DNA from: a virus
Taxonomy: Duplodnaviria > Caudoviricetes
DNA: 53,920 nucleotides
Direction: 5' to 3' (one strand)
Virus record (IMG/VR): IMGVR_UViG_3300017998_000013
Coordinates: 1-53,920 of that record
Shown here piece after piece: positions 1-53,920 of this stretch; the stretch's first letter is position 1, and the number at the start of each line of letters is the position of its first letter. The position numbers and the translations under genes were made by a program. The notes under the pieces were generated by a model. It searched no databases. It was given only the letters and a program-made list of their open reading frames with translations, and was not told the DNA's origin.

Positions 1-465
1 CGCAGACCTCCGGGGCGCAGACCTCCGGGGCGCAGACCTCCGGGGCGCAGACCTCCGGGGCGCAGACCTCCGGGGCGCAGACCTCCGGGACGCAGACCTC
101 CAGGGCGCATACCTCCGGGGCGCAGACCTCCAGGACGCATACCTCCAGGGCGCAGACCTCCAGGGCGCATACCTCCGGGGCGCAGACCTCCAGGACGCAT
201 ACCTCCAGGGCGCATACCTCCAGGGCGCAGACCTCCAGGGCGCAGACCTCCGGGGCGCAGACCTCCGGGGCGCAGACCTCCGGGGCGCATACCTCCAGGG
301 CGCAGACCTCCGGGGCGCAGACCTCCGGGGCGCAGACCTCCGGGGCGCAGACCTCCGGGACGCAGACCTCCAGGGCGCAGACCTCCGGGGCGCAGACCTC
401 CAGGGCGCATACCTCCGGGGCGCAGACCTCCGGGACGCAGACCTCCAGGGCGCATACCTCCAGGG
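1..465 (+). repeat. 15-bp tandem repeat (about 31 units) encoding pentapeptide repeats
   Basis: Unit cgca(g/t)acctcc(g/a)gg(g/a) is repeated head to tail with no spacers. Confidence 0.95.
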
Positions 466-715
466 CCTGAAAATATCAAAGGCTGTTGTCTTCACCGGCC
501 TTTATAAATACATTGTAATGCTGGTAATTGCAGAGGATGGCACAGAATACATCCGCATGGGTTGCTATCTCCGCAAAGTTACCGAGTGGGAATCTGATTT
601 CTGGAATAACCCTGGCGAATTCCCCAATGATGGCGATATGCCTAGCAAATTACGCTGGATGGCATATCAGACCGCGCTGGCATGGCTGGAACTGAACAGG
701 GAGCAAAAGGAGTAG
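2..715 (+). CDS. Pentapeptide-repeat protein (5' partial)
   Basis: Frame 2 is open from base 2 to TAG at 715. It reads (A-D/Y-L-R/Q-G/D)n, then GLKISKAVVFTGLYKY..IRMGC..W. The listed ORF 518..715 is only its C-terminal domain. Confidence 0.9.
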   Translation, partial: ADLRGADLRGADLRGADLRGADLRGADLRDADLQGAYLRGADLQDAYLQGADLQGAYLRGADLQDAYLQGAYLQGADLQGADLRGADLRGADLRGAYLQGADLRGADLRGADLRGADLRDADLQGADLRGADLQGAYLRGADLRDADLQGAYLQGLKISKAVVFTGLYKYIVMLVIAEDGTEYIRMGCYLRKVTEWESDFWNNPGEFPNDGDMPSKLRWMAYQTALAWLELNREQKE

Positions 716-739
716 ACCAATAAAGGGAGGGAGGATATC

Positions 740-2040
740 ATGACGGAAGAAGGAAGCAACAACGCTTTAGTTGTCACTACTACGGTCCCCGGCTTCATGA
801 CCTGTGCGGAGATAGTTTCAAAGCTCAGGATAAAGTACCACGGCAAGACCTACGATGTGACCACGCCGGCAGGGATGAAGGAAGCTATCGACGCAAGGGC
901 GGAACTGAGAGCTATCCGGATTACCTTGGACAAGGAAAAGCCAAAGGTGAAGGAAGATGCCCGCAATTCCTTGATTCAGTCGAGAAGGAGTACAAGGCTA
1001 TTCGGGGCGCGATTATCGAGTACGAGGACATTCCGGACGCTGCTATCCATGCGGAAGAAGAGAGGAAAGAGGCCGCAAAGGAGGCCGAGCGCAAGAGGGA
1101 AGAGGACCGCCGCGCCCTCATCCTTGACAACGTAAACCGGATATCCGCCATTCCTTCAACGGCGGTGGGGCTGGACTCCAAAGGGCTGCAGGACCTGATA
1201 GAGAAAACGGTGTCCCTGCCGATTACCGGCCCTGACTTCCAGGAGTTCCTTTCCAAAGCCATATCAGTCCGTGACGACGCACTCCGGCAGTTAAGGGAGA
1301 TGCTCTTGAAGGTGGCCGAGCAGGAGAGGATTGCATCAGAGCAGGCCGCTGAACAGGAGAGGGTACGCATCGAACAGGAAGAGATTGCCGCCAGGCTCAA
1401 GGAAGCTCAAGAGAAGATGGACGCCGAGAAAGCCGAGAGAGAAAAGGAAGAGGCGATCCGGCGGGCAGAAGAGAAGAAGCGCCTTGACGAAGAGGCCGCC
1501 AGGATCAAAGCCGAGCGGGAGAAGTTCGAGGCTGAGCAGGAAGAGATCCGCCATCGTGTCGCGGCAGAGCAGGCCGAGCGCGACCGGGTTCAACAAGAGG
1601 CCGCCGATAAACTCCGCCAGGAGCGGGAAGCGTTTGAGGCTCAACAGGCAGAGGCCGCCAGGGTCATCCAAGAGGCTCAACGTCTTGAGGATGAGCGCCG
1701 AGCGGCAGAGCAGGAAGCAGCCGAAGCTAAAGCCGCCGAAGAGGGGAGGATTGCGGCAGAAAAAGCCGCTGCCGAGAAAGCCGAAGCAGACCGGCTCGAG
1801 CAGGAGAAGAGGGACGCCGAGGCCGCCGCCCTCCGTGCCGAGTTCGAGGAAAAGGTAAAGGATATCAACTACGCCATGGGGTACATTTTCGAGCTCTGCA
1901 AAACTCCGAAGCTGGACCCTTACGAGACCATCAACGAAATCGGCAAAATAGCCGGTAAATTCATTCAGGAGGATACCAATGAAATTCACAAATCTGGCAA
2001 ACCTGCCGCAAAGCGTGTTCAATCTGCTGGCAAAAAATAG
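740..2040 (+). pseudogene. Phage coiled-coil protein (DUF1351-like neighbourhood) split by a 1-nt frameshift near 965
   Basis: The 740 frame reads ...LDKEKPKVKEDAR. The -1 frame from 964 reads (Q)FLDSVEKEYKAIRGAIIEYED... and is continuous with the E/A/K-rich ORF 1165..2040. A strong SD (gggagg) precedes 740. Could be a sequencing error. Confidence 0.7.
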
Positions 2041-2860
2041 GTACAGTGGCGCGGATGTAGACCACGACTATTCTGCCACCACCCTTTTAAAGCCGCCCCG
2101 TATGGTCATGCTGGAACGCCGCCACGCCGACGATCTGGAAGAGGACGTGCTTGACCGCCTGTGGTCTATGTTTGGGAGCGTGGCGCACCATCTCCTTGAA
2201 GAGCAGTCACCAGAAAACGAAATGGCCGAGACGCGCCTTTTTGCCGAAGTGGGGGGGCGCAAGATTTCCGGCCAGTTCGACGGGTATCATCCCGCAGAAG
2301 AGCGCCTTGACGATTACAAAGTGACTTCCGTCTGGACAATCGTATACGACTCCCGGTCTGAAGAGTGGGCGCAACAGCTTAACATCCTTGCCTATCTCTT
2401 GAGGACGAACGGCTACGGGATAAAGAATCTCCGCATCGTCGTTATCCTGCGCGACTGGTCGAAAAGCAAATCTCTCCAGGGGGGAGACTACCCCAACGCG
2501 CCGATCAAGATCATCGAAGTGCCATTATGGGAAAAAGGTGATCAGGAGTTTTTTATCCTGCAGCGTGTCGGCGCCATGGGATTCAACGAGGGGCTTTCCG
2601 ATGAGGACCTTGTCCCTTGTACGCCGGAAGAGATGTGGGAAAAGCCCACTGTGTTCGCGGTGATGAAAGACGGGCGGAAGTCCGCAGTTAAATTGTTCGA
2701 TGACTACACCGCCGCAGGGGATTTCTGCGCGGCGTCCGGTAAGGGACATTCGGTTGTTACCCGCCCAGGGAAGAGGACCCGATGTGAAGAATATTGCGCT
2801 GTCAACAAGTTCTGCAATATTTTCCAGGAGTATTCCAAGACCATAGCGCCGGAGGAATGA
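1979..2860 (+). CDS. PD-(D/E)XK (Cas4/RecB-like) exonuclease
   Basis: Motifs SATTLLKPPR, G...H, E.RL, ISGQFD, DYKVT and QLNILAY, plus C-terminal cysteines (RCEEYC..NKFC). Lies next to an annealase gene. Confidence 0.8.
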   Translation: MKFTNLANLPQSVFNLLAKNRYSGADVDHDYSATTLLKPPRMVMLERRHADDLEEDVLDRLWSMFGSVAHHLLEEQSPENEMAETRLFAEVGGRKISGQFDGYHPAEERLDDYKVTSVWTIVYDSRSEEWAQQLNILAYLLRTNGYGIKNLRIVVILRDWSKSKSLQGGDYPNAPIKIIEVPLWEKGDQEFFILQRVGAMGFNEGLSDEDLVPCTPEEMWEKPTVFAVMKDGRKSAVKLFDDYTAAGDFCAASGKGHSVVTRPGKRTRCEEYCAVNKFCNIFQEYSKTIAPEE

Positions 2861-2861
2861 T

Positions 2862-3767
2862 ATGGACAACATGGGACTCTGGAACAAAGTCAGCAAGCCG
2901 CCCTTAACCGCCCTGAAGCAGATCAAGGGAGGCCGTACCTCTGGCATGACTGATATCTCCCCCCAATGGAGATACCTGATCATGACGGAGACCTACGGCC
3001 CTTGCGGGATAGGGTGGAAGTTCACCGTTGATAAGAAATGGCGGGAGGAAGGGAGCGAAGCGCAGATTATGTGCTTTGCAGATATCACCCTCTACGTCAA
3101 GACTGAGAATGGATGGAGCGAAGGTATCCCCGGCAGCGGCGGGTCGATGCTAGTCGAAAAGGAAAGCAAGGGGATGCATACCTCTGATGAAGGATACAAG
3201 ATGGCCGTTACGGATGCGCTTTCCGTTGCCATGAAGATGCTCGGGGTCGCCGCTGAAATCTACCTCGGGAACTTTGACGGATCCAAGTACAGGACCGGCA
3301 ACCCGCCGGCAGAATCCCACACGAAAGACCCGTCACCGGTCGGCACCCTTACCGCCGTCCAGACTTCCATCCTGAGAGAGCTGGGGGAATACTGCAAGGG
3401 TGACGAATCAGAGATGGACATGCTTCTCAAGGACCTGACAAAGTTGGAGAAAAACGGCACATGGGTATTCCTGAAACTGGACCAGGTAAGAAATCCCCAG
3501 TACAACACCGAATCATGGGCCAAGGCTTTCGGGGTAGCTCTCGGGAAGCTCCGCGCTAAGGTCAAGGCAGAATCCGGCGCCGCTCCTAACCCTTTAATCG
3601 CCCGGATAGACGCCGCCCTCACTACCATGCACGGAGACGATGAGGCCGCTAAATTGGCTACGGTAGAAGGTATGACCGGGAAAAAAGAATGGCGAGACAT
3701 GGAAGATAAGAATCTTGAGGTGTTTGCAACCCTTTTGGAAGTGAGGATAAAAGATAATCCATCTTGA
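2862..3767 (+). CDS. Rad52/Sak-like single-strand annealing protein
   Basis: Motifs MTDISPQWR, TYGPCGIGW, G.GG, DEGYKMAVTDALS.A...LGVAAEIYLG are typical of phage Rad52-family SSAPs. Confidence 0.75.
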   Translation: MDNMGLWNKVSKPPLTALKQIKGGRTSGMTDISPQWRYLIMTETYGPCGIGWKFTVDKKWREEGSEAQIMCFADITLYVKTENGWSEGIPGSGGSMLVEKESKGMHTSDEGYKMAVTDALSVAMKMLGVAAEIYLGNFDGSKYRTGNPPAESHTKDPSPVGTLTAVQTSILRELGEYCKGDESEMDMLLKDLTKLEKNGTWVFLKLDQVRNPQYNTESWAKAFGVALGKLRAKVKAESGAAPNPLIARIDAALTTMHGDDEAAKLATVEGMTGKKEWRDMEDKNLEVFATLLEVRIKDNPS

Positions 3768-3776
3768 AATCTTCGC

Positions 3777-3805
3777 TTGACATCGTCAAAGAACGGTGAT
3801 ATTTT
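3777..3805 (+). promoter_or_regulatory. Sigma70-type promoter for the replication operon
   Basis: TTGACA (3777-3782), 17 bp spacer, TATTTT (3800-3805), with an extended -10 TG. Confidence 0.6.
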
Positions 3806-3830
3806 TCTTAAAACTGAATACGATTCGATG

Positions 3831-3908
3831 TGTCGGGGCGGACATTAAGAATTTACCTTTTCACTGAGTCAATGCGGGAGCGCCCCCTCCCCATTGACCT
3901 TTTGTTTT
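3831..3908 (+). promoter_or_regulatory. Structured leader: two hairpins with complementary loops, the second followed by a U-tract (attenuator-like)
   Basis: Hairpin 1 is TGTC-[GGGGCG]-GACA. Hairpin 2 is GTCAATG-C-GGGAG-[CGCCCC]-CTCCC-CATTGAC, followed by CTTTTGTTTT. Confidence 0.6.
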
Positions 3909-3921
3909 CCTAGGGGGCAAC

Positions 3922-4095
3922 ATGCAAGGCAATCTCACCGCTCCAATCCTTATCAAGCTCACCCAAGAAGATTCTGACTACCTCACTATGTTTTCCATCC
4001 AAGCCGATTGCACTCCGGGACAACTTGCTCGCTATGTGATCCGTAAGTTCATCCATGAAAAATTAAAAGAGGCTCCAGCACAACAAGGAGCCTGA
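3922..4095 (+). CDS. Small ribbon-helix-helix (CopG/Arc-like) DNA-binding protein, 57 aa
   Basis: MQGNLTAPILIKLTQEDSDYLTMFSIQADCTPGQLARYVIRKFIHEK has a beta-alpha-alpha pattern. SD-like AGGGGG upstream. Below the ORF-track length cutoff. Confidence 0.55.
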   Translation: MQGNLTAPILIKLTQEDSDYLTMFSIQADCTPGQLARYVIRKFIHEKLKEAPAQQGA

Positions 4096-4097
4096 TA

Positions 4098-4778
4098 ATG
4101 AAAGATGGCAACTGGATTCCTTTGGATAAGATGCTAATCAAGTATCTCCCAAAAGACCGATCTTATACGGTTTTAGAAGCATACTTTTCTCTTAGGTATG
4201 ATGTGGAAGAAGGCAAGAATTACACAATAAACGGATATGCCCAACTCTGGGGATGGGACAGGAAAAAGGTGAGGACTTTCGTGGATGGAATGATGTCAGG
4301 GAAGGCTGTGAGACTGGGACACTTAAAGGACACTAAAGGCCCCGGTAAAGGGGCACTTATTCCCCATGACATCAGGTTTATTTTCAATAACTTAGGAGCG
4401 CAGAAGGACACAATCTCCCCACAATCTCCCCACAATCTCCCCACAATCTCCCCCACTACTATAAATCCTAATAAGAATATAAAACCTAAACCTTCAATTT
4501 ATTCTGCCGATTTTGAAACTTTTTGGCAAGAATACCCAAGAGGCGACGGTAAAGGGAAAGCATGGGAGTCATGGCAAAAGATCAAGCCGCCAGTTGTAGC
4601 CGTACTATCAGCATTGACTTGGCAAAAGGTGAGTGACCAATGGACCAAAGAGAACGGGCAGTTTATTCCTCACGCAGCAACATATCTCAACCAGAGAAGA
4701 TGGGAGGACAAACCGTCAGGGCCAAGAATTCTGACGGAAAAGGAGAAGTACGATCAGCAAGTGCAGGCAGCACTATAA
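4098..4778 (+). CDS. Phage replication initiator (lambda O-like organisation)
   Basis: N-terminal GNWIPL..wHTH (LWGWDRKKVRTF), central iteron repeat, and C-terminal FETFWQEYPR..GK.KA..W and FIPHAATYLNQRRWED motifs. Confidence 0.8.
   Translation: MKDGNWIPLDKMLIKYLPKDRSYTVLEAYFSLRYDVEEGKNYTINGYAQLWGWDRKKVRTFVDGMMSGKAVRLGHLKDTKGPGKGALIPHDIRFIFNNLGAQKDTISPQSPHNLPTISPTTINPNKNIKPKPSIYSADFETFWQEYPRGDGKGKAWESWQKIKPPVVAVLSALTWQKVSDQWTKENGQFIPHAATYLNQRRWEDKPSGPRILTEKEKYDQQVQAAL
4409..4452 (+). repeat. Four perfect 11-bp iterons (CACAATCTCCC); probable replication origin
   Basis: Four exact direct repeats inside the initiator gene, followed by an AT-rich stretch. Weaker GGACACT repeats lie at ~4318-4360. 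Confidence 0.75.
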
Positions 4779-5620
4779 ACGGTATTTACCGTGTTTCGGA
4801 TATTCAAGAAGAGTTACATCAGATAAGATTGCAGGGGCTGGACACCGGCGTTGCTACGGGGTGGAATAACCTGGATGATCTTTACAAGGTGAAAAAGGGA
4901 ATGATGACGATAATAACAGGGATACCACAATCAGGGAAAAGCGAGTTTTTAGACGCCCTTCTTGTAAATTTGGCCGAACTGCAAGGATGGAAGTTCGCCG
5001 TATTTTCTCCTGAAAACTATCCTATTTCTTTGCATGTTATTAAATTAGCTGAGAAACATATAGGCAAACAATTCATGAACAGGCTTTTCCCTACCCTCGC
5101 CATGAACCTTATGCAGACTGAAACTGCTATCAATTTTGTCGGAAATCATTTCACATGGATGTACCCGGATTACACTGAAAAGATTAACCTTGACCTCATT
5201 TTAGCCAAGACTTCGATAATATTGGAACAATACGGGATAGATGGTTTGATAATTGATCCTTGGAACGAATTAGAACATGACCGGAACGGGAAGTCTGAAA
5301 CCGATTACATAAGCGAATGTTTAACAAAATTACGGAGATTCACCCGCGAGCACAATATCAAAACTTGGCTGGTTGCTCACCCCCAAAAGATGATTAAAAA
5401 CAAGGATGGCAAGTATGACGTTCCCACTCCTTACGATATTTCAGGATCGGCCCACTGGCGCAACAAGGCGGATTTTTGTATATGTGTCCACCGTGAAAAC
5501 CTAACGGTCGATGAAGTAGATGTGTATGTTCAAAAAGTAAAATTTAAGCATTTGGGAAAGATTGGCAAGGCTCACTTTGAATATGACTGGAAAAGTGGAA
5601 GGTTCATAGACTCTATATAA
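4775..5620 (+). CDS. DnaB/Twinkle-like (SF4) replicative helicase
   Basis: Walker A TGIPQSGKS, FSPEN, Walker B IIDPWN, LVAHP.K, YDISGSAHW.NKAD, K.KF..GK.G. The ORF is open from 4640, but the helicase-like sequence begins at ATA 4775; start uncertain. Confidence 0.85.
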   Translation: MNGIYRVSDIQEELHQIRLQGLDTGVATGWNNLDDLYKVKKGMMTIITGIPQSGKSEFLDALLVNLAELQGWKFAVFSPENYPISLHVIKLAEKHIGKQFMNRLFPTLAMNLMQTETAINFVGNHFTWMYPDYTEKINLDLILAKTSIILEQYGIDGLIIDPWNELEHDRNGKSETDYISECLTKLRRFTREHNIKTWLVAHPQKMIKNKDGKYDVPTPYDISGSAHWRNKADFCICVHRENLTVDEVDVYVQKVKFKHLGKIGKAHFEYDWKSGRFIDSI

Positions 5621-5636
5621 TAGGAAAGGAGGCATT

Positions 5637-6017
5637 ATGTCCGACAGATTAACAAAGGATAAAACGGAATATGAAAGATTGATTGCTTTCCGAAGTGCTG
5701 CAATAGCTGATGGATGGGAGAACCGGCCACACGGCCAATTATTTAAAGAAGGGTATCTTATGGATATCCATGCAGAAGAAAGCGACGACTGGTTTTTGTC
5801 CGGGGCAGAAATCTATATATGGGGACCTGACGGATTGGCTCTAAAAAATTATCCGAAAGAATACGACTGGGAAGCCATCAAACAAAGGGCACGCGAGTGC
5901 CATTTCTGCGGCACCGATACAGGCCACATGCAGAGGGTATGCTTTGCTAACAAATCCTGTGACAAATGCTACCCTGCGGCGATAAAACGACTTGAAGTCC
6001 CTGGATGGGATGATTAA
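5637..6017 (+). CDS. Hypothetical protein with C-terminal CxxC...CxxC
   Basis: SD GGAGG; WGPDGLA and CHFC...CDKC motifs. Confidence 0.65.
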   Translation: MSDRLTKDKTEYERLIAFRSAAIADGWENRPHGQLFKEGYLMDIHAEESDDWFLSGAEIYIWGPDGLALKNYPKEYDWEAIKQRARECHFCGTDTGHMQRVCFANKSCDKCYPAAIKRLEVPGWDD

Positions 6018-6230
6018 ATGGTAAAGATAACGACCATCCGAGCGCTTGCGCTTACCATCCCATTCCATCACGACTTTATTGATCGGTGGGGAGATGTGCC
6101 TTTTAAATCAAGTGATTGGCAGATTGATAGGGGGAAATTAGTGTTAGACTTGGCAAAGGTAAGGGAAGGATACGCCAAAGAATTTGCTAGAAAGTCGATA
6201 GCTTACCACGAATCAAAAGAGAAACATTGA
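6018..6230 (+). CDS. Hypothetical protein
   Basis: Abuts both neighbouring genes in the operon. Confidence 0.5.
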   Translation: MVKITTIRALALTIPFHHDFIDRWGDVPFKSSDWQIDRGKLVLDLAKVREGYAKEFARKSIAYHESKEKH

Positions 6231-6751
6231 TGACCATCTTCGACCTGTGGATAAGGCGGATAAACTACCTCCCCCAGAGATTGAGGGACATTGAGAAAAA
6301 GGCTCTTGAGATGGATGTGAAGATCAGCCAGGCAGTCGGGGCAAGAAGAAACTTTCTACATAAGGAATTGGCCCTATTCAAGCACGCCCCCGTAGATCAC
6401 CTGACAAGAGCCATAATCTGCTGGCCGATGCAGAGGATGATTGAGAAGGAATTGAACCAGTTGAGGAAAGACCTGCTTTTCAGAGAGCATCCGCCAAAGG
6501 GGCAAATTACCCCCGAGATGATCGAACGTGCCTCACAGTTCCCTATCCATAAGCTTATCGAATTTGACGCCAGGGGGATGGCGTTGTGCTTCAATCATGA
6601 GGAAAAGACGGGGAGCCTGCACCTCAACAAGAAGACAAACACCTGCCATTGCTTCGGCCAGTGCGGCGAGACATGGAACCCCCTGCACGTTTTGAAACTA
6701 AGGGATAATTTATCTTTCCCAGATGCCGTGAGGAAACTATGCGTAAAGTGA
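6227..6751 (+). CDS. Protein with C-terminal CHC2 (primase-type) zinc finger
   Basis: LCFNHEEKTGSL...CHCFGQCG...LSFPDAV; no TOPRIM domain. Confidence 0.8.
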   Translation: MMTIFDLWIRRINYLPQRLRDIEKKALEMDVKISQAVGARRNFLHKELALFKHAPVDHLTRAIICWPMQRMIEKELNQLRKDLLFREHPPKGQITPEMIERASQFPIHKLIEFDARGMALCFNHEEKTGSLHLNKKTNTCHCFGQCGETWNPLHVLKLRDNLSFPDAVRKLCVK

Positions 6752-7128
6752 TCTGCTCGACAACGGGCGAAGTGTTCACCAGTTATGTGGAATATCTGAG
6801 GTCGGAACATTGGAATATTATCAAGACAATGTACCGAGATTCGCCTCTTTGTAAAAACGAATGTTATGTGTGCAAGGCTACTGCCAGCTATTTCACTCAG
6901 ATGGATATCCATCATCGTTCATATCTCAATATCGGCAATGAATCACCTTCTGACCTTGTCGAATTGTGTCACCCTTGCCATGAGAAAGTCCATATTATCG
7001 CCAAAGATAAAACAATCAAGATGGCAGATATTTGTTTTGCTGTTGAATATTTGAAGCATAAATGGAAGTCGGAGAATAAGAAAAAGTCAAAAAGCAGTAA
7101 ACCTGTAAAGTTATTACGGGTCGTTTAA
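6739..7128 (+). CDS. HNH endonuclease
   Basis: YLRSEHW, CYVC, IHHRSY.NIGNE...DLVELCHPCHEKVH. Confidence 0.8.
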   Translation: MRKVICSTTGEVFTSYVEYLRSEHWNIIKTMYRDSPLCKNECYVCKATASYFTQMDIHHRSYLNIGNESPSDLVELCHPCHEKVHIIAKDKTIKMADICFAVEYLKHKWKSENKKKSKSSKPVKLLRVV

Positions 7129-7148
7129 AATTGCGCAGTGAGGAAATC

Positions 7149-7535
7149 ATGCCAGAGGTAAAGACATTCTTTAAAGAGCCTCCCCGGTGGGACAGCAAAC
7201 AGTATCGGGACTGGGTGTCTACCTTCCCAAGCTGCTTTTCAAAAGGATGGTTCTTACCTTCCAACCGGGGGAGCCTCGGGCTTTCCGATCCCCACCATGA
7301 AGCAGAGCCTGGCGAAAAGGGGATGAGCACAAAGCCGGGTGATGAGCATTGCGTGCCACTGGACAGGCGCACCCACTCCGTGATGGAGTCACCGGGACAT
7401 AGCAGGGATGAAATATGGAAGGAACATGAGCAAGGGCCACATTTCGTCAAGGAACTTCTTTGGGAACTCTGGAAACGGGAAACAGGGGAGTATCCAGGGG
7501 AAGCAGAGAAATGGATTTTATTGTGGAGAACATAA
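7149..7535 (+). CDS. DUF968/NinG-like HNH-fold protein
   Basis: RWDSKQYRDWV, DPHH, GMSTKPGD..CVPL...H. Some zinc-binding cysteines are degenerate. Confidence 0.55.
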   Translation: MPEVKTFFKEPPRWDSKQYRDWVSTFPSCFSKGWFLPSNRGSLGLSDPHHEAEPGEKGMSTKPGDEHCVPLDRRTHSVMESPGHSRDEIWKEHEQGPHFVKELLWELWKRETGEYPGEAEKWILLWRT

Positions 7536-7580
7536 CCCCCTGACGCGGTGAGGGGAGTAAACTGAAAGGAGAACGGGAAA

Positions 7581-7688
7581 ATGGAAGAGAAAGCTAATGT
7601 TGAACAGTGGGCTGTTGTTGAATTGTTCGGACATCAGAAGGTGGCCGGGCTGTTGACCGAAGCAACTATCGGCGGGTGCTCATTTTGA
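7581..7688 (+). pseudogene. Truncated phage gene fragment (W.VVELFGH family)
   Basis: Good SD (AAGGAG). MEEKANVEQWAVVELFGHQKVAGLLTEATIGGCSF stops after 35 codons; I recall this family as longer. Confidence 0.45.
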
Positions 7689-7725
7689 TTGAAACTTTCA
7701 ATGGGGAATATGCGAGAGGATCGGA

Positions 7726-7917
7726 ATGCAGCACTACGAGAAAAATGTAGTTTCTGTCTCTGTATTTTGCCCGACCTGCAACAAATTAACTCAGCACAAG
7801 GTTACAAATCGGCGGGTGAGCGATTGCATGGAACATGAATCTAGCGGGATGAGCAAAGCGCAAATGAAGCGCCAGGAAGATCAGAAAAGCAAAGAATCAC
7901 AGCCAGAGCTTTTTTAA
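7726..7917 (+). CDS. Hypothetical small Cys/His protein
   Basis: SD GAGGA; CPTC...H...C..H. Confidence 0.55.
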   Translation: MQHYEKNVVSVSVFCPTCNKLTQHKVTNRRVSDCMEHESSGMSKAQMKRQEDQKSKESQPELF

Positions 7918-7947
7918 CCTTTAACCAACGCGCCAAGGGGAGGGGAG

Positions 7948-8154
7948 ATGCTGCAAAAGAAGAGGCATAGTTTAGCGGAGAGCGTGATTAATGTGGCAAT
8001 CGGCTATTTTGTGGCCCTTGCCAGTCAGATTGTCGTCTTTCCTCTTTTCAATATTCATGTGCGGTTTCGCGATAACATCATGATCGGGCTGTACTTTACA
8101 GCGATTAGCATAGTGAGAAGTTATTTAATCAGGCGATGGTGGACTACCCACTGA
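7948..8154 (+). CDS. Small two-TM phage protein of the 'SL.ES..N..IG' family, often near methylase/helicase genes
   Basis: QKKRHSLAESVINVAIGY...FTAISIVRSYLIRR; strong SD. Confidence 0.75.
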   Translation: MLQKKRHSLAESVINVAIGYFVALASQIVVFPLFNIHVRFRDNIMIGLYFTAISIVRSYLIRRWWTTH

Positions 8155-8165
8155 GAAATAAAATC

Positions 8166-8193
8166 TTGACATATAGCTTGACTGTGGTATTGT
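8166..8193 (+). promoter_or_regulatory. Sigma70-like promoter preceding an HNH gene
   Basis: TTGACA, 16 bp spacer, TATTGT, with TG extension. Confidence 0.45.
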
Positions 8194-8227
8194 GTATTTA
8201 GCAATTCATTAAAGCGAGGTAAACACA

Positions 8228-8722
8228 ATGCCCCCTAGGAAAGATAGGATAAACTCAATATGCGCTATATGTGGTAAAGCGTTTGGAGTATTGGAAAGCG
8301 AAGCCAAAAACGGGAGAGGAAAATATTGTTCAAAAGAGTGTCTCGGCAAATCAAAGAGACATGGTTCAATATTGTACTGTGATTTATGCGATTCACCATT
8401 TTACCGCCGCTTTGGAGAACAAGACGTAGGGGTTGCAAAAAATCAATTTTGCTCCCGTGATTGTTATTATGATTGGCGGCAAAAAGACATGAAAGATTCG
8501 ACCTATTTGAAGTTCAAAGGTCGGCATATCCACAGAATGATTGCAGAAGAATATTTAAAGCGTGAATTGTCACCAGATGAGATAGTCCACCATAAAGACC
8601 TCAATAAAAAGAATAACGACCCCTGCAATTTAGCGGTTTTCCCGAACCAGTCCTTCCACGCACGTTGCCATTTTGGAGAAATGACCGATGACGAACTTAA
8701 AACATTCTCACTTATACAATAG
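8228..8722 (+). CDS. HNH homing endonuclease with two zinc-finger (CxxC...YCSxxC) repeats
   Basis: HRMIAE..L.R.L...EIVHHKD.NKKNN...NL...H...H. Confidence 0.85.
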   Translation: MPPRKDRINSICAICGKAFGVLESEAKNGRGKYCSKECLGKSKRHGSILYCDLCDSPFYRRFGEQDVGVAKNQFCSRDCYYDWRQKDMKDSTYLKFKGRHIHRMIAEEYLKRELSPDEIVHHKDLNKKNNDPCNLAVFPNQSFHARCHFGEMTDDELKTFSLIQ

Positions 8723-10106
8723 CTACGAATCTTTTATAGAGGCTAAGTCTCAAATATCTTGGAATTATGGGTTCACCCCAACATTTATGCCAGATTTCCT
8801 TTACGATTTTCAATCATATCTTGTTGATTGGGCTGTTCGCACCGGGAGGGGAGGACTTTACTGCGATTGTGGCCTTGGCAAAACCCCCATGCAGCTTGTT
8901 TGGGCCGAGAACGTAGTGAGACATACCAACAAGCCGGTATTGATATTGACCCCCCTTGCCGTGTCATTTCAGACCGTACAGGAAGCTGCGAAGTTTGATA
9001 TAGACGCGCAACGGTCGCATGACGGCAAGCCGTGCAGGAATATCACGGTGACCAATTACGAACAACTCCACCGGTTCGACTGGCGGGATTATGGCGGGTG
9101 CGTCTGTGACGAAAGTTCCATCCTCAAAAACTTTGACGGCAAGCGGAAGGATGAGATAACCCAGTTCATGAGGAAATTACCGTATCGGTTGCTTGCTACG
9201 GCCACCGCTGCCCCTAACGACTTCACAGAGCTAGGTACAAGCAGCGAAGCCCTTGGTGGACTAGGGTATACCGACATGCTGATGAAGTTTTTTAAGAATG
9301 ACCAAAATGTTATAAAGCCGATGACTTACCGGAACAAAGGTCAGAACTTTATGAATCATGAGGACGGGGCAAAATGGCGGCTTAAAGGCCATGCGGAAAT
9401 ACCTTTCTGGCGGTGGGTTGCTTCCTGGTCACGCGCAATGAGAAAGCCATCTGATTTTGGGTTCAACGATGACGAGTTCACATTACCGCCTTTAAACCAG
9501 CAAGAGCACCTTGTTAGGGCCAACAAACTGGCAGAAGGTATGTTGTTTGAAATGCCAGCTTTCGGATTGCGGGAACAGAGAGAGGAAAGCCGCCGGTCTA
9601 TTGAATCCCGTTGCGGCAAGGTTGCGGAACTTGTTGAAACAGGTCAACCGGCCTTGGTGTGGTGCCACCTGAACGACGAAGGAGATTTGTTGGAAAAGAT
9701 CATCCCTGATGCAAGGCAAATCAGCGGCAGAGATTCAGACGAAGCCAAAGAAGAGAAGTTTATGGCGTTTGTTAAAGGTGAAATCCGGGTATTAGTCACG
9801 AAGCCTAAAATCGGCGCATGGGGATTGAACTTCCAACACTGCAATCACGTTATTTTCTTCCCTACCCATTCATTTGAACAAGTCTATCAGGGAGTTAGAC
9901 GGTGTTGGAGGTTCGGCCAGAAACGCCCCGTCACGGTGGATATTGTGACCACAGAAGGGGGCCAAGGGATAATGAAGAACCTCCAGCGCAAGGCAGCCCA
10001 GGCCGACAAGATGTTTACTTCGCTTGTAGCACAAATGAACAATGCAATATCAGTTGAGAACCGGATTAAATTCGATAAAGAAATGGAGGTTCCAAAGTGG
10101 CTATAA
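8688..10106 (+). CDS. SNF2/DEAD-like SF2 helicase
   Basis: GLGKT, DESS, ATATAAPND, TKPKI...GLNFQHC and Q..RRCWRFGQ motifs. Confidence 0.9.
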   Translation: MTNLKHSHLYNSYESFIEAKSQISWNYGFTPTFMPDFLYDFQSYLVDWAVRTGRGGLYCDCGLGKTPMQLVWAENVVRHTNKPVLILTPLAVSFQTVQEAAKFDIDAQRSHDGKPCRNITVTNYEQLHRFDWRDYGGCVCDESSILKNFDGKRKDEITQFMRKLPYRLLATATAAPNDFTELGTSSEALGGLGYTDMLMKFFKNDQNVIKPMTYRNKGQNFMNHEDGAKWRLKGHAEIPFWRWVASWSRAMRKPSDFGFNDDEFTLPPLNQQEHLVRANKLAEGMLFEMPAFGLREQREESRRSIESRCGKVAELVETGQPALVWCHLNDEGDLLEKIIPDARQISGRDSDEAKEEKFMAFVKGEIRVLVTKPKIGAWGLNFQHCNHVIFFPTHSFEQVYQGVRRCWRFGQKRPVTVDIVTTEGGQGIMKNLQRKAAQADKMFTSLVAQMNNAISVENRIKFDKEMEVPKWL

Positions 10107-10154
10107 TGGATATTGTTGTTGCAATCACCTTTATAATAGTTTATGATATCCCTT

Positions 10155-10652
10155 ATGAGAAAACAAACAGCAGAACATATACATAAAAGAAGCCAGTCCA
10201 AAAGAAGGGGTGAATATTTTAAATGTGAAATATGCGCAACCCAATTTTGGAGGAAACCTTACGAAATCAAACAAGGGAACAACCGATTCTGTTCTAAACC
10301 TTGCTATTACGATTATCAAAGAGGGAAGACAAAAGATTTAAGTAACCGAAGAGTATGTAATGGGTCAGAAAACCCAAATTGGAGGGGGGGGAAGACCTCC
10401 ATCCATAAATCTATCCGAGGAAGCAAGGCTATGTCGGTATGGCGCAAAGAGGTTTTTGAACGAGATGATTATACTTGCCGTTCTTGCGGTAATCGAAGTA
10501 AATCAAATAACTACTTAAGAATAGAAGCCCACCATATAAAACCGTTCGCAACATTTCCCGAAGTCAGGTTCAATGTAGACAACGGGATGACCTTATGTAA
10601 AAAATGCCACGATAAAGAGCCAAAAGGGAAAGATATATATCTTATAAATTAG
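10155..10652 (+). CDS. HNH homing endonuclease
   Basis: NPNWRGG, WRKEVFERDDYTCRSCG, AHHIKPF, NGMTLCKKCH. TTGCAA-17bp-TATGAT (10119-10147) suggests the start is ATG 10155 rather than 10143. Confidence 0.85.
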   Translation: MRKQTAEHIHKRSQSKRRGEYFKCEICATQFWRKPYEIKQGNNRFCSKPCYYDYQRGKTKDLSNRRVCNGSENPNWRGGKTSIHKSIRGSKAMSVWRKEVFERDDYTCRSCGNRSKSNNYLRIEAHHIKPFATFPEVRFNVDNGMTLCKKCHDKEPKGKDIYLIN

Positions 10653-10660
10653 GAGCCAAC

Positions 10661-11650
10661 ATGGAAATCATGGAACAAAAAATAACCGACAAATATGCAT
10701 TGTATTGTGGCGATTGTATAACCGTTATGGCCGGGATACCAGACAAATCAATCCATTTTTCCCTATACTCCCCGCCCTTTTGCGGCTTATACCAGTATTC
10801 CAGCCATGAGCGCGACCTGTCCAACTGCGATAGTTACGATCAATTCTTTGAACATTACGAATTTGTGGTGAGCGAAATAACCCGGTTGACGTTGCCCGGC
10901 AGGATGACGGCGGTTCATTGCATGGACACCCCAAAGAGCAACAGCGGAAGGGACGGACTGACAGACTTCCCTGGCGATATTATCCGACTCCATGAAAAGC
11001 ACGGATGGGATTTTATTTGCCGCCATGGAATATGGAAAGAGCCCCTTGCGGTTCGTAACCGTACCATGCAAAAGAACTTGGCTCACATGACGCTCGTCCA
11101 GGATTCTACCTTATGCGGAGTTGCCTCGATGGATCAGCTTTTGATATTCCGCAACAAGGGAGAAAACCCAGTACCAGTTGTCCACCCTATCGGAATGTTG
11201 AACTATGCCGGAGAGCGTCAAATCCCTTCAGATGTCCTTGGATACAGGGGATGGGAAGGAAAGCAAACAGAGAATCGATTCTCCCATTGGATATGGAGAC
11301 AATATGCCTCTTCGTTCTGGGATGACATACGGATTGGCCGGGTGTTACCATTCGAAGCGGCTCGGGATTCGGAAGATGAAAAGCATGTGCATCCCCTCCA
11401 ACTAGATGTTATTGAAAGGGCGATAGTACTAAGAACAAACCCCGGCGAAGTGGTATTGACCCCGTTCATGGGGGTTGGTTCAGAAGTATTCGGCGCGGTG
11501 TCTCTCGGGAGAAAAGGAATAGGCGCGGAACTTAAGCCGTCCTATTACCGGCAATCAGTTAAGAATGTGGACGCCGCCGGTAAGATTCAGAAAGATCAGG
11601 ATTGCTTCAATTTTGATACTGAACCCGACGAAGTTGAAGAGGCAATCTAA
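10661..11650 (+). CDS. Beta-class N4-C/N6-A DNA methyltransferase
   Basis: GDC, catalytic SPPF before the SAM-binding VVLTPFMGVGSE, KHVHPLQL, GAELK.SY. Confidence 0.9.
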   Translation: MEIMEQKITDKYALYCGDCITVMAGIPDKSIHFSLYSPPFCGLYQYSSHERDLSNCDSYDQFFEHYEFVVSEITRLTLPGRMTAVHCMDTPKSNSGRDGLTDFPGDIIRLHEKHGWDFICRHGIWKEPLAVRNRTMQKNLAHMTLVQDSTLCGVASMDQLLIFRNKGENPVPVVHPIGMLNYAGERQIPSDVLGYRGWEGKQTENRFSHWIWRQYASSFWDDIRIGRVLPFEAARDSEDEKHVHPLQLDVIERAIVLRTNPGEVVLTPFMGVGSEVFGAVSLGRKGIGAELKPSYYRQSVKNVDAAGKIQKDQDCFNFDTEPDEVEEAI

Positions 11651-11681
11651 CCCCCCATGAGGAAGGGATGAAAATAATTAC

Positions 11682-11709
11682 TTGACAATTTTCTGACTTT
11701 CTCTATAAT
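11682..11709 (+). promoter_or_regulatory. Consensus sigma70 promoter
   Basis: TTGACA, 16 bp spacer, TATAAT, ending 18 nt before ATG 11728. Confidence 0.7.
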
Positions 11710-11727
11710 GTCTACATTGCTTAAAAT

Positions 11728-12036
11728 ATGGCTGTAAGGAAATCTCCAATGGCTAAACTTACCCTTGAAAAACAGCGATTGCAGGAAGAGTTGATAAAGA
11801 TCAAATCGCGGCTGAAAGAACTGGATAACGCCTCACGTTCAGTCTTGGGCCGGAACATGGTCTATTGGAGAAAACAGCGGGGGATCACCCAACAGGAACT
11901 TGCAGACAGGTTAGGCCAGTCCCGCCCATCCCTTGCCAACATCGAGCGCGGGAAGAACAACACGCCCGTCAACACTCTTTTGAGAATATGCGAAGTTTTG
12001 AACGTCACGCCAAACGATTTACTGCTAGGGCGCTGA
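11728..12036 (+). CDS. XRE/Cro-C1 family HTH regulator with N-terminal coiled coil
   Basis: RKQRGITQQELADRLGQSRPSLANIERG...L.RICEVLNVTPNDLL. Confidence 0.9.
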   Translation: MAVRKSPMAKLTLEKQRLQEELIKIKSRLKELDNASRSVLGRNMVYWRKQRGITQQELADRLGQSRPSLANIERGKNNTPVNTLLRICEVLNVTPNDLLLGR

Positions 12037-12067
12037 GCCCCTGCATCCGGGAAGTGAGGGAGGGAAC

Positions 12068-12358
12068 ATGGGTAACGCGGTAGTTTGTCCACATTGCGGT
12101 CAGTCTCGGATATATCATGCCAGAGAGTTTTCATTCTTTCATCCGCTTGAAGCGGTGCATTGCCCGATTTGCGGCTGGATGCAGTACAGGTGCGTAACCG
12201 TCCGCCCCGATTTTCCCGCGCATGATGCAGGGTACACGTTCGCCTCTCCTGAATCCCGGCAGCGCATTGTGGCAGCGGCAAGGTCAAACGGCAAGCGCAC
12301 CACCCGCGACGCCTTGCGTGCAGCCAACGAGCGGATTAAGGCGGCTATGGGGGAGTAA
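12068..12358 (+). CDS. Zinc-ribbon protein
   Basis: CPHCG...CPICG; SD GGAGGG. Confidence 0.6.
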   Translation: MGNAVVCPHCGQSRIYHAREFSFFHPLEAVHCPICGWMQYRCVTVRPDFPAHDAGYTFASPESRQRIVAAARSNGKRTTRDALRAANERIKAAMGE

Positions 12359-12366
12359 CGGATTGA

Positions 12367-12409
12367 GTTGACGGGCGGGGTCCGTCCCCGTCCAACGTTT
12401 TGTTATTTT
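12367..12409 (+). terminator. Putative intrinsic terminator or processing hairpin
   Basis: GTTGACGGGCGG...CCGTCCCCGTCCAAC followed by GTTTTGTTATTTT. Confidence 0.5.
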
Positions 12410-12554
12410 GCGGTACATGCCATGAGGGGTGTGGCTCCTCCTGAAGCGCCTGATGCGATGCCAATAAGACATCAGGGTTATTCGGGGTCAAGTGTGGAGT
12501 AGGATGCCCGGAAGCGAGGCCGGGACTATCGGAGTTCGACCCTCCGATGCCGCA
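12410..12554 (+). ncRNA. tRNA-like structured RNA with extended anticodon arm
   Basis: Acceptor-like stem GCGGTA/TGCCGC plus discriminator A. T-arm TCGGAG-TTCGACC-CTCCGA. D-like hairpin GCCA/TGGC. Variable hairpin CCCGG/CCGGG. Long central arm CCTGATG/CATCAGG. Confidence 0.6.
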
Positions 12555-12569
12555 ATAGCAAAATACAAG

Positions 12570-12744
12570 CAGCTCACGCGCTCGTTGCGTGTAGCGGGAG
12601 TTAGGAAATGGGTGGTTTTGTAGACCGCCCTGATTGTAGAGAGGAATGGTGCGTATATAGTCTGCAATGTCCCGTCACCTGTTCGGTCGTGATCGCCTGC
12701 CGCCGAGACCAGGCGTGGCGGCATAAGGTCATGGGCGCAAGCTG
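12570..12744 (+). ncRNA. Putative multi-branched structured RNA
   Basis: Nested stems CAGCT/AGCTG, CACGCG/TGCGTG, CGGGA/TCCCG, GGGTGGTTT/AGACCGCCC, ATTGTAGA/TCTGCAAT and TGCCGCC/GGCGGCA in a gap with no credible + strand ORF. Confidence 0.4.
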
Positions 12745-12762
12745 GAAAAGGAGGGCGAGACG

Positions 12763-13431
12763 ATGAGCGAGAAATGGACAGTTGAACAGATTGAGACGTG
12801 GATTGATAACTACGATAGAATGTCATGCCGAGTATCCACCCAAATTATCCGCCAACTTCTCGCCGAGCTTGCCAAATCAAACCGCCTTATTATATCGGCA
12901 GAAAGCCAACTTGTTGCTTGTGAAAAAGAGCTTGCCCTTGCCAAGAAGGAAACAGGGGAATATCTCCAAGAGGTCAACACCATGCACCGATGCAATGACC
13001 TGAATGGCATGGTTCACGAAGCTGTTATGCATGTCATCCGGGGGGAAATTGTCTCGGATTTTGAGCTATCTTTCCGTGACGTGCGAGAAGCATCTGACAA
13101 GATCGAAGAGAGTATCACCCTTGCCATGGAGTTGACCAAACTCCAAGGGATAGACAACCATCCGTTGACGGCCTGTTTTGAGGCTCTGGCGAAGGAATAC
13201 GACCGATCTGTAGCATTGGACACCGCCATGACTGACGGGCATATGCCGTGGGAAGAGATGACCGCTCAAGAGCAATACGACGCGGTGAGCAAGGAATATA
13301 TGGAGTGGCTGGATGCGTATTTTGAATGCAATATCCTCGGCAATCACGGCGAACTTGCCGAACTCATTCACCTGATGAATGTGGCTGGCAAGCGTTTCGA
13401 GCAGCTAACGAAAATGCGGAAGGGGACATAA
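12763..13431 (+). CDS. Coiled-coil protein with possible C-terminal MazG-like all-alpha domain
   Basis: SD AAGGAGG. The C-terminal KEY.E...ELAELIHLMNVA resembles the EXXE...E..D/Q pattern of MazG-like proteins (weak). Confidence 0.6.
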   Translation: MSEKWTVEQIETWIDNYDRMSCRVSTQIIRQLLAELAKSNRLIISAESQLVACEKELALAKKETGEYLQEVNTMHRCNDLNGMVHEAVMHVIRGEIVSDFELSFRDVREASDKIEESITLAMELTKLQGIDNHPLTACFEALAKEYDRSVALDTAMTDGHMPWEEMTAQEQYDAVSKEYMEWLDAYFECNILGNHGELAELIHLMNVAGKRFEQLTKMRKGT

Positions 13432-13881
13432 ATGCTTGAAGATTGGCGGAACTGGACACCTGAGATGGTAGCCGAGCACAATGCGCGGGTACGAGGTCAT
13501 AAATCAACCACTCCGCTTCCGTCCTTGCCCCCAGGCTCGACTTCCCCCTCCAAGGCAGGGGAGAGTGTCAAGAAAGGGAAGAAAGGGGCAAATAAAACGG
13601 AAATGGCCGCTTTCCACTATCTGACGCAATGTTATCGTGGCGCAAGAATACGGTACGAGGCGATCACCTTCCACCTCCAAGCAGAAGCAGCGTACACCCC
13701 TGACTGGCTCGTATCTTTGTCTGAGAATGACACAATGATCTGCGTCGAGGTCAAAAATGCGGCCTACAAACACGCATCTTACGGGCGGTCCCGCCTGGCA
13801 TTTCGTCAGGCGGCCTTGGAGTTCCCCCAGTTCCAATTCATATGGTTAGAACTTCGAAACAATGAATGGGTACTAAACTAA
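13432..13881 (+). CDS. DUF1064-like PD-(D/E)XK endonuclease / putative resolvase
   Basis: NKTE, YEAITF.L, YTPDW.V and VEVK motifs. Confidence 0.75.
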   Translation: MLEDWRNWTPEMVAEHNARVRGHKSTTPLPSLPPGSTSPSKAGESVKKGKKGANKTEMAAFHYLTQCYRGARIRYEAITFHLQAEAAYTPDWLVSLSENDTMICVEVKNAAYKHASYGRSRLAFRQAALEFPQFQFIWLELRNNEWVLN

Positions 13882-13896
13882 AAAAGGAGAAACGAA

Positions 13897-14190
13897 ATGA
13901 ATGGAGGTCAAGGTTCAAACTGTGCAGCGGTTCCGAGAGAAGGGGTAATCCATACCAAAATCGCAGCCATCGAAGAAAACCAAGGGGAGATTCAAAGCCG
14001 TGTGGAGAATCTTTTCGAACGCCTTAACAACCATGTGCTGATGCCAGACCACCCACAGCCCGAAAATGCCAAATGCGACTCAATAGCCACCGCAATGCCG
14101 CCAATGGCCGAGCGGCTTGACCGACTGGCACGGCAGCAAGCCCGTACAATCGGCTTTTTGTCGGACATCCTGCAACGGCTGGAAGTCTGA
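13897..14190 (+). CDS. Hypothetical coiled-coil protein
   Basis: SD AAGGAG; ends ILQRLEV, a common phage small-protein pattern. Confidence 0.65.
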   Translation: MNGGQGSNCAAVPREGVIHTKIAAIEENQGEIQSRVENLFERLNNHVLMPDHPQPENAKCDSIATAMPPMAERLDRLARQQARTIGFLSDILQRLEV

Positions 14191-14221
14191 TGTCGAAAAT
14201 AAACAACAGGAGGGTAAACTC

Positions 14222-14614
14222 ATGAAACAGATTATCTTGGCAGCATTGACTATCACGTTACTCGGCGCAACGATGGCAACCGCAAACGATCAGGAATGCA
14301 GGCCACAACCTCAACAGTCAACCGGCTGGTATTTCTGGTCATACCTGCCAGGATTCAATGTGCGGTACGGAGAGCTCTACCCAGATCTGCGGTCATGTGG
14401 CGCTGCCATGGTGACATTTGCAACACTGGTCAACCCGGTATCTCTTTCTGGTCCTCCACATGCTGAGAAATACACAATTCGCAATCTTCAATACATGACC
14501 TGTATGCCCCAGTCCAGCCAGTCAACAGCGGATTTGAGCGTATTGCCATCAGTGTCAGGAGGGGCGTTTGTAGTCAACCAACAAGGCAGTCTCGTATTCA
14601 ACAAAACGGAGTGA
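14222..14614 (+). CDS. Secreted hypothetical protein
   Basis: SD GGAGGG; signal peptide MKQIILAALTITLLGATMATA. Confidence 0.65.
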   Translation: MKQIILAALTITLLGATMATANDQECRPQPQQSTGWYFWSYLPGFNVRYGELYPDLRSCGAAMVTFATLVNPVSLSGPPHAEKYTIRNLQYMTCMPQSSQSTADLSVLPSVSGGAFVVNQQGSLVFNKTE

Positions 14615-14618
14615 CGCC

Positions 14619-15077
14619 ATGAAGAAACTCGACATCAAATGGAGCGTCATTGTGGTACTCACGTTGGCCACCCTCATTATCATTTACTTTCTCCACTCAT
14701 GCAGCAGCAAGGAAACCGCGCCTCCTGAAACGTGGGAAACAAGCGGGTACATCCCGCCCATCCAAAAGCAAATGACGTGCGTCCGCACAGAAAAACAATT
14801 GAGGTGTTGGCAATCGAATATCCCCACACACCCAAAGATTCTCCGCGCCAAAGCCCCTCTCACTAAGCGGCGAGGAAAAATAAAATGGCATAAGATTGTC
14901 CCTGGCAGAACGTATGTTTTATGGTCTGATGGAGAAGAGGGAGACATTACAGAGGTCAGTACAACTTGCGTGCCGGGGCAGTACATCCCTGAATCCGGTG
15001 ATCACTGCGGGGCAGAGTTGACGGTGGGGACGTGGACAGCCGAAGATATAAAAATGGAAAGGGGCAACGATGAATAA
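14619..15077 (+). CDS. Membrane-anchored or lipoprotein-like hypothetical protein
   Basis: N-terminal hydrophobic segment ending LHSC. Confidence 0.55.
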   Translation: MKKLDIKWSVIVVLTLATLIIIYFLHSCSSKETAPPETWETSGYIPPIQKQMTCVRTEKQLRCWQSNIPTHPKILRAKAPLTKRRGKIKWHKIVPGRTYVLWSDGEEGDITEVSTTCVPGQYIPESGDHCGAELTVGTWTAEDIKMERGNDE

Positions 15078-15381
15078 ACTCATCTTAACGTTGGCAATCG
15101 TTTTATTCGCCACATTGGCTGTTGCAGCAGAAGATTCTGACACATGGACCCACGGCGTGAAAGCAGAATATTCCCCTACATGGGTCAGAGGGGAAGAGGA
15201 ATTGCAGCTACTCATTGGAATGTATTGGACAGGTTATGTTATAGTCCTCAACCACGATAAGGACAGCGCACCCTATACTTTGGTAGACCCGGATCACCGC
15301 CAATATACTTATTGGATGTTATCTGCCGCTAAAGACGATGGTATTAGAAACTATACCGAGAGAAAGGAGATCCAAAAATAA
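15070..15381 (+). CDS. Secreted hypothetical protein
   Basis: Signal peptide MNKLILTLAIVLFATLAVA. Confidence 0.6.
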   Translation: MNKLILTLAIVLFATLAVAAEDSDTWTHGVKAEYSPTWVRGEEELQLLIGMYWTGYVIVLNHDKDSAPYTLVDPDHRQYTYWMLSAAKDDGIRNYTERKEIQK

Positions 15382-15642
15382 ATGACTAAACTCATCTTCG
15401 CATCACTCATCCTTTTGCTGATGGCGGGGTGTAGCGGCATACCAGACTACTTTTGTCACCGTGTTTACAGTAACATGAACTATACCAATGACCAATTTCA
15501 CAAGGCGGTAGCGGAAAGGAATCGTAACGCTACATTGGAATCTGAACGGGAGGCAGGGCGGTGGTATGGGGAGTCGCAAGTCTGGACAGACCTATACTTT
15601 TATTTCGCTGCCGAATGCGATAGGAGGTGGACCAGAGAATGA
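15382..15642 (+). CDS. Lipoprotein
   Basis: Lipobox LMAGC after a hydrophobic h-region. Confidence 0.65.
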   Translation: MTKLIFASLILLLMAGCSGIPDYFCHRVYSNMNYTNDQFHKAVAERNRNATLESEREAGRWYGESQVWTDLYFYFAAECDRRWTRE

Positions 15643-15968
15643 AAACCTTTATCATCATATCATTTCTTCTGATGGCGGGGGCGGCGTGGGGAGGGGAAAC
15701 AGAGAGTGTGAATTACGATATCAAATATCTCAAAGCAAATCTGACAATAGATGAGGTTTACACTCAAGGGATGCAAGATGCTGTAGACTGCTATGGCGAG
15801 GCAATACATCTACTGGAGCAAATATCCCCCAGCAAAAAATATCGCAAGGCCCATGCAGCTTCGTGGAAGTTGCCTAATTTTACCGGATGCCTTGCAGAGA
15901 AAAAAGCTAAGCAACTTGATCAGTACAAAGACCCTTATGAATCATTGCCGTCGGATGGTAACAAGTAA
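15639..15968 (+). CDS. Secreted hypothetical protein
   Basis: Signal peptide MKTFIIISFLLMAGAAWG; ATGA overlap with the upstream gene. Confidence 0.6.
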   Translation: MKTFIIISFLLMAGAAWGGETESVNYDIKYLKANLTIDEVYTQGMQDAVDCYGEAIHLLEQISPSKKYRKAHAASWKLPNFTGCLAEKKAKQLDQYKDPYESLPSDGNK

Positions 15969-16123
15969 CTAACCCGCGAAAGGAGAAGGGAAAACGACCG
16001 TCAACCACTGAGAACAAAAGGAGGTGCGACATTGAACCGTTATCGACACATGAGGTAATCAGGAACCTTGTTCACGCAATGAGATATTTAACCCAAGCAG
16101 CGCAATTTCTTAGGAGGCATCAC

Positions 16124-16417
16124 ATGGCAACGGACCCCGAAGTACAGGCCCTCGGCGACGCAATCACAAACGCCGAAACAGCGGCAGCGGCAGCGGAAAC
16201 GCTCCTTGATTCACTGGCGCAGCAGAATCAGGCGCAGCAGGAAGAAATATCCGTCCTTCAGACCAAGCTCGCATCCGGCAACCAGATCGTCGCCGCTGAC
16301 CTGGACCCTCTGAAGATCAGGGCGCAGGCCATGGCCGACGCGCTCACTGCGAGAGTGACAGCGGATACCCCGGCGACACCGGGGCCCACCCCGACTGAAG
16401 GCGGGTCCCCCTCTTAA
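16124..16417 (+). CDS. Ala/Gln-rich coiled-coil protein with Pro-rich tail
   Basis: SD AGGAGG before MATDPEV; last gene of the + arm. Confidence 0.65.
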   Translation: MATDPEVQALGDAITNAETAAAAAETLLDSLAQQNQAQQEEISVLQTKLASGNQIVAADLDPLKIRAQAMADALTARVTADTPATPGPTPTEGGSPS

Positions 16418-16446
16418 TTTATGTGAATAGGTATCGTAGAGAAAGG

Positions 16447-16478
16447 AAAGCCCCGGCCAATTAAGACCGGGGCTTTTT
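16447..16478. terminator. Bidirectional rho-independent terminator between the converging arms
   Basis: AAAGCCCCGG-loop-CCGGGGCTTTTT located between the two convergent stop codons. Confidence 0.8.
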
Positions 16479-16481
16479 GCT

Positions 16482-17768
16482 TCACTTCGGCCAGACGCCG
16501 AGCTTCCGAGCCTTATCAAGTTTTTCGTCCATCTGCTCCCACCCGTCTTTTTCGTACTCTTTGCCCTCGAAATCCACTAGCGCGAGTGATTCAGTCGCCT
16601 GTTGCTGGGCTTCTTCCAGCGTTTTGCCAAAACCTACACACTCCGCAATCAATCCGCCGTCTCCCATAGGGATACGATAAAACATGCCGTCTTTTTTATT
16701 CTTATAGAACTGCCCGAGCAGCACCCTGTCCATATCTTTCTCTTTGAGCTTGATAGGGATCGCCGTATCGTTGGCGGAATTCGACCATGTGACTATCTCG
16801 GCAGCGTATGGCGCAACATATTCAAGTTTCACATCTTCCCCACCAGCAACGCGATACATTACTTCGGTCAAGTTTTTAGTCCCGCGGGTCAACGCCCCCC
16901 CGCTCGGCCGGCCGAACCGCTGGCAAGCATCCGAATAATAGCCAACCGTCTTGCCGTCCACCTTCACCGCCCCGATTTCCGTGGACCTGACCCCCTGCAA
17001 TCCGCCTTTTTTAAGCCCTGGTCGAATCACATCATCGATATGCTTGACAACCGGGGGGAGGTCGTCATACGGCATGAAGTGGCCAGCGTAATTACAGCCC
17101 TTCAATTCGACCCCAAGGAGTGCATTATCCAGATAGTCGTTGCCGAAAAATTGCTCGTCGCCGACCTCTTCCCCGCCATCAGGTCGAGGTTTTTCAACCA
17201 TAATTATTTGATCTTCGGCGAAACAGTCGAGTTTCGCAGCTATTTTATATATTTTTGTAGCCGACTTTTTATAAGTCTCGACGTGGAAAGTCTCTTCAAC
17301 TCCTCGCGCATCGTTATTCAATTTCACCCATGTGTCAGGATGTTTTTTGAGATATTCGACAAGTTCTTCAATCCCTTCAACCGGCTTGTATTGCATTACC
17401 GGCAGCCCCCGCGCTTTTAGCATCTCTCGAAACTTAAACCGGTCCCCTTCCCATTCTTGCGCTCCCTGCCCACATCCTCCCGTCCTGATACCTCGCTTGC
17501 GGAGATCGTCTATAAGATCCCCGTAGCCGACATCAGGGAACCACACACAATCGACATTCTCAATGTCCTCAAAAAAGTAATCCCACCGCACAATCCCCGG
17601 CACCCCTTCACCCATAGCACAGTCGTGAGGCTTCGGGAAACCTCGCTCCCACGGAGAGAAGTATTCCATTATCTTCACATCTTGCGCGATCCGCTGCGCG
17701 ACGTGGATAAACAGTCCGCCTACATCAAATATCCTCCACCGCTGCTTGCTGAATGGTTTTTCGATCAT
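16482..17768 (-). CDS. PurD (GAR synthetase)-like ATP-grasp ligase
   Basis: GDLIDDLRKRGI..GG....QEWE.DR..F...L...GLP...Y, WVK, MVEK, and DACQRFGRP (cf. PurD EFNxRFGDP). ATGA overlap with the giant gene. Confidence 0.75.
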   Translation of the reverse strand: MIEKPFSKQRWRIFDVGGLFIHVAQRIAQDVKIMEYFSPWERGFPKPHDCAMGEGVPGIVRWDYFFEDIENVDCVWFPDVGYGDLIDDLRKRGIRTGGCGQGAQEWEGDRFKFREMLKARGLPVMQYKPVEGIEELVEYLKKHPDTWVKLNNDARGVEETFHVETYKKSATKIYKIAAKLDCFAEDQIIMVEKPRPDGGEEVGDEQFFGNDYLDNALLGVELKGCNYAGHFMPYDDLPPVVKHIDDVIRPGLKKGGLQGVRSTEIGAVKVDGKTVGYYSDACQRFGRPSGGALTRGTKNLTEVMYRVAGGEDVKLEYVAPYAAEIVTWSNSANDTAIPIKLKEKDMDRVLLGQFYKNKKDGMFYRIPMGDGGLIAECVGFGKTLEEAQQQATESLALVDFEGKEYEKDGWEQMDEKLDKARKLGVWPK

Positions 17769-20700
17769 TTTATTAACTCCAGATACCTGTCTCGTTCCTC
17801 ATCCGAAAGCCCGTGAGCCCGCCTGAACTTTGTGCGGAAAACCGGCTGAATCTGGTCGACCACATCCCCCGGCGCATTCTCCATGATTTCGGCGAGCTGG
17901 TCAAGCTGCATTTTCTTCACTTTCGCAATGTCCACTGGGAGATTCTTGCGCTGGCCCGGGATATCTCCCCTCATGACCTGAGACCAGAATTCTTTTTGCT
18001 CTCTCGGTATCTGCTGGTCACCTGCACGGTCCATGTACTTCGATATCCGGCGAATGTCTGGAGGCATCAGCAGTGATTCAGCAAACTGGTTCGCCCAGGT
18101 CCGGGCGCTTGCTTCCGACCGGGTAGCTTCGGCCATTCTTACCGGCTGCTCGAAAAACGGGACCTGTTCCGCTATCCCTTTCGCCCCGGCGAATATCCCG
18201 GCTCCGGTCCCGCTGCCCTTGGCTTCCTTCTTGCCCTCGTCGATCTTCTTCTCGTTTTTCTCATCCGAGGCGGCATACTGGTCCTGAACCCTGTGGATAG
18301 TTGCCCCAAGTTGGAGAATCTCGAGCGCCGGGGTATGGAGTGCGAATTTCGGCACGTCGAACTTGCCGAGGCGCAATTCCCCTTCCTTCACCTCTCCCGC
18401 CTTGCGCTTCTCTCCCCGCTGGTAATATCCACCTATGGCTTCATAAGCGAAGTACCCTATGGCGAGCATGGCGAGGCCGAGCCCTTGTTTCTTGAACGCC
18501 CTCATGACATAATCTGCCTCTTCGGGAGTGAGGTTTTCTATCCCCTTAGAGAACGCCACCCTGGCTGAGCCCTTCGCCGCGCCGAAAGCGTAAGACGTGA
18601 GTTCCGCCACGAAGTTCGTCGGGATCTTCACAATCGGCGTCATCATCTGCATCCCGGCTGCGGTAGCTTTCCCCAAGTCTCCCCTGGTCTTGAGATAATT
18701 CAGCCATATTCGATAACCCTTAATGACAAAATTATCCTGCATGAAAATAGCGCGGTTCGCGTCAATATAGGCATCCGCTGTGATCGTTGCCACGGTCACC
18801 GGGTCGCTCATGTCGTAGCCGTTCCGCATGGCCCATTCCGTTCGCTTCTGGAGAGAACGATAGAATTCCGCCCGCTTCGGCGTGACTTTCAACGCCCCAT
18901 GGACCCGCCCGAAAAAATCAAGTGCCGACGTGGGGAGCATGTCTTTCTTGCTGCCGTACAGCCGGTCCAATTCCCCGCGGCCGGTTATGGCCACGTCCTT
19001 GATATCCTGCCAGGTCTGTTTCTTAAACCACTGAGAGAAAGCGGCCGCTTCCGCCCGGACGTTCAGCCCGCCACCCTCCCGCGGGGCCTTGGCCGATATC
19101 CTGGACAGGCCAGGGAACAGTGACAACCCGCCTTCTATCAAGTCCTCAATCGGCGTGGTGATCTGCCGCATGGTGGCCGCTGCCGTGAGCTTGCCGACCG
19201 TCTGGATACTGGAGAGAATAACCGCCCGGCGCCACTTAACCGCCCAGTCGAGCCCTTTCTCTACGGGGGTCCTGTTTGCGTGTGCCTGCCGCCGGATTGC
19301 CGTGTCAACCGCCTCTTTCTTTTTCTCCACTTCTGCCTTGAGTCGTTGCGCCTCTGGGTCCAGTTTCAGGACCCGCCGCGCCCGCTTCTCGTAATTGCCG
19401 GTATCGAGCATCCGCTGCAGTTCTTTCAGCCGGGTCTGGTAACGGGCCTTGGCCATCCGGTTGCCGATATCGTTCAATTCCTGCTCGGTTTTCGGCGGCT
19501 TCGCGTCGATCTGGTCAAGCAGGGCTTTTTTCTCGTCCCTGACCGATTTCAGGCGCTTCGCTTCCTCGTCGTACTCAAGGGTCGTCTTATCCTTATACTT
19601 CCGTTTGCCGGCCGCTATCTGCTCGTCGAGGTCGTGAATCTCGTTTTTGAGTCGGGTCTTGACAGAATCGAGCGCAGTTTTCCATCTCTCTTCTGAGGAT
19701 TTCTGGTTGATGCCCTGATTCTTCATCTCCTCGTGTATCTGCTTCTGCAGGTCGCGCACTTCGTCGGATACCGGGTCACGCTGTAATCCGGAATGAAGAG
19801 GAGCTTGGCCGGCCTGTGCATCTTCGAGCCCGGACACAAGCCGCATCTGCCGGCGGATTTCCCGCATCTCGACCTGAATTTCCTCCTGGCTCATCTGGTA
19901 GGACTTGCCGTAGTTGGAAATAGCGTCTCTGATGTCCCGCTTTGACACGTCGGGGATCCCCTCGAATTCGGCGTAGATATCATCGACGATATCCCCGACC
20001 TTGGTAATGCCCTCTTGAACGCGGATTTTCATCATCTCGCCGAGAATAGCCGCCTGCTCGGGGTTGAAGTTCATGCTTAACGTGGAAAGCGACGCCCGGA
20101 GCTTGCCCGCCAGGGATTTAAATTGCGAGTCGAGCTCTTCCCGGGTGACTGCCCTCTTCTCCCTGCGCTTGGCGGCCGGTGACGGCTCTTGTTTGCTGAC
20201 TACCCGCTGCGCCTCGATGTTGGCGAGCTTCTCTTCGTACTCCTGAGATTTCTTAACCGCCGCTTCCAACTCCTGAGTGAGCGTTTCGATCTGCTTGCGG
20301 AGATCCTCGGGGATTTCTTTCTCACCGGTGGCTGCTCGGGCTCGTTGCAGGGACCGAGCGAGGGTGTAATCCTGTTTAACCAGCATACGGCGGAAACTGA
20401 GGGAGTGCCCGGCCTCGTACCCTGACCGACGAGCAACGTAATCGTTATCGGAAATGTCGTCCTCGATCACAGCCAGACGTTGACGCCCTTCGAGAATAGC
20501 CGCCTGGTCTCCGGACTGCACCGCCTTGTCGATAAGCCCCATGACGGTGTGGTGGTCATTGTAAAGCCTCATCCGGTCGTATTCAAAAGCAGCTTCCTCT
20601 TCGGTGGAGAGGGCGCGGGGCTTCTCGGCGTACTTCTTCGCTTCAAGTCGCGGGTCGAATTCGCCGGAGTCAACGCGCCGTTTCGCCGCCTCGAACGAGT

Positions 20701-23700
20701 GAGGGAATGACCGGCGCCACTCTACCTCTATCGGCCCGAGTCCGCGGGCTGCCCGCTCTCCTTCGGTAACGGCGTTTTTGATGGAGGTGGTGCGGGGAGA
20801 AGCATCAGCGCTGATAGTGTCGCCTTGTTGAAGAACACCTGCCATCTCCGCCTCGTCCTTATGAGCCAGCCCACCCTCCATATCCACTTTCTCATCCCCT
20901 CCTGGTTTAGCATCCTTCCCCTCCCATAACCTCTCAAGCGCGTCCGCCTCTGCCAGCCACTTCCGCGCCCCGGCCTCGTCCCGGTTCTTGACTGCCTCTT
21001 CTGCCTTGTCCAATGCCCCGTTATACTTGCGGAGAAATTCGGCTTTGTTGTCTCCAACGCTGCCATGCTGGTTGCCGGTCATGCGCCTGACCTTATCCCA
21101 AACATCCTCCATCAGCGATTTAAACCGCTGCCAGAGGTCGCCGAGTTTCTCTTTCATCCCCTTGACGAAATCCTGGTACTTCGTGCGCCCTTCGGTGAAT
21201 ACCTGCTTGCCGAGGGTTTCAAGGTGCGGGATGGCCGATTTTACCGCTCGGGGGATTTTGGATAATGATTCGTAGGCTTGCTGTAGACCCATGAAGTCGA
21301 GGGTAACGCTATTGTCCGGTCGCCAATCCTTAATCATCTGGATAGTTCTTGACGACATGGAATGGCCAGTATCATCAGGGGTGAATTGGTGGCTTATTAA
21401 CCAGTCGGCAAGGTCATCTACGTTATAACCGTTATCGTGGGCGAAGGCCATCACCCTGTCAACGTCGGGTGGTCTGAGTTGCTGCGGGGTGTCCGCTGCT
21501 GCACCAAGCGCCCCGGTGAATTTCACCTGATCGTCATGGGGGATTTCCTTGACCTTGCCAGACTTCACCCCAAACGATTCAAACGCCTCATTGACTTTGC
21601 CCTCGGATTTTACAGGCATTACCACTGCAACGATTTTGCCATCTTCCACGAAGTTAATCGGGTTCTTATCATCCTTGAACCTGATTTCAGCATCAGGGTA
21701 ATGGTGGCGGACATAAACATAAAATTTCTGTGACATATCCGTAGTTGCGCCGTTTTCACCAGTCAGCCGGACAAAAGCAACCTCGTCTTTTCCTGTTTTT
21801 ATAGGTTCGTCCGAAATCCCTTGAAAGGACACATCATCCCCTGATCTTTGCGCCACCATGTTCCCGTTTTTGTCCATAGCTAAGAACTTTGCACTGGCTA
21901 CGGGAGTCCCTTCCTTCGGGTTGGAAGTATACATTTTGACAACTTGCGCGGTGCGCTCGTCCAGGTCTTTCGCCTTATCAGGGGGCATCTCCGATTTGAA
22001 AGGGACTGTCGGCTTGCCTTTAACAATCAGTACGCCGTTGGTATGCCAGACATTATTATCAGCATCTTTCCCTGTGACCCCATTCTCAATGCCTTCGGCT
22101 TTTACTCCCGTTGCCTTCGGCAGAGGTCCGTAGCCTTTTGTCCCCTTTGGGACTTTTTCGGATGCAGGGAAAAGTTTTTCGACGGTCTGTTTAAATGCCT
22201 TGAGCGCCTGCTGATCGTTGAACACCTCAAAAATCCCGTCATCAGGAACTTCGATAGCGACGTATGCCCCTGCATCACGTAACGCTTGCTGTGCCTGTTT
22301 TATGAGCGGGTCAATGCGCTTGGCGTCCGCCTTTGCCACTTCGAGAGCATTCTCGACTTCCGCAATCTTTTCTTGCCGCTCTTCTGCTGTGAGGTGCTGG
22401 AAACGTTCAGGGTCGCTGTAAAGTTTTACCCTGCTGGTAGCATCGCCCATGGCATCAGCGGCTTTGCCGCGCGCTTCCCGCACTTCGGACAGTTCTTTAA
22501 GCAACGGGTTGAATCTATCCCAGTCACGATACTCAGGCGCTTCCTTTATCGCCTCGTCAATATTCGCGATTAAATATCGCTTCTGCTCCTTGAGTGGCGT
22601 GCCTTCCTTCCTGGCGGTCTTTACCGCTTCCGTGACCACCTCGGCGGGGGTGTCGGGGACCCTTGCGGCTTCGTAGTCGGCGCGGGCGGTCTCTTCCTCT
22701 TTTGCGACTTCCTTTGAGGCGGGCTTATCCGGCACAAGGTCAACAATCTCGCTGGTATTCCCTTTAGCATCGAGCGTGATAATTCCATCGTACCCGTCTT
22801 TTATGAGGGCTTTTGATAGAGCCTTGCCTTTTTTGCCGCCGTATTTGTCAGATAGAGCCTGTTTCCAGTTGTCGGGTTCGCCATATCCCCCGCCCCATCC
22901 AACAACAAGGGGGTTCTTAAATTCGACCTCTCCTTCTTTCAGGTTCGGATAATCATCGCCTTTGAACGTGATCGGCCGCTCGTTGATATATCGCCCTGCC
23001 GGTTCAAGGTGCTGGCCGAAACGCTCTCCCATGTTCGGGGCTTTCTCGGTATTCCAGATATATCCCATCTTTACAGGCTTGCCAGTCTGGTATTTTACCC
23101 CTCCGCCTTCAGCCGGAACTTTATCGGGAACGGGGGGTAATGGCGTCACGTCTCCGAATCTTGCGTTGATCGTGCCTGCCGGTTTGCCATCTTTATCAAT
23201 TACAAGGTGAATCGTCTCGTTGTTTGAGGCGTCCTTGTATTTATTCATTGCCTTGGCGTTCTTCTTTGCCGCTTCGTGCATCCCCTCGGGCGTTCCGTCA
23301 TGCTTCGAGACTTCATAGCCCATCGGTTCGCCATTAAGGTCGTTTACTTGGGTGAGGATGGTGTTCGGCTCTGGGGCGGGCTTCTTGGTGATCTGCTTTC
23401 CTTCCACCTTCTCCACGGCTGCGTTCATGTCCTTTGAGTGAAGGTCCTCTCCCGGGTGCGCCTTCTCCCACTCATCATAAACCGCGGGATTCTCTTTCTT
23501 GAGGAATTCGGCCCCTTCGTCGCGGGTGACGAGTTCCCCATCGGGCTTTGCAAACATCCGCTCGGAGTTTTCCGGCATGTCCGGGTTTGCTTCGAGTATC
23601 GACGGATGGTCTGAACCTACCTCTCCGATTACGGTGTCTGATCCACTCCGAAGAGCAGGGCGCAGGCGGGGCAACTCGTCGCTTGCTGGTGCATCCACAT

Positions 23701-25228
23701 TTTGCACCGTGGACACTGTTTCGGCGGCTGCGGGTTCGTTATCGGCTGGAACTGGTTGTTTCTTGCCCTTGCTTCCCTTTCTCGATTCCTTATCACGTTT
23801 AGGCGCCTCCGGTAGTGGTTTGGCTTTGTCGCCCTTATTTATGATTGTCTGCTTACCGTCACCGTCCCGCTGTACGAGCACGTCATACGGATTCAGCGTG
23901 TTATCCTCGGGCCGGATGCCAATGGCGGGGCGTTCCTTACCTGACCGGGAGTCGATAATCACTGAGGCAATGCCGCCCTTGATTCGGGCTTTCTGCTCTC
24001 TCACGGCTTCCAGGGAAACGTCGGTCTGCCCGCTGGCGTTCTCCTCAAGCGGGTCCACGATAGGAGTGCCGCCCCTGATCTCTGATGCGGATTTCTTCGG
24101 CGGCTCTTCTTCGGATATTGCAAGACGGGTAGCCTTGCCGCGCTTCTCTTTGAGCGTTTCGCTGATCTCGTCAAACGGGTCGATTATCTCGGGCGCGGGG
24201 GCTTCTGCCTGGCGGAGTTCGATTTGCTTCTGCCCGGTCACATCCTTGGCGGTTCCCTCAACCGTCACGCCTTCCTCGGCTGGCACAGCTTCCCGCATCT
24301 TATCTATGGCGTGCTTCATCTGGAGTTTATTCGGCTTTACCTGTTGGAAATACTGAGTGAAGCCGGTAACGGTGTCGTTGTACGCCTTCTGCCGTACTGC
24401 GAGGTCTTGAGTCGGGGTTGCCGCCATCTCTTCGGAAACGTCCCTTATCCCGGTCGCCGCACTGTAGGTCTGCATGAAAGCGTCAAAATCGGTCTGGTCT
24501 GCCGGAGCGCCGAGTCGAGCTGCCCCTTTACCTTCCGGCGCCACTCCCTGAGATATCGGCAGATTCCGCATGGCCTGGGCGACAAGACCCGTAACAGTGT
24601 CCATCGCCTTCTTGTCGCCTGTCCCCGCCATGTATGCTTGAGCTGCGTTTGTAACCCAATCTGCCAAGTTAAGCGTCTTGACTATTGGGACCAATGGCGC
24701 GAGTCCCTTCCGTGCGATATCGGCGGATTTGTCAGAGGGGAACGCAATCGTACTCTTGCTTGCCTTCACGCCTGCTGCATGAGACGGCATCATTTGACCG
24801 TAGTCATCAGGTTGGAGACTGGCGTTTAAGTCTTTTAAGTACCCTATGGGGTCCAGACTGATTGCTTCCCTCGCCTTGGTGAGAGCGCCCCCGGTGGCGG
24901 CAGGGGCGCTTGCGGTGGGAGGGGTGAGGGACATGGCTTGGCGGGTAGTGGGGGGTGCGAATCCTGAACCTTGCTGAGCTGTCGGAGCTGAGAAACCTCC
25001 TGATTGCGGCTGTGCCTGAATAGGTGCAACGGTCGCCTGGGTCTGATCGTCGGTAAGTGGGGTCTCCGAGCCGTCCGGCAATACGCGAGTCTGGCGGCTG
25101 CCGGCCACGGGGCGGAAATCATTAGGAAGTAATTGACGGGTACCGGAAGGGGCGGGTTCGTCAAAAGGGTCAACAATCCCGCCGGGAGAATCTTCGTAAG
25201 GGTCAACTATTATTGCTGCGCGGGCCAT
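17765..25228 (-). CDS. Giant (2487 aa) ejection/polyvalent virion protein
   Basis: Last and largest gene of the podovirus internal-protein block. Mosaic of modules, with an ART-like segment (~22735-23097) and a helical C-terminal half. Confidence 0.8.
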   Translation of the reverse strand: MARAAIIVDPYEDSPGGIVDPFDEPAPSGTRQLLPNDFRPVAGSRQTRVLPDGSETPLTDDQTQATVAPIQAQPQSGGFSAPTAQQGSGFAPPTTRQAMSLTPPTASAPAATGGALTKAREAISLDPIGYLKDLNASLQPDDYGQMMPSHAAGVKASKSTIAFPSDKSADIARKGLAPLVPIVKTLNLADWVTNAAQAYMAGTGDKKAMDTVTGLVAQAMRNLPISQGVAPEGKGAARLGAPADQTDFDAFMQTYSAATGIRDVSEEMAATPTQDLAVRQKAYNDTVTGFTQYFQQVKPNKLQMKHAIDKMREAVPAEEGVTVEGTAKDVTGQKQIELRQAEAPAPEIIDPFDEISETLKEKRGKATRLAISEEEPPKKSASEIRGGTPIVDPLEENASGQTDVSLEAVREQKARIKGGIASVIIDSRSGKERPAIGIRPEDNTLNPYDVLVQRDGDGKQTIINKGDKAKPLPEAPKRDKESRKGSKGKKQPVPADNEPAAAETVSTVQNVDAPASDELPRLRPALRSGSDTVIGEVGSDHPSILEANPDMPENSERMFAKPDGELVTRDEGAEFLKKENPAVYDEWEKAHPGEDLHSKDMNAAVEKVEGKQITKKPAPEPNTILTQVNDLNGEPMGYEVSKHDGTPEGMHEAAKKNAKAMNKYKDASNNETIHLVIDKDGKPAGTINARFGDVTPLPPVPDKVPAEGGGVKYQTGKPVKMGYIWNTEKAPNMGERFGQHLEPAGRYINERPITFKGDDYPNLKEGEVEFKNPLVVGWGGGYGEPDNWKQALSDKYGGKKGKALSKALIKDGYDGIITLDAKGNTSEIVDLVPDKPASKEVAKEEETARADYEAARVPDTPAEVVTEAVKTARKEGTPLKEQKRYLIANIDEAIKEAPEYRDWDRFNPLLKELSEVREARGKAADAMGDATSRVKLYSDPERFQHLTAEERQEKIAEVENALEVAKADAKRIDPLIKQAQQALRDAGAYVAIEVPDDGIFEVFNDQQALKAFKQTVEKLFPASEKVPKGTKGYGPLPKATGVKAEGIENGVTGKDADNNVWHTNGVLIVKGKPTVPFKSEMPPDKAKDLDERTAQVVKMYTSNPKEGTPVASAKFLAMDKNGNMVAQRSGDDVSFQGISDEPIKTGKDEVAFVRLTGENGATTDMSQKFYVYVRHHYPDAEIRFKDDKNPINFVEDGKIVAVVMPVKSEGKVNEAFESFGVKSGKVKEIPHDDQVKFTGALGAAADTPQQLRPPDVDRVMAFAHDNGYNVDDLADWLISHQFTPDDTGHSMSSRTIQMIKDWRPDNSVTLDFMGLQQAYESLSKIPRAVKSAIPHLETLGKQVFTEGRTKYQDFVKGMKEKLGDLWQRFKSLMEDVWDKVRRMTGNQHGSVGDNKAEFLRKYNGALDKAEEAVKNRDEAGARKWLAEADALERLWEGKDAKPGGDEKVDMEGGLAHKDEAEMAGVLQQGDTISADASPRTTSIKNAVTEGERAARGLGPIEVEWRRSFPHSFEAAKRRVDSGEFDPRLEAKKYAEKPRALSTEEEAAFEYDRMRLYNDHHTVMGLIDKAVQSGDQAAILEGRQRLAVIEDDISDNDYVARRSGYEAGHSLSFRRMLVKQDYTLARSLQRARAATGEKEIPEDLRKQIETLTQELEAAVKKSQEYEEKLANIEAQRVVSKQEPSPAAKRREKRAVTREELDSQFKSLAGKLRASLSTLSMNFNPEQAAILGEMMKIRVQEGITKVGDIVDDIYAEFEGIPDVSKRDIRDAISNYGKSYQMSQEEIQVEMREIRRQMRLVSGLEDAQAGQAPLHSGLQRDPVSDEVRDLQKQIHEEMKNQGINQKSSEERWKTALDSVKTRLKNEIHDLDEQIAAGKRKYKDKTTLEYDEEAKRLKSVRDEKKALLDQIDAKPPKTEQELNDIGNRMAKARYQTRLKELQRMLDTGNYEKRARRVLKLDPEAQRLKAEVEKKKEAVDTAIRRQAHANRTPVEKGLDWAVKWRRAVILSSIQTVGKLTAAATMRQITTPIEDLIEGGLSLFPGLSRISAKAPREGGGLNVRAEAAAFSQWFKKQTWQDIKDVAITGRGELDRLYGSKKDMLPTSALDFFGRVHGALKVTPKRAEFYRSLQKRTEWAMRNGYDMSDPVTVATITADAYIDANRAIFMQDNFVIKGYRIWLNYLKTRGDLGKATAAGMQMMTPIVKIPTNFVAELTSYAFGAAKGSARVAFSKGIENLTPEEADYVMRAFKKQGLGLAMLAIGYFAYEAIGGYYQRGEKRKAGEVKEGELRLGKFDVPKFALHTPALEILQLGATIHRVQDQYAASDEKNEKKIDEGKKEAKGSGTGAGIFAGAKGIAEQVPFFEQPVRMAEATRSEASARTWANQFAESLLMPPDIRRISKYMDRAGDQQIPREQKEFWSQVMRGDIPGQRKNLPVDIAKVKKMQLDQLAEIMENAPGDVVDQIQPVFRTKFRRAHGLSDEERDRYLELIK

Positions 25229-26931
25229 CAGCGACCCCCGTATTTTTTATTGTAAAATGCCTCCAAGTCTTTATCGGCAACGCCGGGGTTCTTCGCCCTT
25301 GCGGCTGTCATCCATTTATCTTTCGACGGCGCCGCCTTGCCCGCGCTCCTTGGGTTTATTTTGCTGCCACCGCCATGAGGTTTCGCCTTGGCAATCGCCT
25401 CCAGTATCTGAGTTTTCTTTTCCTTATTAGTGACTTTGTTGGCGGCAGCGGTCAGGTCGTCTTTACTATGGCCTTTATCGACTGCCCCCTGCATGGTAGC
25501 GGCCATATCTGTTCCTGAAATCGACCCTTCAGGGTCAAGGCCCTTCATCCATTCGCTCAATTTCTCAACCGTCGCGTGCCCTTCTGCCTTGGTGGCCGGT
25601 TTGCCTTCTAATTCGGCTTTTGCCAACCGCTTCGCCTCATTGGCGATCCCCACCACATCCCCTTTCCATTTATCGTCCTTTTCAAGGAGGTCGATGTACT
25701 TTTTCTCAACCTTGTCTTTCTTTTTCTCGCTGTCGTCTTTCTTGTTCCGCGCCTCAATCTGCATCCCGATTCCTTTGAGGTGTCCGGCGACGGTGGTCTC
25801 AACCTTTTTCTGCCCTGCCTCGATGGTGGCGTTCGTTTTCGCCATAGGGTCCTGCGCTCCCGGTATCATATCCCCCTCTTCGGTCAGGATACTGAAGCCT
25901 GTCTTTGAGTCAGGATCTTCGACGACCTGGCGGGTCGGCTTATCCTTGTTGAAGAGCGTCTTCGCAGTGTTCATCAGGTCTGCGGTTTTCTGAGTGCTTC
26001 CCGCCTTCTTCATCTGCTTGACGTATTCCAGCCGCGCCTCGCCGGTCTTCAGGTCCTTCGGCATCTTGTCCAGAACTTCGGCCTCCCGGGTGTCCTCTGC
26101 CCTCTGCTCTCCCGCTTTCTTTACCTGCTCGACGAACTTCTCCCCGCCTTCCTCATTCGCAGCGACGGCGGCTAGAAGTATTGGGCCGAAACTGGCGGTA
26201 TGTACGAGAGTGTTCTTAAATTCATCTATCGGGATTTCGTGGATGTATTCCTTATCGCCGTCCATTTTGGTGTGGGGTGTGGGAGGGGAAATACTGCCGT
26301 CTGCGTTGCCGGTCCGGACCACGGGGATAACTACTCCTTTGTCAAAATCTATCAACAGCGATTCCGCCTCTTTACCCTCCAGGAGCTTCGGCCCGGCATA
26401 CTGGTTGAACGCCTCCATCAGTCCTGGCACCTGCTGGCTGCTCAATCTCACCTTGCGCTGGCCTTCCGGCAAGCTCTGGGCGTGCTGGATAAGTGCCGGT
26501 TGGACCTGTCCGATTATCTGCGTGAGTTGGTGGGCGGCGTAGGTCTGCGCCAGGGCTTTATGTGGGTCGTTGTCGAGGTCGGGCGACGCTTTGGTGAGCC
26601 CGTAAGCTGCGTCTACCTCTTCGGGGGTATATTGCGGCTGCGTACCGTTCGCTGCTGCCTGTGCCAATTTCATAGATGCGCTGACAAGCGGAGCGTGCAG
26701 CATTTTATGCTTGAGGTCTAGGTCGTCAAAAGCCTGCTGCGTCTTCTGGTGGACGATACTCTGCTTTTTCTGCTCCATCTCGACGTCCATCAACTGCCGA
26801 TGTTGGGCGTGATCTTCCTTCTCCATATTCGCCTTATCTATGCCTTGGAAAACGCCGGTCACCTTCGCAAAGGCGTCTATGCCACTCTCGACCGGATCAC
26901 CGTATGGAGACAAACCAAATCTCGCCATCAT
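25228..26931 (-). CDS. Putative ejection (internal virion) protein
   Basis: Position immediately upstream of the giant protein; Q/K/A-rich and helical; start and stop overlap the neighbouring genes. Confidence 0.65.
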   Translation of the reverse strand: MMARFGLSPYGDPVESGIDAFAKVTGVFQGIDKANMEKEDHAQHRQLMDVEMEQKKQSIVHQKTQQAFDDLDLKHKMLHAPLVSASMKLAQAAANGTQPQYTPEEVDAAYGLTKASPDLDNDPHKALAQTYAAHQLTQIIGQVQPALIQHAQSLPEGQRKVRLSSQQVPGLMEAFNQYAGPKLLEGKEAESLLIDFDKGVVIPVVRTGNADGSISPPTPHTKMDGDKEYIHEIPIDEFKNTLVHTASFGPILLAAVAANEEGGEKFVEQVKKAGEQRAEDTREAEVLDKMPKDLKTGEARLEYVKQMKKAGSTQKTADLMNTAKTLFNKDKPTRQVVEDPDSKTGFSILTEEGDMIPGAQDPMAKTNATIEAGQKKVETTVAGHLKGIGMQIEARNKKDDSEKKKDKVEKKYIDLLEKDDKWKGDVVGIANEAKRLAKAELEGKPATKAEGHATVEKLSEWMKGLDPEGSISGTDMAATMQGAVDKGHSKDDLTAAANKVTNKEKKTQILEAIAKAKPHGGGSKINPRSAGKAAPSKDKWMTAARAKNPGVADKDLEAFYNKKYGGR

Positions 26932-27335
26932 GCCCTCCGTCTTGATTCGCGGAATATGTTTAATCTGTCTTGAAGATCGGCAAGCGTGAAGCTCATAACC
27001 TTCGGGAGAAACATCCCCGTCCTTGCCATATATTTTTTATATCCGGGGAACCCTTCACAAAGCATCTTCTCTTCCTGTCTTGCGGTGTGGGAAAGGAGTA
27101 CCAGCAACACCAGCCAGGCCGGTAAGCCGCCTCTCCATCCCGCGCAGAGAGCGAATACCCCCCCGCACATGATAAGAGAGGCGAGGTAGGCAGGGTGGCG
27201 GATATATTTATAAAGCCCCTTCTGGTAAATCTGCTCGGGCTTCGTTATCAATAGGTTGAATCCTGGGTTATTCCAGACCACCCAGAATCTTATCCCGTAT
27301 CCGACGAGTATCATTGAAATCTTTAAGGATATCAT
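26928..27335 (-). CDS. Isoprenylcysteine carboxyl methyltransferase (ICMT/Ste14)/PEMT-family membrane methyltransferase
   Basis: GLYKYIRHPAYLA, TM segments, EEKML...FPGYKKYM.RTGMFLP. TAATG overlap upstream and ATGA overlap downstream. Confidence 0.85.
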   Translation of the reverse strand: MISLKISMILVGYGIRFWVVWNNPGFNLLITKPEQIYQKGLYKYIRHPAYLASLIMCGGVFALCAGWRGGLPAWLVLLVLLSHTARQEEKMLCEGFPGYKKYMARTGMFLPKVMSFTLADLQDRLNIFRESRRRA

Positions 27336-27541
27336 TACATTATGCACGCGGCGATTATTCCCGCAATAGCTATGGCCGCGCCGACTCCCCCGGAGATCAT
27401 CGTCATCTCTTGAGCTTTCTTGGCGTCGGCCTCTTGCTGGTTCGCTTGGTCAACCTGTTGCTGCTCTGCCGAGGAACGGACGAAGCCGCTGATCGCATTG
27501 GACTGTTCTCCCAAGCCTGTAGAGATAATTCCTCCGGCCAT
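27335..27541 (-). CDS. Small putative ejection protein (68 aa) with hydrophobic Gly/Ala C-terminus ending ...AACIM
   Basis: SD GGAGGGGG before MAGGIIS; Q-rich coil followed by GGVGAAIAIAGIIAACIM. Confidence 0.7.
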   Translation of the reverse strand: MAGGIISTGLGEQSNAISGFVRSSAEQQQVDQANQQEADAKKAQEMTMISGGVGAAIAIAGIIAACIM

Positions 27542-27600
27542 TTCCCCCTCCGGTTTTCTTTTCTCTTGACTTATCACCCCCGACATGATAGGGGTAATAC

Positions 27601-28362
27601 ATGAATCTGTCAAGGCTAAAGTGCAAAAGATGCGGCCATGAATGGTGGCCTCGGATTGAAACTCGCCCCAAATCTTGTCCCGAATGTACGAGCGAAATAT
27701 GGGATCGAGACTACAAACTTAAAGGTGGAGTAAAACCACGATCCATCCTCGACACTATGGCTAAGTATGTTGTTAAGCCTATTGATTCGGAGTGTTGGGA
27801 GTGGCATGGCACCACTGACAAGGGGTACGGACGGTTTAAAAAAGCTGGCAAACAAACTCTGGCGCATAGGGCTGCTTATGAACTTTACATAGGCCCTATC
27901 CCCAAAGGGATGAAAGTGTGTCACACCTGTGACAACCCCCCTTGCACGAACCCCGATCATTTGTTTCTTGGCACCGATCTTGATAATAAGACGGATAGTG
28001 TTAACAAAAACCGTCATGCACACGGGGAGAAGCAAGGGGCTTGCAAATTGACCAGTGAGCAGGTCCTTGCCATACTGGATGACCCTCGTCCTTATATTGA
28101 AATTGCTAATGCCTATGATGTGGCCTACATCACTATTTCTCGCATTCGTCGTGGAAGAGGATGGAGACACATTACAAAGGGCTTGATCCCCCCGAAACAA
28201 CGCAAGCCGACTTATGGCCGCGCCAAACTTCAAAGCTCCGATATCCATGCAATCCGCAAGGACCCCCGGACGTGTAAAGATATCGCTAAAGATTACGGTG
28301 TAACTCTTTCGACAATCAGTCGGATTAAGAATGGGACGACATACGGACACGTTATCTCCTAA
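27601..28362 (+). CDS. HNH homing endonuclease (Zn-ribbon, HNH, two HTH repeats), antisense to the late operon
   Basis: ECWEW.G..DKGYG, AHRAAY, VCHTCDNPPCTNPDHL..GT..DN, and two IA..Y.V...TISRI repeats. Confidence 0.9.
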   Translation: MNLSRLKCKRCGHEWWPRIETRPKSCPECTSEIWDRDYKLKGGVKPRSILDTMAKYVVKPIDSECWEWHGTTDKGYGRFKKAGKQTLAHRAAYELYIGPIPKGMKVCHTCDNPPCTNPDHLFLGTDLDNKTDSVNKNRHAHGEKQGACKLTSEQVLAILDDPRPYIEIANAYDVAYITISRIRRGRGWRHITKGLIPPKQRKPTYGRAKLQSSDIHAIRKDPRTCKDIAKDYGVTLSTISRIKNGTTYGHVIS

Positions 28363-28366
28363 CTCC

Positions 28367-28963
28367 TCATTGTGACTTATAGGCTGTCATGGCGCTTTGC
28401 TGCGCCACGTTGGGGTTCGGCGCACTCCCCAGACTGATCAGCTCATCCTGCGTTGCCACGTTCTGACGCGCCGTGTTCTGCGCCCCCGCCACCATCTGAG
28501 CCCTTGATAGATTATTCAATCTGGAATTGACTGCCGTCTGCTGCGGAGTCGCAACGACTCCTTGCGAGGCCATCTGACGGGCTTCCACTCCTTGCATGGA
28601 GTCCGCCGCGCCGGTAGCGTTCGTGGTTGCCTGGTTTACGGCATCAGTGAGTATTTCGGGATTATTGAAAGAAGTCTGCATCAGTAAATTCTGCTCGACT
28701 GGTTTGTACTGCGTCTCCCAGTTGGCGAATTCAGCCGCGAGGACTTTGGCAGCCATGCCTTGAGCCGTCCCGGTTGGGGCGATCTGTCCTGACTGCGCTT
28801 CCGTTTGGAGCCCTGACAGGTCAATTGGTGTTAGTGATGCAGGAGTTCCGGGATTAAGTACCCCCCAGGCCCCTCCCCCCCCCCCACTCGCCGGCTTATA
28901 TACAGACCATGTGCCAGTCACGGGGTCGTAAAGATTCTGCTGTCCCTGGGGAGTGTAGTCCAT
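28367..28963 (-). CDS. Putative ejection/internal virion protein
   Basis: Q/A/N-rich; WETQYKPVE motif; located in the ejection block. Confidence 0.6.
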   Translation of the reverse strand: MDYTPQGQQNLYDPVTGTWSVYKPASGGGGGAWGVLNPGTPASLTPIDLSGLQTEAQSGQIAPTGTAQGMAAKVLAAEFANWETQYKPVEQNLLMQTSFNNPEILTDAVNQATTNATGAADSMQGVEARQMASQGVVATPQQTAVNSRLNNLSRAQMVAGAQNTARQNVATQDELISLGSAPNPNVAQQSAMTAYKSQ

Positions 28964-28978
28964 TATAAGCGCCTCCTA

Positions 28979-29635
28979 TTACCACGCTGGCGGATTGTCA
29001 GGATTCAGCCATTTGAAAGTATCGCTACTTGCCCCAAGGTTGAAATTAGCATCAAGGGCCGGGTTGCCGGTCCCTGCGTTTGGTGATCCGCTGGCACCAG
29101 CCGGGTTGCTGCTCATAAGCGCCCTTGTCCCGAGTGCTGCCGCCGCTCCCACTCCTGAACCAATAGCGTTTTCTTCCGCACCTTCCGCCATCAGTTTCGA
29201 TTTCTCATCAGCAATGGCTTTCTGTACCGACTGTTCCGCAAGTTGCCCCTGCCCGCCCATGGCCTGAGTCTGCTGGCCTCTGCCGATATCGACGATGTTC
29301 TGGAGGCCGGACATCTGCTGTGCCCTGACTGCCGCATCCGCGCTTGTCGTCCCTTTTGACTTGATATCGGCGGCTGCGTTGCCCCTTCTGGCTATCTGTG
29401 TCGCATTCTCGCCAGGGGCGGCCCCTGCGACACCTTCCATAACGGAAGCGTTGACTTTGCCTGCCGCTGCCGAGGATTGCGCCCCGGACTTGGCATTACC
29501 GGTCTCTTTGGTTATAAATTTGTCTATGTAAGGTTTGTACGAAGTTGAGTAATAATCCCAGAGTTTGACATTATTCTTTTGCTGCTGGATCTGGTCTTGT
29601 GTTTCCTGTATCCCGCCACCGCCACCGCCGCCCAT
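28979..29635 (-). CDS. Putative ejection protein with N-terminal poly-Gly
   Basis: MGGGGGGG...WDYY..YKP; C-terminal GSGVGAAAALG. Follows a GNAT gene, as in many podoviruses. Confidence 0.65.
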   Translation of the reverse strand: MGGGGGGGIQETQDQIQQQKNNVKLWDYYSTSYKPYIDKFITKETGNAKSGAQSSAAAGKVNASVMEGVAGAAPGENATQIARRGNAAADIKSKGTTSADAAVRAQQMSGLQNIVDIGRGQQTQAMGGQGQLAEQSVQKAIADEKSKLMAEGAEENAIGSGVGAAAALGTRALMSSNPAGASGSPNAGTGNPALDANFNLGASSDTFKWLNPDNPPAW

Positions 29636-29636
29636 G

Positions 29637-30023
29637 TCAGACCTCCAGGCTGTACGTAGTTAGTCCCCTTCGGACTCCCGGCATCCGGTCGAAGCCTACA
29701 CGGGGGGACTGCCACACCATCCTGGAAGCTCCTACGTTTCGAGCTATTTCACGCAAGAACTCTGTGTTTCTCTCTCTTTTACCATTAATCCCGTAAGCAA
29801 TCCAGACAAAAAGCACGGTTCCCCATCGTTTATGAGGATTAATCTTACAGACTGCGAAGCTCTCGTCCTCGTCGTTCAAGAACAGACACGCCGTCCTGTT
29901 CTGAATTGCGTAATAAACATCGTCCTCGGTCCAGTCGCAATCGTCGGCAAACCGCTTTGCAATGGCGGTGATCTTGCCAACGATATCCGGCCAGACTTTC
30001 TCAAGGTCGGTGGTGAAGATCAC
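29637..30023 (-). CDS. Phage GNAT-fold acyltransferase-like protein
   Basis: VWPDI...I, LFVWIAYG, L.EIAR..GA.RM...SPR.GF.R. Canonical position between the tail and ejection genes. Confidence 0.6.
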   Translation of the reverse strand: MIFTTDLEKVWPDIVGKITAIAKRFADDCDWTEDDVYYAIQNRTACLFLNDEDESFAVCKINPHKRWGTVLFVWIAYGINGKRERNTEFLREIARNVGASRMVWQSPRVGFDRMPGVRRGLTTYSLEV

Positions 30024-30211
30024 TTGGTCACCATCTTCTTTGAAATCACGAGGCTGTTATCCACCAGCCCAGTATTTATCAAGTCCTGCGCCGTGAGCGG
30101 CCCGCCGTTCTTCTGAACTGTGCTGAAAAACACCTGGAGCTGGTCCATGTTGTCTATCAGGTCTTGAAGATTCACGCTCTTTTTTATGACCGGCGTCTTT
30201 ACGAGGCTCAT
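30020..30211 (-). CDS. Small virion-module protein
   Basis: Coupled to both neighbours; LTAQDLINTGLV motif. Confidence 0.6.
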   Translation of the reverse strand: MSLVKTPVIKKSVNLQDLIDNMDQLQVFFSTVQKNGGPLTAQDLINTGLVDNSLVISKKMVTK

Positions 30212-32604
30212 TGTGGAAGTTCCCCGATATCCGAAGCGAGATAAACAACCGTCGCTCCTTTCGTACCATACACCCGGCAGTCAACGGCGTCAACCATTGC
30301 GTTCGCCATCCCTATCATCTGCGGGTTTTTCGATGTGACCGTAGCGGTTATTGTCTGCGGCGCCGGGTTGCCGTTCCCGTCCACTATCTGCGGGTAGATT
30401 ATATCCACTACGACCGGGTATGACGTTGCGAGCACCTTAATCCACTGCGGCATACTCGGCGGGCCGGACTGTCGCGGCGATTTCCAGTCGAGTGAGCGAG
30501 GAGATGCAACATTTGAAGCAAGCGACACGATATCATTGCCGACCTGGAGGAACAGGTAACCGGTCACGAAGTCGTAGCATCCCGCCGTAGCGTAGAAATC
30601 CAAGTCTACGAAGTTCTTGGTTGCCGGATCGAATATGAACCCCGCCTGAACGTCGCCGTTTGTGTAAAACCCAACGTATTTATTCTCCCAGAAGTACGCC
30701 GAAATGGATGATGGAGCGTAATTTGCCCACTCATCGCGGGACATAATATCCTGAGTGATGATATTATTCGTCCCTTGCCCGAGAGCAATAAGCCCCTCCG
30801 GTGCGGCATAGATCGAAAACGCCCCCATGTTTACGACACTGCGCTTTGACAGGCAACTGAACCCTAACGGAATATAGGCCGGGACGCTGTTCTCCGGGTC
30901 GGTGAACGTGATCGCCTGCGGGAGCCCTTGAGTCAGTATCACAAGGGTATTCCCCCATGCAACGAGCCCCATGATTTCATCTTCCATAGACTTCTGATAA
31001 CTGGCAGGCCATGCGTGGGGGTAGCTCGGAACGGAAAGGCATAGAGTGTTGTTGAGCCAACACGCCATAGCCTCATTCGGAAGAGCTGCGAGCCCCTCCA
31101 CACCGGCCGGTGGGCCATCCCATTCGGCAGACTGGAGCACATCCGCCAGAGCTGAGTCAAGCAGGGAATCGGTATAGGACGCCGTGGCCACTGCCACCTG
31201 TTCGACAAGCTGAAAAATCTCGTTACCGTTCGCGTCTTGATTCAGCCGGTATATGTTAGAGTACAGAACCCAGAACAAAGGATCTGCCGGGCCGGTTTCA
31301 AGCCCCGTGACTGACACATGGTCCCCATCGAGCAGAGCAATAAGATTCGACACCGGCCCGGGGGGGCCAACCTCCCCATATCCGTTCACATACGCCTGAA
31401 CATAGTTTTTAGATTCGAGAGTGGTGGGGTCCGGATCGACGAGCTTCATTGCAGAGCATTTAACGTAAATTCCAGATGCGAACGTGCCATAGTCGTTAGA
31501 ATCCACCCCGTCAAGAGTGAAGTGCTTTGCGTCAATAACGGTAATGGTCCCGATCCACCCCTCAAGCTCCACCATCCCGACCATGTTGTAGAATTTCAGA
31601 GAGGTCCCTGTAGTGAGATTATGCGCTGTGCCTTGAGTCAGTTTAGCGGGGTTCGCCTTGCTGATATTGTCTGATGTCCCGATGGACACGGCAACGGGGG
31701 TGAATACTGAGGCAAGAGGGGACCCTGACGAGAGCACTCGCGACTGAAGTGTCCACGTCCCGCTGGTAAACGTGGGGTAACTTGTGGAATCCACCCCGTC
31801 TATGGTGAAATGAGACGAATCAACCACCGTGATCGTTCCCTGGTAGCCGTTAAGCTCAATCATTCCTATAATGCTGAACAAGAGGGTGTCACCGGTGATG
31901 AGTCCGTGGTTGGTATCAGTGCATTCAGCCGGGTTCCCTTTCGATAACACGGTAATCGTCCCGGAGTTCATCACCTTCAGACCTGTAGCGTAGAAACTGG
32001 CAAGCCCCGCTGCGATAGTGAGCCCGTTGAACGCGAACGACACCCCGTCGAGGCCGGTGACCCCGGTGGAGAAAAATTCCAGTAGCCAGTTCAGGCTGAT
32101 ATTCCCCATCCCGTTGTCGTAGACGGTCACCTTCGCGCCTGTTGAGTCGAGGATGACTGATGCTATCATCGAGAAAGGGGCAGACACGCCAAGGACTGTG
32201 GCAACGGGGGCGGTGAGAGGGGCGGGTGGTGAGGGTTTGCGGTAGGCCATGGGGTAAGCGGTGCCACCCTGTTTATAAAGGTTCTTATCCGTTACCCGCA
32301 ATTCGCCCGCTTCGGTGTAAAATACCCGCTTCCATGAGTCGTTAGGAAGAGGGGCGAGCACGGCGTCTACATCATCCGCCCATGCGAGCCACTTTACAGA
32401 ACCGTCGCCATCATAGAGAAATATCGAGACTATCGGTCCTGCGACCGTCGGGGTGTATTCGGCACCATCGGTCCCGAGCGGGACGAGTCCGCCGTGATCG
32501 AACCGGCAGTTTTTGGCTACCTGAGCATGACCGGGGGGGATAAGCCGCGGGTCGGTGATCCTTGGAACAATGCCGCCAAACTGAGAAAAAGTCAAGAGCG
32601 CCAT
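30208..32604 (-). CDS. Tail nozzle/stabilisation protein with inserted E1-FCCH-like repeats
   Basis: F.G..PR, AKNC.F..G.L.P, Y...YVN.YGE.GPP, PHAWP..Y, CLSKRS.V. Two repeats of S.KxNPA...H.L.TG...GM.EL.G...ITV.D..HFT.DGVDS..Y.TF.SG. Confidence 0.75.
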   Translation of the reverse strand: MALLTFSQFGGIVPRITDPRLIPPGHAQVAKNCRFDHGGLVPLGTDGAEYTPTVAGPIVSIFLYDGDGSVKWLAWADDVDAVLAPLPNDSWKRVFYTEAGELRVTDKNLYKQGGTAYPMAYRKPSPPAPLTAPVATVLGVSAPFSMIASVILDSTGAKVTVYDNGMGNISLNWLLEFFSTGVTGLDGVSFAFNGLTIAAGLASFYATGLKVMNSGTITVLSKGNPAECTDTNHGLITGDTLLFSIIGMIELNGYQGTITVVDSSHFTIDGVDSTSYPTFTSGTWTLQSRVLSSGSPLASVFTPVAVSIGTSDNISKANPAKLTQGTAHNLTTGTSLKFYNMVGMVELEGWIGTITVIDAKHFTLDGVDSNDYGTFASGIYVKCSAMKLVDPDPTTLESKNYVQAYVNGYGEVGPPGPVSNLIALLDGDHVSVTGLETGPADPLFWVLYSNIYRLNQDANGNEIFQLVEQVAVATASYTDSLLDSALADVLQSAEWDGPPAGVEGLAALPNEAMACWLNNTLCLSVPSYPHAWPASYQKSMEDEIMGLVAWGNTLVILTQGLPQAITFTDPENSVPAYIPLGFSCLSKRSVVNMGAFSIYAAPEGLIALGQGTNNIITQDIMSRDEWANYAPSSISAYFWENKYVGFYTNGDVQAGFIFDPATKNFVDLDFYATAGCYDFVTGYLFLQVGNDIVSLASNVASPRSLDWKSPRQSGPPSMPQWIKVLATSYPVVVDIIYPQIVDGNGNPAPQTITATVTSKNPQMIGMANAMVDAVDCRVYGTKGATVVYLASDIGELPQ

Positions 32605-33548
32605 TATTGCCCCGCTGCCGCGACTGCGGTTTTCACCTGTTTCTGAACGCCGAGTGCTTGGTAAAATGATTGCCTATACATCTGCGACTTCTGCAAAGCA
32701 TTAGGCACGGTAGTATTCTCCGCCAGGCACCATGCAATGCAGCCGTTAATCGCCGGGACTTCGAACTCATCAGGGAGAGGGAACGGGTCGTTTACCGGGT
32801 CCTGTGCCGCGGTCGGGTATGCAGAACCGAGGTTTTCTATCTGTGTGGGGGCAACTGCGGGTTGGGGAGGAAACACGCCGTAAGCGTAGGGGTCTTTCTC
32901 ATCCATGACCACGATGGAGACCACCCCATCGGCCGGCCAAGTGTGCCAGTCAGGGATACACTGGTCCATAGTCTCACGGGGGACGGAAGTTATCACTTTG
33001 CCGGGGGTGGCTCCGTTGACGCCCATGTTTCTTCTCGCGTCCAGCAGATCATTCCATCCAGCGGGAAATGTTTGCCGTGTCCCGGCAACGAGTTGGCACA
33101 CCTGAAGAATGGAATTCGCTTCCGGCCGGAGGTCCACTATCTCATGACAAACGAGATTCAGGTAAACGAGCAGGATATTCGTTGGGTAGCCGATATTCAG
33201 TATATCCTGGAGCTGCCGGCCGATTGCCGCGATAATCGCCGCTACCCCCACCGTGCCGGGACCGACAAGCGCCTCCTCAATAGATATATCGTTGCCGATC
33301 ATCTGGCCGTTGTACCATATCTCTATCGGGTAGGGTCCGCCGTTTGGAACGGCTAGGCTGCCGTAATACCACGACTGAATGGCGGATGTGTCGGCGAATT
33401 CCGTGAGATAGAAATCGTTTTCTGCGCCCCATTGGAGCGTAGTGAAGTTCCAGAACTGCCCTGCGTTCGGCATTCGGCAGTAGACTGCGGCATTGCCGAG
33501 GCCCTTGTCGTAGCGGAGCGTCACGTTTTTCGTCGGTTGGTTGAGCAT
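32604..33548 (-). CDS. Head-tail adaptor/connector protein
   Basis: QLQD....Y....LL.YLN....I...RPEAN, LVAGTRQ..P, RNMG..G..PG, P.WH; ends FYQALG. Confidence 0.65.
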   Translation of the reverse strand: MLNQPTKNVTLRYDKGLGNAAVYCRMPNAGQFWNFTTLQWGAENDFYLTEFADTSAIQSWYYGSLAVPNGGPYPIEIWYNGQMIGNDISIEEALVGPGTVGVAAIIAAIGRQLQDILNIGYPTNILLVYLNLVCHEIVDLRPEANSILQVCQLVAGTRQTFPAGWNDLLDARRNMGVNGATPGKVITSVPRETMDQCIPDWHTWPADGVVSIVVMDEKDPYAYGVFPPQPAVAPTQIENLGSAYPTAAQDPVNDPFPLPDEFEVPAINGCIAWCLAENTTVPNALQKSQMYRQSFYQALGVQKQVKTAVAAAGQ

Positions 33549-33559
33549 GATTCCCCCGG

Positions 33560-34018
33560 TTACTGTACCGCCATATCCAGATTAAACATTATGTAGGTGT
33601 CCACGTTCGATTTGCGCCAGTTCAGGTTTGGGCCGTTGTTGAAATTTCGCATAAGCCAGATTCGAGGATCGCCAGCATTCACATAAATAACCCCCGTGCC
33701 ATAGGCCCCGCCATTGGTGTAAGTGACCGTACCGACAAAGCCGCTCTTCGCCGGTTTCAGTCCTTCAGGGATATTTACCAACAGCCCGGTAGACGGGATA
33801 CCGGATACACTGGACACCTCTAAGGTCATGTTCCATTGCAACCGGCCATCTTCTACCTTATATTCATTCCTGGTGATGCTGCCGACATCGACAGCCCACT
33901 GCATAAAGGCGCTACCGTAGAAGTCAGAGTTGTCGGGATTGTAGGTTTGCCATTGGCAAGCATTGGCAGAGATTGTTATGAGCATGATTACTAAGAACAT
34001 CCAGAATGTTTTCATCAT
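33560..34018 (-). CDS. Signal-peptide protein paralogous to the C-terminal domain of the upstream tail-fibre-like protein
   Basis: MMKTFWMFLVIMLITISANA followed by a domain that aligns by eye with the last ~125 aa of 34028..35116. Confidence 0.7.
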   Translation of the reverse strand: MMKTFWMFLVIMLITISANACQWQTYNPDNSDFYGSAFMQWAVDVGSITRNEYKVEDGRLQWNMTLEVSSVSGIPSTGLLVNIPEGLKPAKSGFVGTVTYTNGGAYGTGVIYVNAGDPRIWLMRNFNNGPNLNWRKSNVDTYIMFNLDMAVQ

Positions 34019-34027
34019 AACCTCCTG

Positions 34028-35116
34028 TTACTGGATTTCAAACTCAATATTGAGCAAGATCGACGTATTCCCGGTTGACGCAGCCCAAGTGGTCGAAGCA
34101 TAATTTTTAAATAGTCCCATGTACGACGACCCGTTGCCATTGCCAGCAATAATCCCCTGCCCATACGTTCCGTTGTCTGAATAGACGAAACTGCCGATAT
34201 ACGAATTCGTTACCTCTTTTGCACCATTTGGGATGGTCAGGACGAGGGCATTACCCCCTGATGTCACGCTTGTCCCCGTGATCGAAAGAACCCAGTGCAT
34301 CCTTTTCCCCACTATGGAATATCGGCTATACGCAACGTTCCCCGAGACGACCGTCCATGTATTGCCAGACCCGATAAAGTTCCCCGCGCTGAACGTGGGG
34401 GTGCTCCATGTTGGAAGGTTATTAGTTATCGCCCTCCCAACGAAATATGAATTTACCGCATACCTGCTGCTGTCTGACGCCGGGGGAGTCGGCACCTTAA
34501 GCCCATGTGTTGTATAGTTCACAAATGGCGCGGAATAGTTTGCAAACGGTGAACGACCATCAGGTCCATTAACCGGGATTTGGCTTGCGCCAGGGCGGGT
34601 CGAAGGGGCGAACCCTCCTGCCAGCGTAGAATTGGCAGCAAGAGTGGCATTCGCTGCATTCGTGGCCCAGAATACCAAACCTGAATCGGTAAGGGTCCCT
34701 ATCGGTATCCACCCGGTATCTGCGCCGTTCCTGATCCTGAGAGTCGGGGGGGAGGTCGAAGTATCGCACCATAATGGGTTATGAGACCCCGTTGTCGTCG
34801 GTGCTGTGGCTGAGTTATAAACAGAGAGGATGTTCGCTTGGACTTGGTTTACAGTCGCCCGGCCACCGCCCATGGAGGTATATGCAACCTGGACCGCACC
34901 GATACTCGCAGGGGTGATCGTAATCGTTTTAGACCCCGGAGTATTCACTGCCCCCACGACCTTGATAGTCGAGTGGGAAGTCGGGGCGCATATTTTGCCG
35001 CCGGCAGAAGAGAAACAATTGAACGTGTTAATTACCGGAGTGGCGTTGCTGCCGTAGACGATTTGACCGACGCAAAACAAAGCGATCGCGAGTATTCCGT
35101 AATAGATCGGTTTCAA
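34028..35116 (-). CDS. Tail fibre/receptor-binding-like protein with N-terminal signal-like sequence
   Basis: TTG start overlaps the upstream stop. TAP...LWCDTS....LRIRNGADTGW is a fibre motif; S/T/G-rich; beta-rich tip with RYSIVGK. Confidence 0.65.
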   Translation of the reverse strand: MKPIYYGILAIALFCVGQIVYGSNATPVINTFNCFSSAGGKICAPTSHSTIKVVGAVNTPGSKTITITPASIGAVQVAYTSMGGGRATVNQVQANILSVYNSATAPTTTGSHNPLWCDTSTSPPTLRIRNGADTGWIPIGTLTDSGLVFWATNAANATLAANSTLAGGFAPSTRPGASQIPVNGPDGRSPFANYSAPFVNYTTHGLKVPTPPASDSSRYAVNSYFVGRAITNNLPTWSTPTFSAGNFIGSGNTWTVVSGNVAYSRYSIVGKRMHWVLSITGTSVTSGGNALVLTIPNGAKEVTNSYIGSFVYSDNGTYGQGIIAGNGNGSSYMGLFKNYASTTWAASTGNTSILLNIEFEIQ

Positions 35117-35850
35117 TAGAAATCCCCCCTTTTCATGCGCCTGCGCGGTAAAGGCACCGCCCTGGCGTTGAGCACCGTGTCCACCTCGTTCTGTAGCATG
35201 GCCTCGAAGTCCGGATCTGCCTGGATGACGTTCAGCCCCTTGGTGATCACCCGGGGAACGCCCTGGAAAAACGCCTGGTCGAACAGCCCGTTGAACGGTA
35301 TCGGCACATCGGATGTCACATTATCGACTGTCTGCGTGGGAGCGGATATCTCTGACGGCATCCCGTAGTATCTTGCTTTGATGGAAACTGAGACAAGACC
35401 GGTATCGAGTGCAGGGTAAAAGACAATCTGTGCCAGTCCGAGAAGTTCATATTTATACGGAGAAAGCGCCGTCTGTCCTTGGAATCGAGCCCGGCTGCCG
35501 GTTATCGGCTCAAGGCATCCCGATCGGCCGTAAAGGTCGTAATCGTAGCCGCCGTAACTCTGCGAATTATCACTATCCCAATTATCATCGTCATAACTCC
35601 CGCTGTAATCGGGATTGTACGGCTTTTCCGCAAGGGAAATGAACCCGTCAGGGAGGTCGTAATAAACCGTGTCAGGGGTGACGGTCCATGTGTTTTCCAT
35701 TTGAACGAGCAGATCACTCTTCACTTTGATGAGGCGCTTGGCGATCATCGAAGCGACATAGTTTATTGCTTGGTAGAATGTCGTGCCGGTCGGCGGGGCT
35801 TTGGCAATCCGCGGGAGGGCATCAAGGACTAGTTGCTTAACGGTTGTCAT
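35113..35850 (-). CDS. Putative tail/adaptor structural protein
   Basis: MTTVKQLV..A, YDLPDGF and P..Y...G...FYP motifs; located in the tail block. Confidence 0.55.
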   Translation of the reverse strand: MTTVKQLVLDALPRIAKAPPTGTTFYQAINYVASMIAKRLIKVKSDLLVQMENTWTVTPDTVYYDLPDGFISLAEKPYNPDYSGSYDDDNWDSDNSQSYGGYDYDLYGRSGCLEPITGSRARFQGQTALSPYKYELLGLAQIVFYPALDTGLVSVSIKARYYGMPSEISAPTQTVDNVTSDVPIPFNGLFDQAFFQGVPRVITKGLNVIQADPDFEAMLQNEVDTVLNARAVPLPRRRMKRGDFY

Positions 35851-36131
35851 GATAAACGGTCCTCCGGATCATAGAGGCGGCGCCCTCCAGGCGATACAGC
35901 ATCTACTGCTTTTTTGCACCCTTCGCAGTGCATAATGGTCAGCAATATCTGGTCAACCTTGCCATCAGTAGTCTTCTGCCCTTTGACGAAACTCTTGCCT
36001 ACCCATACCAGCACCCCCACAAGGGCTCCCCCGACTGCACCGATTACACTCACGAGCAGTTTTACAGCCGTCCATATTACCGGCATTATCGCATTATACA
36101 TCTCTAAAGATGGTTGGATAGGTGTCGTCAT
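35847..36131 (-). CDS. Single-TM membrane protein (holin-like)
   Basis: Long hydrophobic segment followed by a charged tail. Confidence 0.5.
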   Translation of the reverse strand: MTTPIQPSLEMYNAIMPVIWTAVKLLVSVIGAVGGALVGVLVWVGKSFVKGQKTTDGKVDQILLTIMHCEGCKKAVDAVSPGGRRLYDPEDRLS

Positions 36132-36146
36132 GCCGCCCCCTTTTTG

Positions 36147-36944
36147 TTACCCCGCCATTTTCAGCGCCGCCATCTGCGCTTCCCAGTCGGCAACGGTCAT
36201 GCCTATAGGAGTTATCCCGGTCGTGTCCGTCCAGTCCTGAGAGATGAAAGAATAGACCTCATCAACGAATGCGTCAAAGAAAGCCTGAGTCATGCCGTAC
36301 TTTCTCCCCCATGAAATCACAGGGTAGGTTCCCGCCACATTGTAGCCCGGCAGAATGACGCAATGCCCTCCAACTGTGTCCGTCACGTCCACGCCAGCGG
36401 GAACATCCCACACATCCGGCGGGGTCATCGGGTTGCCCTGCGCATCGTACATCAGGAAGCGGGGAACCTCGAAGCCGATATAGACCAGGCCCGATTCGTA
36501 GATGCACTCCTTCACATCCTGTGTATTGCGCGGGTCCGTCTCGAAGAATCCAAGGAGCTTTTCTGCGGTCGTGCCGTCACCGATAGGAAAGCCGGTATTG
36601 ACGCAGTACCCGAGCACGTCCTGCTCGACGCCACCTTTGTCGGTGTTGGGGTCGTTGGGGTCATAACCGCAGGCCTGTTCATAAAGGGCCTGGACGCAGT
36701 TGTCCGATTCGGTGATGATGTTCTTTGCCGCCCATTGGGTAAGCACCTGCCGGGCATGGTAGACACCAGCGCAAGTGCAATCCCCTTCTGCATCGTTGAG
36801 CATCATTCCCACGTCGACAGGGAGTCCGGGCGTGTAATCGCAAGAATCGGGAATCAAGAGTGTCTTTTCCCGGCGCATGGTGAGGGCCGAGTAGTGAGGA
36901 ATGAAAGGATAGAATTTACGGGGCAACCGCCCGAGTTGGAACAT
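36147..36944 (-). CDS. Papain-like (C1-type) cysteine peptidase
   Basis: MMLND..GDCTCAG (catalytic Cys), GGHCVIL.GY (His) and ISWG; SD GGAGG before MFQLGRLP. Confidence 0.7.
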   Translation of the reverse strand: MFQLGRLPRKFYPFIPHYSALTMRREKTLLIPDSCDYTPGLPVDVGMMLNDAEGDCTCAGVYHARQVLTQWAAKNIITESDNCVQALYEQACGYDPNDPNTDKGGVEQDVLGYCVNTGFPIGDGTTAEKLLGFFETDPRNTQDVKECIYESGLVYIGFEVPRFLMYDAQGNPMTPPDVWDVPAGVDVTDTVGGHCVILPGYNVAGTYPVISWGRKYGMTQAFFDAFVDEVYSFISQDWTDTTGITPIGMTVADWEAQMAALKMAG

Positions 36945-37013
36945 ATCAACCTCCAAAACTAGGGGCGGCGGACCGCCCCGTTACCAAAAGGCTGGCAGAT
37001 CAAGTCCGTGGTG

Positions 37014-37325
37014 TCAGGTCGTGGGCTCGACCGGCGGCGGGTCGGGGACCGGCGGCACGAACGACGGGTCGATCTTCTTGGCGATTGCCACCGACGCAGT
37101 ATAGACTGCATTGGCGATCTTCAGGATGTTGGCGCCGTAGAGTTTGATCAGGCCGGGGATCAGGTTGGTCTGGAAACCGGTGAAGGTAATCCCGGCAGCG
37201 GCGAGCGCGTCGCCCAGGTCGGTAATGTCCCCTTGGAACTGGGCACTTTCAGCGAACTGTACGAAATTGATGAGCTTTACATCTGCGTTAATTTCATCTT
37301 CCAGAATCTTGTTGATGAGTGACAT
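37014..37325 (-). CDS. Hypothetical protein
   Basis: SD AAGGAG before MSLINK; Pro-rich tail. Confidence 0.6.
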   Translation of the reverse strand: MSLINKILEDEINADVKLINFVQFAESAQFQGDITDLGDALAAAGITFTGFQTNLIPGLIKLYGANILKIANAVYTASVAIAKKIDPSFVPPVPDPPPVEPTT

Positions 37326-37327
37326 GC

Positions 37328-37525
37328 CTAAACTCCTTTCATTGCCGGGTCTTGCCCGGCTGGTTCTGGGGGGCTTGCGTCCCCCTGTTTTTGTGATGTC
37401 CCTGGCCGGAGTATGGCACCCATGATGCCGAGACACACCCCGGCGGTTATCCCGTCCTTTGCATAAACAGCATAAGCCCCAATTCCCGCGACCGCAAGTG
37501 AAAAAATCAGTTTATCCCAGTCCAT
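37328..37525 (-). CDS. Small two-TM protein, holin candidate
   Basis: LIFSLAVAGIGAYAV and ITAGVCLGIMGAIL segments, downstream of the endolysin. Confidence 0.5.
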   Translation of the reverse strand: MDWDKLIFSLAVAGIGAYAVYAKDGITAGVCLGIMGAILRPGTSQKQGDASPPEPAGQDPAMKGV

Positions 37526-38018
37526 GACCATCCCCTTTCTGGTATTTAATCCACGCATTTATTTGTGCGGCGAGCCGTCTATACATGAAATCAGGGGCCA
37601 TGCCTTGTGCCGCCATCCCGAGCAGCAAACCGATTGATTGAATGGACGCGCCTACCGCCTCGCTGCATATCCAGACGTGATCATCCTCAACGAGCAGGGG
37701 AATCGGGAGAAATGCGGTGAAGATAATAATCCATCCATATTTTGGCTTCACAAGAAACACGCCCCCTGCGGCAATTAATTCAGCCTGGGCCCTGACAATC
37801 TTCTCCTGAGCCTTGGTGCAGGCAATCGGTATGCAGTCCCAGGCGCCCGGTTCCATATCGATGTGATCTTTGAAAGAAGGCCCGTTGTCCTCGTCTCGGG
37901 AAGAAAAGAACTTGCCATCGGAAAACTGGAGCTCAACATGGCAATGATGACCACTAAAGAACATGATCACGCTGCCGAAGAATGACGTCGCCTTTTTCTT
38001 GAACCATACGCGCATCAT
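37512..38018 (-). CDS. Permuted NlpC/P60 (YiiX/YebB-like) papain-fold enzyme
   Basis: His first (HCHVEL), then KYGW and WICSE (Cys last): the circularly permuted order. Confidence 0.65.
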   Translation of the reverse strand: MMRVWFKKKATSFFGSVIMFFSGHHCHVELQFSDGKFFSSRDEDNGPSFKDHIDMEPGAWDCIPIACTKAQEKIVRAQAELIAAGGVFLVKPKYGWIIIFTAFLPIPLLVEDDHVWICSEAVGASIQSIGLLLGMAAQGMAPDFMYRRLAAQINAWIKYQKGDGHGLG

Positions 38019-38251
38019 TTGATATCCAAAGCGTTATCAAGTTCTCTTGCGTCGTCAAGGGACTTCTGGCAGGCTACCGGGTTTGCTTTACACCATGCCG
38101 CCCATTCCTGCGCTTGTTGTTTGCCCGCCGCATCGTTCTTTTTTGTCAAGTCAACAGAGCTAATAACCCCTGCCCCGCTGAACTTCTCGTTGTGGGAGGT
38201 CACACACCCCTGCATCATCAATACTGCCGCCAGAATCAAGAGAGTTTTCAT
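38015..38251 (-). CDS. Lipoprotein (possible spanin component)
   Basis: Lipobox MMQGC; directly after the endolysin with an ATGA overlap. Confidence 0.6.
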   Translation of the reverse strand: MKTLLILAAVLMMQGCVTSHNEKFSGAGVISSVDLTKKNDAAGKQQAQEWAAWCKANPVACQKSLDDARELDNALDIK

Positions 38252-38685
38252 ACTGTTGCTCCTTTCCTTAGTTCTTCCACAATTCTATTGCTGCGGCCGG
38301 GGGCACCCCCGGAGTTTTTAAGCTGCCGATACCAAAGACTGTCCATTGCCTGATCTGCCGCCTCGTCCCAATTATCGGCCTTAATTGCGGCAACCATGTT
38401 GTGGAAGCCCTCAACTCCGGCCTTGCCAAGGTTGAACACCATGTTAACGAGCGCCCCCTGACGAACATCATCCATCGGCTGATCGGCAAAGATTTCGTGA
38501 AACTCCTGGATGGCCTGGTCTACCCGGCGGCCGAGTAGGATGGTTGCCGTCTCTTCCGAGATAGTGGAACTTTGCCCTGGCGCACAGCATCCGTAACCAT
38601 ACGTCCATTGTTTGTTATCCCAGAAAGCGGATGCCGTAAATCCTTCATCAATCTTCAACTGATTTATTATCGCGTCTCTGTTCAT
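38248..38685 (-). CDS. Endolysin, T4-lysozyme-like (GH24) muramidase
   Basis: LKIDEG, TYGYG, RQGALVNMVFNLG, F.NM.AA, AA..AMDSLWYRQ, R..R. Confidence 0.9.
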   Translation of the reverse strand: MNRDAIINQLKIDEGFTASAFWDNKQWTYGYGCCAPGQSSTISEETATILLGRRVDQAIQEFHEIFADQPMDDVRQGALVNMVFNLGKAGVEGFHNMVAAIKADNWDEAADQAMDSLWYRQLKNSGGAPGRSNRIVEELRKGATV

Positions 38686-38857
38686 ATTTGCCTCCAGCGT
38701 TTTATTTAATCAGGATGCGCCGCCCCCTGAGTTAGACCATAGTAAGGGCCAGGAACAATGACAGAATCCCCTGGGTTATCAAGGCATCACCCCCCCCCCC
38801 ATTTTCAGCATCCAGATATGAGCGCCACTGAGGACGCCCATAATTCGACGTTGAAAA

Positions 38858-40072
38858 TTAGAATCTGCCACCGTATACCTGCAACATAATCATTGCGGTA
38901 GCCGGGAGGTCTTTCGGAATCCAGCCAAGGCTTTGAAGCGCCTGGAGTTCTTCCATGGTCAGCCCCTTGGCAACGTACATCATGCCCCTAACCGAAGCGG
39001 AGACGGTCGGAGGGGTGATGGTAAAGGTCGCCCCGTTGCCGGTCGCCGCGGCAGAGGTGAAGGTGTAGAATGCCATGGCGTGCGTAGTGGTGCTGTTGTA
39101 AAGCTGAGCGCAGTCAGCGGTAATACCGGTGCCGTCGGTTGCGGTCCAGACGAGGCCACCGGTGCAGTTGAAATCAGAGGCCAACGGAGAACTGCCGGCG
39201 GTCGCAGCGGCGGTGAGTGTAGCATAAGAATTCGTAATGTACCCGCCGACATTTGCAGCTTGGCTGATATTGGCAGAGGTACTTTGAGCTATGAGTCCCC
39301 CTGTCACAGTTAACGAACTGAGCGCCCCCGTTGAGCCTTCAGCCGTCAATGGTATCAGGTCGCTTCTCAACATGCCGAGCGGGTCATGCTGTGCGCCGAC
39401 TGATCCTACCGAAGCGAGGGCAACATTTGCAATGCCAAGCCCGGCGGTCGTGATCGCCGTGGTGCTGGCGGTCCCGCCATAGCTTGCAAGATAAGCCAGT
39501 CCGTTGCTCATGCCGCCAGCGGATACCGGGAAGGGCCAGGTTGTGCCGACACTCCCCCCATCTGACAAGGTGACAACTGCGATGCTCTGCGCCGTTACTC
39601 CGATCGTGCCGATACCTGCCCCGCCGCCGCTTCCATAAGGGGCCGGGCTATTATTCACGAAACCGTTTATCCCTAAGAACCCGACAAGCCCCTGGCTGCC
39701 GACCTGATTATTTAATAAGCTGACTTGTCCGGCAAGCCCACCATATGCTGCAACATTTCCCCCAGACTGCGCCCCTAATGATGGAGAAGGCACAACCGCG
39801 CTGATGGTGGAAGAGATGAAAAGACAATTGCCGATGCCACCCTTTGCGCCAACAGAGGGGTGAAACGGTTGGCTCCCTATACCGGGATTCCAATTGAACG
39901 CTTGCATATGGAATGGGAAACCGACACCGCTCCATGCGAAATCCCCAAAATGGAATGGGGGTCCATTGTTAAGGCCTGAACCTGTATAAAGAGACGCTAC
40001 GCTGCCTCCCCATGCAGAGGTGCCCAAGGAAATACAAAACAGTATTGATATCAGGGTATTAAATCTTTTCAC
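38858..40072 (-). CDS. Gly/Ser/Ala-rich structural-region protein with signal peptide
   Basis: GTG start; MKRFNTLISILFCISLGTSAWG; low-complexity, beta-rich body. Confidence 0.65.
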   Translation of the reverse strand: MKRFNTLISILFCISLGTSAWGGSVASLYTGSGLNNGPPFHFGDFAWSGVGFPFHMQAFNWNPGIGSQPFHPSVGAKGGIGNCLFISSTISAVVPSPSLGAQSGGNVAAYGGLAGQVSLLNNQVGSQGLVGFLGINGFVNNSPAPYGSGGGAGIGTIGVTAQSIAVVTLSDGGSVGTTWPFPVSAGGMSNGLAYLASYGGTASTTAITTAGLGIANVALASVGSVGAQHDPLGMLRSDLIPLTAEGSTGALSSLTVTGGLIAQSTSANISQAANVGGYITNSYATLTAAATAGSSPLASDFNCTGGLVWTATDGTGITADCAQLYNSTTTHAMAFYTFTSAAATGNGATFTITPPTVSASVRGMMYVAKGLTMEELQALQSLGWIPKDLPATAMIMLQVYGGRF

Positions 40073-40081
40073 CGACTTCCC

Positions 40082-40507
40082 CTATGGCGTATATCCGCCG
40101 ATAAATGTTCCGCTGCCGAGTGTCAGGAAAAAGTTTTGTACCCCGTTCAGATAAACTTTGACAGGAACAATGGTATTCGCATAAGAGTTTGCTGATGTGG
40201 AAACGATTCGGCAGGTCCATTCAGCCGCTGTCAGGTTCGTTTTGCCATAATTGGTTGAGTAATTGGCAAACCCATGGGTCCCCAATGAAAGCGTCCGGGA
40301 ATAAGCATCGTCGGGCGAAAACCCTTGTATAATACTGGTCTCCCCGCCAACAGCGTCGGTTTTCAGTTTCTTGTTCATCCCGAAAACGCCGCATTCGATA
40401 TGGTTCGCCGAGGAATACGCTTGAAATCCGATCTTCATCATCGGCCCGGCATATGTGATTGCAGCCGATAGGGTTACCATCAAAACTGCGATTATTATCC
40501 TTTTCAT
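40082..40507 (-). CDS. Structural-region protein with signal peptide
   Basis: MKRIIIAVLMVTLSAAITYA; ATGA overlap with the upstream gene. Confidence 0.65.
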   Translation of the reverse strand: MKRIIIAVLMVTLSAAITYAGPMMKIGFQAYSSANHIECGVFGMNKKLKTDAVGGETSIIQGFSPDDAYSRTLSLGTHGFANYSTNYGKTNLTAAEWTCRIVSTSANSYANTIVPVKVYLNGVQNFFLTLGSGTFIGGYTP

Positions 40508-40917
40508 GTCGCCTCCAGTTCCTTTAATCTTCCGTCCAGGAGTTCAATTAACCATGGTCGCCGGGTTGCGGAAGAGTCCTCTTGCGCCCCTATGACGAAC
40601 AGCATCTCTTTGTCCTTGCATCCCTTTACCGCTTTTGTGATCTGCTGGTAGTTGGTGAGCACGAAAAATTCTTCCTTCGTGAATGAAACGCCCTGATCTG
40701 CCGGTTTACTCGGCGCCTCGGTTTTTTTGCTCTGATATTCCCGGTAAAAACCCTTCGTTGCAAGGAGCCTCTTGACCGCATGATCCGCGCAAACTTCGCA
40801 TACGTTCGATTCCTTGTCCCCTCCGGTAAGTTCAGGCCGAGACTTGAAGATGTACTTCATCCCGGCATGGTTGAATTCCGTCAGCCCGTCTCTCTTGATA
40901 AGGCATTCGATAATCAT
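40504..40917 (-). CDS. Conserved-type phage protein downstream of the capsid genes
   Basis: MIIECLIKR.G......G..Y.F, C.V...H...LL; SD AAGGAG. Confidence 0.65.
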   Translation of the reverse strand: MIIECLIKRDGLTEFNHAGMKYIFKSRPELTGGDKESNVCEVCADHAVKRLLATKGFYREYQSKKTEAPSKPADQGVSFTKEEFFVLTNYQQITKAVKGCKDKEMLFVIGAQEDSSATRRPWLIELLDGRLKELEAT

Positions 40918-40929
40918 TGTTCACTCCTT

Positions 40930-40958
40930 GAGAAAAGGGGAGGTAGAAGCCTCCCCTT
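40930..40958 (-). terminator. Intrinsic terminator after the capsid/decoration genes
   Basis: On the - strand: AAGGGGAGG-loop-CCTCCCCTT followed by TTCTC. Confidence 0.55.
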
Positions 40959-40976
40959 CGTTGATTGATCTGCCGG

Positions 40977-41423
40977 TCAGTCGGCGCCGAGCAGGTAGAG
41001 GTAAAGGGACCGGTTAGTGGAAATGGCCGCAGGGGTCCAGGTTGCTCGTACAAAGTTGCAGAGGCTGTTGATTTCAAAGGTGGTGAATGCCGCGCCGTTG
41101 GCCAGGGTTATCACATTCCCCAAACTATCCTTCATGGGAGCCCACGGACCACTGGCGGTTACCCCACAATAGAGGGTGGCCGGACCGTTGATGTTGGTCG
41201 TCTGGACTGCGCTGGACATTCCCGTAAAAACTGCGGTCGCCCTGACGTTGCCGAACATCCGGGTAACATTGGAGTTCAACGCCGAAGTGGCGGTGGCCGC
41301 CTTGGCGCTGAATATCGCGTTAGATTCCCTGGTGACAAGCGGACCGTTCTGCATGTCGGCGAAAGCTGCCGAGCAGAGCATACCCACTATGACAAGGGAA
41401 AAGACTGAGATAAGGTTCTTCAT
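40977..41423 (-). CDS. Beta-rich capsid-decoration-like protein with signal peptide
   Basis: MKNLISVFSLVIVGMLCSAAFA, then G.W..., FVRATW. Confidence 0.6.
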   Translation of the reverse strand: MKNLISVFSLVIVGMLCSAAFADMQNGPLVTRESNAIFSAKAATATSALNSNVTRMFGNVRATAVFTGMSSAVQTTNINGPATLYCGVTASGPWAPMKDSLGNVITLANGAAFTTFEINSLCNFVRATWTPAAISTNRSLYLYLLGAD

Positions 41424-41453
41424 CTGTTCCTCCTTGTAAGTTATTTGTCTGGC

Positions 41454-41975
41454 TTAGTTCCCGTCGGGGATATAGATGAGAACCATCCTCAGCTTCGCCC
41501 CAGTGTTGAGCCCCGTCGCCCCGGTGGTGATCTTGATCCCGTACCAGGTATCATAATCGGAGACCGCCTGCAGGAGTCCGGCCGCGGTATCCGCTCTGGC
41601 AACCCCGCCAGCCTGGCCAACGCTCGATGTGGTGATCACGTTCGTGCTCGACCCCTCCAGGTCCGTGAAGTCCTTTTTAAGCAACCCCGCGGACATGACA
41701 AGAGCTACCCCGCTGTCAATATCCCCTGCAACAATATAGGAATCAATCAACTTATGCCCTTTGGGGACGCAACCAGCTACGTACATATCGCTGGTGGCGA
41801 GCGGATCGGTAGCCGTGGCGAGGGTTATGTCAGAAATGGAGTTGATCGGCACCCCCGCCCCCTGGTGAGTCAGCGCCGCAACGGAGCCTTGCAGCGGCTG
41901 AAGTGTCGCGGCGGCATCATCTGCAGCGGGGGTTACCCCGACTGCCTTACTCATGTATCTTATGGTCTGTGCCAT
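41454..41975 (-). CDS. Capsid cement/decoration protein
   Basis: Immediately after the MCP; VP.G....D......D.DSG..L....G and QAGG.AR motifs. Confidence 0.65.
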   Translation of the reverse strand: MAQTIRYMSKAVGVTPAADDAAATLQPLQGSVAALTHQGAGVPINSISDITLATATDPLATSDMYVAGCVPKGHKLIDSYIVAGDIDSGVALVMSAGLLKKDFTDLEGSSTNVITTSSVGQAGGVARADTAAGLLQAVSDYDTWYGIKITTGATGLNTGAKLRMVLIYIPDGN

Positions 41976-42031
41976 TTGAGTCCTCCTTGGCTAAAGCGTA
42001 AGGAGGGGGTTCCACGCCCCTCCGGGTTATT

Positions 42032-43156
42032 TTACGAGGTGATGGAGGTAGGATCGGCAGCCGTGTCGAGGGCGAAAATGCCGAAATCCAGCCCGTTGAA
42101 GGTGACTTTCTTAACGCCCCACCTGGTGCCGGTGCAGATCTCCAGAACGTACTGGAAATCCTTCCATTCTTCCTTCCAGGAGAAGGTGTTGGCCTCCCCG
42201 GGTTGCCCAAGGGCGAGTACGCCGGCCTGAACGCCGCAGAATAGAGCGCGTGCGCCGGCAAGGGTACTGTTCGCGCCCCATGTGCTGAACGTCAGGTTTG
42301 CGTCATGAACCTGGATAACCACGTCACGGTAGATGCCGAGCGCGTCCTTGGTGTAATTGCTCTCGGATTCGTTGGCGCCGGTAGCCAGGGCCTTGGTGAT
42401 CTGCGCCCAACCGAGTTCGCCCTGTTCACGTCTCAGGTCGAATTCCTGTATCGGATGGATGACGCACAGGAAGCGTTTCTTGCCGCCGACTTTGGGAGCC
42501 GTGATCTTCGGGATACGAGCAGTGCCACCGCCCATGGTTTTGGCTTTGGCGATTGCCTTGTCGAGCAGTTTCAACCCGAACTTGTCATCGGCCGTCAGGG
42601 TCCCGGTCGAGGTTGCCGACCCATCCCCACCGAACATCTGGTGGTAGGAGTCAGGAGCAACGAACGAGTTGTTGGCGTAGCCGGTGAAGTCGGTCGCCTC
42701 GATGAAATCGGTATTGCTTCCGCGGGCGCCGGACAGGTACATGGTGATCGTCTCGTCAAACAGACGAATCATGTACTCGGACTGGCGGGCGCGGCCGATT
42801 TCGCGAAATTCCAGCATGGTTTTCTGCTGGTCGTTGGTGTTGCCGCAGGACACGACTTTACGGAGCTGGTCAACGTAAACCAGATCGCTGTAAGTGTCGA
42901 GCTGCTCGGCGGTTCCTTCCGCCTTTTGTTCGCCCTGGACGGGCTTGCCGCGGAGCTGCAGAGAGAGATAGTAGCGAACGGATTCACCACGCATCTTCTC
43001 CAGGTCTGTGAGACGCCAGATAGGCATCGTCGGGTTTTTGCCGCTGGACATGAACTTGCTGTTCCAGTAGCCCTCTCTCGCAAGATCCACCGCGACCATC
43101 GCTGAGTACCGCTGGACGGCCTGGACGGAACTATGCACGACTGTGGTCTGTGCCAT
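42032..43156 (-). CDS. Major capsid protein, N4-gp56/DUF4043 family
   Basis: DLEK..GE.V.Y.L...L...PV.G...EG..E.L..Y.D...VDQLR, IHP.Q..DLR, ARALF.G.QA, G.KK..FN..DFG..ALDTAA. Confidence 0.9.
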   Translation of the reverse strand: MAQTTVVHSSVQAVQRYSAMVAVDLAREGYWNSKFMSSGKNPTMPIWRLTDLEKMRGESVRYYLSLQLRGKPVQGEQKAEGTAEQLDTYSDLVYVDQLRKVVSCGNTNDQQKTMLEFREIGRARQSEYMIRLFDETITMYLSGARGSNTDFIEATDFTGYANNSFVAPDSYHQMFGGDGSATSTGTLTADDKFGLKLLDKAIAKAKTMGGGTARIPKITAPKVGGKKRFLCVIHPIQEFDLRREQGELGWAQITKALATGANESESNYTKDALGIYRDVVIQVHDANLTFSTWGANSTLAGARALFCGVQAGVLALGQPGEANTFSWKEEWKDFQYVLEICTGTRWGVKKVTFNGLDFGIFALDTAADPTSITS

Positions 43157-43355
43157 TTTGTCCTCCTTTTTCGCCGTCCTGGTGATTATGGATGTCCGTC
43201 AAGTCTGTAATCCTTACTGACGGGTCTGCTTCAAACACTACTTTAACGGCATTCTCTATGTAATCGGAACGCCGGAATTTAAGGGTTATAATCTGGCCCA
43301 AAATAGTGAACTGAATCCCTCTCCCAAACTTTATTTCCTTTAGAAGTCGGGACAT
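43131..43355 (-). CDS. CsrA-like small beta protein
   Basis: NAVKVVFEADPSVRI resembles CsrA NQVRIGVNAPKEVSV; sits between scaffold and MCP. Confidence 0.45.
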   Translation of the reverse strand: MSRLLKEIKFGRGIQFTILGQIITLKFRRSDYIENAVKVVFEADPSVRITDLTDIHNHQDGEKGGQNGTDHSRA

Positions 43356-44512
43356 TAAGTCCTCGCGCCTTTCAGATACGCCGCTTCCTGCTGTGGCGTC
43401 ATCCTGGCAAGGGCTTCTTCCCTCTCAACCGGGTCCTTAATCCGGTCGATGTTGGCAAACGGGTCAGCATCATGCTCGCCGGCTGCCGGGAGTTCACCCA
43501 GGTTCACCACACTGGCTGGCACAGTTGCGGCCGGGGCTTTCGGTGTTTTTTTGCCATTTACCACCTGGGTGGCCAATGGAGTTGTTTTCCCCCGCGCCGG
43601 CAGATTAAACGCCTTGCGTACTGCGCGGTCGGCCTCGATCTGAATCAGCATCCCGGACTTGCCGGCGTTCGCGGGGTCTTTCAGGAGCACATTCACCCGT
43701 GAAGCGAATGCAGAGAAAAGCATAGCGGACTTGTCCGTGATCTTCCCCTCGGCGTCCTTCTCCCTGTACTCAGGGGTTGCGGCCACAAAAGCCTTCTGCT
43801 CTGCCATCCAGATAGCGTTTTCTTTCTGAACGTCCCGCTGGCTTATACGGGCCTCCATGCGAAGCTCGGCAATCTCCTGGTTGATGGTGGCGGTCTCGTC
43901 GTCGATCTCGTCGAGGGCGTCGCGGAGGTCTTTCTTGGTGAATTCGGTCTTGTCCGGCTTCTCTCCCTCGTCGAACCAGTCGTTTACCTCTTTTCGCTTC
44001 GCCTTGAGCGCGACTATCTTATCTGCCAGTTCCTTCGGGACTTCGACTTCTACCTTTGGCAACGGGATATCGGAGTCGGGAATGTTAATCCGGAGCGATA
44101 GGAGTTCTTCATCGGTCGGGATGACTTCCGCAACGGCAGCCTTGGCCGCTTCTTCTTTCTCTTTGTCCTCGGGAGAGAGGGCGGCTATGCGGTCGGCTTC
44201 GGCTTTATCGGCTGCCGCTTTCTGCTCGGGCGTTTCCTCACCTTCCTTAATCTCGCCGATCTCTCCAAGGGCGTCGTCAAGTTCATCTTCTTCCAGCTCT
44301 CCACCCTCGGCGGCTTCGATCTGCTCGTCGGTGATCCCGAACGCAACGCGCTCAGCGGGGAGTAGGTTCTCCCATTGGGACTTAGTGAATCCGGCAGGTA
44401 TTCCGGGTTCTGCCGTAGCTTCGCCGCCGGTCCCTGCTTCGACTTCGATCCCTCCCCCCTCAGTAGGGGGAGCGTAGAGTATCGCCCTGTTGATAAATCT
44501 GTGCATAAACAT
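43355..44512 (-). CDS. Scaffolding protein
   Basis: Acidic and helical; C-terminal L..LPAA...DPFA.ID...E.ALARMTP.Q..AYL; between portal and MCP. Confidence 0.75.
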   Translation of the reverse strand: MFMHRFINRAILYAPPTEGGGIEVEAGTGGEATAEPGIPAGFTKSQWENLLPAERVAFGITDEQIEAAEGGELEEDELDDALGEIGEIKEGEETPEQKAAADKAEADRIAALSPEDKEKEEAAKAAVAEVIPTDEELLSLRINIPDSDIPLPKVEVEVPKELADKIVALKAKRKEVNDWFDEGEKPDKTEFTKKDLRDALDEIDDETATINQEIAELRMEARISQRDVQKENAIWMAEQKAFVAATPEYREKDAEGKITDKSAMLFSAFASRVNVLLKDPANAGKSGMLIQIEADRAVRKAFNLPARGKTTPLATQVVNGKKTPKAPAATVPASVVNLGELPAAGEHDADPFANIDRIKDPVEREEALARMTPQQEAAYLKGART

Positions 44513-44526
44513 CCTGGGACCTCCTG

Positions 44527-44739
44527 TTATTTTTTATCGGCCATCCGCACGATTTCTGAGGATTCGGCCTTGCGCTTCATGTGCTCAGCTTTCATCGTCT
44601 TCGCGTGACCGTGAGCAGCCTTGAGACGGGCAGGGTCTTTTTTGATCGCTGCCGCCCTGGCGAGTGCGCGGACATCTTCTTCTTTCTCCCAGTGGTTCTC
44701 ATCGTATGGCTGCGCCACCAACTCCGATTTCTTAGTCAT
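44527..44739 (-). CDS. Small conserved head-module protein
   Basis: WEKEEDVRAL.RA..IKKDP.RLKAA; SD GAGGAGG. Confidence 0.7.
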   Translation of the reverse strand: MTKKSELVAQPYDENHWEKEEDVRALARAAAIKKDPARLKAAHGHAKTMKAEHMKRKAESSEIVRMADKK

Positions 44740-44866
44740 TGTTCAAATCCTCCTCGTCTCTAGCCTTAACTGTTTCATCTCGTATGACGGACATCTTGGA
44801 TGACAATCGCAAGGGTCAGTTATTGACTCATCCAAGACCCAACAATAATAATAGGTGTCCCATCCG

Positions 44867-47110
44867 TCAGGCAACATTACCCGGTTGTCCTCCCGGCTGT
44901 CCTGTATTATCGCCCACCTGTGGCGGGTTTATCGCTGGTTGCGGCTGTTGCGGTGTCACTGCCGGTGTCACTGCCGGTGTCTGGTCAGGATGTTTAACGA
45001 GGGCATCAGCCTCTTCTATCAGCGTGTCGGCTGCCTTCACGATACCCGGAGCGATAGACACCGCCCCCGCCGTCTCCATGGCGGACATCAGCATGTTCAG
45101 CCGTTCCGATGCCGCCTTTACTGCGTCCAAGATCGCCTTGTTTTCTTTGCTGTCAACCTCTGCCCGCTTCAATTTCACTTCGAGCTGAAGCATCTCTTTC
45201 TGAATCGCCTGCATTTCAGCGGCTTCTTTCTGCTTCGCGGCCTGCTCCTGCTGTTTGGCCTGTTTCTCTTGAGGAGTCAGGTCGTCGTCGATACCTTCCT
45301 GCCCTGTTATCTTCCTGATCCTGGCGACCATCTCCTCTTTGGCGTTCATATCGTCGTAGAGGTCAACGTAAATGTCGAGCATGGCGACGCCGCACTCCTG
45401 GGCCTTGCCGCCAACCTTAACGAGATTCTGGATGAGCTCCCCGAGTTCTTGCCGCATTCCCTGCCGGACCGTCTCGCGGTAATCCGTTTTTGATATCTTG
45501 AAGTCACCCTTGGCCCGAGTAATCGAATCAGTCGGTTTCCCCTCTTCGTCAACGGTGTTTATGGTGACAAACTCATGCTTCTGCTCTTCGCCGGTAATCC
45601 TCATCACCTTTTCGGTGTTGTCGAACTGCTCGACGTTGGAGAGTTGAAGTTCGCCGGCCATCTGCATGGCGAAGAAATAGTTATCGAACAGGCTGGAATT
45701 CTGGTTGCTTCCCTGCTGTTCAAGTGCTTTGATCGCCACGCCTGACAGGTCCCGTTTGCTCTGTCCTTGCTGCTCGGGGGTCACGCCTGCGATATTGTGC
45801 ATGAACTGCTCGGCTTCCCTTGCAACCGCGGCTTCCTGCTGGGCCTTCGCCATGCCGTTCTCGAAGTGAATCTTCTGCCCGGAGAGCGCGCCGGCCGCTA
45901 CTTTTGCAATCCCGTCAGGGCGCCGGTACTCGTCGGCAAACCGGGCAATCCCAGCGGGAGTTGATTCGTCGATAGCTCCCTGCTCGTAGATGACTTTCTC
46001 CGCGGACATCAGGAAGTAGGCTCGCATCTTCCGGGCGTTCACATCGTCCTGGGGAGAGCGCATGTCACGAATCAGGCCGTAGGGCATCCCGTCACGGTCC
46101 CGGCGATAGCAGAACACCGGCACCCATGAAAACTGGTTGTGATGGTAAGGAGTCGGGAAATCACGCAGGAATATCGAATTGCACCATAGGCCATGCCTCA
46201 CGGTCATGCGTTTAGCATCTTCCAGGTCGGCGGACCCGTACTTCACCAGATGCTTGTGGACATCGTTATCGTCCTGATAGATCACATGGTCATAGGCTCC
46301 GTACTCTTCGCCCTTGATGTTCAGTATCTTCACCTTGTCGGGTATCCGGTACTGCATGTGGATGATCTTGACCCTGTTCCGGAAACCTTCGATGGTCTGG
46401 CCGAACGTCATGCCATAATCCATCGTGACCCCATCGGTCGCATCATCGAAAACGTAGGAGTCCTCCGGATTGTACGGATAACGGCTGATCGTGTCGATTG
46501 CGGCGTTTTCCAGCTCAGTTTGACGGTCCTCGAATAGAGCAACGGCAATGTCCAGGTCAACCCACCGCTCCATAAAGTAATAGCGCCAGTCCATCCGGTC
46601 GAGCCGTTTCCCCAGAGAATCCCACCACATATCCCGCCAGTCCATGTTGGCGTAATATAGCGGGTTCTCTGGATCGGCCTTGGCCCCGATATCTAGATGA
46701 CCGACGCCGACCTTGGCAGCGTTGGCGAACACCTGGGAGCGAACGTAAGCCGCATAGTTCATGTCGTCGTGGTATTTTATAACTTTGGTCTTGGTCTTGG
46801 CGTCTTTATCGTCTGCTTTTTTGCGGGGGAGGACGTTGATATCGAAGCGGCTCTTTTGCTCGGTGCCGAGCGCCCAGTTAACTACGCCCTTTGTGATGTT
46901 CCATACCTGAACGGGCTGCTCTCTCTCTTCCAGAACGGCAAGTTGGTCATTGGTGAGCTGTATCCCGTCGTAGTAATCGGCATCTATGGCCTGTTGCTGG
47001 CGGTTGTCAAGGTGAGCGAGCCGAGCCTGACGCCGGTATATCTGCAATGTCTGCAGGCGTTTCTGCATCTCTTCTGATTCTAGCGGATGTCGTTTGGGGG
47101 CTTTCGCCAT
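44867..47110 (-). CDS. Portal protein (P22 gp1-like)
   Basis: D.DYYDG.Q, L..R.QP...N, PYGL.RD...PQD..N.R, SGVAI....QQG; Q-rich barrel at the C-terminus. Confidence 0.9.
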   Translation of the reverse strand: MAKAPKRHPLESEEMQKRLQTLQIYRRQARLAHLDNRQQQAIDADYYDGIQLTNDQLAVLEEREQPVQVWNITKGVVNWALGTEQKSRFDINVLPRKKADDKDAKTKTKVIKYHDDMNYAAYVRSQVFANAAKVGVGHLDIGAKADPENPLYYANMDWRDMWWDSLGKRLDRMDWRYYFMERWVDLDIAVALFEDRQTELENAAIDTISRYPYNPEDSYVFDDATDGVTMDYGMTFGQTIEGFRNRVKIIHMQYRIPDKVKILNIKGEEYGAYDHVIYQDDNDVHKHLVKYGSADLEDAKRMTVRHGLWCNSIFLRDFPTPYHHNQFSWVPVFCYRRDRDGMPYGLIRDMRSPQDDVNARKMRAYFLMSAEKVIYEQGAIDESTPAGIARFADEYRRPDGIAKVAAGALSGQKIHFENGMAKAQQEAAVAREAEQFMHNIAGVTPEQQGQSKRDLSGVAIKALEQQGSNQNSSLFDNYFFAMQMAGELQLSNVEQFDNTEKVMRITGEEQKHEFVTINTVDEEGKPTDSITRAKGDFKISKTDYRETVRQGMRQELGELIQNLVKVGGKAQECGVAMLDIYVDLYDDMNAKEEMVARIRKITGQEGIDDDLTPQEKQAKQQEQAAKQKEAAEMQAIQKEMLQLEVKLKRAEVDSKENKAILDAVKAASERLNMLMSAMETAGAVSIAPGIVKAADTLIEEADALVKHPDQTPAVTPAVTPQQPQPAINPPQVGDNTGQPGGQPGNVA

Positions 47111-47706
47111 TATAGGGCCATCCCTGTCTTCAGTTCGCCTTCTTTGATGGTGAGCGGGGCTTCGATGACCTTTACATCGTCGTCCCTGTGAAACGTCATT
47201 TTCATGTCGAGGCCTGTTTCAGTCTCGGTCTCGGGAATCGGTAAGTTCATGCGCTGAATCTCGCGCAGTCCGTCCTGGATGAACATCAGGAGCTGGAATA
47301 TCGCGGGCTTGTTTACAGGGATATCAAGGAGTTGCAGGCACTTGACGAGTGAATATGTGGTGCATCGTAGGAATTTCTCTTGAACATACAGACTGCTGGC
47401 CATCGTCAGGGCGGCGAATTCGTCGGTAAAGTCCCCGAACGGCCTCATTTTCTTTGCGTGAGCCATGTCGCGGAGCAGGTCGGCGAAGTCGTTAGAGTCT
47501 TGGACGTGAACATCGGCATTATCTTTGGGGTCGAGGTACTTCCAGCCGCAGGAGTCGGGAACCCAGAACGATTTCCCCTTGAGCGTCGGCTTGTAGATCA
47601 TCATGGCCCGCTCGAACTTGGGCTTACCGCTCTTGTCGTCGGGGTCAACGACCTTGAGATGATGGAACTCGCGGGTCACGCCGCCTAAGTGTAGGAACCT
47701 GGCCAT
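47110..47706 (-). CDS. Hypothetical protein coupled to the portal gene
   Basis: One-nt overlaps with both neighbours. Confidence 0.65.
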   Translation of the reverse strand: MARFLHLGGVTREFHHLKVVDPDDKSGKPKFERAMMIYKPTLKGKSFWVPDSCGWKYLDPKDNADVHVQDSNDFADLLRDMAHAKKMRPFGDFTDEFAALTMASSLYVQEKFLRCTTYSLVKCLQLLDIPVNKPAIFQLLMFIQDGLREIQRMNLPIPETETETGLDMKMTFHRDDDVKVIEAPLTIKEGELKTGMAL

Positions 47707-48062
47707 CAGCCTTTCCCCTCCTGATCTCGTTGCAGAGATTTCGCTGTATCTATGGCTTTGGTCATGTCCGCATATGTCATTGGTTTACTTGCCTCTGGAA
47801 TCGGTACGAGCTTCGTTCTCAACCGAGCCATGACGATAGCGAAAAACTTGTTCTTGCCGTCGTCCTTCGGGTTCAGCCCGCCGATAAACTCAACGGTGTA
47901 ATCTTCCTCTGCCTTCCTGACGACCTCTGTGAGCTTCGAGAATGCCAGCGAATACGAATCCCCCGAGCCGTAGAGGATATTGAACCCCTCCTGTAATCCG
48001 TCTCTCATCGGTGTAAACCTCCTGTGTTGGTCTTGTTGGATGTTTTTAAGCCGCTCGTGCAT
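47706..48062 (-). CDS. Hypothetical protein
   Basis: ORF in the operon upstream of the portal. Confidence 0.6.
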   Translation of the reverse strand: MHERLKNIQQDQHRRFTPMRDGLQEGFNILYGSGDSYSLAFSKLTEVVRKAEEDYTVEFIGGLNPKDDGKNKFFAIVMARLRTKLVPIPEASKPMTYADMTKAIDTAKSLQRDQEGKG

Positions 48063-48074
48063 AAAAACCCCATC

Positions 48075-48239
48075 TTAAATGCCCGCAAGCTGCCGTTTCA
48101 ACTTCGCTATTTTCATCAAAAGCCGCCCGCCTAATCTTAGCGGGAGGTTATTCACAACACGGGTCAGGCTTTCTATCTCTCGTTCGATATCTTCTTTAGA
48201 CGCTATCGGTGTTACTTTATTTATATTCGTGTTACTCAT
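48075..48239 (-). CDS. Hypothetical 54-aa protein
   Basis: SD AAGGT before MSNTNINK; amphipathic helix. Confidence 0.45.
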   Translation of the reverse strand: MSNTNINKVTPIASKEDIEREIESLTRVVNNLPLRLGGRLLMKIAKLKRQLAGI

Positions 48240-48723
48240 CGTATACCTTAACACTTTATCGTATACAGCAAAGGTGCCGGTGTTACTTTCTAGTGTTTCG
48301 TGCCTCAACTGGTTCTTGTGATCTACTTTCCCCCTTCCCTTAGCCTTGGGTTTGCCCCTAAGACTCAAGGATTGATCCTGACACAATCGGGGTACTCGTT
48401 GTTCCCCTGGTAGCTTTCTTTGCCCCGCTACCCACGACAAGGAGCGTCAGAGTGCTTGCCGTGCTTCCAAGGCCACCCATATTTCAGGGCCGGAAGGTCC
48501 GGGTCGGAAGTAGTCACCGTTGCCCGGTATTTTGTTTCACCTTGACTTGGCCGCAAGGCTCGGCGGTATTCATCTGTTCCTGTTTAACGGCTAGGATCGG
48601 TTGGACGCCGGTTCATCCCTTTAAACGGCAAAAGCCCGGCTATAGCGGTCATATTCAACCGTATTGCCGGGCCATTTGTTCGAGGCTCCACCTACATCGT
48701 GGAGGCGAAGATGGAAGCCGTGA

Positions 48724-48870
48724 TTATTTGAATGTCTTACTGATTATTAACTGTGAATCCCTGACGCCTCCCTGGTTGAGTTGGAATTTCATGACTACCT
48801 CGCCGGTATGATTGGCCGGTATTTCCTCCAACATTGCCTTCACTCTCTTGAGCAGGTCAAGAAACTTCAT
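48724..48870 (-). CDS. Small 48-aa protein (DUF2292/YezD-like pattern)
   Basis: MKFLDLLKRVKAMLEEIPANHTGEVVMKFQLNQGGVRDSQLIISKTFK; SD GGAG; TTGACA at 48907-48902 upstream. Confidence 0.55.
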   Translation of the reverse strand: MKFLDLLKRVKAMLEEIPANHTGEVVMKFQLNQGGVRDSQLIISKTFK

Positions 48871-48893
48871 TCTTTCTCCGTATATACCGATTA

Positions 48894-49287
48894 TTAGCGG
48901 CTGTCAAGAGATTTATTTCGCGGTCGGTTGGTCGGCAGCCTATCATATACCAGATATTCGAAGTGATCTCGATCTCCCGGCGGCACGTCCATGTGAGGGC
49001 AGATGCGGGTGACTTTGGTCGTTTTGCGAACCACGGGAGTCACAAAATCAAATTTGACCGGGGGTTTCTGTTGTGGTTTCCTCTTCTTGCCCGGCGAAGA
49101 AGTTTTTTAGTACAAATACAAACGAGTTCGACACATATTCAACCTGTACCCTTAAGTCCATTTCTCTCAACTGGTACTCTGGCAGTTCTATACAAATCGT
49201 TTTGAGTACCTTCTGCAAGAAGATGCTTTGAACCGACTCCCTGTCAGGATACATCCCGAACTCATTATAAACTTTAGGTTGAGCCAT
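48894..49287 (-). pseudogene. Hypothetical protein apparently split by a frameshift near 49060
   Basis: The frame from ATG 49287 stops at 49048. The +1 frame continues PPVKFDFVTPVVRKTTKVTRICPHMD...HFEYL to TAA at 48894. Confidence 0.4.
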
Positions 49288-49630
49288 TGTCCACCCCCTG
49301 ATAGAAACACTGTTTAACCTCATCAGGATAACAGCGGTTGCAGAACGGTTTCCCGCAGGGATTGCCCGGCCCGTGCTTGGCATGAAAAGACTCTTCGAAT
49401 ACGGGAACGTTGTCGGTATGTATCCGTGCCGCCTCTTTCCCATGAATATGCGGCTTCGGATTCGTGCAGTGCGGACAGGTGAAATCGGAGTTTGGTATCT
49501 TCATCCCCTTGCCGATACACTCAAGGGCGAATTCGAGGCCCTTGGCGTACTCGTACAAACCGACTGCAAATAGTTCTGGCTCTCTCGAAACGTCCCTCTT
49601 CTCCCATATCTCATCTGCGTGACTCTTCAT
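49274..49630 (-). CDS. Cys/His-rich hypothetical protein
   Basis: SD GGAGG; CPHC..P.PH.H and CGKPFCNRC. Confidence 0.55.
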   Translation of the reverse strand: MKSHADEIWEKRDVSREPELFAVGLYEYAKGLEFALECIGKGMKIPNSDFTCPHCTNPKPHIHGKEAARIHTDNVPVFEESFHAKHGPGNPCGKPFCNRCYPDEVKQCFYQGVDNGST

Positions 49631-49652
49631 CTTAAACCTCCTGTCGTGTGGT

Positions 49653-49991
49653 TTACCCTCCAAAAACTTCCCTCATGATATCTCTGATTTCTGACAAAAT
49701 GGTGTCCCTGTCCTGTTCGTAGATCGCCCGTTCCAGTTTAATGGCGCGCTGTTTAATGTCGCCGTAAATGGCCTCTCGCAATGCACGGATAACATTGTCT
49801 AGCATCGGAGCGAGTTCCTCGGGTTTACAAAATCCTGTTTGCACCCACCCCACAGAGATGCAATACTCGGTCAGATCGTCATAATCGGGGGTTGGTCTCT
49901 TGTATTCTTTCTTGACAGCCAACATCGGAGAAAAACACACTTTCCTCTCGTGCAATAACTCCGCTCTCACCGCATCAATAAACTTGCTCAT
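49653..49991 (-). CDS. Hypothetical phage protein
   Basis: SD GGAGGG; E.IYG and ...EVFG pattern. Confidence 0.65.
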   Translation of the reverse strand: MSKFIDAVRAELLHERKVCFSPMLAVKKEYKRPTPDYDDLTEYCISVGWVQTGFCKPEELAPMLDNVIRALREAIYGDIKQRAIKLERAIYEQDRDTILSEIRDIMREVFGG

Positions 49992-50208
49992 TGCTCTCCC
50001 TCCTGGGTTGCTTCGTTAAGTGCCAGTCCCTACAATGGGGGCACTTGTAACAGCGTACATCATAACCGCTCGCTCTCTCTGACGCGCCGGCCGCGCCGAG
50101 GGCTGATTTCTTCGTACTGTGCCGCCGCTTCCTCGCTACGAAGCAATGGCCTCCCTTGTTCGGGACCGGGCTCGGTCGAGGTCCCCCCTTCCTCATGACG
50201 GTCTCCAT
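49975..50208 (-). CDS. Small zinc-binding phage protein
   Basis: C...KRRH.T...A and YKCPHC..WHLT motifs. Confidence 0.65.
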   Translation of the reverse strand: METVMRKGGPRPSPVPNKGGHCFVARKRRHSTKKSALGAAGASERASGYDVRCYKCPHCRDWHLTKQPRRESNEQVY

Positions 50209-51659
50209 GTGCTTCGATACGGAGCCCTGATCACCTGGGCGGAGTGGCGCCAGTCAGTTTGAGCTTGCCCTTTCGCGGGGGTAATGAGCGCCAGGCCTTC
50301 CCCCGCTCCAATCAGCATATATTCCCCCGCCTCAACAGGGTGAGAGTACCGGTTCTTGTCCGGCTTGTCCTGGAATCGCTCATCACCGGTCACCTGCACG
50401 CGCTTGTAGCAATACCCGCCAGCTAAGCCTTTTCGTGTTACTTTCAGCGCAGGGGAGATTATCAGCCCGGGCTTGCCGTCGATCAACCGACTAAGAACAT
50501 TGCCGAGCGCCCCGTGTCTGAGCGTTGGATCGTTGGACGGCGCTGGCATGGCAGTGAGCGGCACCCCTTCGTCTTTCAGGGATGTGTTAAAGATATCGAA
50601 CGGCGTAGATTCGTCTGTCTGTGCCTCTGCCATCCCGGCCGGGTCGCCATAAGGAACCTCAAACTTGAATCCGGGGAAGGTGGCGGAGACGAACTGAGCG
50701 AATTCCCTGCCGAAGTTCTTGGCGCCCATGTGCTCGGTCACCAGTTCATGCGTCCAGATCCACCGACCATTGGGTAATCGCTGCCCGAAGATCGCCGCAG
50801 GGGTGAGCCCCCAGTCTATCCCGACTCGTATAGGTAATCCCTGCACCGGGTGCAGGGTTTCGTGGGAGCAGTGAATCGCGTCGATATACTCAGGGATGAC
50901 CGGCCTGCCCTCCTGGACGAAACCTATCTGATTACAGTAATAAACCCGGATGTAATCGTCTTTCTTGCCAGCCATACGAGTTGAATAATAATCCGACTCG
51001 TTGAGGTTTTCGACGTTCTCAGCTCCAGGGTTAGGAGTGAACCGCCCTTCTTTCTCGACGAGACCGCCAGGCTGTACGAAGAAATCCCATCCAGGCGGAG
51101 GCTCCTGCTCCAAAAGATACCACCAATGATCATCGTCCATTGAGTTGGTATCCATCATCACGCCGCGGTAGGTACAGCCACCCATATCTTTCGGCGGGTA
51201 CTGGCCAACGCGGTCGCCGAGCACGTCAATAACCACTTTTGGGATCTCCTTCGCCTCATTGACCCACGCGCCGGTCACTTCAAGAGACAGCAGCTTCCGA
51301 ACATCCCGCGGCCGGTCGAGTGCTCGGAAAAGGACATCCATGTGGAGCCCTGGTAATCGTATCTCGTGGATCATGTCATTCGTGGAAATCTCTCCGAAAT
51401 CATCAGGTGGGAAACATCGTTGCCATGTGGCTATTGTGGTATCACTCAATTCTCGGTACGTTGAGCGGACAACCACCCATCGGCTGTAGCGTGTACCGTC
51501 AGGTGCCGGCTTCTGGGCGAGAGCCCGCCTCATTATTTCGTTGCACATTGCGGTTGACTTGCCGGATCGGACAGGCCCGCGGACTCCACGGTAAAAAGCA
51601 TTGGATAGGTGAAACAGGGAGAGGGTGTAAGTGGCGTTATAGTTAATCTTTGTTCCCAT
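50193..51659 (-). CDS. terL: Terminase large subunit
   Basis: Walker A GPVRSGKST, SLEVTGAWVNEAKE, DTN, nuclease GIDWGLTPA, GDPAG, PDKNRYSHP.EA. Confidence 0.95.
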   Translation of the reverse strand: MGTKINYNATYTLSLFHLSNAFYRGVRGPVRSGKSTAMCNEIMRRALAQKPAPDGTRYSRWVVVRSTYRELSDTTIATWQRCFPPDDFGEISTNDMIHEIRLPGLHMDVLFRALDRPRDVRKLLSLEVTGAWVNEAKEIPKVVIDVLGDRVGQYPPKDMGGCTYRGVMMDTNSMDDDHWWYLLEQEPPPGWDFFVQPGGLVEKEGRFTPNPGAENVENLNESDYYSTRMAGKKDDYIRVYYCNQIGFVQEGRPVIPEYIDAIHCSHETLHPVQGLPIRVGIDWGLTPAAIFGQRLPNGRWIWTHELVTEHMGAKNFGREFAQFVSATFPGFKFEVPYGDPAGMAEAQTDESTPFDIFNTSLKDEGVPLTAMPAPSNDPTLRHGALGNVLSRLIDGKPGLIISPALKVTRKGLAGGYCYKRVQVTGDERFQDKPDKNRYSHPVEAGEYMLIGAGEGLALITPAKGQAQTDWRHSAQVIRAPYRSTWRPS

Positions 51660-52098
51660 CCTTGGCACCTTTGGCCGCATCAGGGTGAATGTTGAAAGTG
51701 AATTCTATCGGGGTCCCGTCTTTGCCGGAAAGTTCATGCTCTTGTTTATCTACCCACCCAAAATTGTTCTTGAGGGCAAATTCTACACCATGAGAACTCT
51801 TGGCACTAACCAAGCTTTCTTCATAAAACATTTCTACTTTTTGTTTCGCGCGCGTAATCGTGTTACAAAACTCTTTGCTTTTATGCTGGTAATCTATGAG
51901 CCCTTTCCGTGTCAGCCCTAAATGGAGGGCCAATCCTGTGACGGTATAGGGTCTGTTTTGATAAGTCACTGTACTCATGGTCACCTTGCCATCTTTGTCT
52001 GTAGTTTCGGTAACTTTATCCACCCAACACGACTGGAAATAGTCTTCTGCTTTGGCTTCTATATCGTTCGCGGCTCTATATTTAACAGGTCTTGCCAT
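51643..52098 (-). CDS. terS: Terminase small subunit (gp3-like DNA packaging protein)
   Basis: RP.KY, YF, PYTVTGLALHLG, F...I.RAK, FALKNNFGW.DK.E, GKDG.PI. Confidence 0.9.
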   Translation of the reverse strand: MARPVKYRAANDIEAKAEDYFQSCWVDKVTETTDKDGKVTMSTVTYQNRPYTVTGLALHLGLTRKGLIDYQHKSKEFCNTITRAKQKVEMFYEESLVSAKSSHGVEFALKNNFGWVDKQEHELSGKDGTPIEFTFNIHPDAAKGAKDGNKD

Positions 52099-52591
52099 TT
52101 TCCATCTCAATGGTATATGTTTTGCCTACGATAAAAAGAGTTATGTCCGATGCGAATTTTTGCATGTACGTAGAAAGGTATTCGTTTATTTTTGAACAAA
52201 CTAATATCAGTTTTGGTTTAATCCCATGAGCAGATTCATAGACTATGCCATATAATTGTAACTGGGCAACTCCTGATATTATTTGGACAATCGAATTAGA
52301 TGCGGGGACTTTGCACTCGATTAGATAATGATCTCCGCCATTAATCGCTAAAACATCTAGCCTGAATTTTGATCGTTTGCGTGGCTGGTTGAGCGGGAAG
52401 GTTATTTCGGTTACGATCTTGTCGAAGTTGACCCCAAAGATATTGTTAGCATGAGAAACGACAAATGATTGTAGCTCTGATTCTGTCGCGAACTCAGAAT
52501 GGTCATATATCAAAGGGATCAGGTCTTTTTCCCTGTATGGGCCATCTGTGTATTCTGGCGGTTTTTTTGTGGTGGGTGCTTTCTTTGGCAT
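52082..52591 (-). CDS. PD-(D/E)XK restriction-endonuclease-fold protein (NucS-like motifs)
   Basis: ESELQ, RLDVLA, LIECK and QLQLY motifs; AT-rich; overlaps the start of terS. Confidence 0.65.
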   Translation of the reverse strand: MPKKAPTTKKPPEYTDGPYREKDLIPLIYDHSEFATESELQSFVVSHANNIFGVNFDKIVTEITFPLNQPRKRSKFRLDVLAINGGDHYLIECKVPASNSIVQIISGVAQLQLYGIVYESAHGIKPKLILVCSKINEYLSTYMQKFASDITLFIVGKTYTIEMENGKTC

Positions 52592-52645
52592 GTTCTCTTT
52601 TTATACCTACTTGTAAAAAAAATCAAATATATTTTATTTTAGGGC

Positions 52646-52674
52646 TTGACATTCATTCTTATTTGTATTATTCT
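52646..52674 (+). promoter_or_regulatory. Sigma70 promoter for the early arm, in the divergent control region
   Basis: TTGACA, 17 bp spacer, TATTCT, with an AT-rich UP element upstream. Confidence 0.7.
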
Positions 52675-52704
52675 TCTTCTTAACAGATTATGAGGAGGTA
52701 AATT

Positions 52705-52866
52705 ATGAAATGCCGCTGTAGACACTGCGACTTGGAATGGGATTCTAACCTGCCGGATGGACCGCGAGCCTGCCCTTCATGCAAGTCGTATCAATGGAGA
52801 GGGAAACAGGTGCAGGTTGAGCCGGGCAAGCGCCTGGTCCAGCCCTTAACCAAGGGAGGTAAGTGA
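52705..52866 (+). CDS. Small Zn-ribbon protein (53 aa)
   Basis: SD GAGGAGG; CRHCDLEW...PRACPSCKSYQW. Confidence 0.7.
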   Translation: MKCRCRHCDLEWDSNLPDGPRACPSCKSYQWRGKQVQVEPGKRLVQPLTKGGK

Positions 52867-53024
52867 TGGACAAGGAAATAATTGAATTGATCGGAAGATA
52901 CGGGATTTCTGGCATAGTGGTCTACAAGATCATGGATTTCCTTGAATTTGTAGCAGTATTCGCGCTGTTGGCATGGCCTGCCCGAGCAGTATGGACATGG
53001 TTCAAGGGAAAGGATATCTTATGA
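52866..53024 (+). CDS. Small membrane protein (52 aa)
   Basis: TGATG coupling, SD GGAGG, hydrophobic core. Confidence 0.55.
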   Translation: MDKEIIELIGRYGISGIVVYKIMDFLEFVAVFALLAWPARAVWTWFKGKDIL

Positions 53025-53182
53025 GCACTCTTAAGCTCATTGATTCCCTAGTCAACCTGGATTCCAAGATCGAGCGGGGAGTATCTGACGCTGAGGACTG
53101 GGCGGCGAAGCGGGAGACCGTGATCGGCTTCATGGTGCTGGCTGTGCTGGTGATGTTTATTCTTTGGGTAGTAAACTATTGA
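53021..53182 (+). CDS. Small protein with C-terminal TM helix
   Basis: ATGA coupling; VIGFMVLAVLVMFILWVV. Confidence 0.55.
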   Translation: MSTLKLIDSLVNLDSKIERGVSDAEDWAAKRETVIGFMVLAVLVMFILWVVNY

Positions 53183-53197
53183 AATAAGGAGGCTATT

Positions 53198-53920
53198 GTG
53201 TGCGAATTCCCAAGCTGGATAGAACAAAAAGACGGAACGATCTTGTTCCTGACCGACAAGGATATCAAGCATCATCATCTTGAGGTCAAAGATTCCATCG
53301 GACATTCTGCGATTCGCAAGTTATATCCCGGTGCGGCAGGGATGGACAAAGAGAACTTTCCCGCGCATCCGTTCGTCATGAAAGCCCTTAAGTCGGGTAA
53401 GATGAAGGGGATGGCTGAGTACAAATTCGGGCCAAACTGGAAGAATGTAATTGGTGTTATAGAAAAAGCATCCGACAAATCCTTATACTTTCACGCAACC
53501 AAGCCAATTAATTTAGATGATCTGCAAAAAGTCGCCGACGCTTTCAAACCTTTCACGAAAGCAAAACTGTCTGTAGAAACAAAATCTTTCACCACCAGGG
53601 ACGCTGCCTGGGACGCTGCCAGGGACGCTGCCAGGGACGCTGCCAGGGCCGCTGCCAGGGCCGCTGCCAGGGCCGCTGCCTGGGACGCTGCCAGGGCCGC
53701 TGCCTGGGACGCTGCCATCGACGCTGCCTGGGCCGCTGCCTGGGACGCTGCCAGGGACGCTGCCAGGGACGCTGCCAGGGACGCTGCCAGGGACGCTGCC
53801 ATCGACGCTGCCAGGGCCGCTGCCTGGGACGCTGCCAGGGACGCTGCCAGGGACGCTGCCAGGGACGCTGCCTGGGCCGCTGCCAGGGCCGCTGCCTGGG
53901 ACGCTGCCTGGGAATCAATC
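53198..53920 (+). CDS. 'AAWDAA' tetrapeptide-repeat phage protein (3' partial)
   Basis: SD AAGGAGG and GTG start. MCEFPSWIE...GH..IR..Y, then (W/R/I)-(D/A)-A-A repeats running off the window end. Confidence 0.85.
   Translation, partial: MCEFPSWIEQKDGTILFLTDKDIKHHHLEVKDSIGHSAIRKLYPGAAGMDKENFPAHPFVMKALKSGKMKGMAEYKFGPNWKNVIGVIEKASDKSLYFHATKPINLDDLQKVADAFKPFTKAKLSVETKSFTTRDAAWDAARDAARDAARAAARAAARAAAWDAARAAAWDAAIDAAWAAAWDAARDAARDAARDAARDAAIDAARAAAWDAARDAARDAARDAAWAAARAAAWDAAWESI
53597..53912 (+). repeat. 12-bp tandem repeat (about 26 units)
   Basis: Units of (tgg/agg/atc)(gac/gcc)gctgcc. Confidence 0.95.

Follow-up and report, generated by a model that had tools for sequence, protein, structure and literature searches.

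A candidate ejection-protein cassette with GNAT-fold, ICMT-family and PurD-like enzyme genes in an uncultivated short-tailed phage

Gene order and conservation of the cassette

The window, by which we mean the whole stretch of 53,920 nucleotides that was analysed, carries on its minus strand genes in the order nozzle-like p798, p63, a GNAT-like gene, a gene for a protein that begins MGGGGGGG, a gene for a 198-aa protein, p68, an ICMT-family gene, p567, a giant gene and an ATP-grasp gene. These and the neighbouring features are listed below (G and L numbers denote other records).

30208..32604, minus strand: nozzle / tubular-tail-B-like protein, 798 aa, preceding the cassette (phrog_511, E 6.3e-96; Pfam E1_FCCH)
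30020..30211, minus strand: p63, 63 aa, its stop overlapping the GNAT start (GTGA); homologues in G001, G002 and G005
29637..30023, minus strand: GNAT-fold protein, 128 aa, GTG start, at the T7 IVP-A (gp13) position (fold models; phrog_610)
28979..29635, minus strand: MGGGGGGG protein, 218 aa, in IVP-B position and size range (T7 gp14 / P22 gp7 class; phrog_611, E 7.6e-17)
28367..28963, minus strand: internal-protein candidate, 198 aa, 47-63% conserved in G001 and G002
27601..28362, plus strand: HNH homing endonuclease, 253 aa, with a C-terminal HTH (Pfam HNH_3, E 3e-12; phrog_59, E 7.6e-36)
27335..27541, minus strand: p68, tail-anchored by its hydropathy, 68 aa, ending AACIM, residues 46-68 hydrophobic
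26928..27335, minus strand: minimal ICMT-family SAM methyltransferase, 135 aa (PF04140)
25228..26931, minus strand: internal-protein candidate p567, 567 aa, gp15 size class; homologues at the same place in G001 and G002
17765..25228, minus strand: giant internal protein, 2487 aa, its C-terminal part conserved with the G001 and G002 giants
16482..17768, minus strand: PurD-like ATP-grasp ligase, 428 aa, last gene of the late operon (profile and structure model)
16447..16476, minus strand: terminator-like hairpin, 12-bp stem with 8 G-C pairs, 6 nt past the ATP-grasp stop (consensus scan)

The nozzle-like gene comes after two SU10-type adaptor genes (PF24175), and Vibrio, Stx-converting, Ralstonia and Achromobacter phages have virion proteins that p798 matches at 27-31% in tblastn. 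The length of p68 is counted from its ATG (the frame is open to 27613), and that of the ICMT likewise (139 aa from an upstream GTG). A weak match links p68 to phrog_594 (E 4e-4); neither the 198-aa protein nor p567 matches any family in Pfam, PHROG or NCBIfam. The gene order and overlaps given in an earlier note on this DNA were borne out when the junctions were read directly in the sequence: GTGA between p63 and the GNAT gene, 1 nt between the latter and the poly-Gly gene, TAATG between p68 and the ICMT gene, ATGA between the ICMT gene and p567, TGATG between p567 and the giant gene, and ATGA again between the giant and ATP-grasp genes. This last overlap and the hairpin fit the reading of the ATP-grasp gene as the last of its operon; the hairpin comes from a consensus scan alone, which found 2 sites where 1.1 were expected.

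The same cassette order is present in G001 and G002, whose proteins are 26-63% identical to those of the window; their p567 homologues, at the equivalent place, are 27-28% identical. The cassette proteins of G005 are 84-100% identical to the window's, and there the genes for the 198-aa protein and p68 are adjacent, with no HNH gene between them. Since the HNH gene is absent both from this near-identical record and from G001 and G002, it is a recent insertion. The glycine-rich start at the poly-Gly position recurs as MGGGGDS in G001 and MSGGGGGG in G002, and the analogous protein of G003 begins MGKKGGSS. The backbone of the cassette (nozzle, GNAT-fold gene, Gly-N-terminus protein, small proteins, p567 and giant) is thus of an ordinary podovirus kind.

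The giant is mosaic in its N-terminal part and conserved over its C-terminal ~1100 aa, and is a relative of the polyvalent proteins. Its identity to the G001 giant is 57% over residues 1378-2487, and to the G002 giant 38% over residues 1309-2487. Against Pfam, PHROG, NCBIfam and PDB sequences it stayed below threshold; polyvalent domains were found in the giants of G001 (LPD1 and Kinase-PolyVal) and G003 (LPD38).

The three enzyme genes

The ICMT passes the cut-off of PF04140 (33.2 bits against 24) and also matches Pfam PEMT (E 2e-7), and its profile matches the solved archaeal ICMT, PDB 4a2n, over residues 84-193 of 194 (E 5.7e-14). Nothing in the phage protein corresponds to the N-terminal third of 4a2n; it has only 44 residues before the RHPxY motif, where 76 cellular relatives have a median of 119. 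Hydropathy segments cover residues 1-20 and 47-82, and if the second is read as two helices about three membrane helices are predicted. Residues R46, H47, P48, Y50, E88, E89, F96, Y99 and Y102 are invariant in all ten aligned sequences. The protein lies below the NCBIfam equivalog cut-off for isopcys_mtase (46.7 bits against 160), and its match to LmtA is weak (TIGR04571, E 0.0013, 18.5 bits against 325). No match was obtained by tblastn against 50,697 phage records, and the protein belongs to an unstudied, phage-linked family. In G003, G004 and L005 an ICMT 36-40% identical to the window's lies between a hydrophobic-tailed protein (ending SGLLSML) and a ~500-aa protein followed by a giant; the proteins that flank the gene in one ICMT lineage gave no BLASTP similarity to those in the other. 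What recurs directly behind a hydrophobic-tailed protein is a minimal ICMT, predicted to have three membrane segments; this form is new. The earlier note had drawn attention to the hydrophobic, CIM-terminated end of p68: the hydrophobic tail is indeed conserved, but the CIM is lineage-specific, since the homologues in G001 and G002 end AVLAFL and YALLAA and keep the tail without the Cys.

The ATP-grasp protein as a single sequence scores under the Pfam cut-offs (GARS_C, 20.3 against 34.8). Its family profile, however, matches PurD structures (2yw2, E 2.1e-16; hhalign probability 98.7% over 371 columns), and its AlphaFold2 model (pLDDT 95.9) is matched best in Foldseek by GAR synthetases (TM 0.72, E 3e-22). 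The 428-aa protein is thus a full-length, distant PurD homologue. Its family (1,002 cluster representatives at E<=0.001) is large, unnamed, almost only metagenomic, intein-rich, phage-linked and unstudied, and is new; tblastn against the 50,697 phage records gave no match. Among 56 sequences E107, K149, R155, E221, E264, D280 and R284 are invariant. All six long members carry inteins, four of them beside conserved motif residues (E159, K223, D280) and two placed less precisely between ~166 and ~207. Fusion to an acylphosphatase or a HAD hydrolase domain occurs in two members and hints at small-molecule chemistry.

The last large internal-protein gene is immediately followed by the ATP-grasp gene in the window clade (window, G001, G002 and L032), in L025 and in L035. 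These three contexts are placed apart from one another in a quick tree; no obvious C-terminus is shared by the upstream proteins of the three branches. In L035 a GNAT acetyltransferase gene overlaps the end of the ATP-grasp gene, and in two Aquificae virus records the ATP-grasp gene lies between portal and terminase in the morphogenesis module. Morphogenesis modules account for four of the four contexts sampled and early or replication modules for none. The 3' end of the L032 giant gene is near-identical to the window's, but the L032 ATP-grasp shares 51% identity with the window's and 77% with that of G001; the allele has been swapped in L032, and close backbones exchange alleles by recombination, which argues against tight co-adaptation of ATP-grasp and giant.

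The 128-aa protein is a predicted GNAT by fold only. It had no Pfam (E 0.01) or PHROG (E 0.001) match at the thresholds used; all seven family members match phrog_610 (best E 2.2e-9), the window's own E being 0.0057. Its AF2 model (pLDDT 74.3) gave a best Foldseek E of 4.2e-4 and TM 0.55-0.60 among acetyltransferase entries, and a VIA Z of 9.1, only modestly above chance level; an ESM Atlas structure row gives a TM of 0.69. The gene is conserved in G001, G002 and G005. PMC4819975 describes a small acetyltransferase-like gene between nozzle and IVP-B in podoviruses, the T7 IVP-A position; the window's gene is that known gene, in agreement with the earlier statement that a GNAT is common here. 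All three enzymes first named from the letters thus hold at the superfamily level (the ICMT by Pfam and motifs, the GNAT by fold, the ATP-grasp by PurD profile and model), and their conserved motifs are intact.

Distribution of the enzymes and their possible roles

The earlier note had treated the three genes as one built-in system and looked to relatives for their conserved co-occurrence, and neither idea survived. Among the four records checked with both profiles and long enough to judge (window, G001, G002, G003), the three occur together in the window only. G001 and G002 (~50% identical proteins) have GNAT and ATP-grasp genes but no ICMT, nor room for one, and retain the tail-anchored protein without it; in G003, the complete record of an unrelated podovirus, a GNAT-fold gene and an ICMT are present and the ATP-grasp is missing. 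The GNAT and ICMT of the window are also in G005, a record that stops 48 aa into the giant gene, before the ATP-grasp position. The cultured Achromobacter phage CF418P1 has a comparable cassette as judged by the order and sizes of its genes: a nozzle homologue is followed by smaller genes and then by genes for proteins of 591 aa and 2,684 aa, the latter its giant. It has neither ICMT nor ATP-grasp, and lysis genes directly follow the giant gene. ICMT and ATP-grasp are therefore separately added, independently inherited accessory genes, and not parts of a three-enzyme system. Their positions are nevertheless not random, as a recurrent place in the cassette is seen in an unrelated podovirus lineage for the ICMT and in three family branches for the ATP-grasp.

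We tentatively favour, at a little short of an even chance, the explanation that this cassette encodes the internal-virion (ejection) proteins of an uncultivated short-tailed phage and closes its late operon at the 3' end, with two independent accessory enzymes added that act on the ejection proteins. Each enzyme would be made late with these proteins and would act on them before packaging. The ATP-grasp might be an ATP-dependent amide ligase working on the carboxylate of an internal protein; the ICMT could form a methyl ester on a carboxylate at the membrane, the likeliest one being the C-terminus of tail-anchored p68, whose gene immediately precedes the ICMT gene; and the GNAT may be an assembly factor, or an N-acyltransferase that acts on the glycine N-terminus of the protein encoded next.

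Several observations count against this explanation, namely the ICMT-less G001 and G002, CF418P1 without both enzymes, the swapped allele, the fusions, the lack of an obviously shared C-terminus among the proteins upstream of the ATP-grasp and the N-terminally short ICMT; accessory genes, besides, are commonly found in last place in an operon. In an alternative that we judge unlikely, the two genes occupy permissive, late-expressed sites and have nothing to do with ejection proteins: the ICMT would methylate a host envelope lipid, as LmtA does with lipid A or PEMT with phospholipid, for example blocking superinfection or re-adsorption, and the ATP-grasp would be a small-molecule ligase. Each gene is dispensable in relatives, the stretch tolerates insertions (the HNH gene entered beyond p68, ~200 bp upstream of the ICMT gene), the ATP-grasp allele behaves as an exchangeable cassette, and the acylphosphatase and HAD fusions, the weak LmtA match and the lipid methyltransferases within the ICMT superfamily all point the same way. 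Such sites would not by themselves account for an ICMT that occupies exactly the same position in two lineages with no detectable similarity of flanking proteins, for the uniform morphogenesis-module setting of the ATP-grasp, or for its translational coupling to the giant gene.

We judge it quite unlikely that the ATP-grasp travels in the head as a solo effector (as, perhaps, does the GNAT) and, once ejected in the manner of polyvalent-protein domains, acts on host targets early in infection. In the view argued by Iyer et al. (2017; PMC5512222), solo genes for enzymes that lie amid late structural genes have their products deployed via the capsid; the giants adjoining our enzyme genes are of polyvalent type, and allele exchange between close relatives would suit an arms-race gene. 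Yet none of the 150 ATP-grasp matches listed is fused into a giant protein (the longest is 795 aa, the long forms bearing inteins), T7 IVP-A is reported (PMC4819975) not to be retained in the virion, and an enzyme of about three membrane helices is an unlikely passenger. Finally, that GNAT, ICMT and ATP-grasp form one system tailoring ejection-protein termini by N-acylation, C-methylation and amide ligation is very improbable given their independent distribution and the unconserved CIM, even though they share one translationally coupled operon, a Gly N-terminus after the GNAT and a hydrophobic tail before the ICMT recur in a second lineage, and L035 pairs ATP-grasp with GNAT.

Comparison with known systems

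The cassette resembles the T7-type IVP operon (gp13, gp14, gp15 and gp16, with P22 and epsilon15 counterparts) by position, order and size: as described in PMC4819975 and PMC8954989, it directly follows the nozzle gene, and a small acetyltransferase-like gene is followed by a ~200-aa protein and then by larger helical proteins of rising size. The window differs in having two more enzyme genes and an HNH gene, and its last protein, at 2487 aa, exceeds the gp16-class proteins (1,102-1,321 aa in rows of the size table of PMC8954989) and groups with the polyvalent proteins (PMC5512222). It is like these in its mosaic N-terminal part and in the LPD1, Kinase-PolyVal and LPD38 domains of its relatives, and unlike them in having no recognised domain of its own. 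A term search of PMC5512222 gave no mention of ICMT or isoprenylcysteine and two of ATP-grasp, both about RNA ligases.

With ICMT / Ste14 (4A2N) the phage enzyme shares the SAM-binding C-terminal core and keeps the RHPxY and EE motifs. It differs in its length of 135 aa, with ~three helices and a short stretch before RHPxY; protein prenylation machinery is not evident, and p68 has its Cys at -3, not at -4, and in the window lineage only. The ATP-grasp resembles PurD in homology and fold over its full length, with K149 aligned to PurD K144, and D280 and R284 to E284 and R288; it is set apart by its score (TIGR00877, 40.8 bits against a cut-off of 288), by the GGREH, NTGGMG and GDPE motifs, which are not kept, by a long tree branch, and by its place in phage morphogenesis modules rather than purine operons.

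In bacteria, the ATP-grasp RimK adds residues to a protein C-terminus and RimI-type GNATs acetylate a protein N-terminus. The window's ATP-grasp is PurD-like and RimK-type viral models are distant from it (TM 0.31-0.34), but terminus modification of the RimK / RimI kind is the nearest known logic for the role proposed here.

The late operon and its internal-protein cassette

The 53,920 bases make up a complete IMG/VR virus record, with an estimated completeness of 77%. Its late operon, on the minus strand, encodes the small and large terminases, portal, major capsid protein, lysozyme, two SU10-type adaptor proteins and a 798-aa nozzle-like protein that matches phrog_511 (E 6.3e-96); the cassette under study is everything downstream of this nozzle gene. 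ORF listing and translation returned the gene order of an earlier note on this DNA: nozzle, p63, GNAT, poly-Gly protein, p198, antisense HNH gene, p68, ICMT, p567, the 2,487-aa giant and ATP-grasp. The junction sequences, read in cassette order (GTGA, a 1-nt spacer, TAATG, ATGA, TGATG and ATGA), agree with the overlaps described there. A terminator-like hairpin lies 3' of the ATP-grasp stop codon, and the ATP-grasp gene thus closes the operon. The located features are these:

30208-32604 (-), nozzle-like protein, 798 aa
29637-30023 (-), GNAT-like protein, 128 aa
27601-28362 (+), HNH gene, antisense to the cassette
27335-27541 (-), p68, with a hydrophobic C-terminal tail
26928-27335 (-), ICMT-family protein, 135 aa
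16482-17768 (-), ATP-grasp protein, 428 aa

Counted from its ATG, p68 has 68 residues, of which 46-68 are hydrophobic, and ends in AACIM, as the note had it. The antisense gene is indeed an HNH endonuclease (Pfam HNH_3, E 3e-12; phrog_59, E 7.6e-36); it carries a C-terminal HTH, is inserted between the p198 and p68 genes, and is absent from the near-identical record G005. Elsewhere in the window (8688-11650, +), a helicase is seemingly split by a free-standing HNH gene:

8688-10106 (+), helicase part 1, matching phrog_16 positions 250-605
10143-10652 (+), HNH gene between the helicase parts
10661-11650 (+), helicase part 2, matching phrog_16 positions 813-925 and DNA methyltransferase families
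6739-7128 and 8228-8722, further HNH genes

The nozzle-like protein also contains a match, in two stretches, to the ubiquitin-E1 FCCH domain (PF16190, E 6.7e-14). Within 27335-30023, phrog_594 is matched by p68, phrog_610 by GNAT and phrog_611 by the poly-Gly protein. If PHROG numbers follow family size, these three families may come from one phage set.

The backbone is an ordinary podovirus internal-protein cassette. According to Hardies et al. 2016 (PMC4819975), T7 IVP-A (gp13) resembles acetyltransferases, is required for morphogenesis yet is not kept within the virion, and belongs to a class recognized as a small acetyltransferase-matching gene between tubular tail B (the nozzle) and IVP-B. 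The window GNAT belongs with this class by position and fold, and GNAT and the 218-aa poly-Gly protein (phrog_611) sit at exactly the IVP-A and IVP-B positions. A GNAT at the cassette start is thus an already known podovirus feature, and the earlier statement that it is common there agrees with the IVP-A position described in that paper. Its Fig. 7 legend also names a SAM-dependent methylase site in phage H66. The glycine N-terminus encoded after the GNAT gene recurs as well, beginning MGGGGGGG in the window, MGGGGDS and MSGGGGGG in the related records G001 and G002, and MGKKGGSS in the more distant G003.

Identity of the three candidate enzymes

The earlier identification of three enzymes stands for ICMT, from Pfam and motifs, and for ATP-grasp, from fold and invariant residues; that of GNAT holds by fold but not by curated sequence models. 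The 128-aa protein matches no Pfam family (E<=0.01) and no NCBIfam family. Its AlphaFold2 model is of moderate confidence (pLDDT 74.3), and the Foldseek list that it returns is filled by GNAT acetyltransferases (best E 4.2e-4, TM 0.55-0.60), with a modest VIA Z of 9.1 and an ESM Atlas structure row at TM 0.69 to a GNAT cluster. The model is predicted to have the mixed beta sheet and the beta4-alpha3 CoA-binding junction of the GNAT superfamily. The acetyl-CoA pyrophosphate-binding motif after beta4 is Q/R-x-x-G-x-G/A; in the window family G78, G81, K82 and R83 are invariant in seven of seven sequences and sit where strand passes into helix in the model, with a spacing unlike that consensus. 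All seven members match phrog_610, a family of unknown function.

On sequence evidence the 135-aa protein is a member of the ICMT superfamily. It scores above the Pfam PF04140 cut-off (33.2 bits against 24), as does its G003 homologue (48.5 bits), and a profile of the window protein and nine relatives matches the archaeal ICMT 4A2N with E 5.7e-14. RHPxY and EE...F..Y..Y are cofactor-site motifs, and their positions are invariant in all ten aligned sequences and align to 4a2n. The protein differs from 4a2n in that it matches only the C-terminal 110 of 194 residues (84-193). Its hydropathy profile has two hydrophobic segments, 1-20 and 47-82, which we take to be three helices. It is a minimal form, with 44 residues before RHPxY against a median of 119 in its cellular relatives (n=76), just 2 of which are 140 aa or shorter, ORF lengths being upper bounds. 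This cellular set comprises the best 80 of 433 confirmed relatives, 76 of them parsed, and identity to the window protein among those best 80 reaches 49% at most. The full-length isoprenylcysteine methyltransferase architecture is lacking, and the protein falls short of the corresponding cut-off (NF040696, 46.7 bits against 160) and of that for the lipid A methyltransferase LmtA (TIGR04571, 18.5 bits against 325). The earlier note had drawn attention to the CIM ending of p68. We rejected A-C-I-M as a CaaX-like box because its Cys occupies position -3 and lacks conservation, being missing from the homologues in G001 and G002; the G003 counterpart ends in ...SGLLSML.

As a single sequence the ATP-grasp protein lies below threshold in Pfam (GARS_C 20.3 against 34.8, with GARS_N and GARS_A absent). 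A 56-sequence profile of its family, however, matches PurD structures (2yw2, E 2.1e-16) and aligns to the PurD profile over 371 columns with an hhalign probability of 98.7%. The AlphaFold2 model (pLDDT 95.9) finds GAR synthetases as its best Foldseek matches (TM 0.72, E 3e-22), and all top matches are ATP-grasp enzymes; the BFVD viral structure library contains no close model (best TM 0.45). The protein has the three-domain fold and the conserved Lys, acidic and Arg residues of the superfamily, K149, E264, D280 and R284 being invariant in the 56 sequences. PurD itself (GAR synthetase) was ruled out: TIGR00877 scores 40.8 bits against 288, and the hhalign columns show no conservation of GGREH, NTGGMG or GDPE. 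The family is set apart from PurD by a long branch with full support in a 65-row maximum-likelihood tree from a quick search.

An all-against-all HMMER search gave this family 1,002 cluster representatives at E<=0.001, of which 243 remain at E<=1e-30. The named-protein collection holds 23 family-level matches, none from NCBI and all named "hypothetical protein" at most. The only phage records with a member are three Aquificae virus genomes, where it is annotated as a purine enzyme or hypothetical; in the two that we examined the gene lies between portal and small terminase, and in the text of the Aquificae virus paper the words phosphoribosyl, ATP-grasp, purine and ligase do not occur. All six members of 750-795 aa (P0026, P0074, P0096, P0134, P0148 and P0184) match LAGLIDADG or intein-splicing families, in several cases below the Pfam cut-off. 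Four of these inteins stand beside conserved motif residues (one after E159, one after K223 and two after D280), and the other two are placed less precisely, between residues ~166 and ~207. Of two fused members (P0034 and P0088), one carries an N-terminal acylphosphatase (E 6e-14) and the other a HAD-type hydrolase domain (E 6.4e-5); six others are longer at the N-terminus by 60-150 residues and match nothing in Pfam.

Inheritance of the enzymes among related viruses

A megablast of the whole region found no match among known phages, and tblastn of the ICMT, ATP-grasp and poly-Gly proteins against 50,697 phage records gave none either, ICMT of the related record G004 as query yielding one weak match (E 7e-3). 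Five related records were compared by tblastn with 22 window proteins as queries. G005 is near-identical: its cassette proteins are 84-100% identical to those of the window, GNAT and ICMT are present, and the giant gene is cut off after 48 aa by the end of the contig. G001 and G002 (84% and 60% complete) have, in the window's order, the adaptors, nozzle, p63, GNAT, poly-Gly protein, p198, p68, p567, giant and ATP-grasp at 26-63% identity. A profile search of both records found no ICMT, and there is no room for one, since their p68 and p567 genes are 12-14 nt apart. The p63 homologue of G001 forms the N-terminal part of a larger protein, of 753 aa. This protein is encoded in the interval from nozzle to GNAT (~5 kb, within 23767-28852), together with one of 619 aa and, antisense, one of 229 aa whose N-terminus is lipoprotein-like; the interval may hold a tail-fibre module.

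Another podovirus lineage comprises G003, which is complete and bears terminal repeats, G004 and the contig L005. Its order is a GNAT-fold gene, a 296-aa protein whose N-terminus is glycine-rich and whose C-terminal tail is hydrophobic, ICMT, a ~500-aa protein and a 1,801-aa giant with an LPD38 domain. Its ICMT is 36-40% identical to that of the window; G003 has no ATP-grasp gene, and the flanking cassette proteins of window and lineage share no BLASTP similarity. The 151-aa protein before the glycine-rich protein of G003 has a predicted GNAT fold, by ESM Atlas alone, and hhalign found no link between it and the window GNAT family (probability 0.2%). Between the nozzle-like and GNAT-fold genes, G003 also encodes an 800-aa late protein (L006:6276-8678; 758 aa in L005) with a LAGLIDADG domain (E 2.1e-10) that is probably an intein. 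The cultured Achromobacter phage CF418P1 has a nozzle 27% identical over half of the query and a cassette similar in gene order and size, whose last two products are a protein of 591 aa and a giant of 2,684 aa, with lysis genes directly after.

No domain was recognized in the window giant by Pfam, PHROG or NCBIfam, the LPD1 and kinase domains of its G001 homologue both being missing, and phmmer against PDB sequences gave no match. The G001 giant (L007:668-9997; 3,109 aa) has LPD1 at residues 1420-1502 and a polyvalent-protein kinase domain (Kinase-PolyVal) at 1598-1761, and with these it belongs among polyvalent proteins, which carry several LPD or effector domains; through this homologue the window giant probably goes with them.

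Single ATP-grasp proteins (P0001, P0015 and P0174) found no relative locus among viral contigs, and an alignment of the family (A4) found none among genome contigs, hence no prophage or host. Against metagenome contigs the same alignment found four loci, one identical to the window gene and one the G001 contig again. On L025 (31% identical by BLASTP) adaptor-like and nozzle-like genes and four further proteins, including a peptidase, precede ATP-grasp, the last late gene. On L035 (26% identical) five proteins of 261-758 aa stand between a nozzle-like gene and ATP-grasp, whose end is overlapped by a GNAT acetyltransferase gene, with a tailspike gene next. The contexts in the window clade, L025 and L035 fall in three separate parts of the family tree. 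Finally, L032 (1-2690), from the window's own clade, was compared with window 17470-17970. The two have almost the same DNA over the 3' end of the giant gene, and identity drops a short way past the start codon of ATP-grasp, which marks a recombination breakpoint where that gene begins; the L032 ATP-grasp is 51% identical to that of the window and 77% to that of G001. This allele switch indicates that the ATP-grasp gene is exchanged as a unit.

What the accessory enzymes may act on

ICMT and ATP-grasp are accessory genes. They have been gained, lost or swapped independently, and so are not parts of one system with GNAT: G001 and G002 lack ICMT, G003 lacks ATP-grasp, and the ATP-grasp allele is swapped in L032. 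The proposal of a survey of relatives fared differently in its two parts, since positions beside the ejection genes proved non-random, but conserved co-occurrence of the three enzymes was not found. As judged from gene order, the position of ICMT is non-random, behind a hydrophobic-tailed protein in two lineages that share nothing else detectable, and so is that of ATP-grasp, which lies in morphogenesis modules in every context seen.

These positions favour action on the adjoining ejection proteins, and our leading reading, held at a little short of an even chance, is that ICMT and ATP-grasp each work on the ejection proteins encoded alongside. The same status as accessory genes would also suit enzymes acting on host lipid or small molecules, which is distinctly less probable given where the genes lie. 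That they are solo effectors delivered together with the DNA is somewhat less probable again, though the neighbouring giant is probably of the polyvalent class. The coordinated three-enzyme system of the earlier note, which would modify the termini of ejection proteins, is very improbable given the independent distribution of the genes.

Passage of protein and DNA from short-tailed phages over two membranes is still poorly understood. Open-access full texts (figures and supplements being outside this scope) gave no description of phage ejection cassettes with an ICMT-family or PurD-like ATP-grasp gene. ICMT is named for a phage once, in a paper on Edwardsiella phages (PMC3025963), as a BLAST match in the DNA-replication section. 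A paper on polyvalent proteins (PMC5512222) has no mention of ICMT and two of ATP-grasp, both on RNA ligases; in a jumbo-phage paper the ATP-grasp enzymes named are R2K peptide ligases and RNA ligases only; and a 2022 review of ejection proteins (PMC8954989) contains none of acetyl, methyltransferase, post-translational or myristoyl. As far as our searches could tell, the PurD-like ligases, almost all of whose cluster representatives are metagenomic and whose conserved motifs are repeatedly invaded by inteins, and the minimal ICMT, cut down to some three predicted membrane helices, are two unstudied enzyme families positionally tied to the ejection cassette. Both make covalent modification of ejection proteins a concrete, testable question, and if those proteins are unmodified, both are still unexplained late-expressed phage enzymes.

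It is rather doubtful, though a real prospect, that at least one of ICMT and ATP-grasp covalently modifies an ejection protein. The minimal ICMT would neutralize the carboxylate at the C-terminus of a tail-anchored ejection protein; instead of this, or as well, the PurD-like ATP-grasp would join an amino acid or amine to an internal protein; and the IVP-A-type GNAT might acylate the N-terminal glycine of the IVP-B-type protein. If this is true, some short-tailed phages finish their membrane-penetrating ejection proteins chemically, by their own enzymes. The penetration proteins of non-enveloped animal viruses are N-acylated, and the proposed acylation by GNAT would be the bacterial-virus counterpart of theirs.

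Follow-up and report, generated by a model that had tools for sequence, protein, structure and literature searches.

An accessory late gene for a probably exported, free-standing copy of the tail-fibre head in an uncultured podovirus of peat and wetland

The late operon around genes F and S

The window, meaning the whole stretch of DNA analysed here, comprises 53,920 bases of an IMG/VR virus record with a completeness estimate of 77%. Profile and family searches identified its minus strand as the late operon of a podovirus, which includes genes for the small and large terminase subunits, a P22-type portal, a Phage_capsid_3 coat protein, a lysozyme, two SU10_adaptor-family proteins of 245 and 314 aa, a 798-aa nozzle-like protein matching phrog_511, and two proteins of 567 and 2487 aa that are free of cysteine. 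PF24175 matched within the window at 33.9 and 61.1 bits (cut-off 27). No DNA or protein match to the phage was found among the INPHARED phages, and it is an uncultured short-tailed phage of peat and wetland. Its host appears to be diderm, as judged from the short signal peptides and from the single-domain product of the lysozyme gene, which lies about 4 kb upstream of the two genes considered here. A scan of genome contigs with an alignment of the fibre gave only two weak matches to the shaft motif and no clue to the host.

The two genes, F and S, are neighbours on the minus strand, as are all features described below. They sit between the two adaptor-like genes, which encode the 245-aa SU10_adaptor-like protein (35113..35850) and the 314-aa SU10_adaptor-family protein (phrog_399; 32604..33548). 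The arrangement around F of an adaptor gene, then fibre genes and a nozzle gene is that of an SU10-type podovirus tail module, for which excerpts of the SU10 study give the gene order gp11, gp12/13, gp16 and gp17 (PMC9509320).

Gene F (34028..35116) encodes a 362-aa fibre from a TTG start codon that overlaps the stop of the upstream gene. Its first 22 residues (MKPIYYGILAIALFCVGQIVYG; 35051..35116) form a signal or anchor segment that is kept in all close homologues. A module at residues 86-147 (34676..34861) corresponds to the extreme N-terminus of leaderless fibres in other phages, where it is presumed to be the virion anchor; in F it is internal, preceded by some 60 additional residues with a conserved Cys pair among them. 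The head domain, which is homologous to S, occupies residues 235-362 (34031..34414). A second, leaderless start within F was considered and rejected, the first internal Met being residue 82, which is V/A/V in homologues.

Gene S (33560..34018) encodes a signal peptide and a fibre-head domain only, and, depending on the start used, reads as 152 aa (first ATG) or 151 aa (ATG at 34015). An AGGAGG Shine-Dalgarno sequence (34021..34026) stands directly past the TAA stop of F (34028-34030), 2 nt ahead of the first ATG and 5 nt ahead of the second, and this spacing makes the 151-aa form the likelier one. No terminator was found near S, and the sole minus-strand sigma70-like site overlaps the start codon of S, leaving no usable promoter of its own; S is therefore probably made together with the late genes.

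The N-terminus of S, MMKTFWMFLVIMLITISANA followed by Cys21, has a Lys, a hydrophobic core of 14 residues and an A-x-A motif, and can be divided into MMK, FWMFLVIMLITI and S-A-N-A. By eye and with a hydropathy heuristic we read residues 1-20 (33959..34018), which end in ISANA and are modelled as a helix at residues 2-20, as a signal peptide. The basic n-region, an h-region within 7-15 residues and small residues at -3 and -1 are those expected of a substrate of the Sec pathway and signal peptidase I. In two homologues of 59-60% identity the leader differs and is equally typical, with the S-x-N-A site invariant. S17, N19 and A20 are invariant in three homologues; Cys21 is not conserved, P0002 and P0003 having Ala in its place, which indicates that S is a putative signal-peptidase-I substrate and not a lipoprotein. 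The residues at the site, A-N-A-C, also depart from the lipobox pattern [LVI][ASTVI][GAS]C with a conserved Cys. The N-terminal signal proposed in the first-pass annotation is thus borne out as far as an n/h/c leader with A-x-A, its features retained at 59-60% identity, can indicate. The first conserved Trp of the head lies only 2 residues past the start of mature S, so that the mature protein begins at the head, with neither shaft nor anchor, in agreement with the earlier statement that it lacks any virion-attachment region.

Homology of S to the fibre head and its predicted fold

The first-pass annotation had aligned S by eye with the C-terminal domain of the adjacent fibre, and both pairwise and profile alignment upheld this as significant homology. 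Residues 16-152 of S matched residues 230-362 of F with 27% identity over 138 aa (BLASTP, E 2e-14). The Smith-Waterman score of 154 for S against the F head was 18.8 sd above that of shuffled sequences and was reached by none of 2000 shuffles of the F head (mean 35.5, sd 6.3, maximum 68). The A3 head profile found F at E 7.3e-47 and S at E 1.3e-41 and matched nothing else when run against every six-frame ORF of 50 aa or more in the window, leaving S and F as its only two copies. These alignments make S a genuine paralogue of the head of the fibre. Most of the shared patterns listed earlier, namely FxGS, WxVxxG, LxxxIPxGxK, GxxxYxxxGxYGxGxI and TxIxxNxxxxxQ-stop, occur in both proteins. The pattern Y....GxRxxW holds for F only, the Gly in S being one position further on, and the spacing given as S..T is really S...T in both S and F.

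The predicted structures agree with this relationship. In the AlphaFold2 model of S (pLDDT 92.4) a leader helix is followed by the head domain (residues 21-152; 33563..33958), a 10-strand beta-sandwich; in the model of F the head has a pLDDT above 90 and the remainder is poor. The models were compared through strand order and common PDB neighbours: each strand of F has its counterpart in S at a residue number about 213 lower, and both models have the same top structural entries, which are viral fibre heads. Foldseek against the PDB with the S model returned nothing at E<=1e-3, and the structural neighbours in the ESM Atlas are viral fibre clusters whose feature scores, all below 0.9, make them leads only. 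The predicted fold is common to glycan-binding heads such as sigma1. Mature S was predicted as a homotrimer with an ipSAE of 0.95, against 0.08 for the best of three controls, and the trimer runs had at least 87% of contacts in common and a pLDDT of at least 92. The mark used for this call was passed by 20 of 30 solved same-chain pairs and by one of 23 single chains, and S may have passed it through its likeness to already solved trimeric heads of the same fold. Going by these models, S probably assembles into a free homotrimer.

S and F had no match in Pfam, PHROG or NCBIfam at the thresholds used, and PDB sequences gave no match to the head-family profile at E<=1. From its sequence, S is a member of an unnamed phage fibre-head family. 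The A2 profile, which also spanned the F shaft so that a few top matches hit the shaft only, found 2359 of 1.84 billion representatives at E<=1e-3, of which 350 remained at the stricter E<=1e-10. The head is C-terminal in F and in most long representatives, and in S it follows directly behind the leader. Its carriers include fibres of up to about 1300 aa, some of them collagen-like (locus L006), and many proteins of 145-210 aa. Among the short leaderless head proteins that were read, 54 of 55 have 10-60 residues ahead of the head. Since S has no such anchor peptide, the earlier suggestion that it could act as an alternative swappable tip is unlikely.

A hydropathy screen of 156 head-family proteins flagged leaders on 23, of which eight belong to the window lineage; outside this lineage the share is 15 of 148 sampled (about 10%), with P0068 ambiguous. 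The design of a leader plus a head recurs in P0094 and P0060, and in P0094 the leader is joined straight to the head, as in S, and a second head follows. In a FastTree phylogeny of 151 heads, at least 11 state changes are required to account for the 18 rows with leaders, a count that may be inflated by the poor resolution of the tree. S clusters there with F-lineage heads, P0010 and one leaderless row (local support 93), and a smaller IQ-TREE run placed it in the same neighbourhood (SH-aLRT 90). This grouping suggests that S most likely descends from a leader-bearing F-type fibre, having either lost the anchor and shaft or arisen through an old duplication.

Accessory status of S and leaders on the late proteins

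In three sister contigs, a fibre 73% identical to F is followed by an 11-nt spacer and the adaptor gene, and S is absent. The missing S-containing stretch spans 33566..34011, and the 11-nt spacer between F and the adaptor gene stands in its place in sisters L003, L004, L005 and L011. Compared with L011, the window carries a hypervariable 1.77-kb cassette (33307..35076) that runs from codon 14 of F through S into the 314-aa adaptor gene as far as codon ~80, flanked on either side by DNA that is 100% identical to L011; within the divergent cassette, S aligns as a clean insertion. Two further small patches diverge from L011, one in the 245-aa adaptor-like gene (35317-35436) and one at the junction of the adaptor and nozzle genes. 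Most of the other late proteins that were compared share 95-100% identity with those of the sister; F (73%) and a leader-bearing 404-aa protein (76%) are the exceptions.

Contigs that skip S, with 33548 joined to 34028 through the 11-letter spacer of the sisters, were present in two of four public peat and wetland runs (X9 and X11) at depths of 78 and 18, and in both of these runs contigs holding S were present as well, at depths of 2-6. S also occurs, with one difference, in a third public run. No RNA run was among 24 runs listed. By contig depths, as distinct from read counts, the form lacking S is thus commoner than the form carrying it in two of the four runs. S is an accessory gene, an optional add-on, and the natural co-occurrence of both forms offers a natural comparison. 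A scan of metagenome contigs with the S family found only two further loci, on short contigs with 99.7% and 97.6% DNA identity to the window. Against contig L091, S has no differences in 267 shared nt, whereas F has 33.

Leaders are not confined to S. In P0009 the same kind of segment as that of F is preceded by a longer basic N-tail, which is a signal-anchor pattern. Four distant relatives of F, namely P0010, P0011, P0035 and P0040, carry textbook signal peptides as read from sequence, and in three of the four the leader stands directly ahead of the MAQHDY.IANQSG.AFR... module. No leader was found on module-bearing fibres of other phages at the 77 loci read, from 260 related stretches found. 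A scan of viral contigs yielded 14 ORFs related to P0040, none of which has a leader, and the same scan with P0011 found nothing. Codons 26-93 of F differ from contig L091 by 23 synonymous and only 2 replacement changes, indicating that this leader-proximal part is constrained by strong purifying selection. In addition, the hydropathy heuristic applied to 36 late-strand ORFs found leader-like N-termini on three further late proteins of 148, 141 and 404 aa, so that five of the 36 look leader-bearing.

With leaders on F, on other late proteins and on about 10% of the head-family representatives sampled outside this lineage, the opposition of a virion fibre and an exported copy that underlay the first-pass annotation is too simple. 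S does appear as an exported-type paralogue, and F has a conserved signal or anchor segment too; an export signal alone therefore does not distinguish S from a virion fibre. Particles and fibres of tailed phages are made in the cytoplasm in the textbook view. The export signal on the constrained fibre F conflicts with cytoplasmic assembly, and this perhaps matters more than S itself. As an accessory gene S is genuine, rare and sharply bounded, and its context of leader-bearing fibres is the more surprising.

Possible roles of S and comparison with known systems

Taken as a product, S is very probably a Sec-exported protein, cleaved by signal peptidase I, that is encoded by an accessory late gene and consists of only the receptor-binding head of the phage's own fibre family, probably as a free homotrimer. 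We tentatively propose that this exported free head trimer occupies the receptor class of the fibre and thereby brings about exclusion or the protection of progeny, a role for which we infer the localisation, ligand and effect of S as follows. Translated from its own AGGAGG inside the late operon, S would cross the inner membrane, build up in the envelope and be freed at lysis. As a multivalent protein with neither shaft nor anchor, it would bind the class of ligand recognised by heads of this kind, probably a glycan of the envelope or a surface protein, and would fill the receptor sites of the infected cell and of the debris left by it. This would keep incoming phages, or the phage's own progeny, from being lost there. 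The outcome would be that of T5 Llp or of Cor, but would come about by direct competition, as with purified pb5 against T5. If S does block receptors, an export leader on a copy of the phage's own receptor-binding head would be a simple factor for exclusion or progeny protection, automatically matched to the receptor class and detectable from sequence alone.

The position of S directly behind the receptor-binding gene, like that of Llp behind pb5, argues for such a decoy role by analogy. Several points argue against it. in a diderm, Sec export alone would carry S no further than the periplasm, so that until lysis the outer membrane would separate it from a surface receptor; S is only 27% identical to the F head, and its ligand could differ; leaders on F and three other late proteins suggest that export may be the normal route for virion-type proteins; and the form without S is the commoner one in two of the four runs. 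Late production, indicated by the lack of a promoter for S, suits progeny protection better than classical exclusion.

A broader version, which is speculative and rather improbable, extends export to the whole recognition set, comprising F, the hypervariable 404-aa protein, the two small post-capsid proteins and S. These proteins would fold in the periplasm, cytoplasmic particles would gain their fibres at lysis, and the S trimer would saturate the receptor sites of the dying cell so that armed virions escape. If true, this would be a new assembly route for tailed phages together with a new receptor decoy derived from a receptor-binding protein.

Under a rival reading, which we regard as unlikely though not far-fetched, S is no decoy and is itself part of an exported virion-fibre system. 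F, the 404-aa protein and other recognition proteins would fold in the periplasm and be added to the particle when the cell lyses, and S would be a small second adhesin on F or on another exported part. The F leader is conserved and yet F holds the N-terminal module of leaderless fibres, five of the 36 late-strand ORFs look leader-bearing, and in other phages the many short head proteins presumably travel on the virion. Along with F, parts of both adaptor genes and of the nozzle N-terminus diverge against a background of 100% identity, and S lies within the same exchanged cassette. However, mature S has no pre-head residues with which to dock, it is predicted to be a self-sufficient homotrimer, and the sisters, which share 93-100% identity in the adaptor, the nozzle and other late proteins, manage without S. 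An exported lectin-like protein with a different role in the envelope also seems improbable, and slightly more doubtful. S might then serve the F head as a template or a shield during folding in the periplasm, or might bind periplasmic glycan intermediates and so alter the cell surface. S lies directly downstream of the fibre gene, and the slot behind a fibre gene is the usual place of fibre assembly proteins; S would share a compartment with F if both leaders work, and its predicted fold is one common to glycan-binding heads such as sigma1. On the other hand, the 73% identical F of the sisters does without such a partner, S bears no likeness to any chaperone family in Pfam, PHROG or NCBIfam, and we are aware of no assembly helper related by homology to the head it assists.

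That S is a functionless, decaying remnant of a duplicated or truncated second fibre gene is very improbable. Its restriction to one lineage, with only the two near-identical further loci, and its G+C content of 0.48, below the 0.53-0.56 of its neighbours, would fit such a remnant; but the ORF is intact behind a strong Shine-Dalgarno sequence, the fold is predicted with high confidence, and both the leader and the head are kept in homologues of 59-60% identity. The recurrence of the leader-plus-head design in P0094 and P0060 and the absence of differences from L091 in the shared part of S, against 33 in F, likewise speak against decay. A spanin-like lysis pair, with F as the inner-membrane-anchored protein and S as the outer-membrane lipoprotein, is hardly credible. 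Such a pair would make sense of the N-terminal anchor on F, the Cys right behind the S leader and the lysozyme gene 4 kb upstream, but F is a beta-rich fibre with a head and no coiled coil, and S is missing from sister phages. The lipoprotein and spanin readings of S were both rejected on the replacement of the Cys by Ala in homologues and on the misfit of the residues at -3 and -2 (A and N) to a lipobox.

The closest systems to the head of S are viral attachment heads, including those of reovirus sigma1/sigmaC, the C-terminal domain of the Det7 tailspike, adenovirus fibre knobs, and the receptor-binding protein heads of lactococcal bIL170, TP901-1 and p2 and of Listeria PSA. Within the phage fibre-head family of S, short leaderless proteins such as P0012, P0014, P0049 and P0107 are of similar size (145-210 aa). 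Unlike S, they have 10-60 cytoplasmic-type residues ahead of the head, with recurrent DDDGTGTTGT or MAWTTP starts and no leader. For Tfa or gp38-type proteins the position of S fits, while the lack of a family match and the export leader set it apart. Bdellovibrio MAT (mosaic adhesive trimer) proteins are described, in excerpts of the report, as bacterial proteins of the predator surface with a conserved post-leader domain of ~130 aa (PMC10769870). By design alone they can be likened to F, P0010, P0035 and P0040, which combine a signal peptide with a phage-like trimeric fibre and exchangeable C-terminal binding domains; F differs in lying between the adaptor genes of a phage tail module.

With regard to the proposed role, two systems come nearest. 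One is Llp of T5, with Cor of T1 and phi80, which the portions of the paper drawn on here describe as superinfection-exclusion lipoproteins with genes beside the receptor-binding gene; the Llp gene follows that of pb5, and Llp acts from the periplasm to make FhuA unavailable. The other is free pb5, which in purified form blocks T5 infection (PMC9586334). Llp and Cor are like S in being small exported proteins encoded beside the gene for the receptor-binding protein, with an unavailable receptor as the proposed outcome. They differ in being lipoproteins of ~60-80 aa that are unrelated to the receptor-binding protein and jam FhuA allosterically, whereas S is a non-lipoprotein paralogue of the receptor-binding head and a putative direct competitor, with no Pfam, PHROG or NCBIfam match that would place it in the Llp/Cor family. 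Free pb5 resembles S in that a virion-free receptor-binding protein would occupy the receptor and stop adsorption; the pb5 block, however, was obtained with a virion protein added in the laboratory, and S is a separate, phage-encoded and exported copy of the head only. Full-text literature searches found no description of an exported paralogue of a receptor-binding head, nor of virion fibres or spikes with Sec leaders. Lacking the defining features of the Llp/Cor, Tfa and spanin families, S belongs to none of them, and it appears to be a new variant among the receptor-proximal exported proteins of phages.

Fibre F and the adaptor-family genes beside it

The 362-aa fibre gene F (34028-35116, minus strand) itself begins with a conserved signal/anchor segment at residues 1-22, and textbook signal peptides are found in its metagenome relatives P0010, P0011, P0035 and P0040, preceding a normal fibre N-terminus. 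Between F and L091, a metagenome contig, codons 26-93 carry 23 synonymous differences and 2 replacement differences. In this one contig of 1.5 kb, codon 214 of F is a stop (TCA>TAA; equivalent to window position 34476), which falls immediately before the neck helix and the head, the C-terminal receptor-binding-type domain that F has in common with S, the downstream gene for a signal peptide and head only; S follows there without change. The stop could have arisen in assembly, or it could mark a naturally occurring variant whose fibre has no head.

Two paralogues of the SU10_adaptor family, of 245 aa (35113-35850) and 314 aa (32604-33548), are encoded on the minus strand on either side of the fibre. 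Small divergent patches, set in an otherwise 100% identical background, were found to vary together with F: one lies at 35317-35436 in the 245-aa gene, another in the 314-aa gene, within its first ~80 codons, and a third at the adaptor/nozzle junction (32527-32646). These co-changing patches may be docking surfaces.

Other genes of the window

Three late proteins of 148, 141 and 404 aa (40977-41423, 40082-40507 and 38858-40072, all minus strand), encoded in the stretch that separates the coat gene from the lysozyme gene, match no family and begin with what resembles a signal peptide. The 404-aa protein is Gly/Ser/Ala-rich and, as F is, hypervariable among sister phages: it is 76% identical to its counterpart in the sister phage L011, while the compared contigs L012 and L010 share its last 105 aa only.

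Within the late operon, the gene (26928-27347, minus strand) for a membrane protein of 139 aa that belongs to the ICMT/PEMT methyltransferase families is flanked by small tail genes and the gene for a 567-aa protein. The latter (25228-26931) and a 2487-aa protein (17765-25228), both on the minus strand, contain no cysteine and gave no family match; both probably serve as ejection or internal proteins. A 269-aa protein with 8 cysteines (36147-36956, minus strand) belongs to phrog_19005, of unknown function, with a 94-aa membrane protein encoded downstream, and sister phages keep both at 99-100%. A pentapeptide-repeat gene (2-715, plus strand; PF00805, E 1e-68) adjoins the replication genes at the record's left end.

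Putatively exported head-family proteins in metagenomes

Judged by sequence, the head family includes further putatively exported proteins, the metagenome representatives P0094, P0060 and P0045. In P0094 two tandem heads come after the leader, and in P0060 a Pro-rich linker joins leader and head; P0045 has, between leader and head, a region in which reading by eye picks out a candidate GDS(I/L)-type motif.
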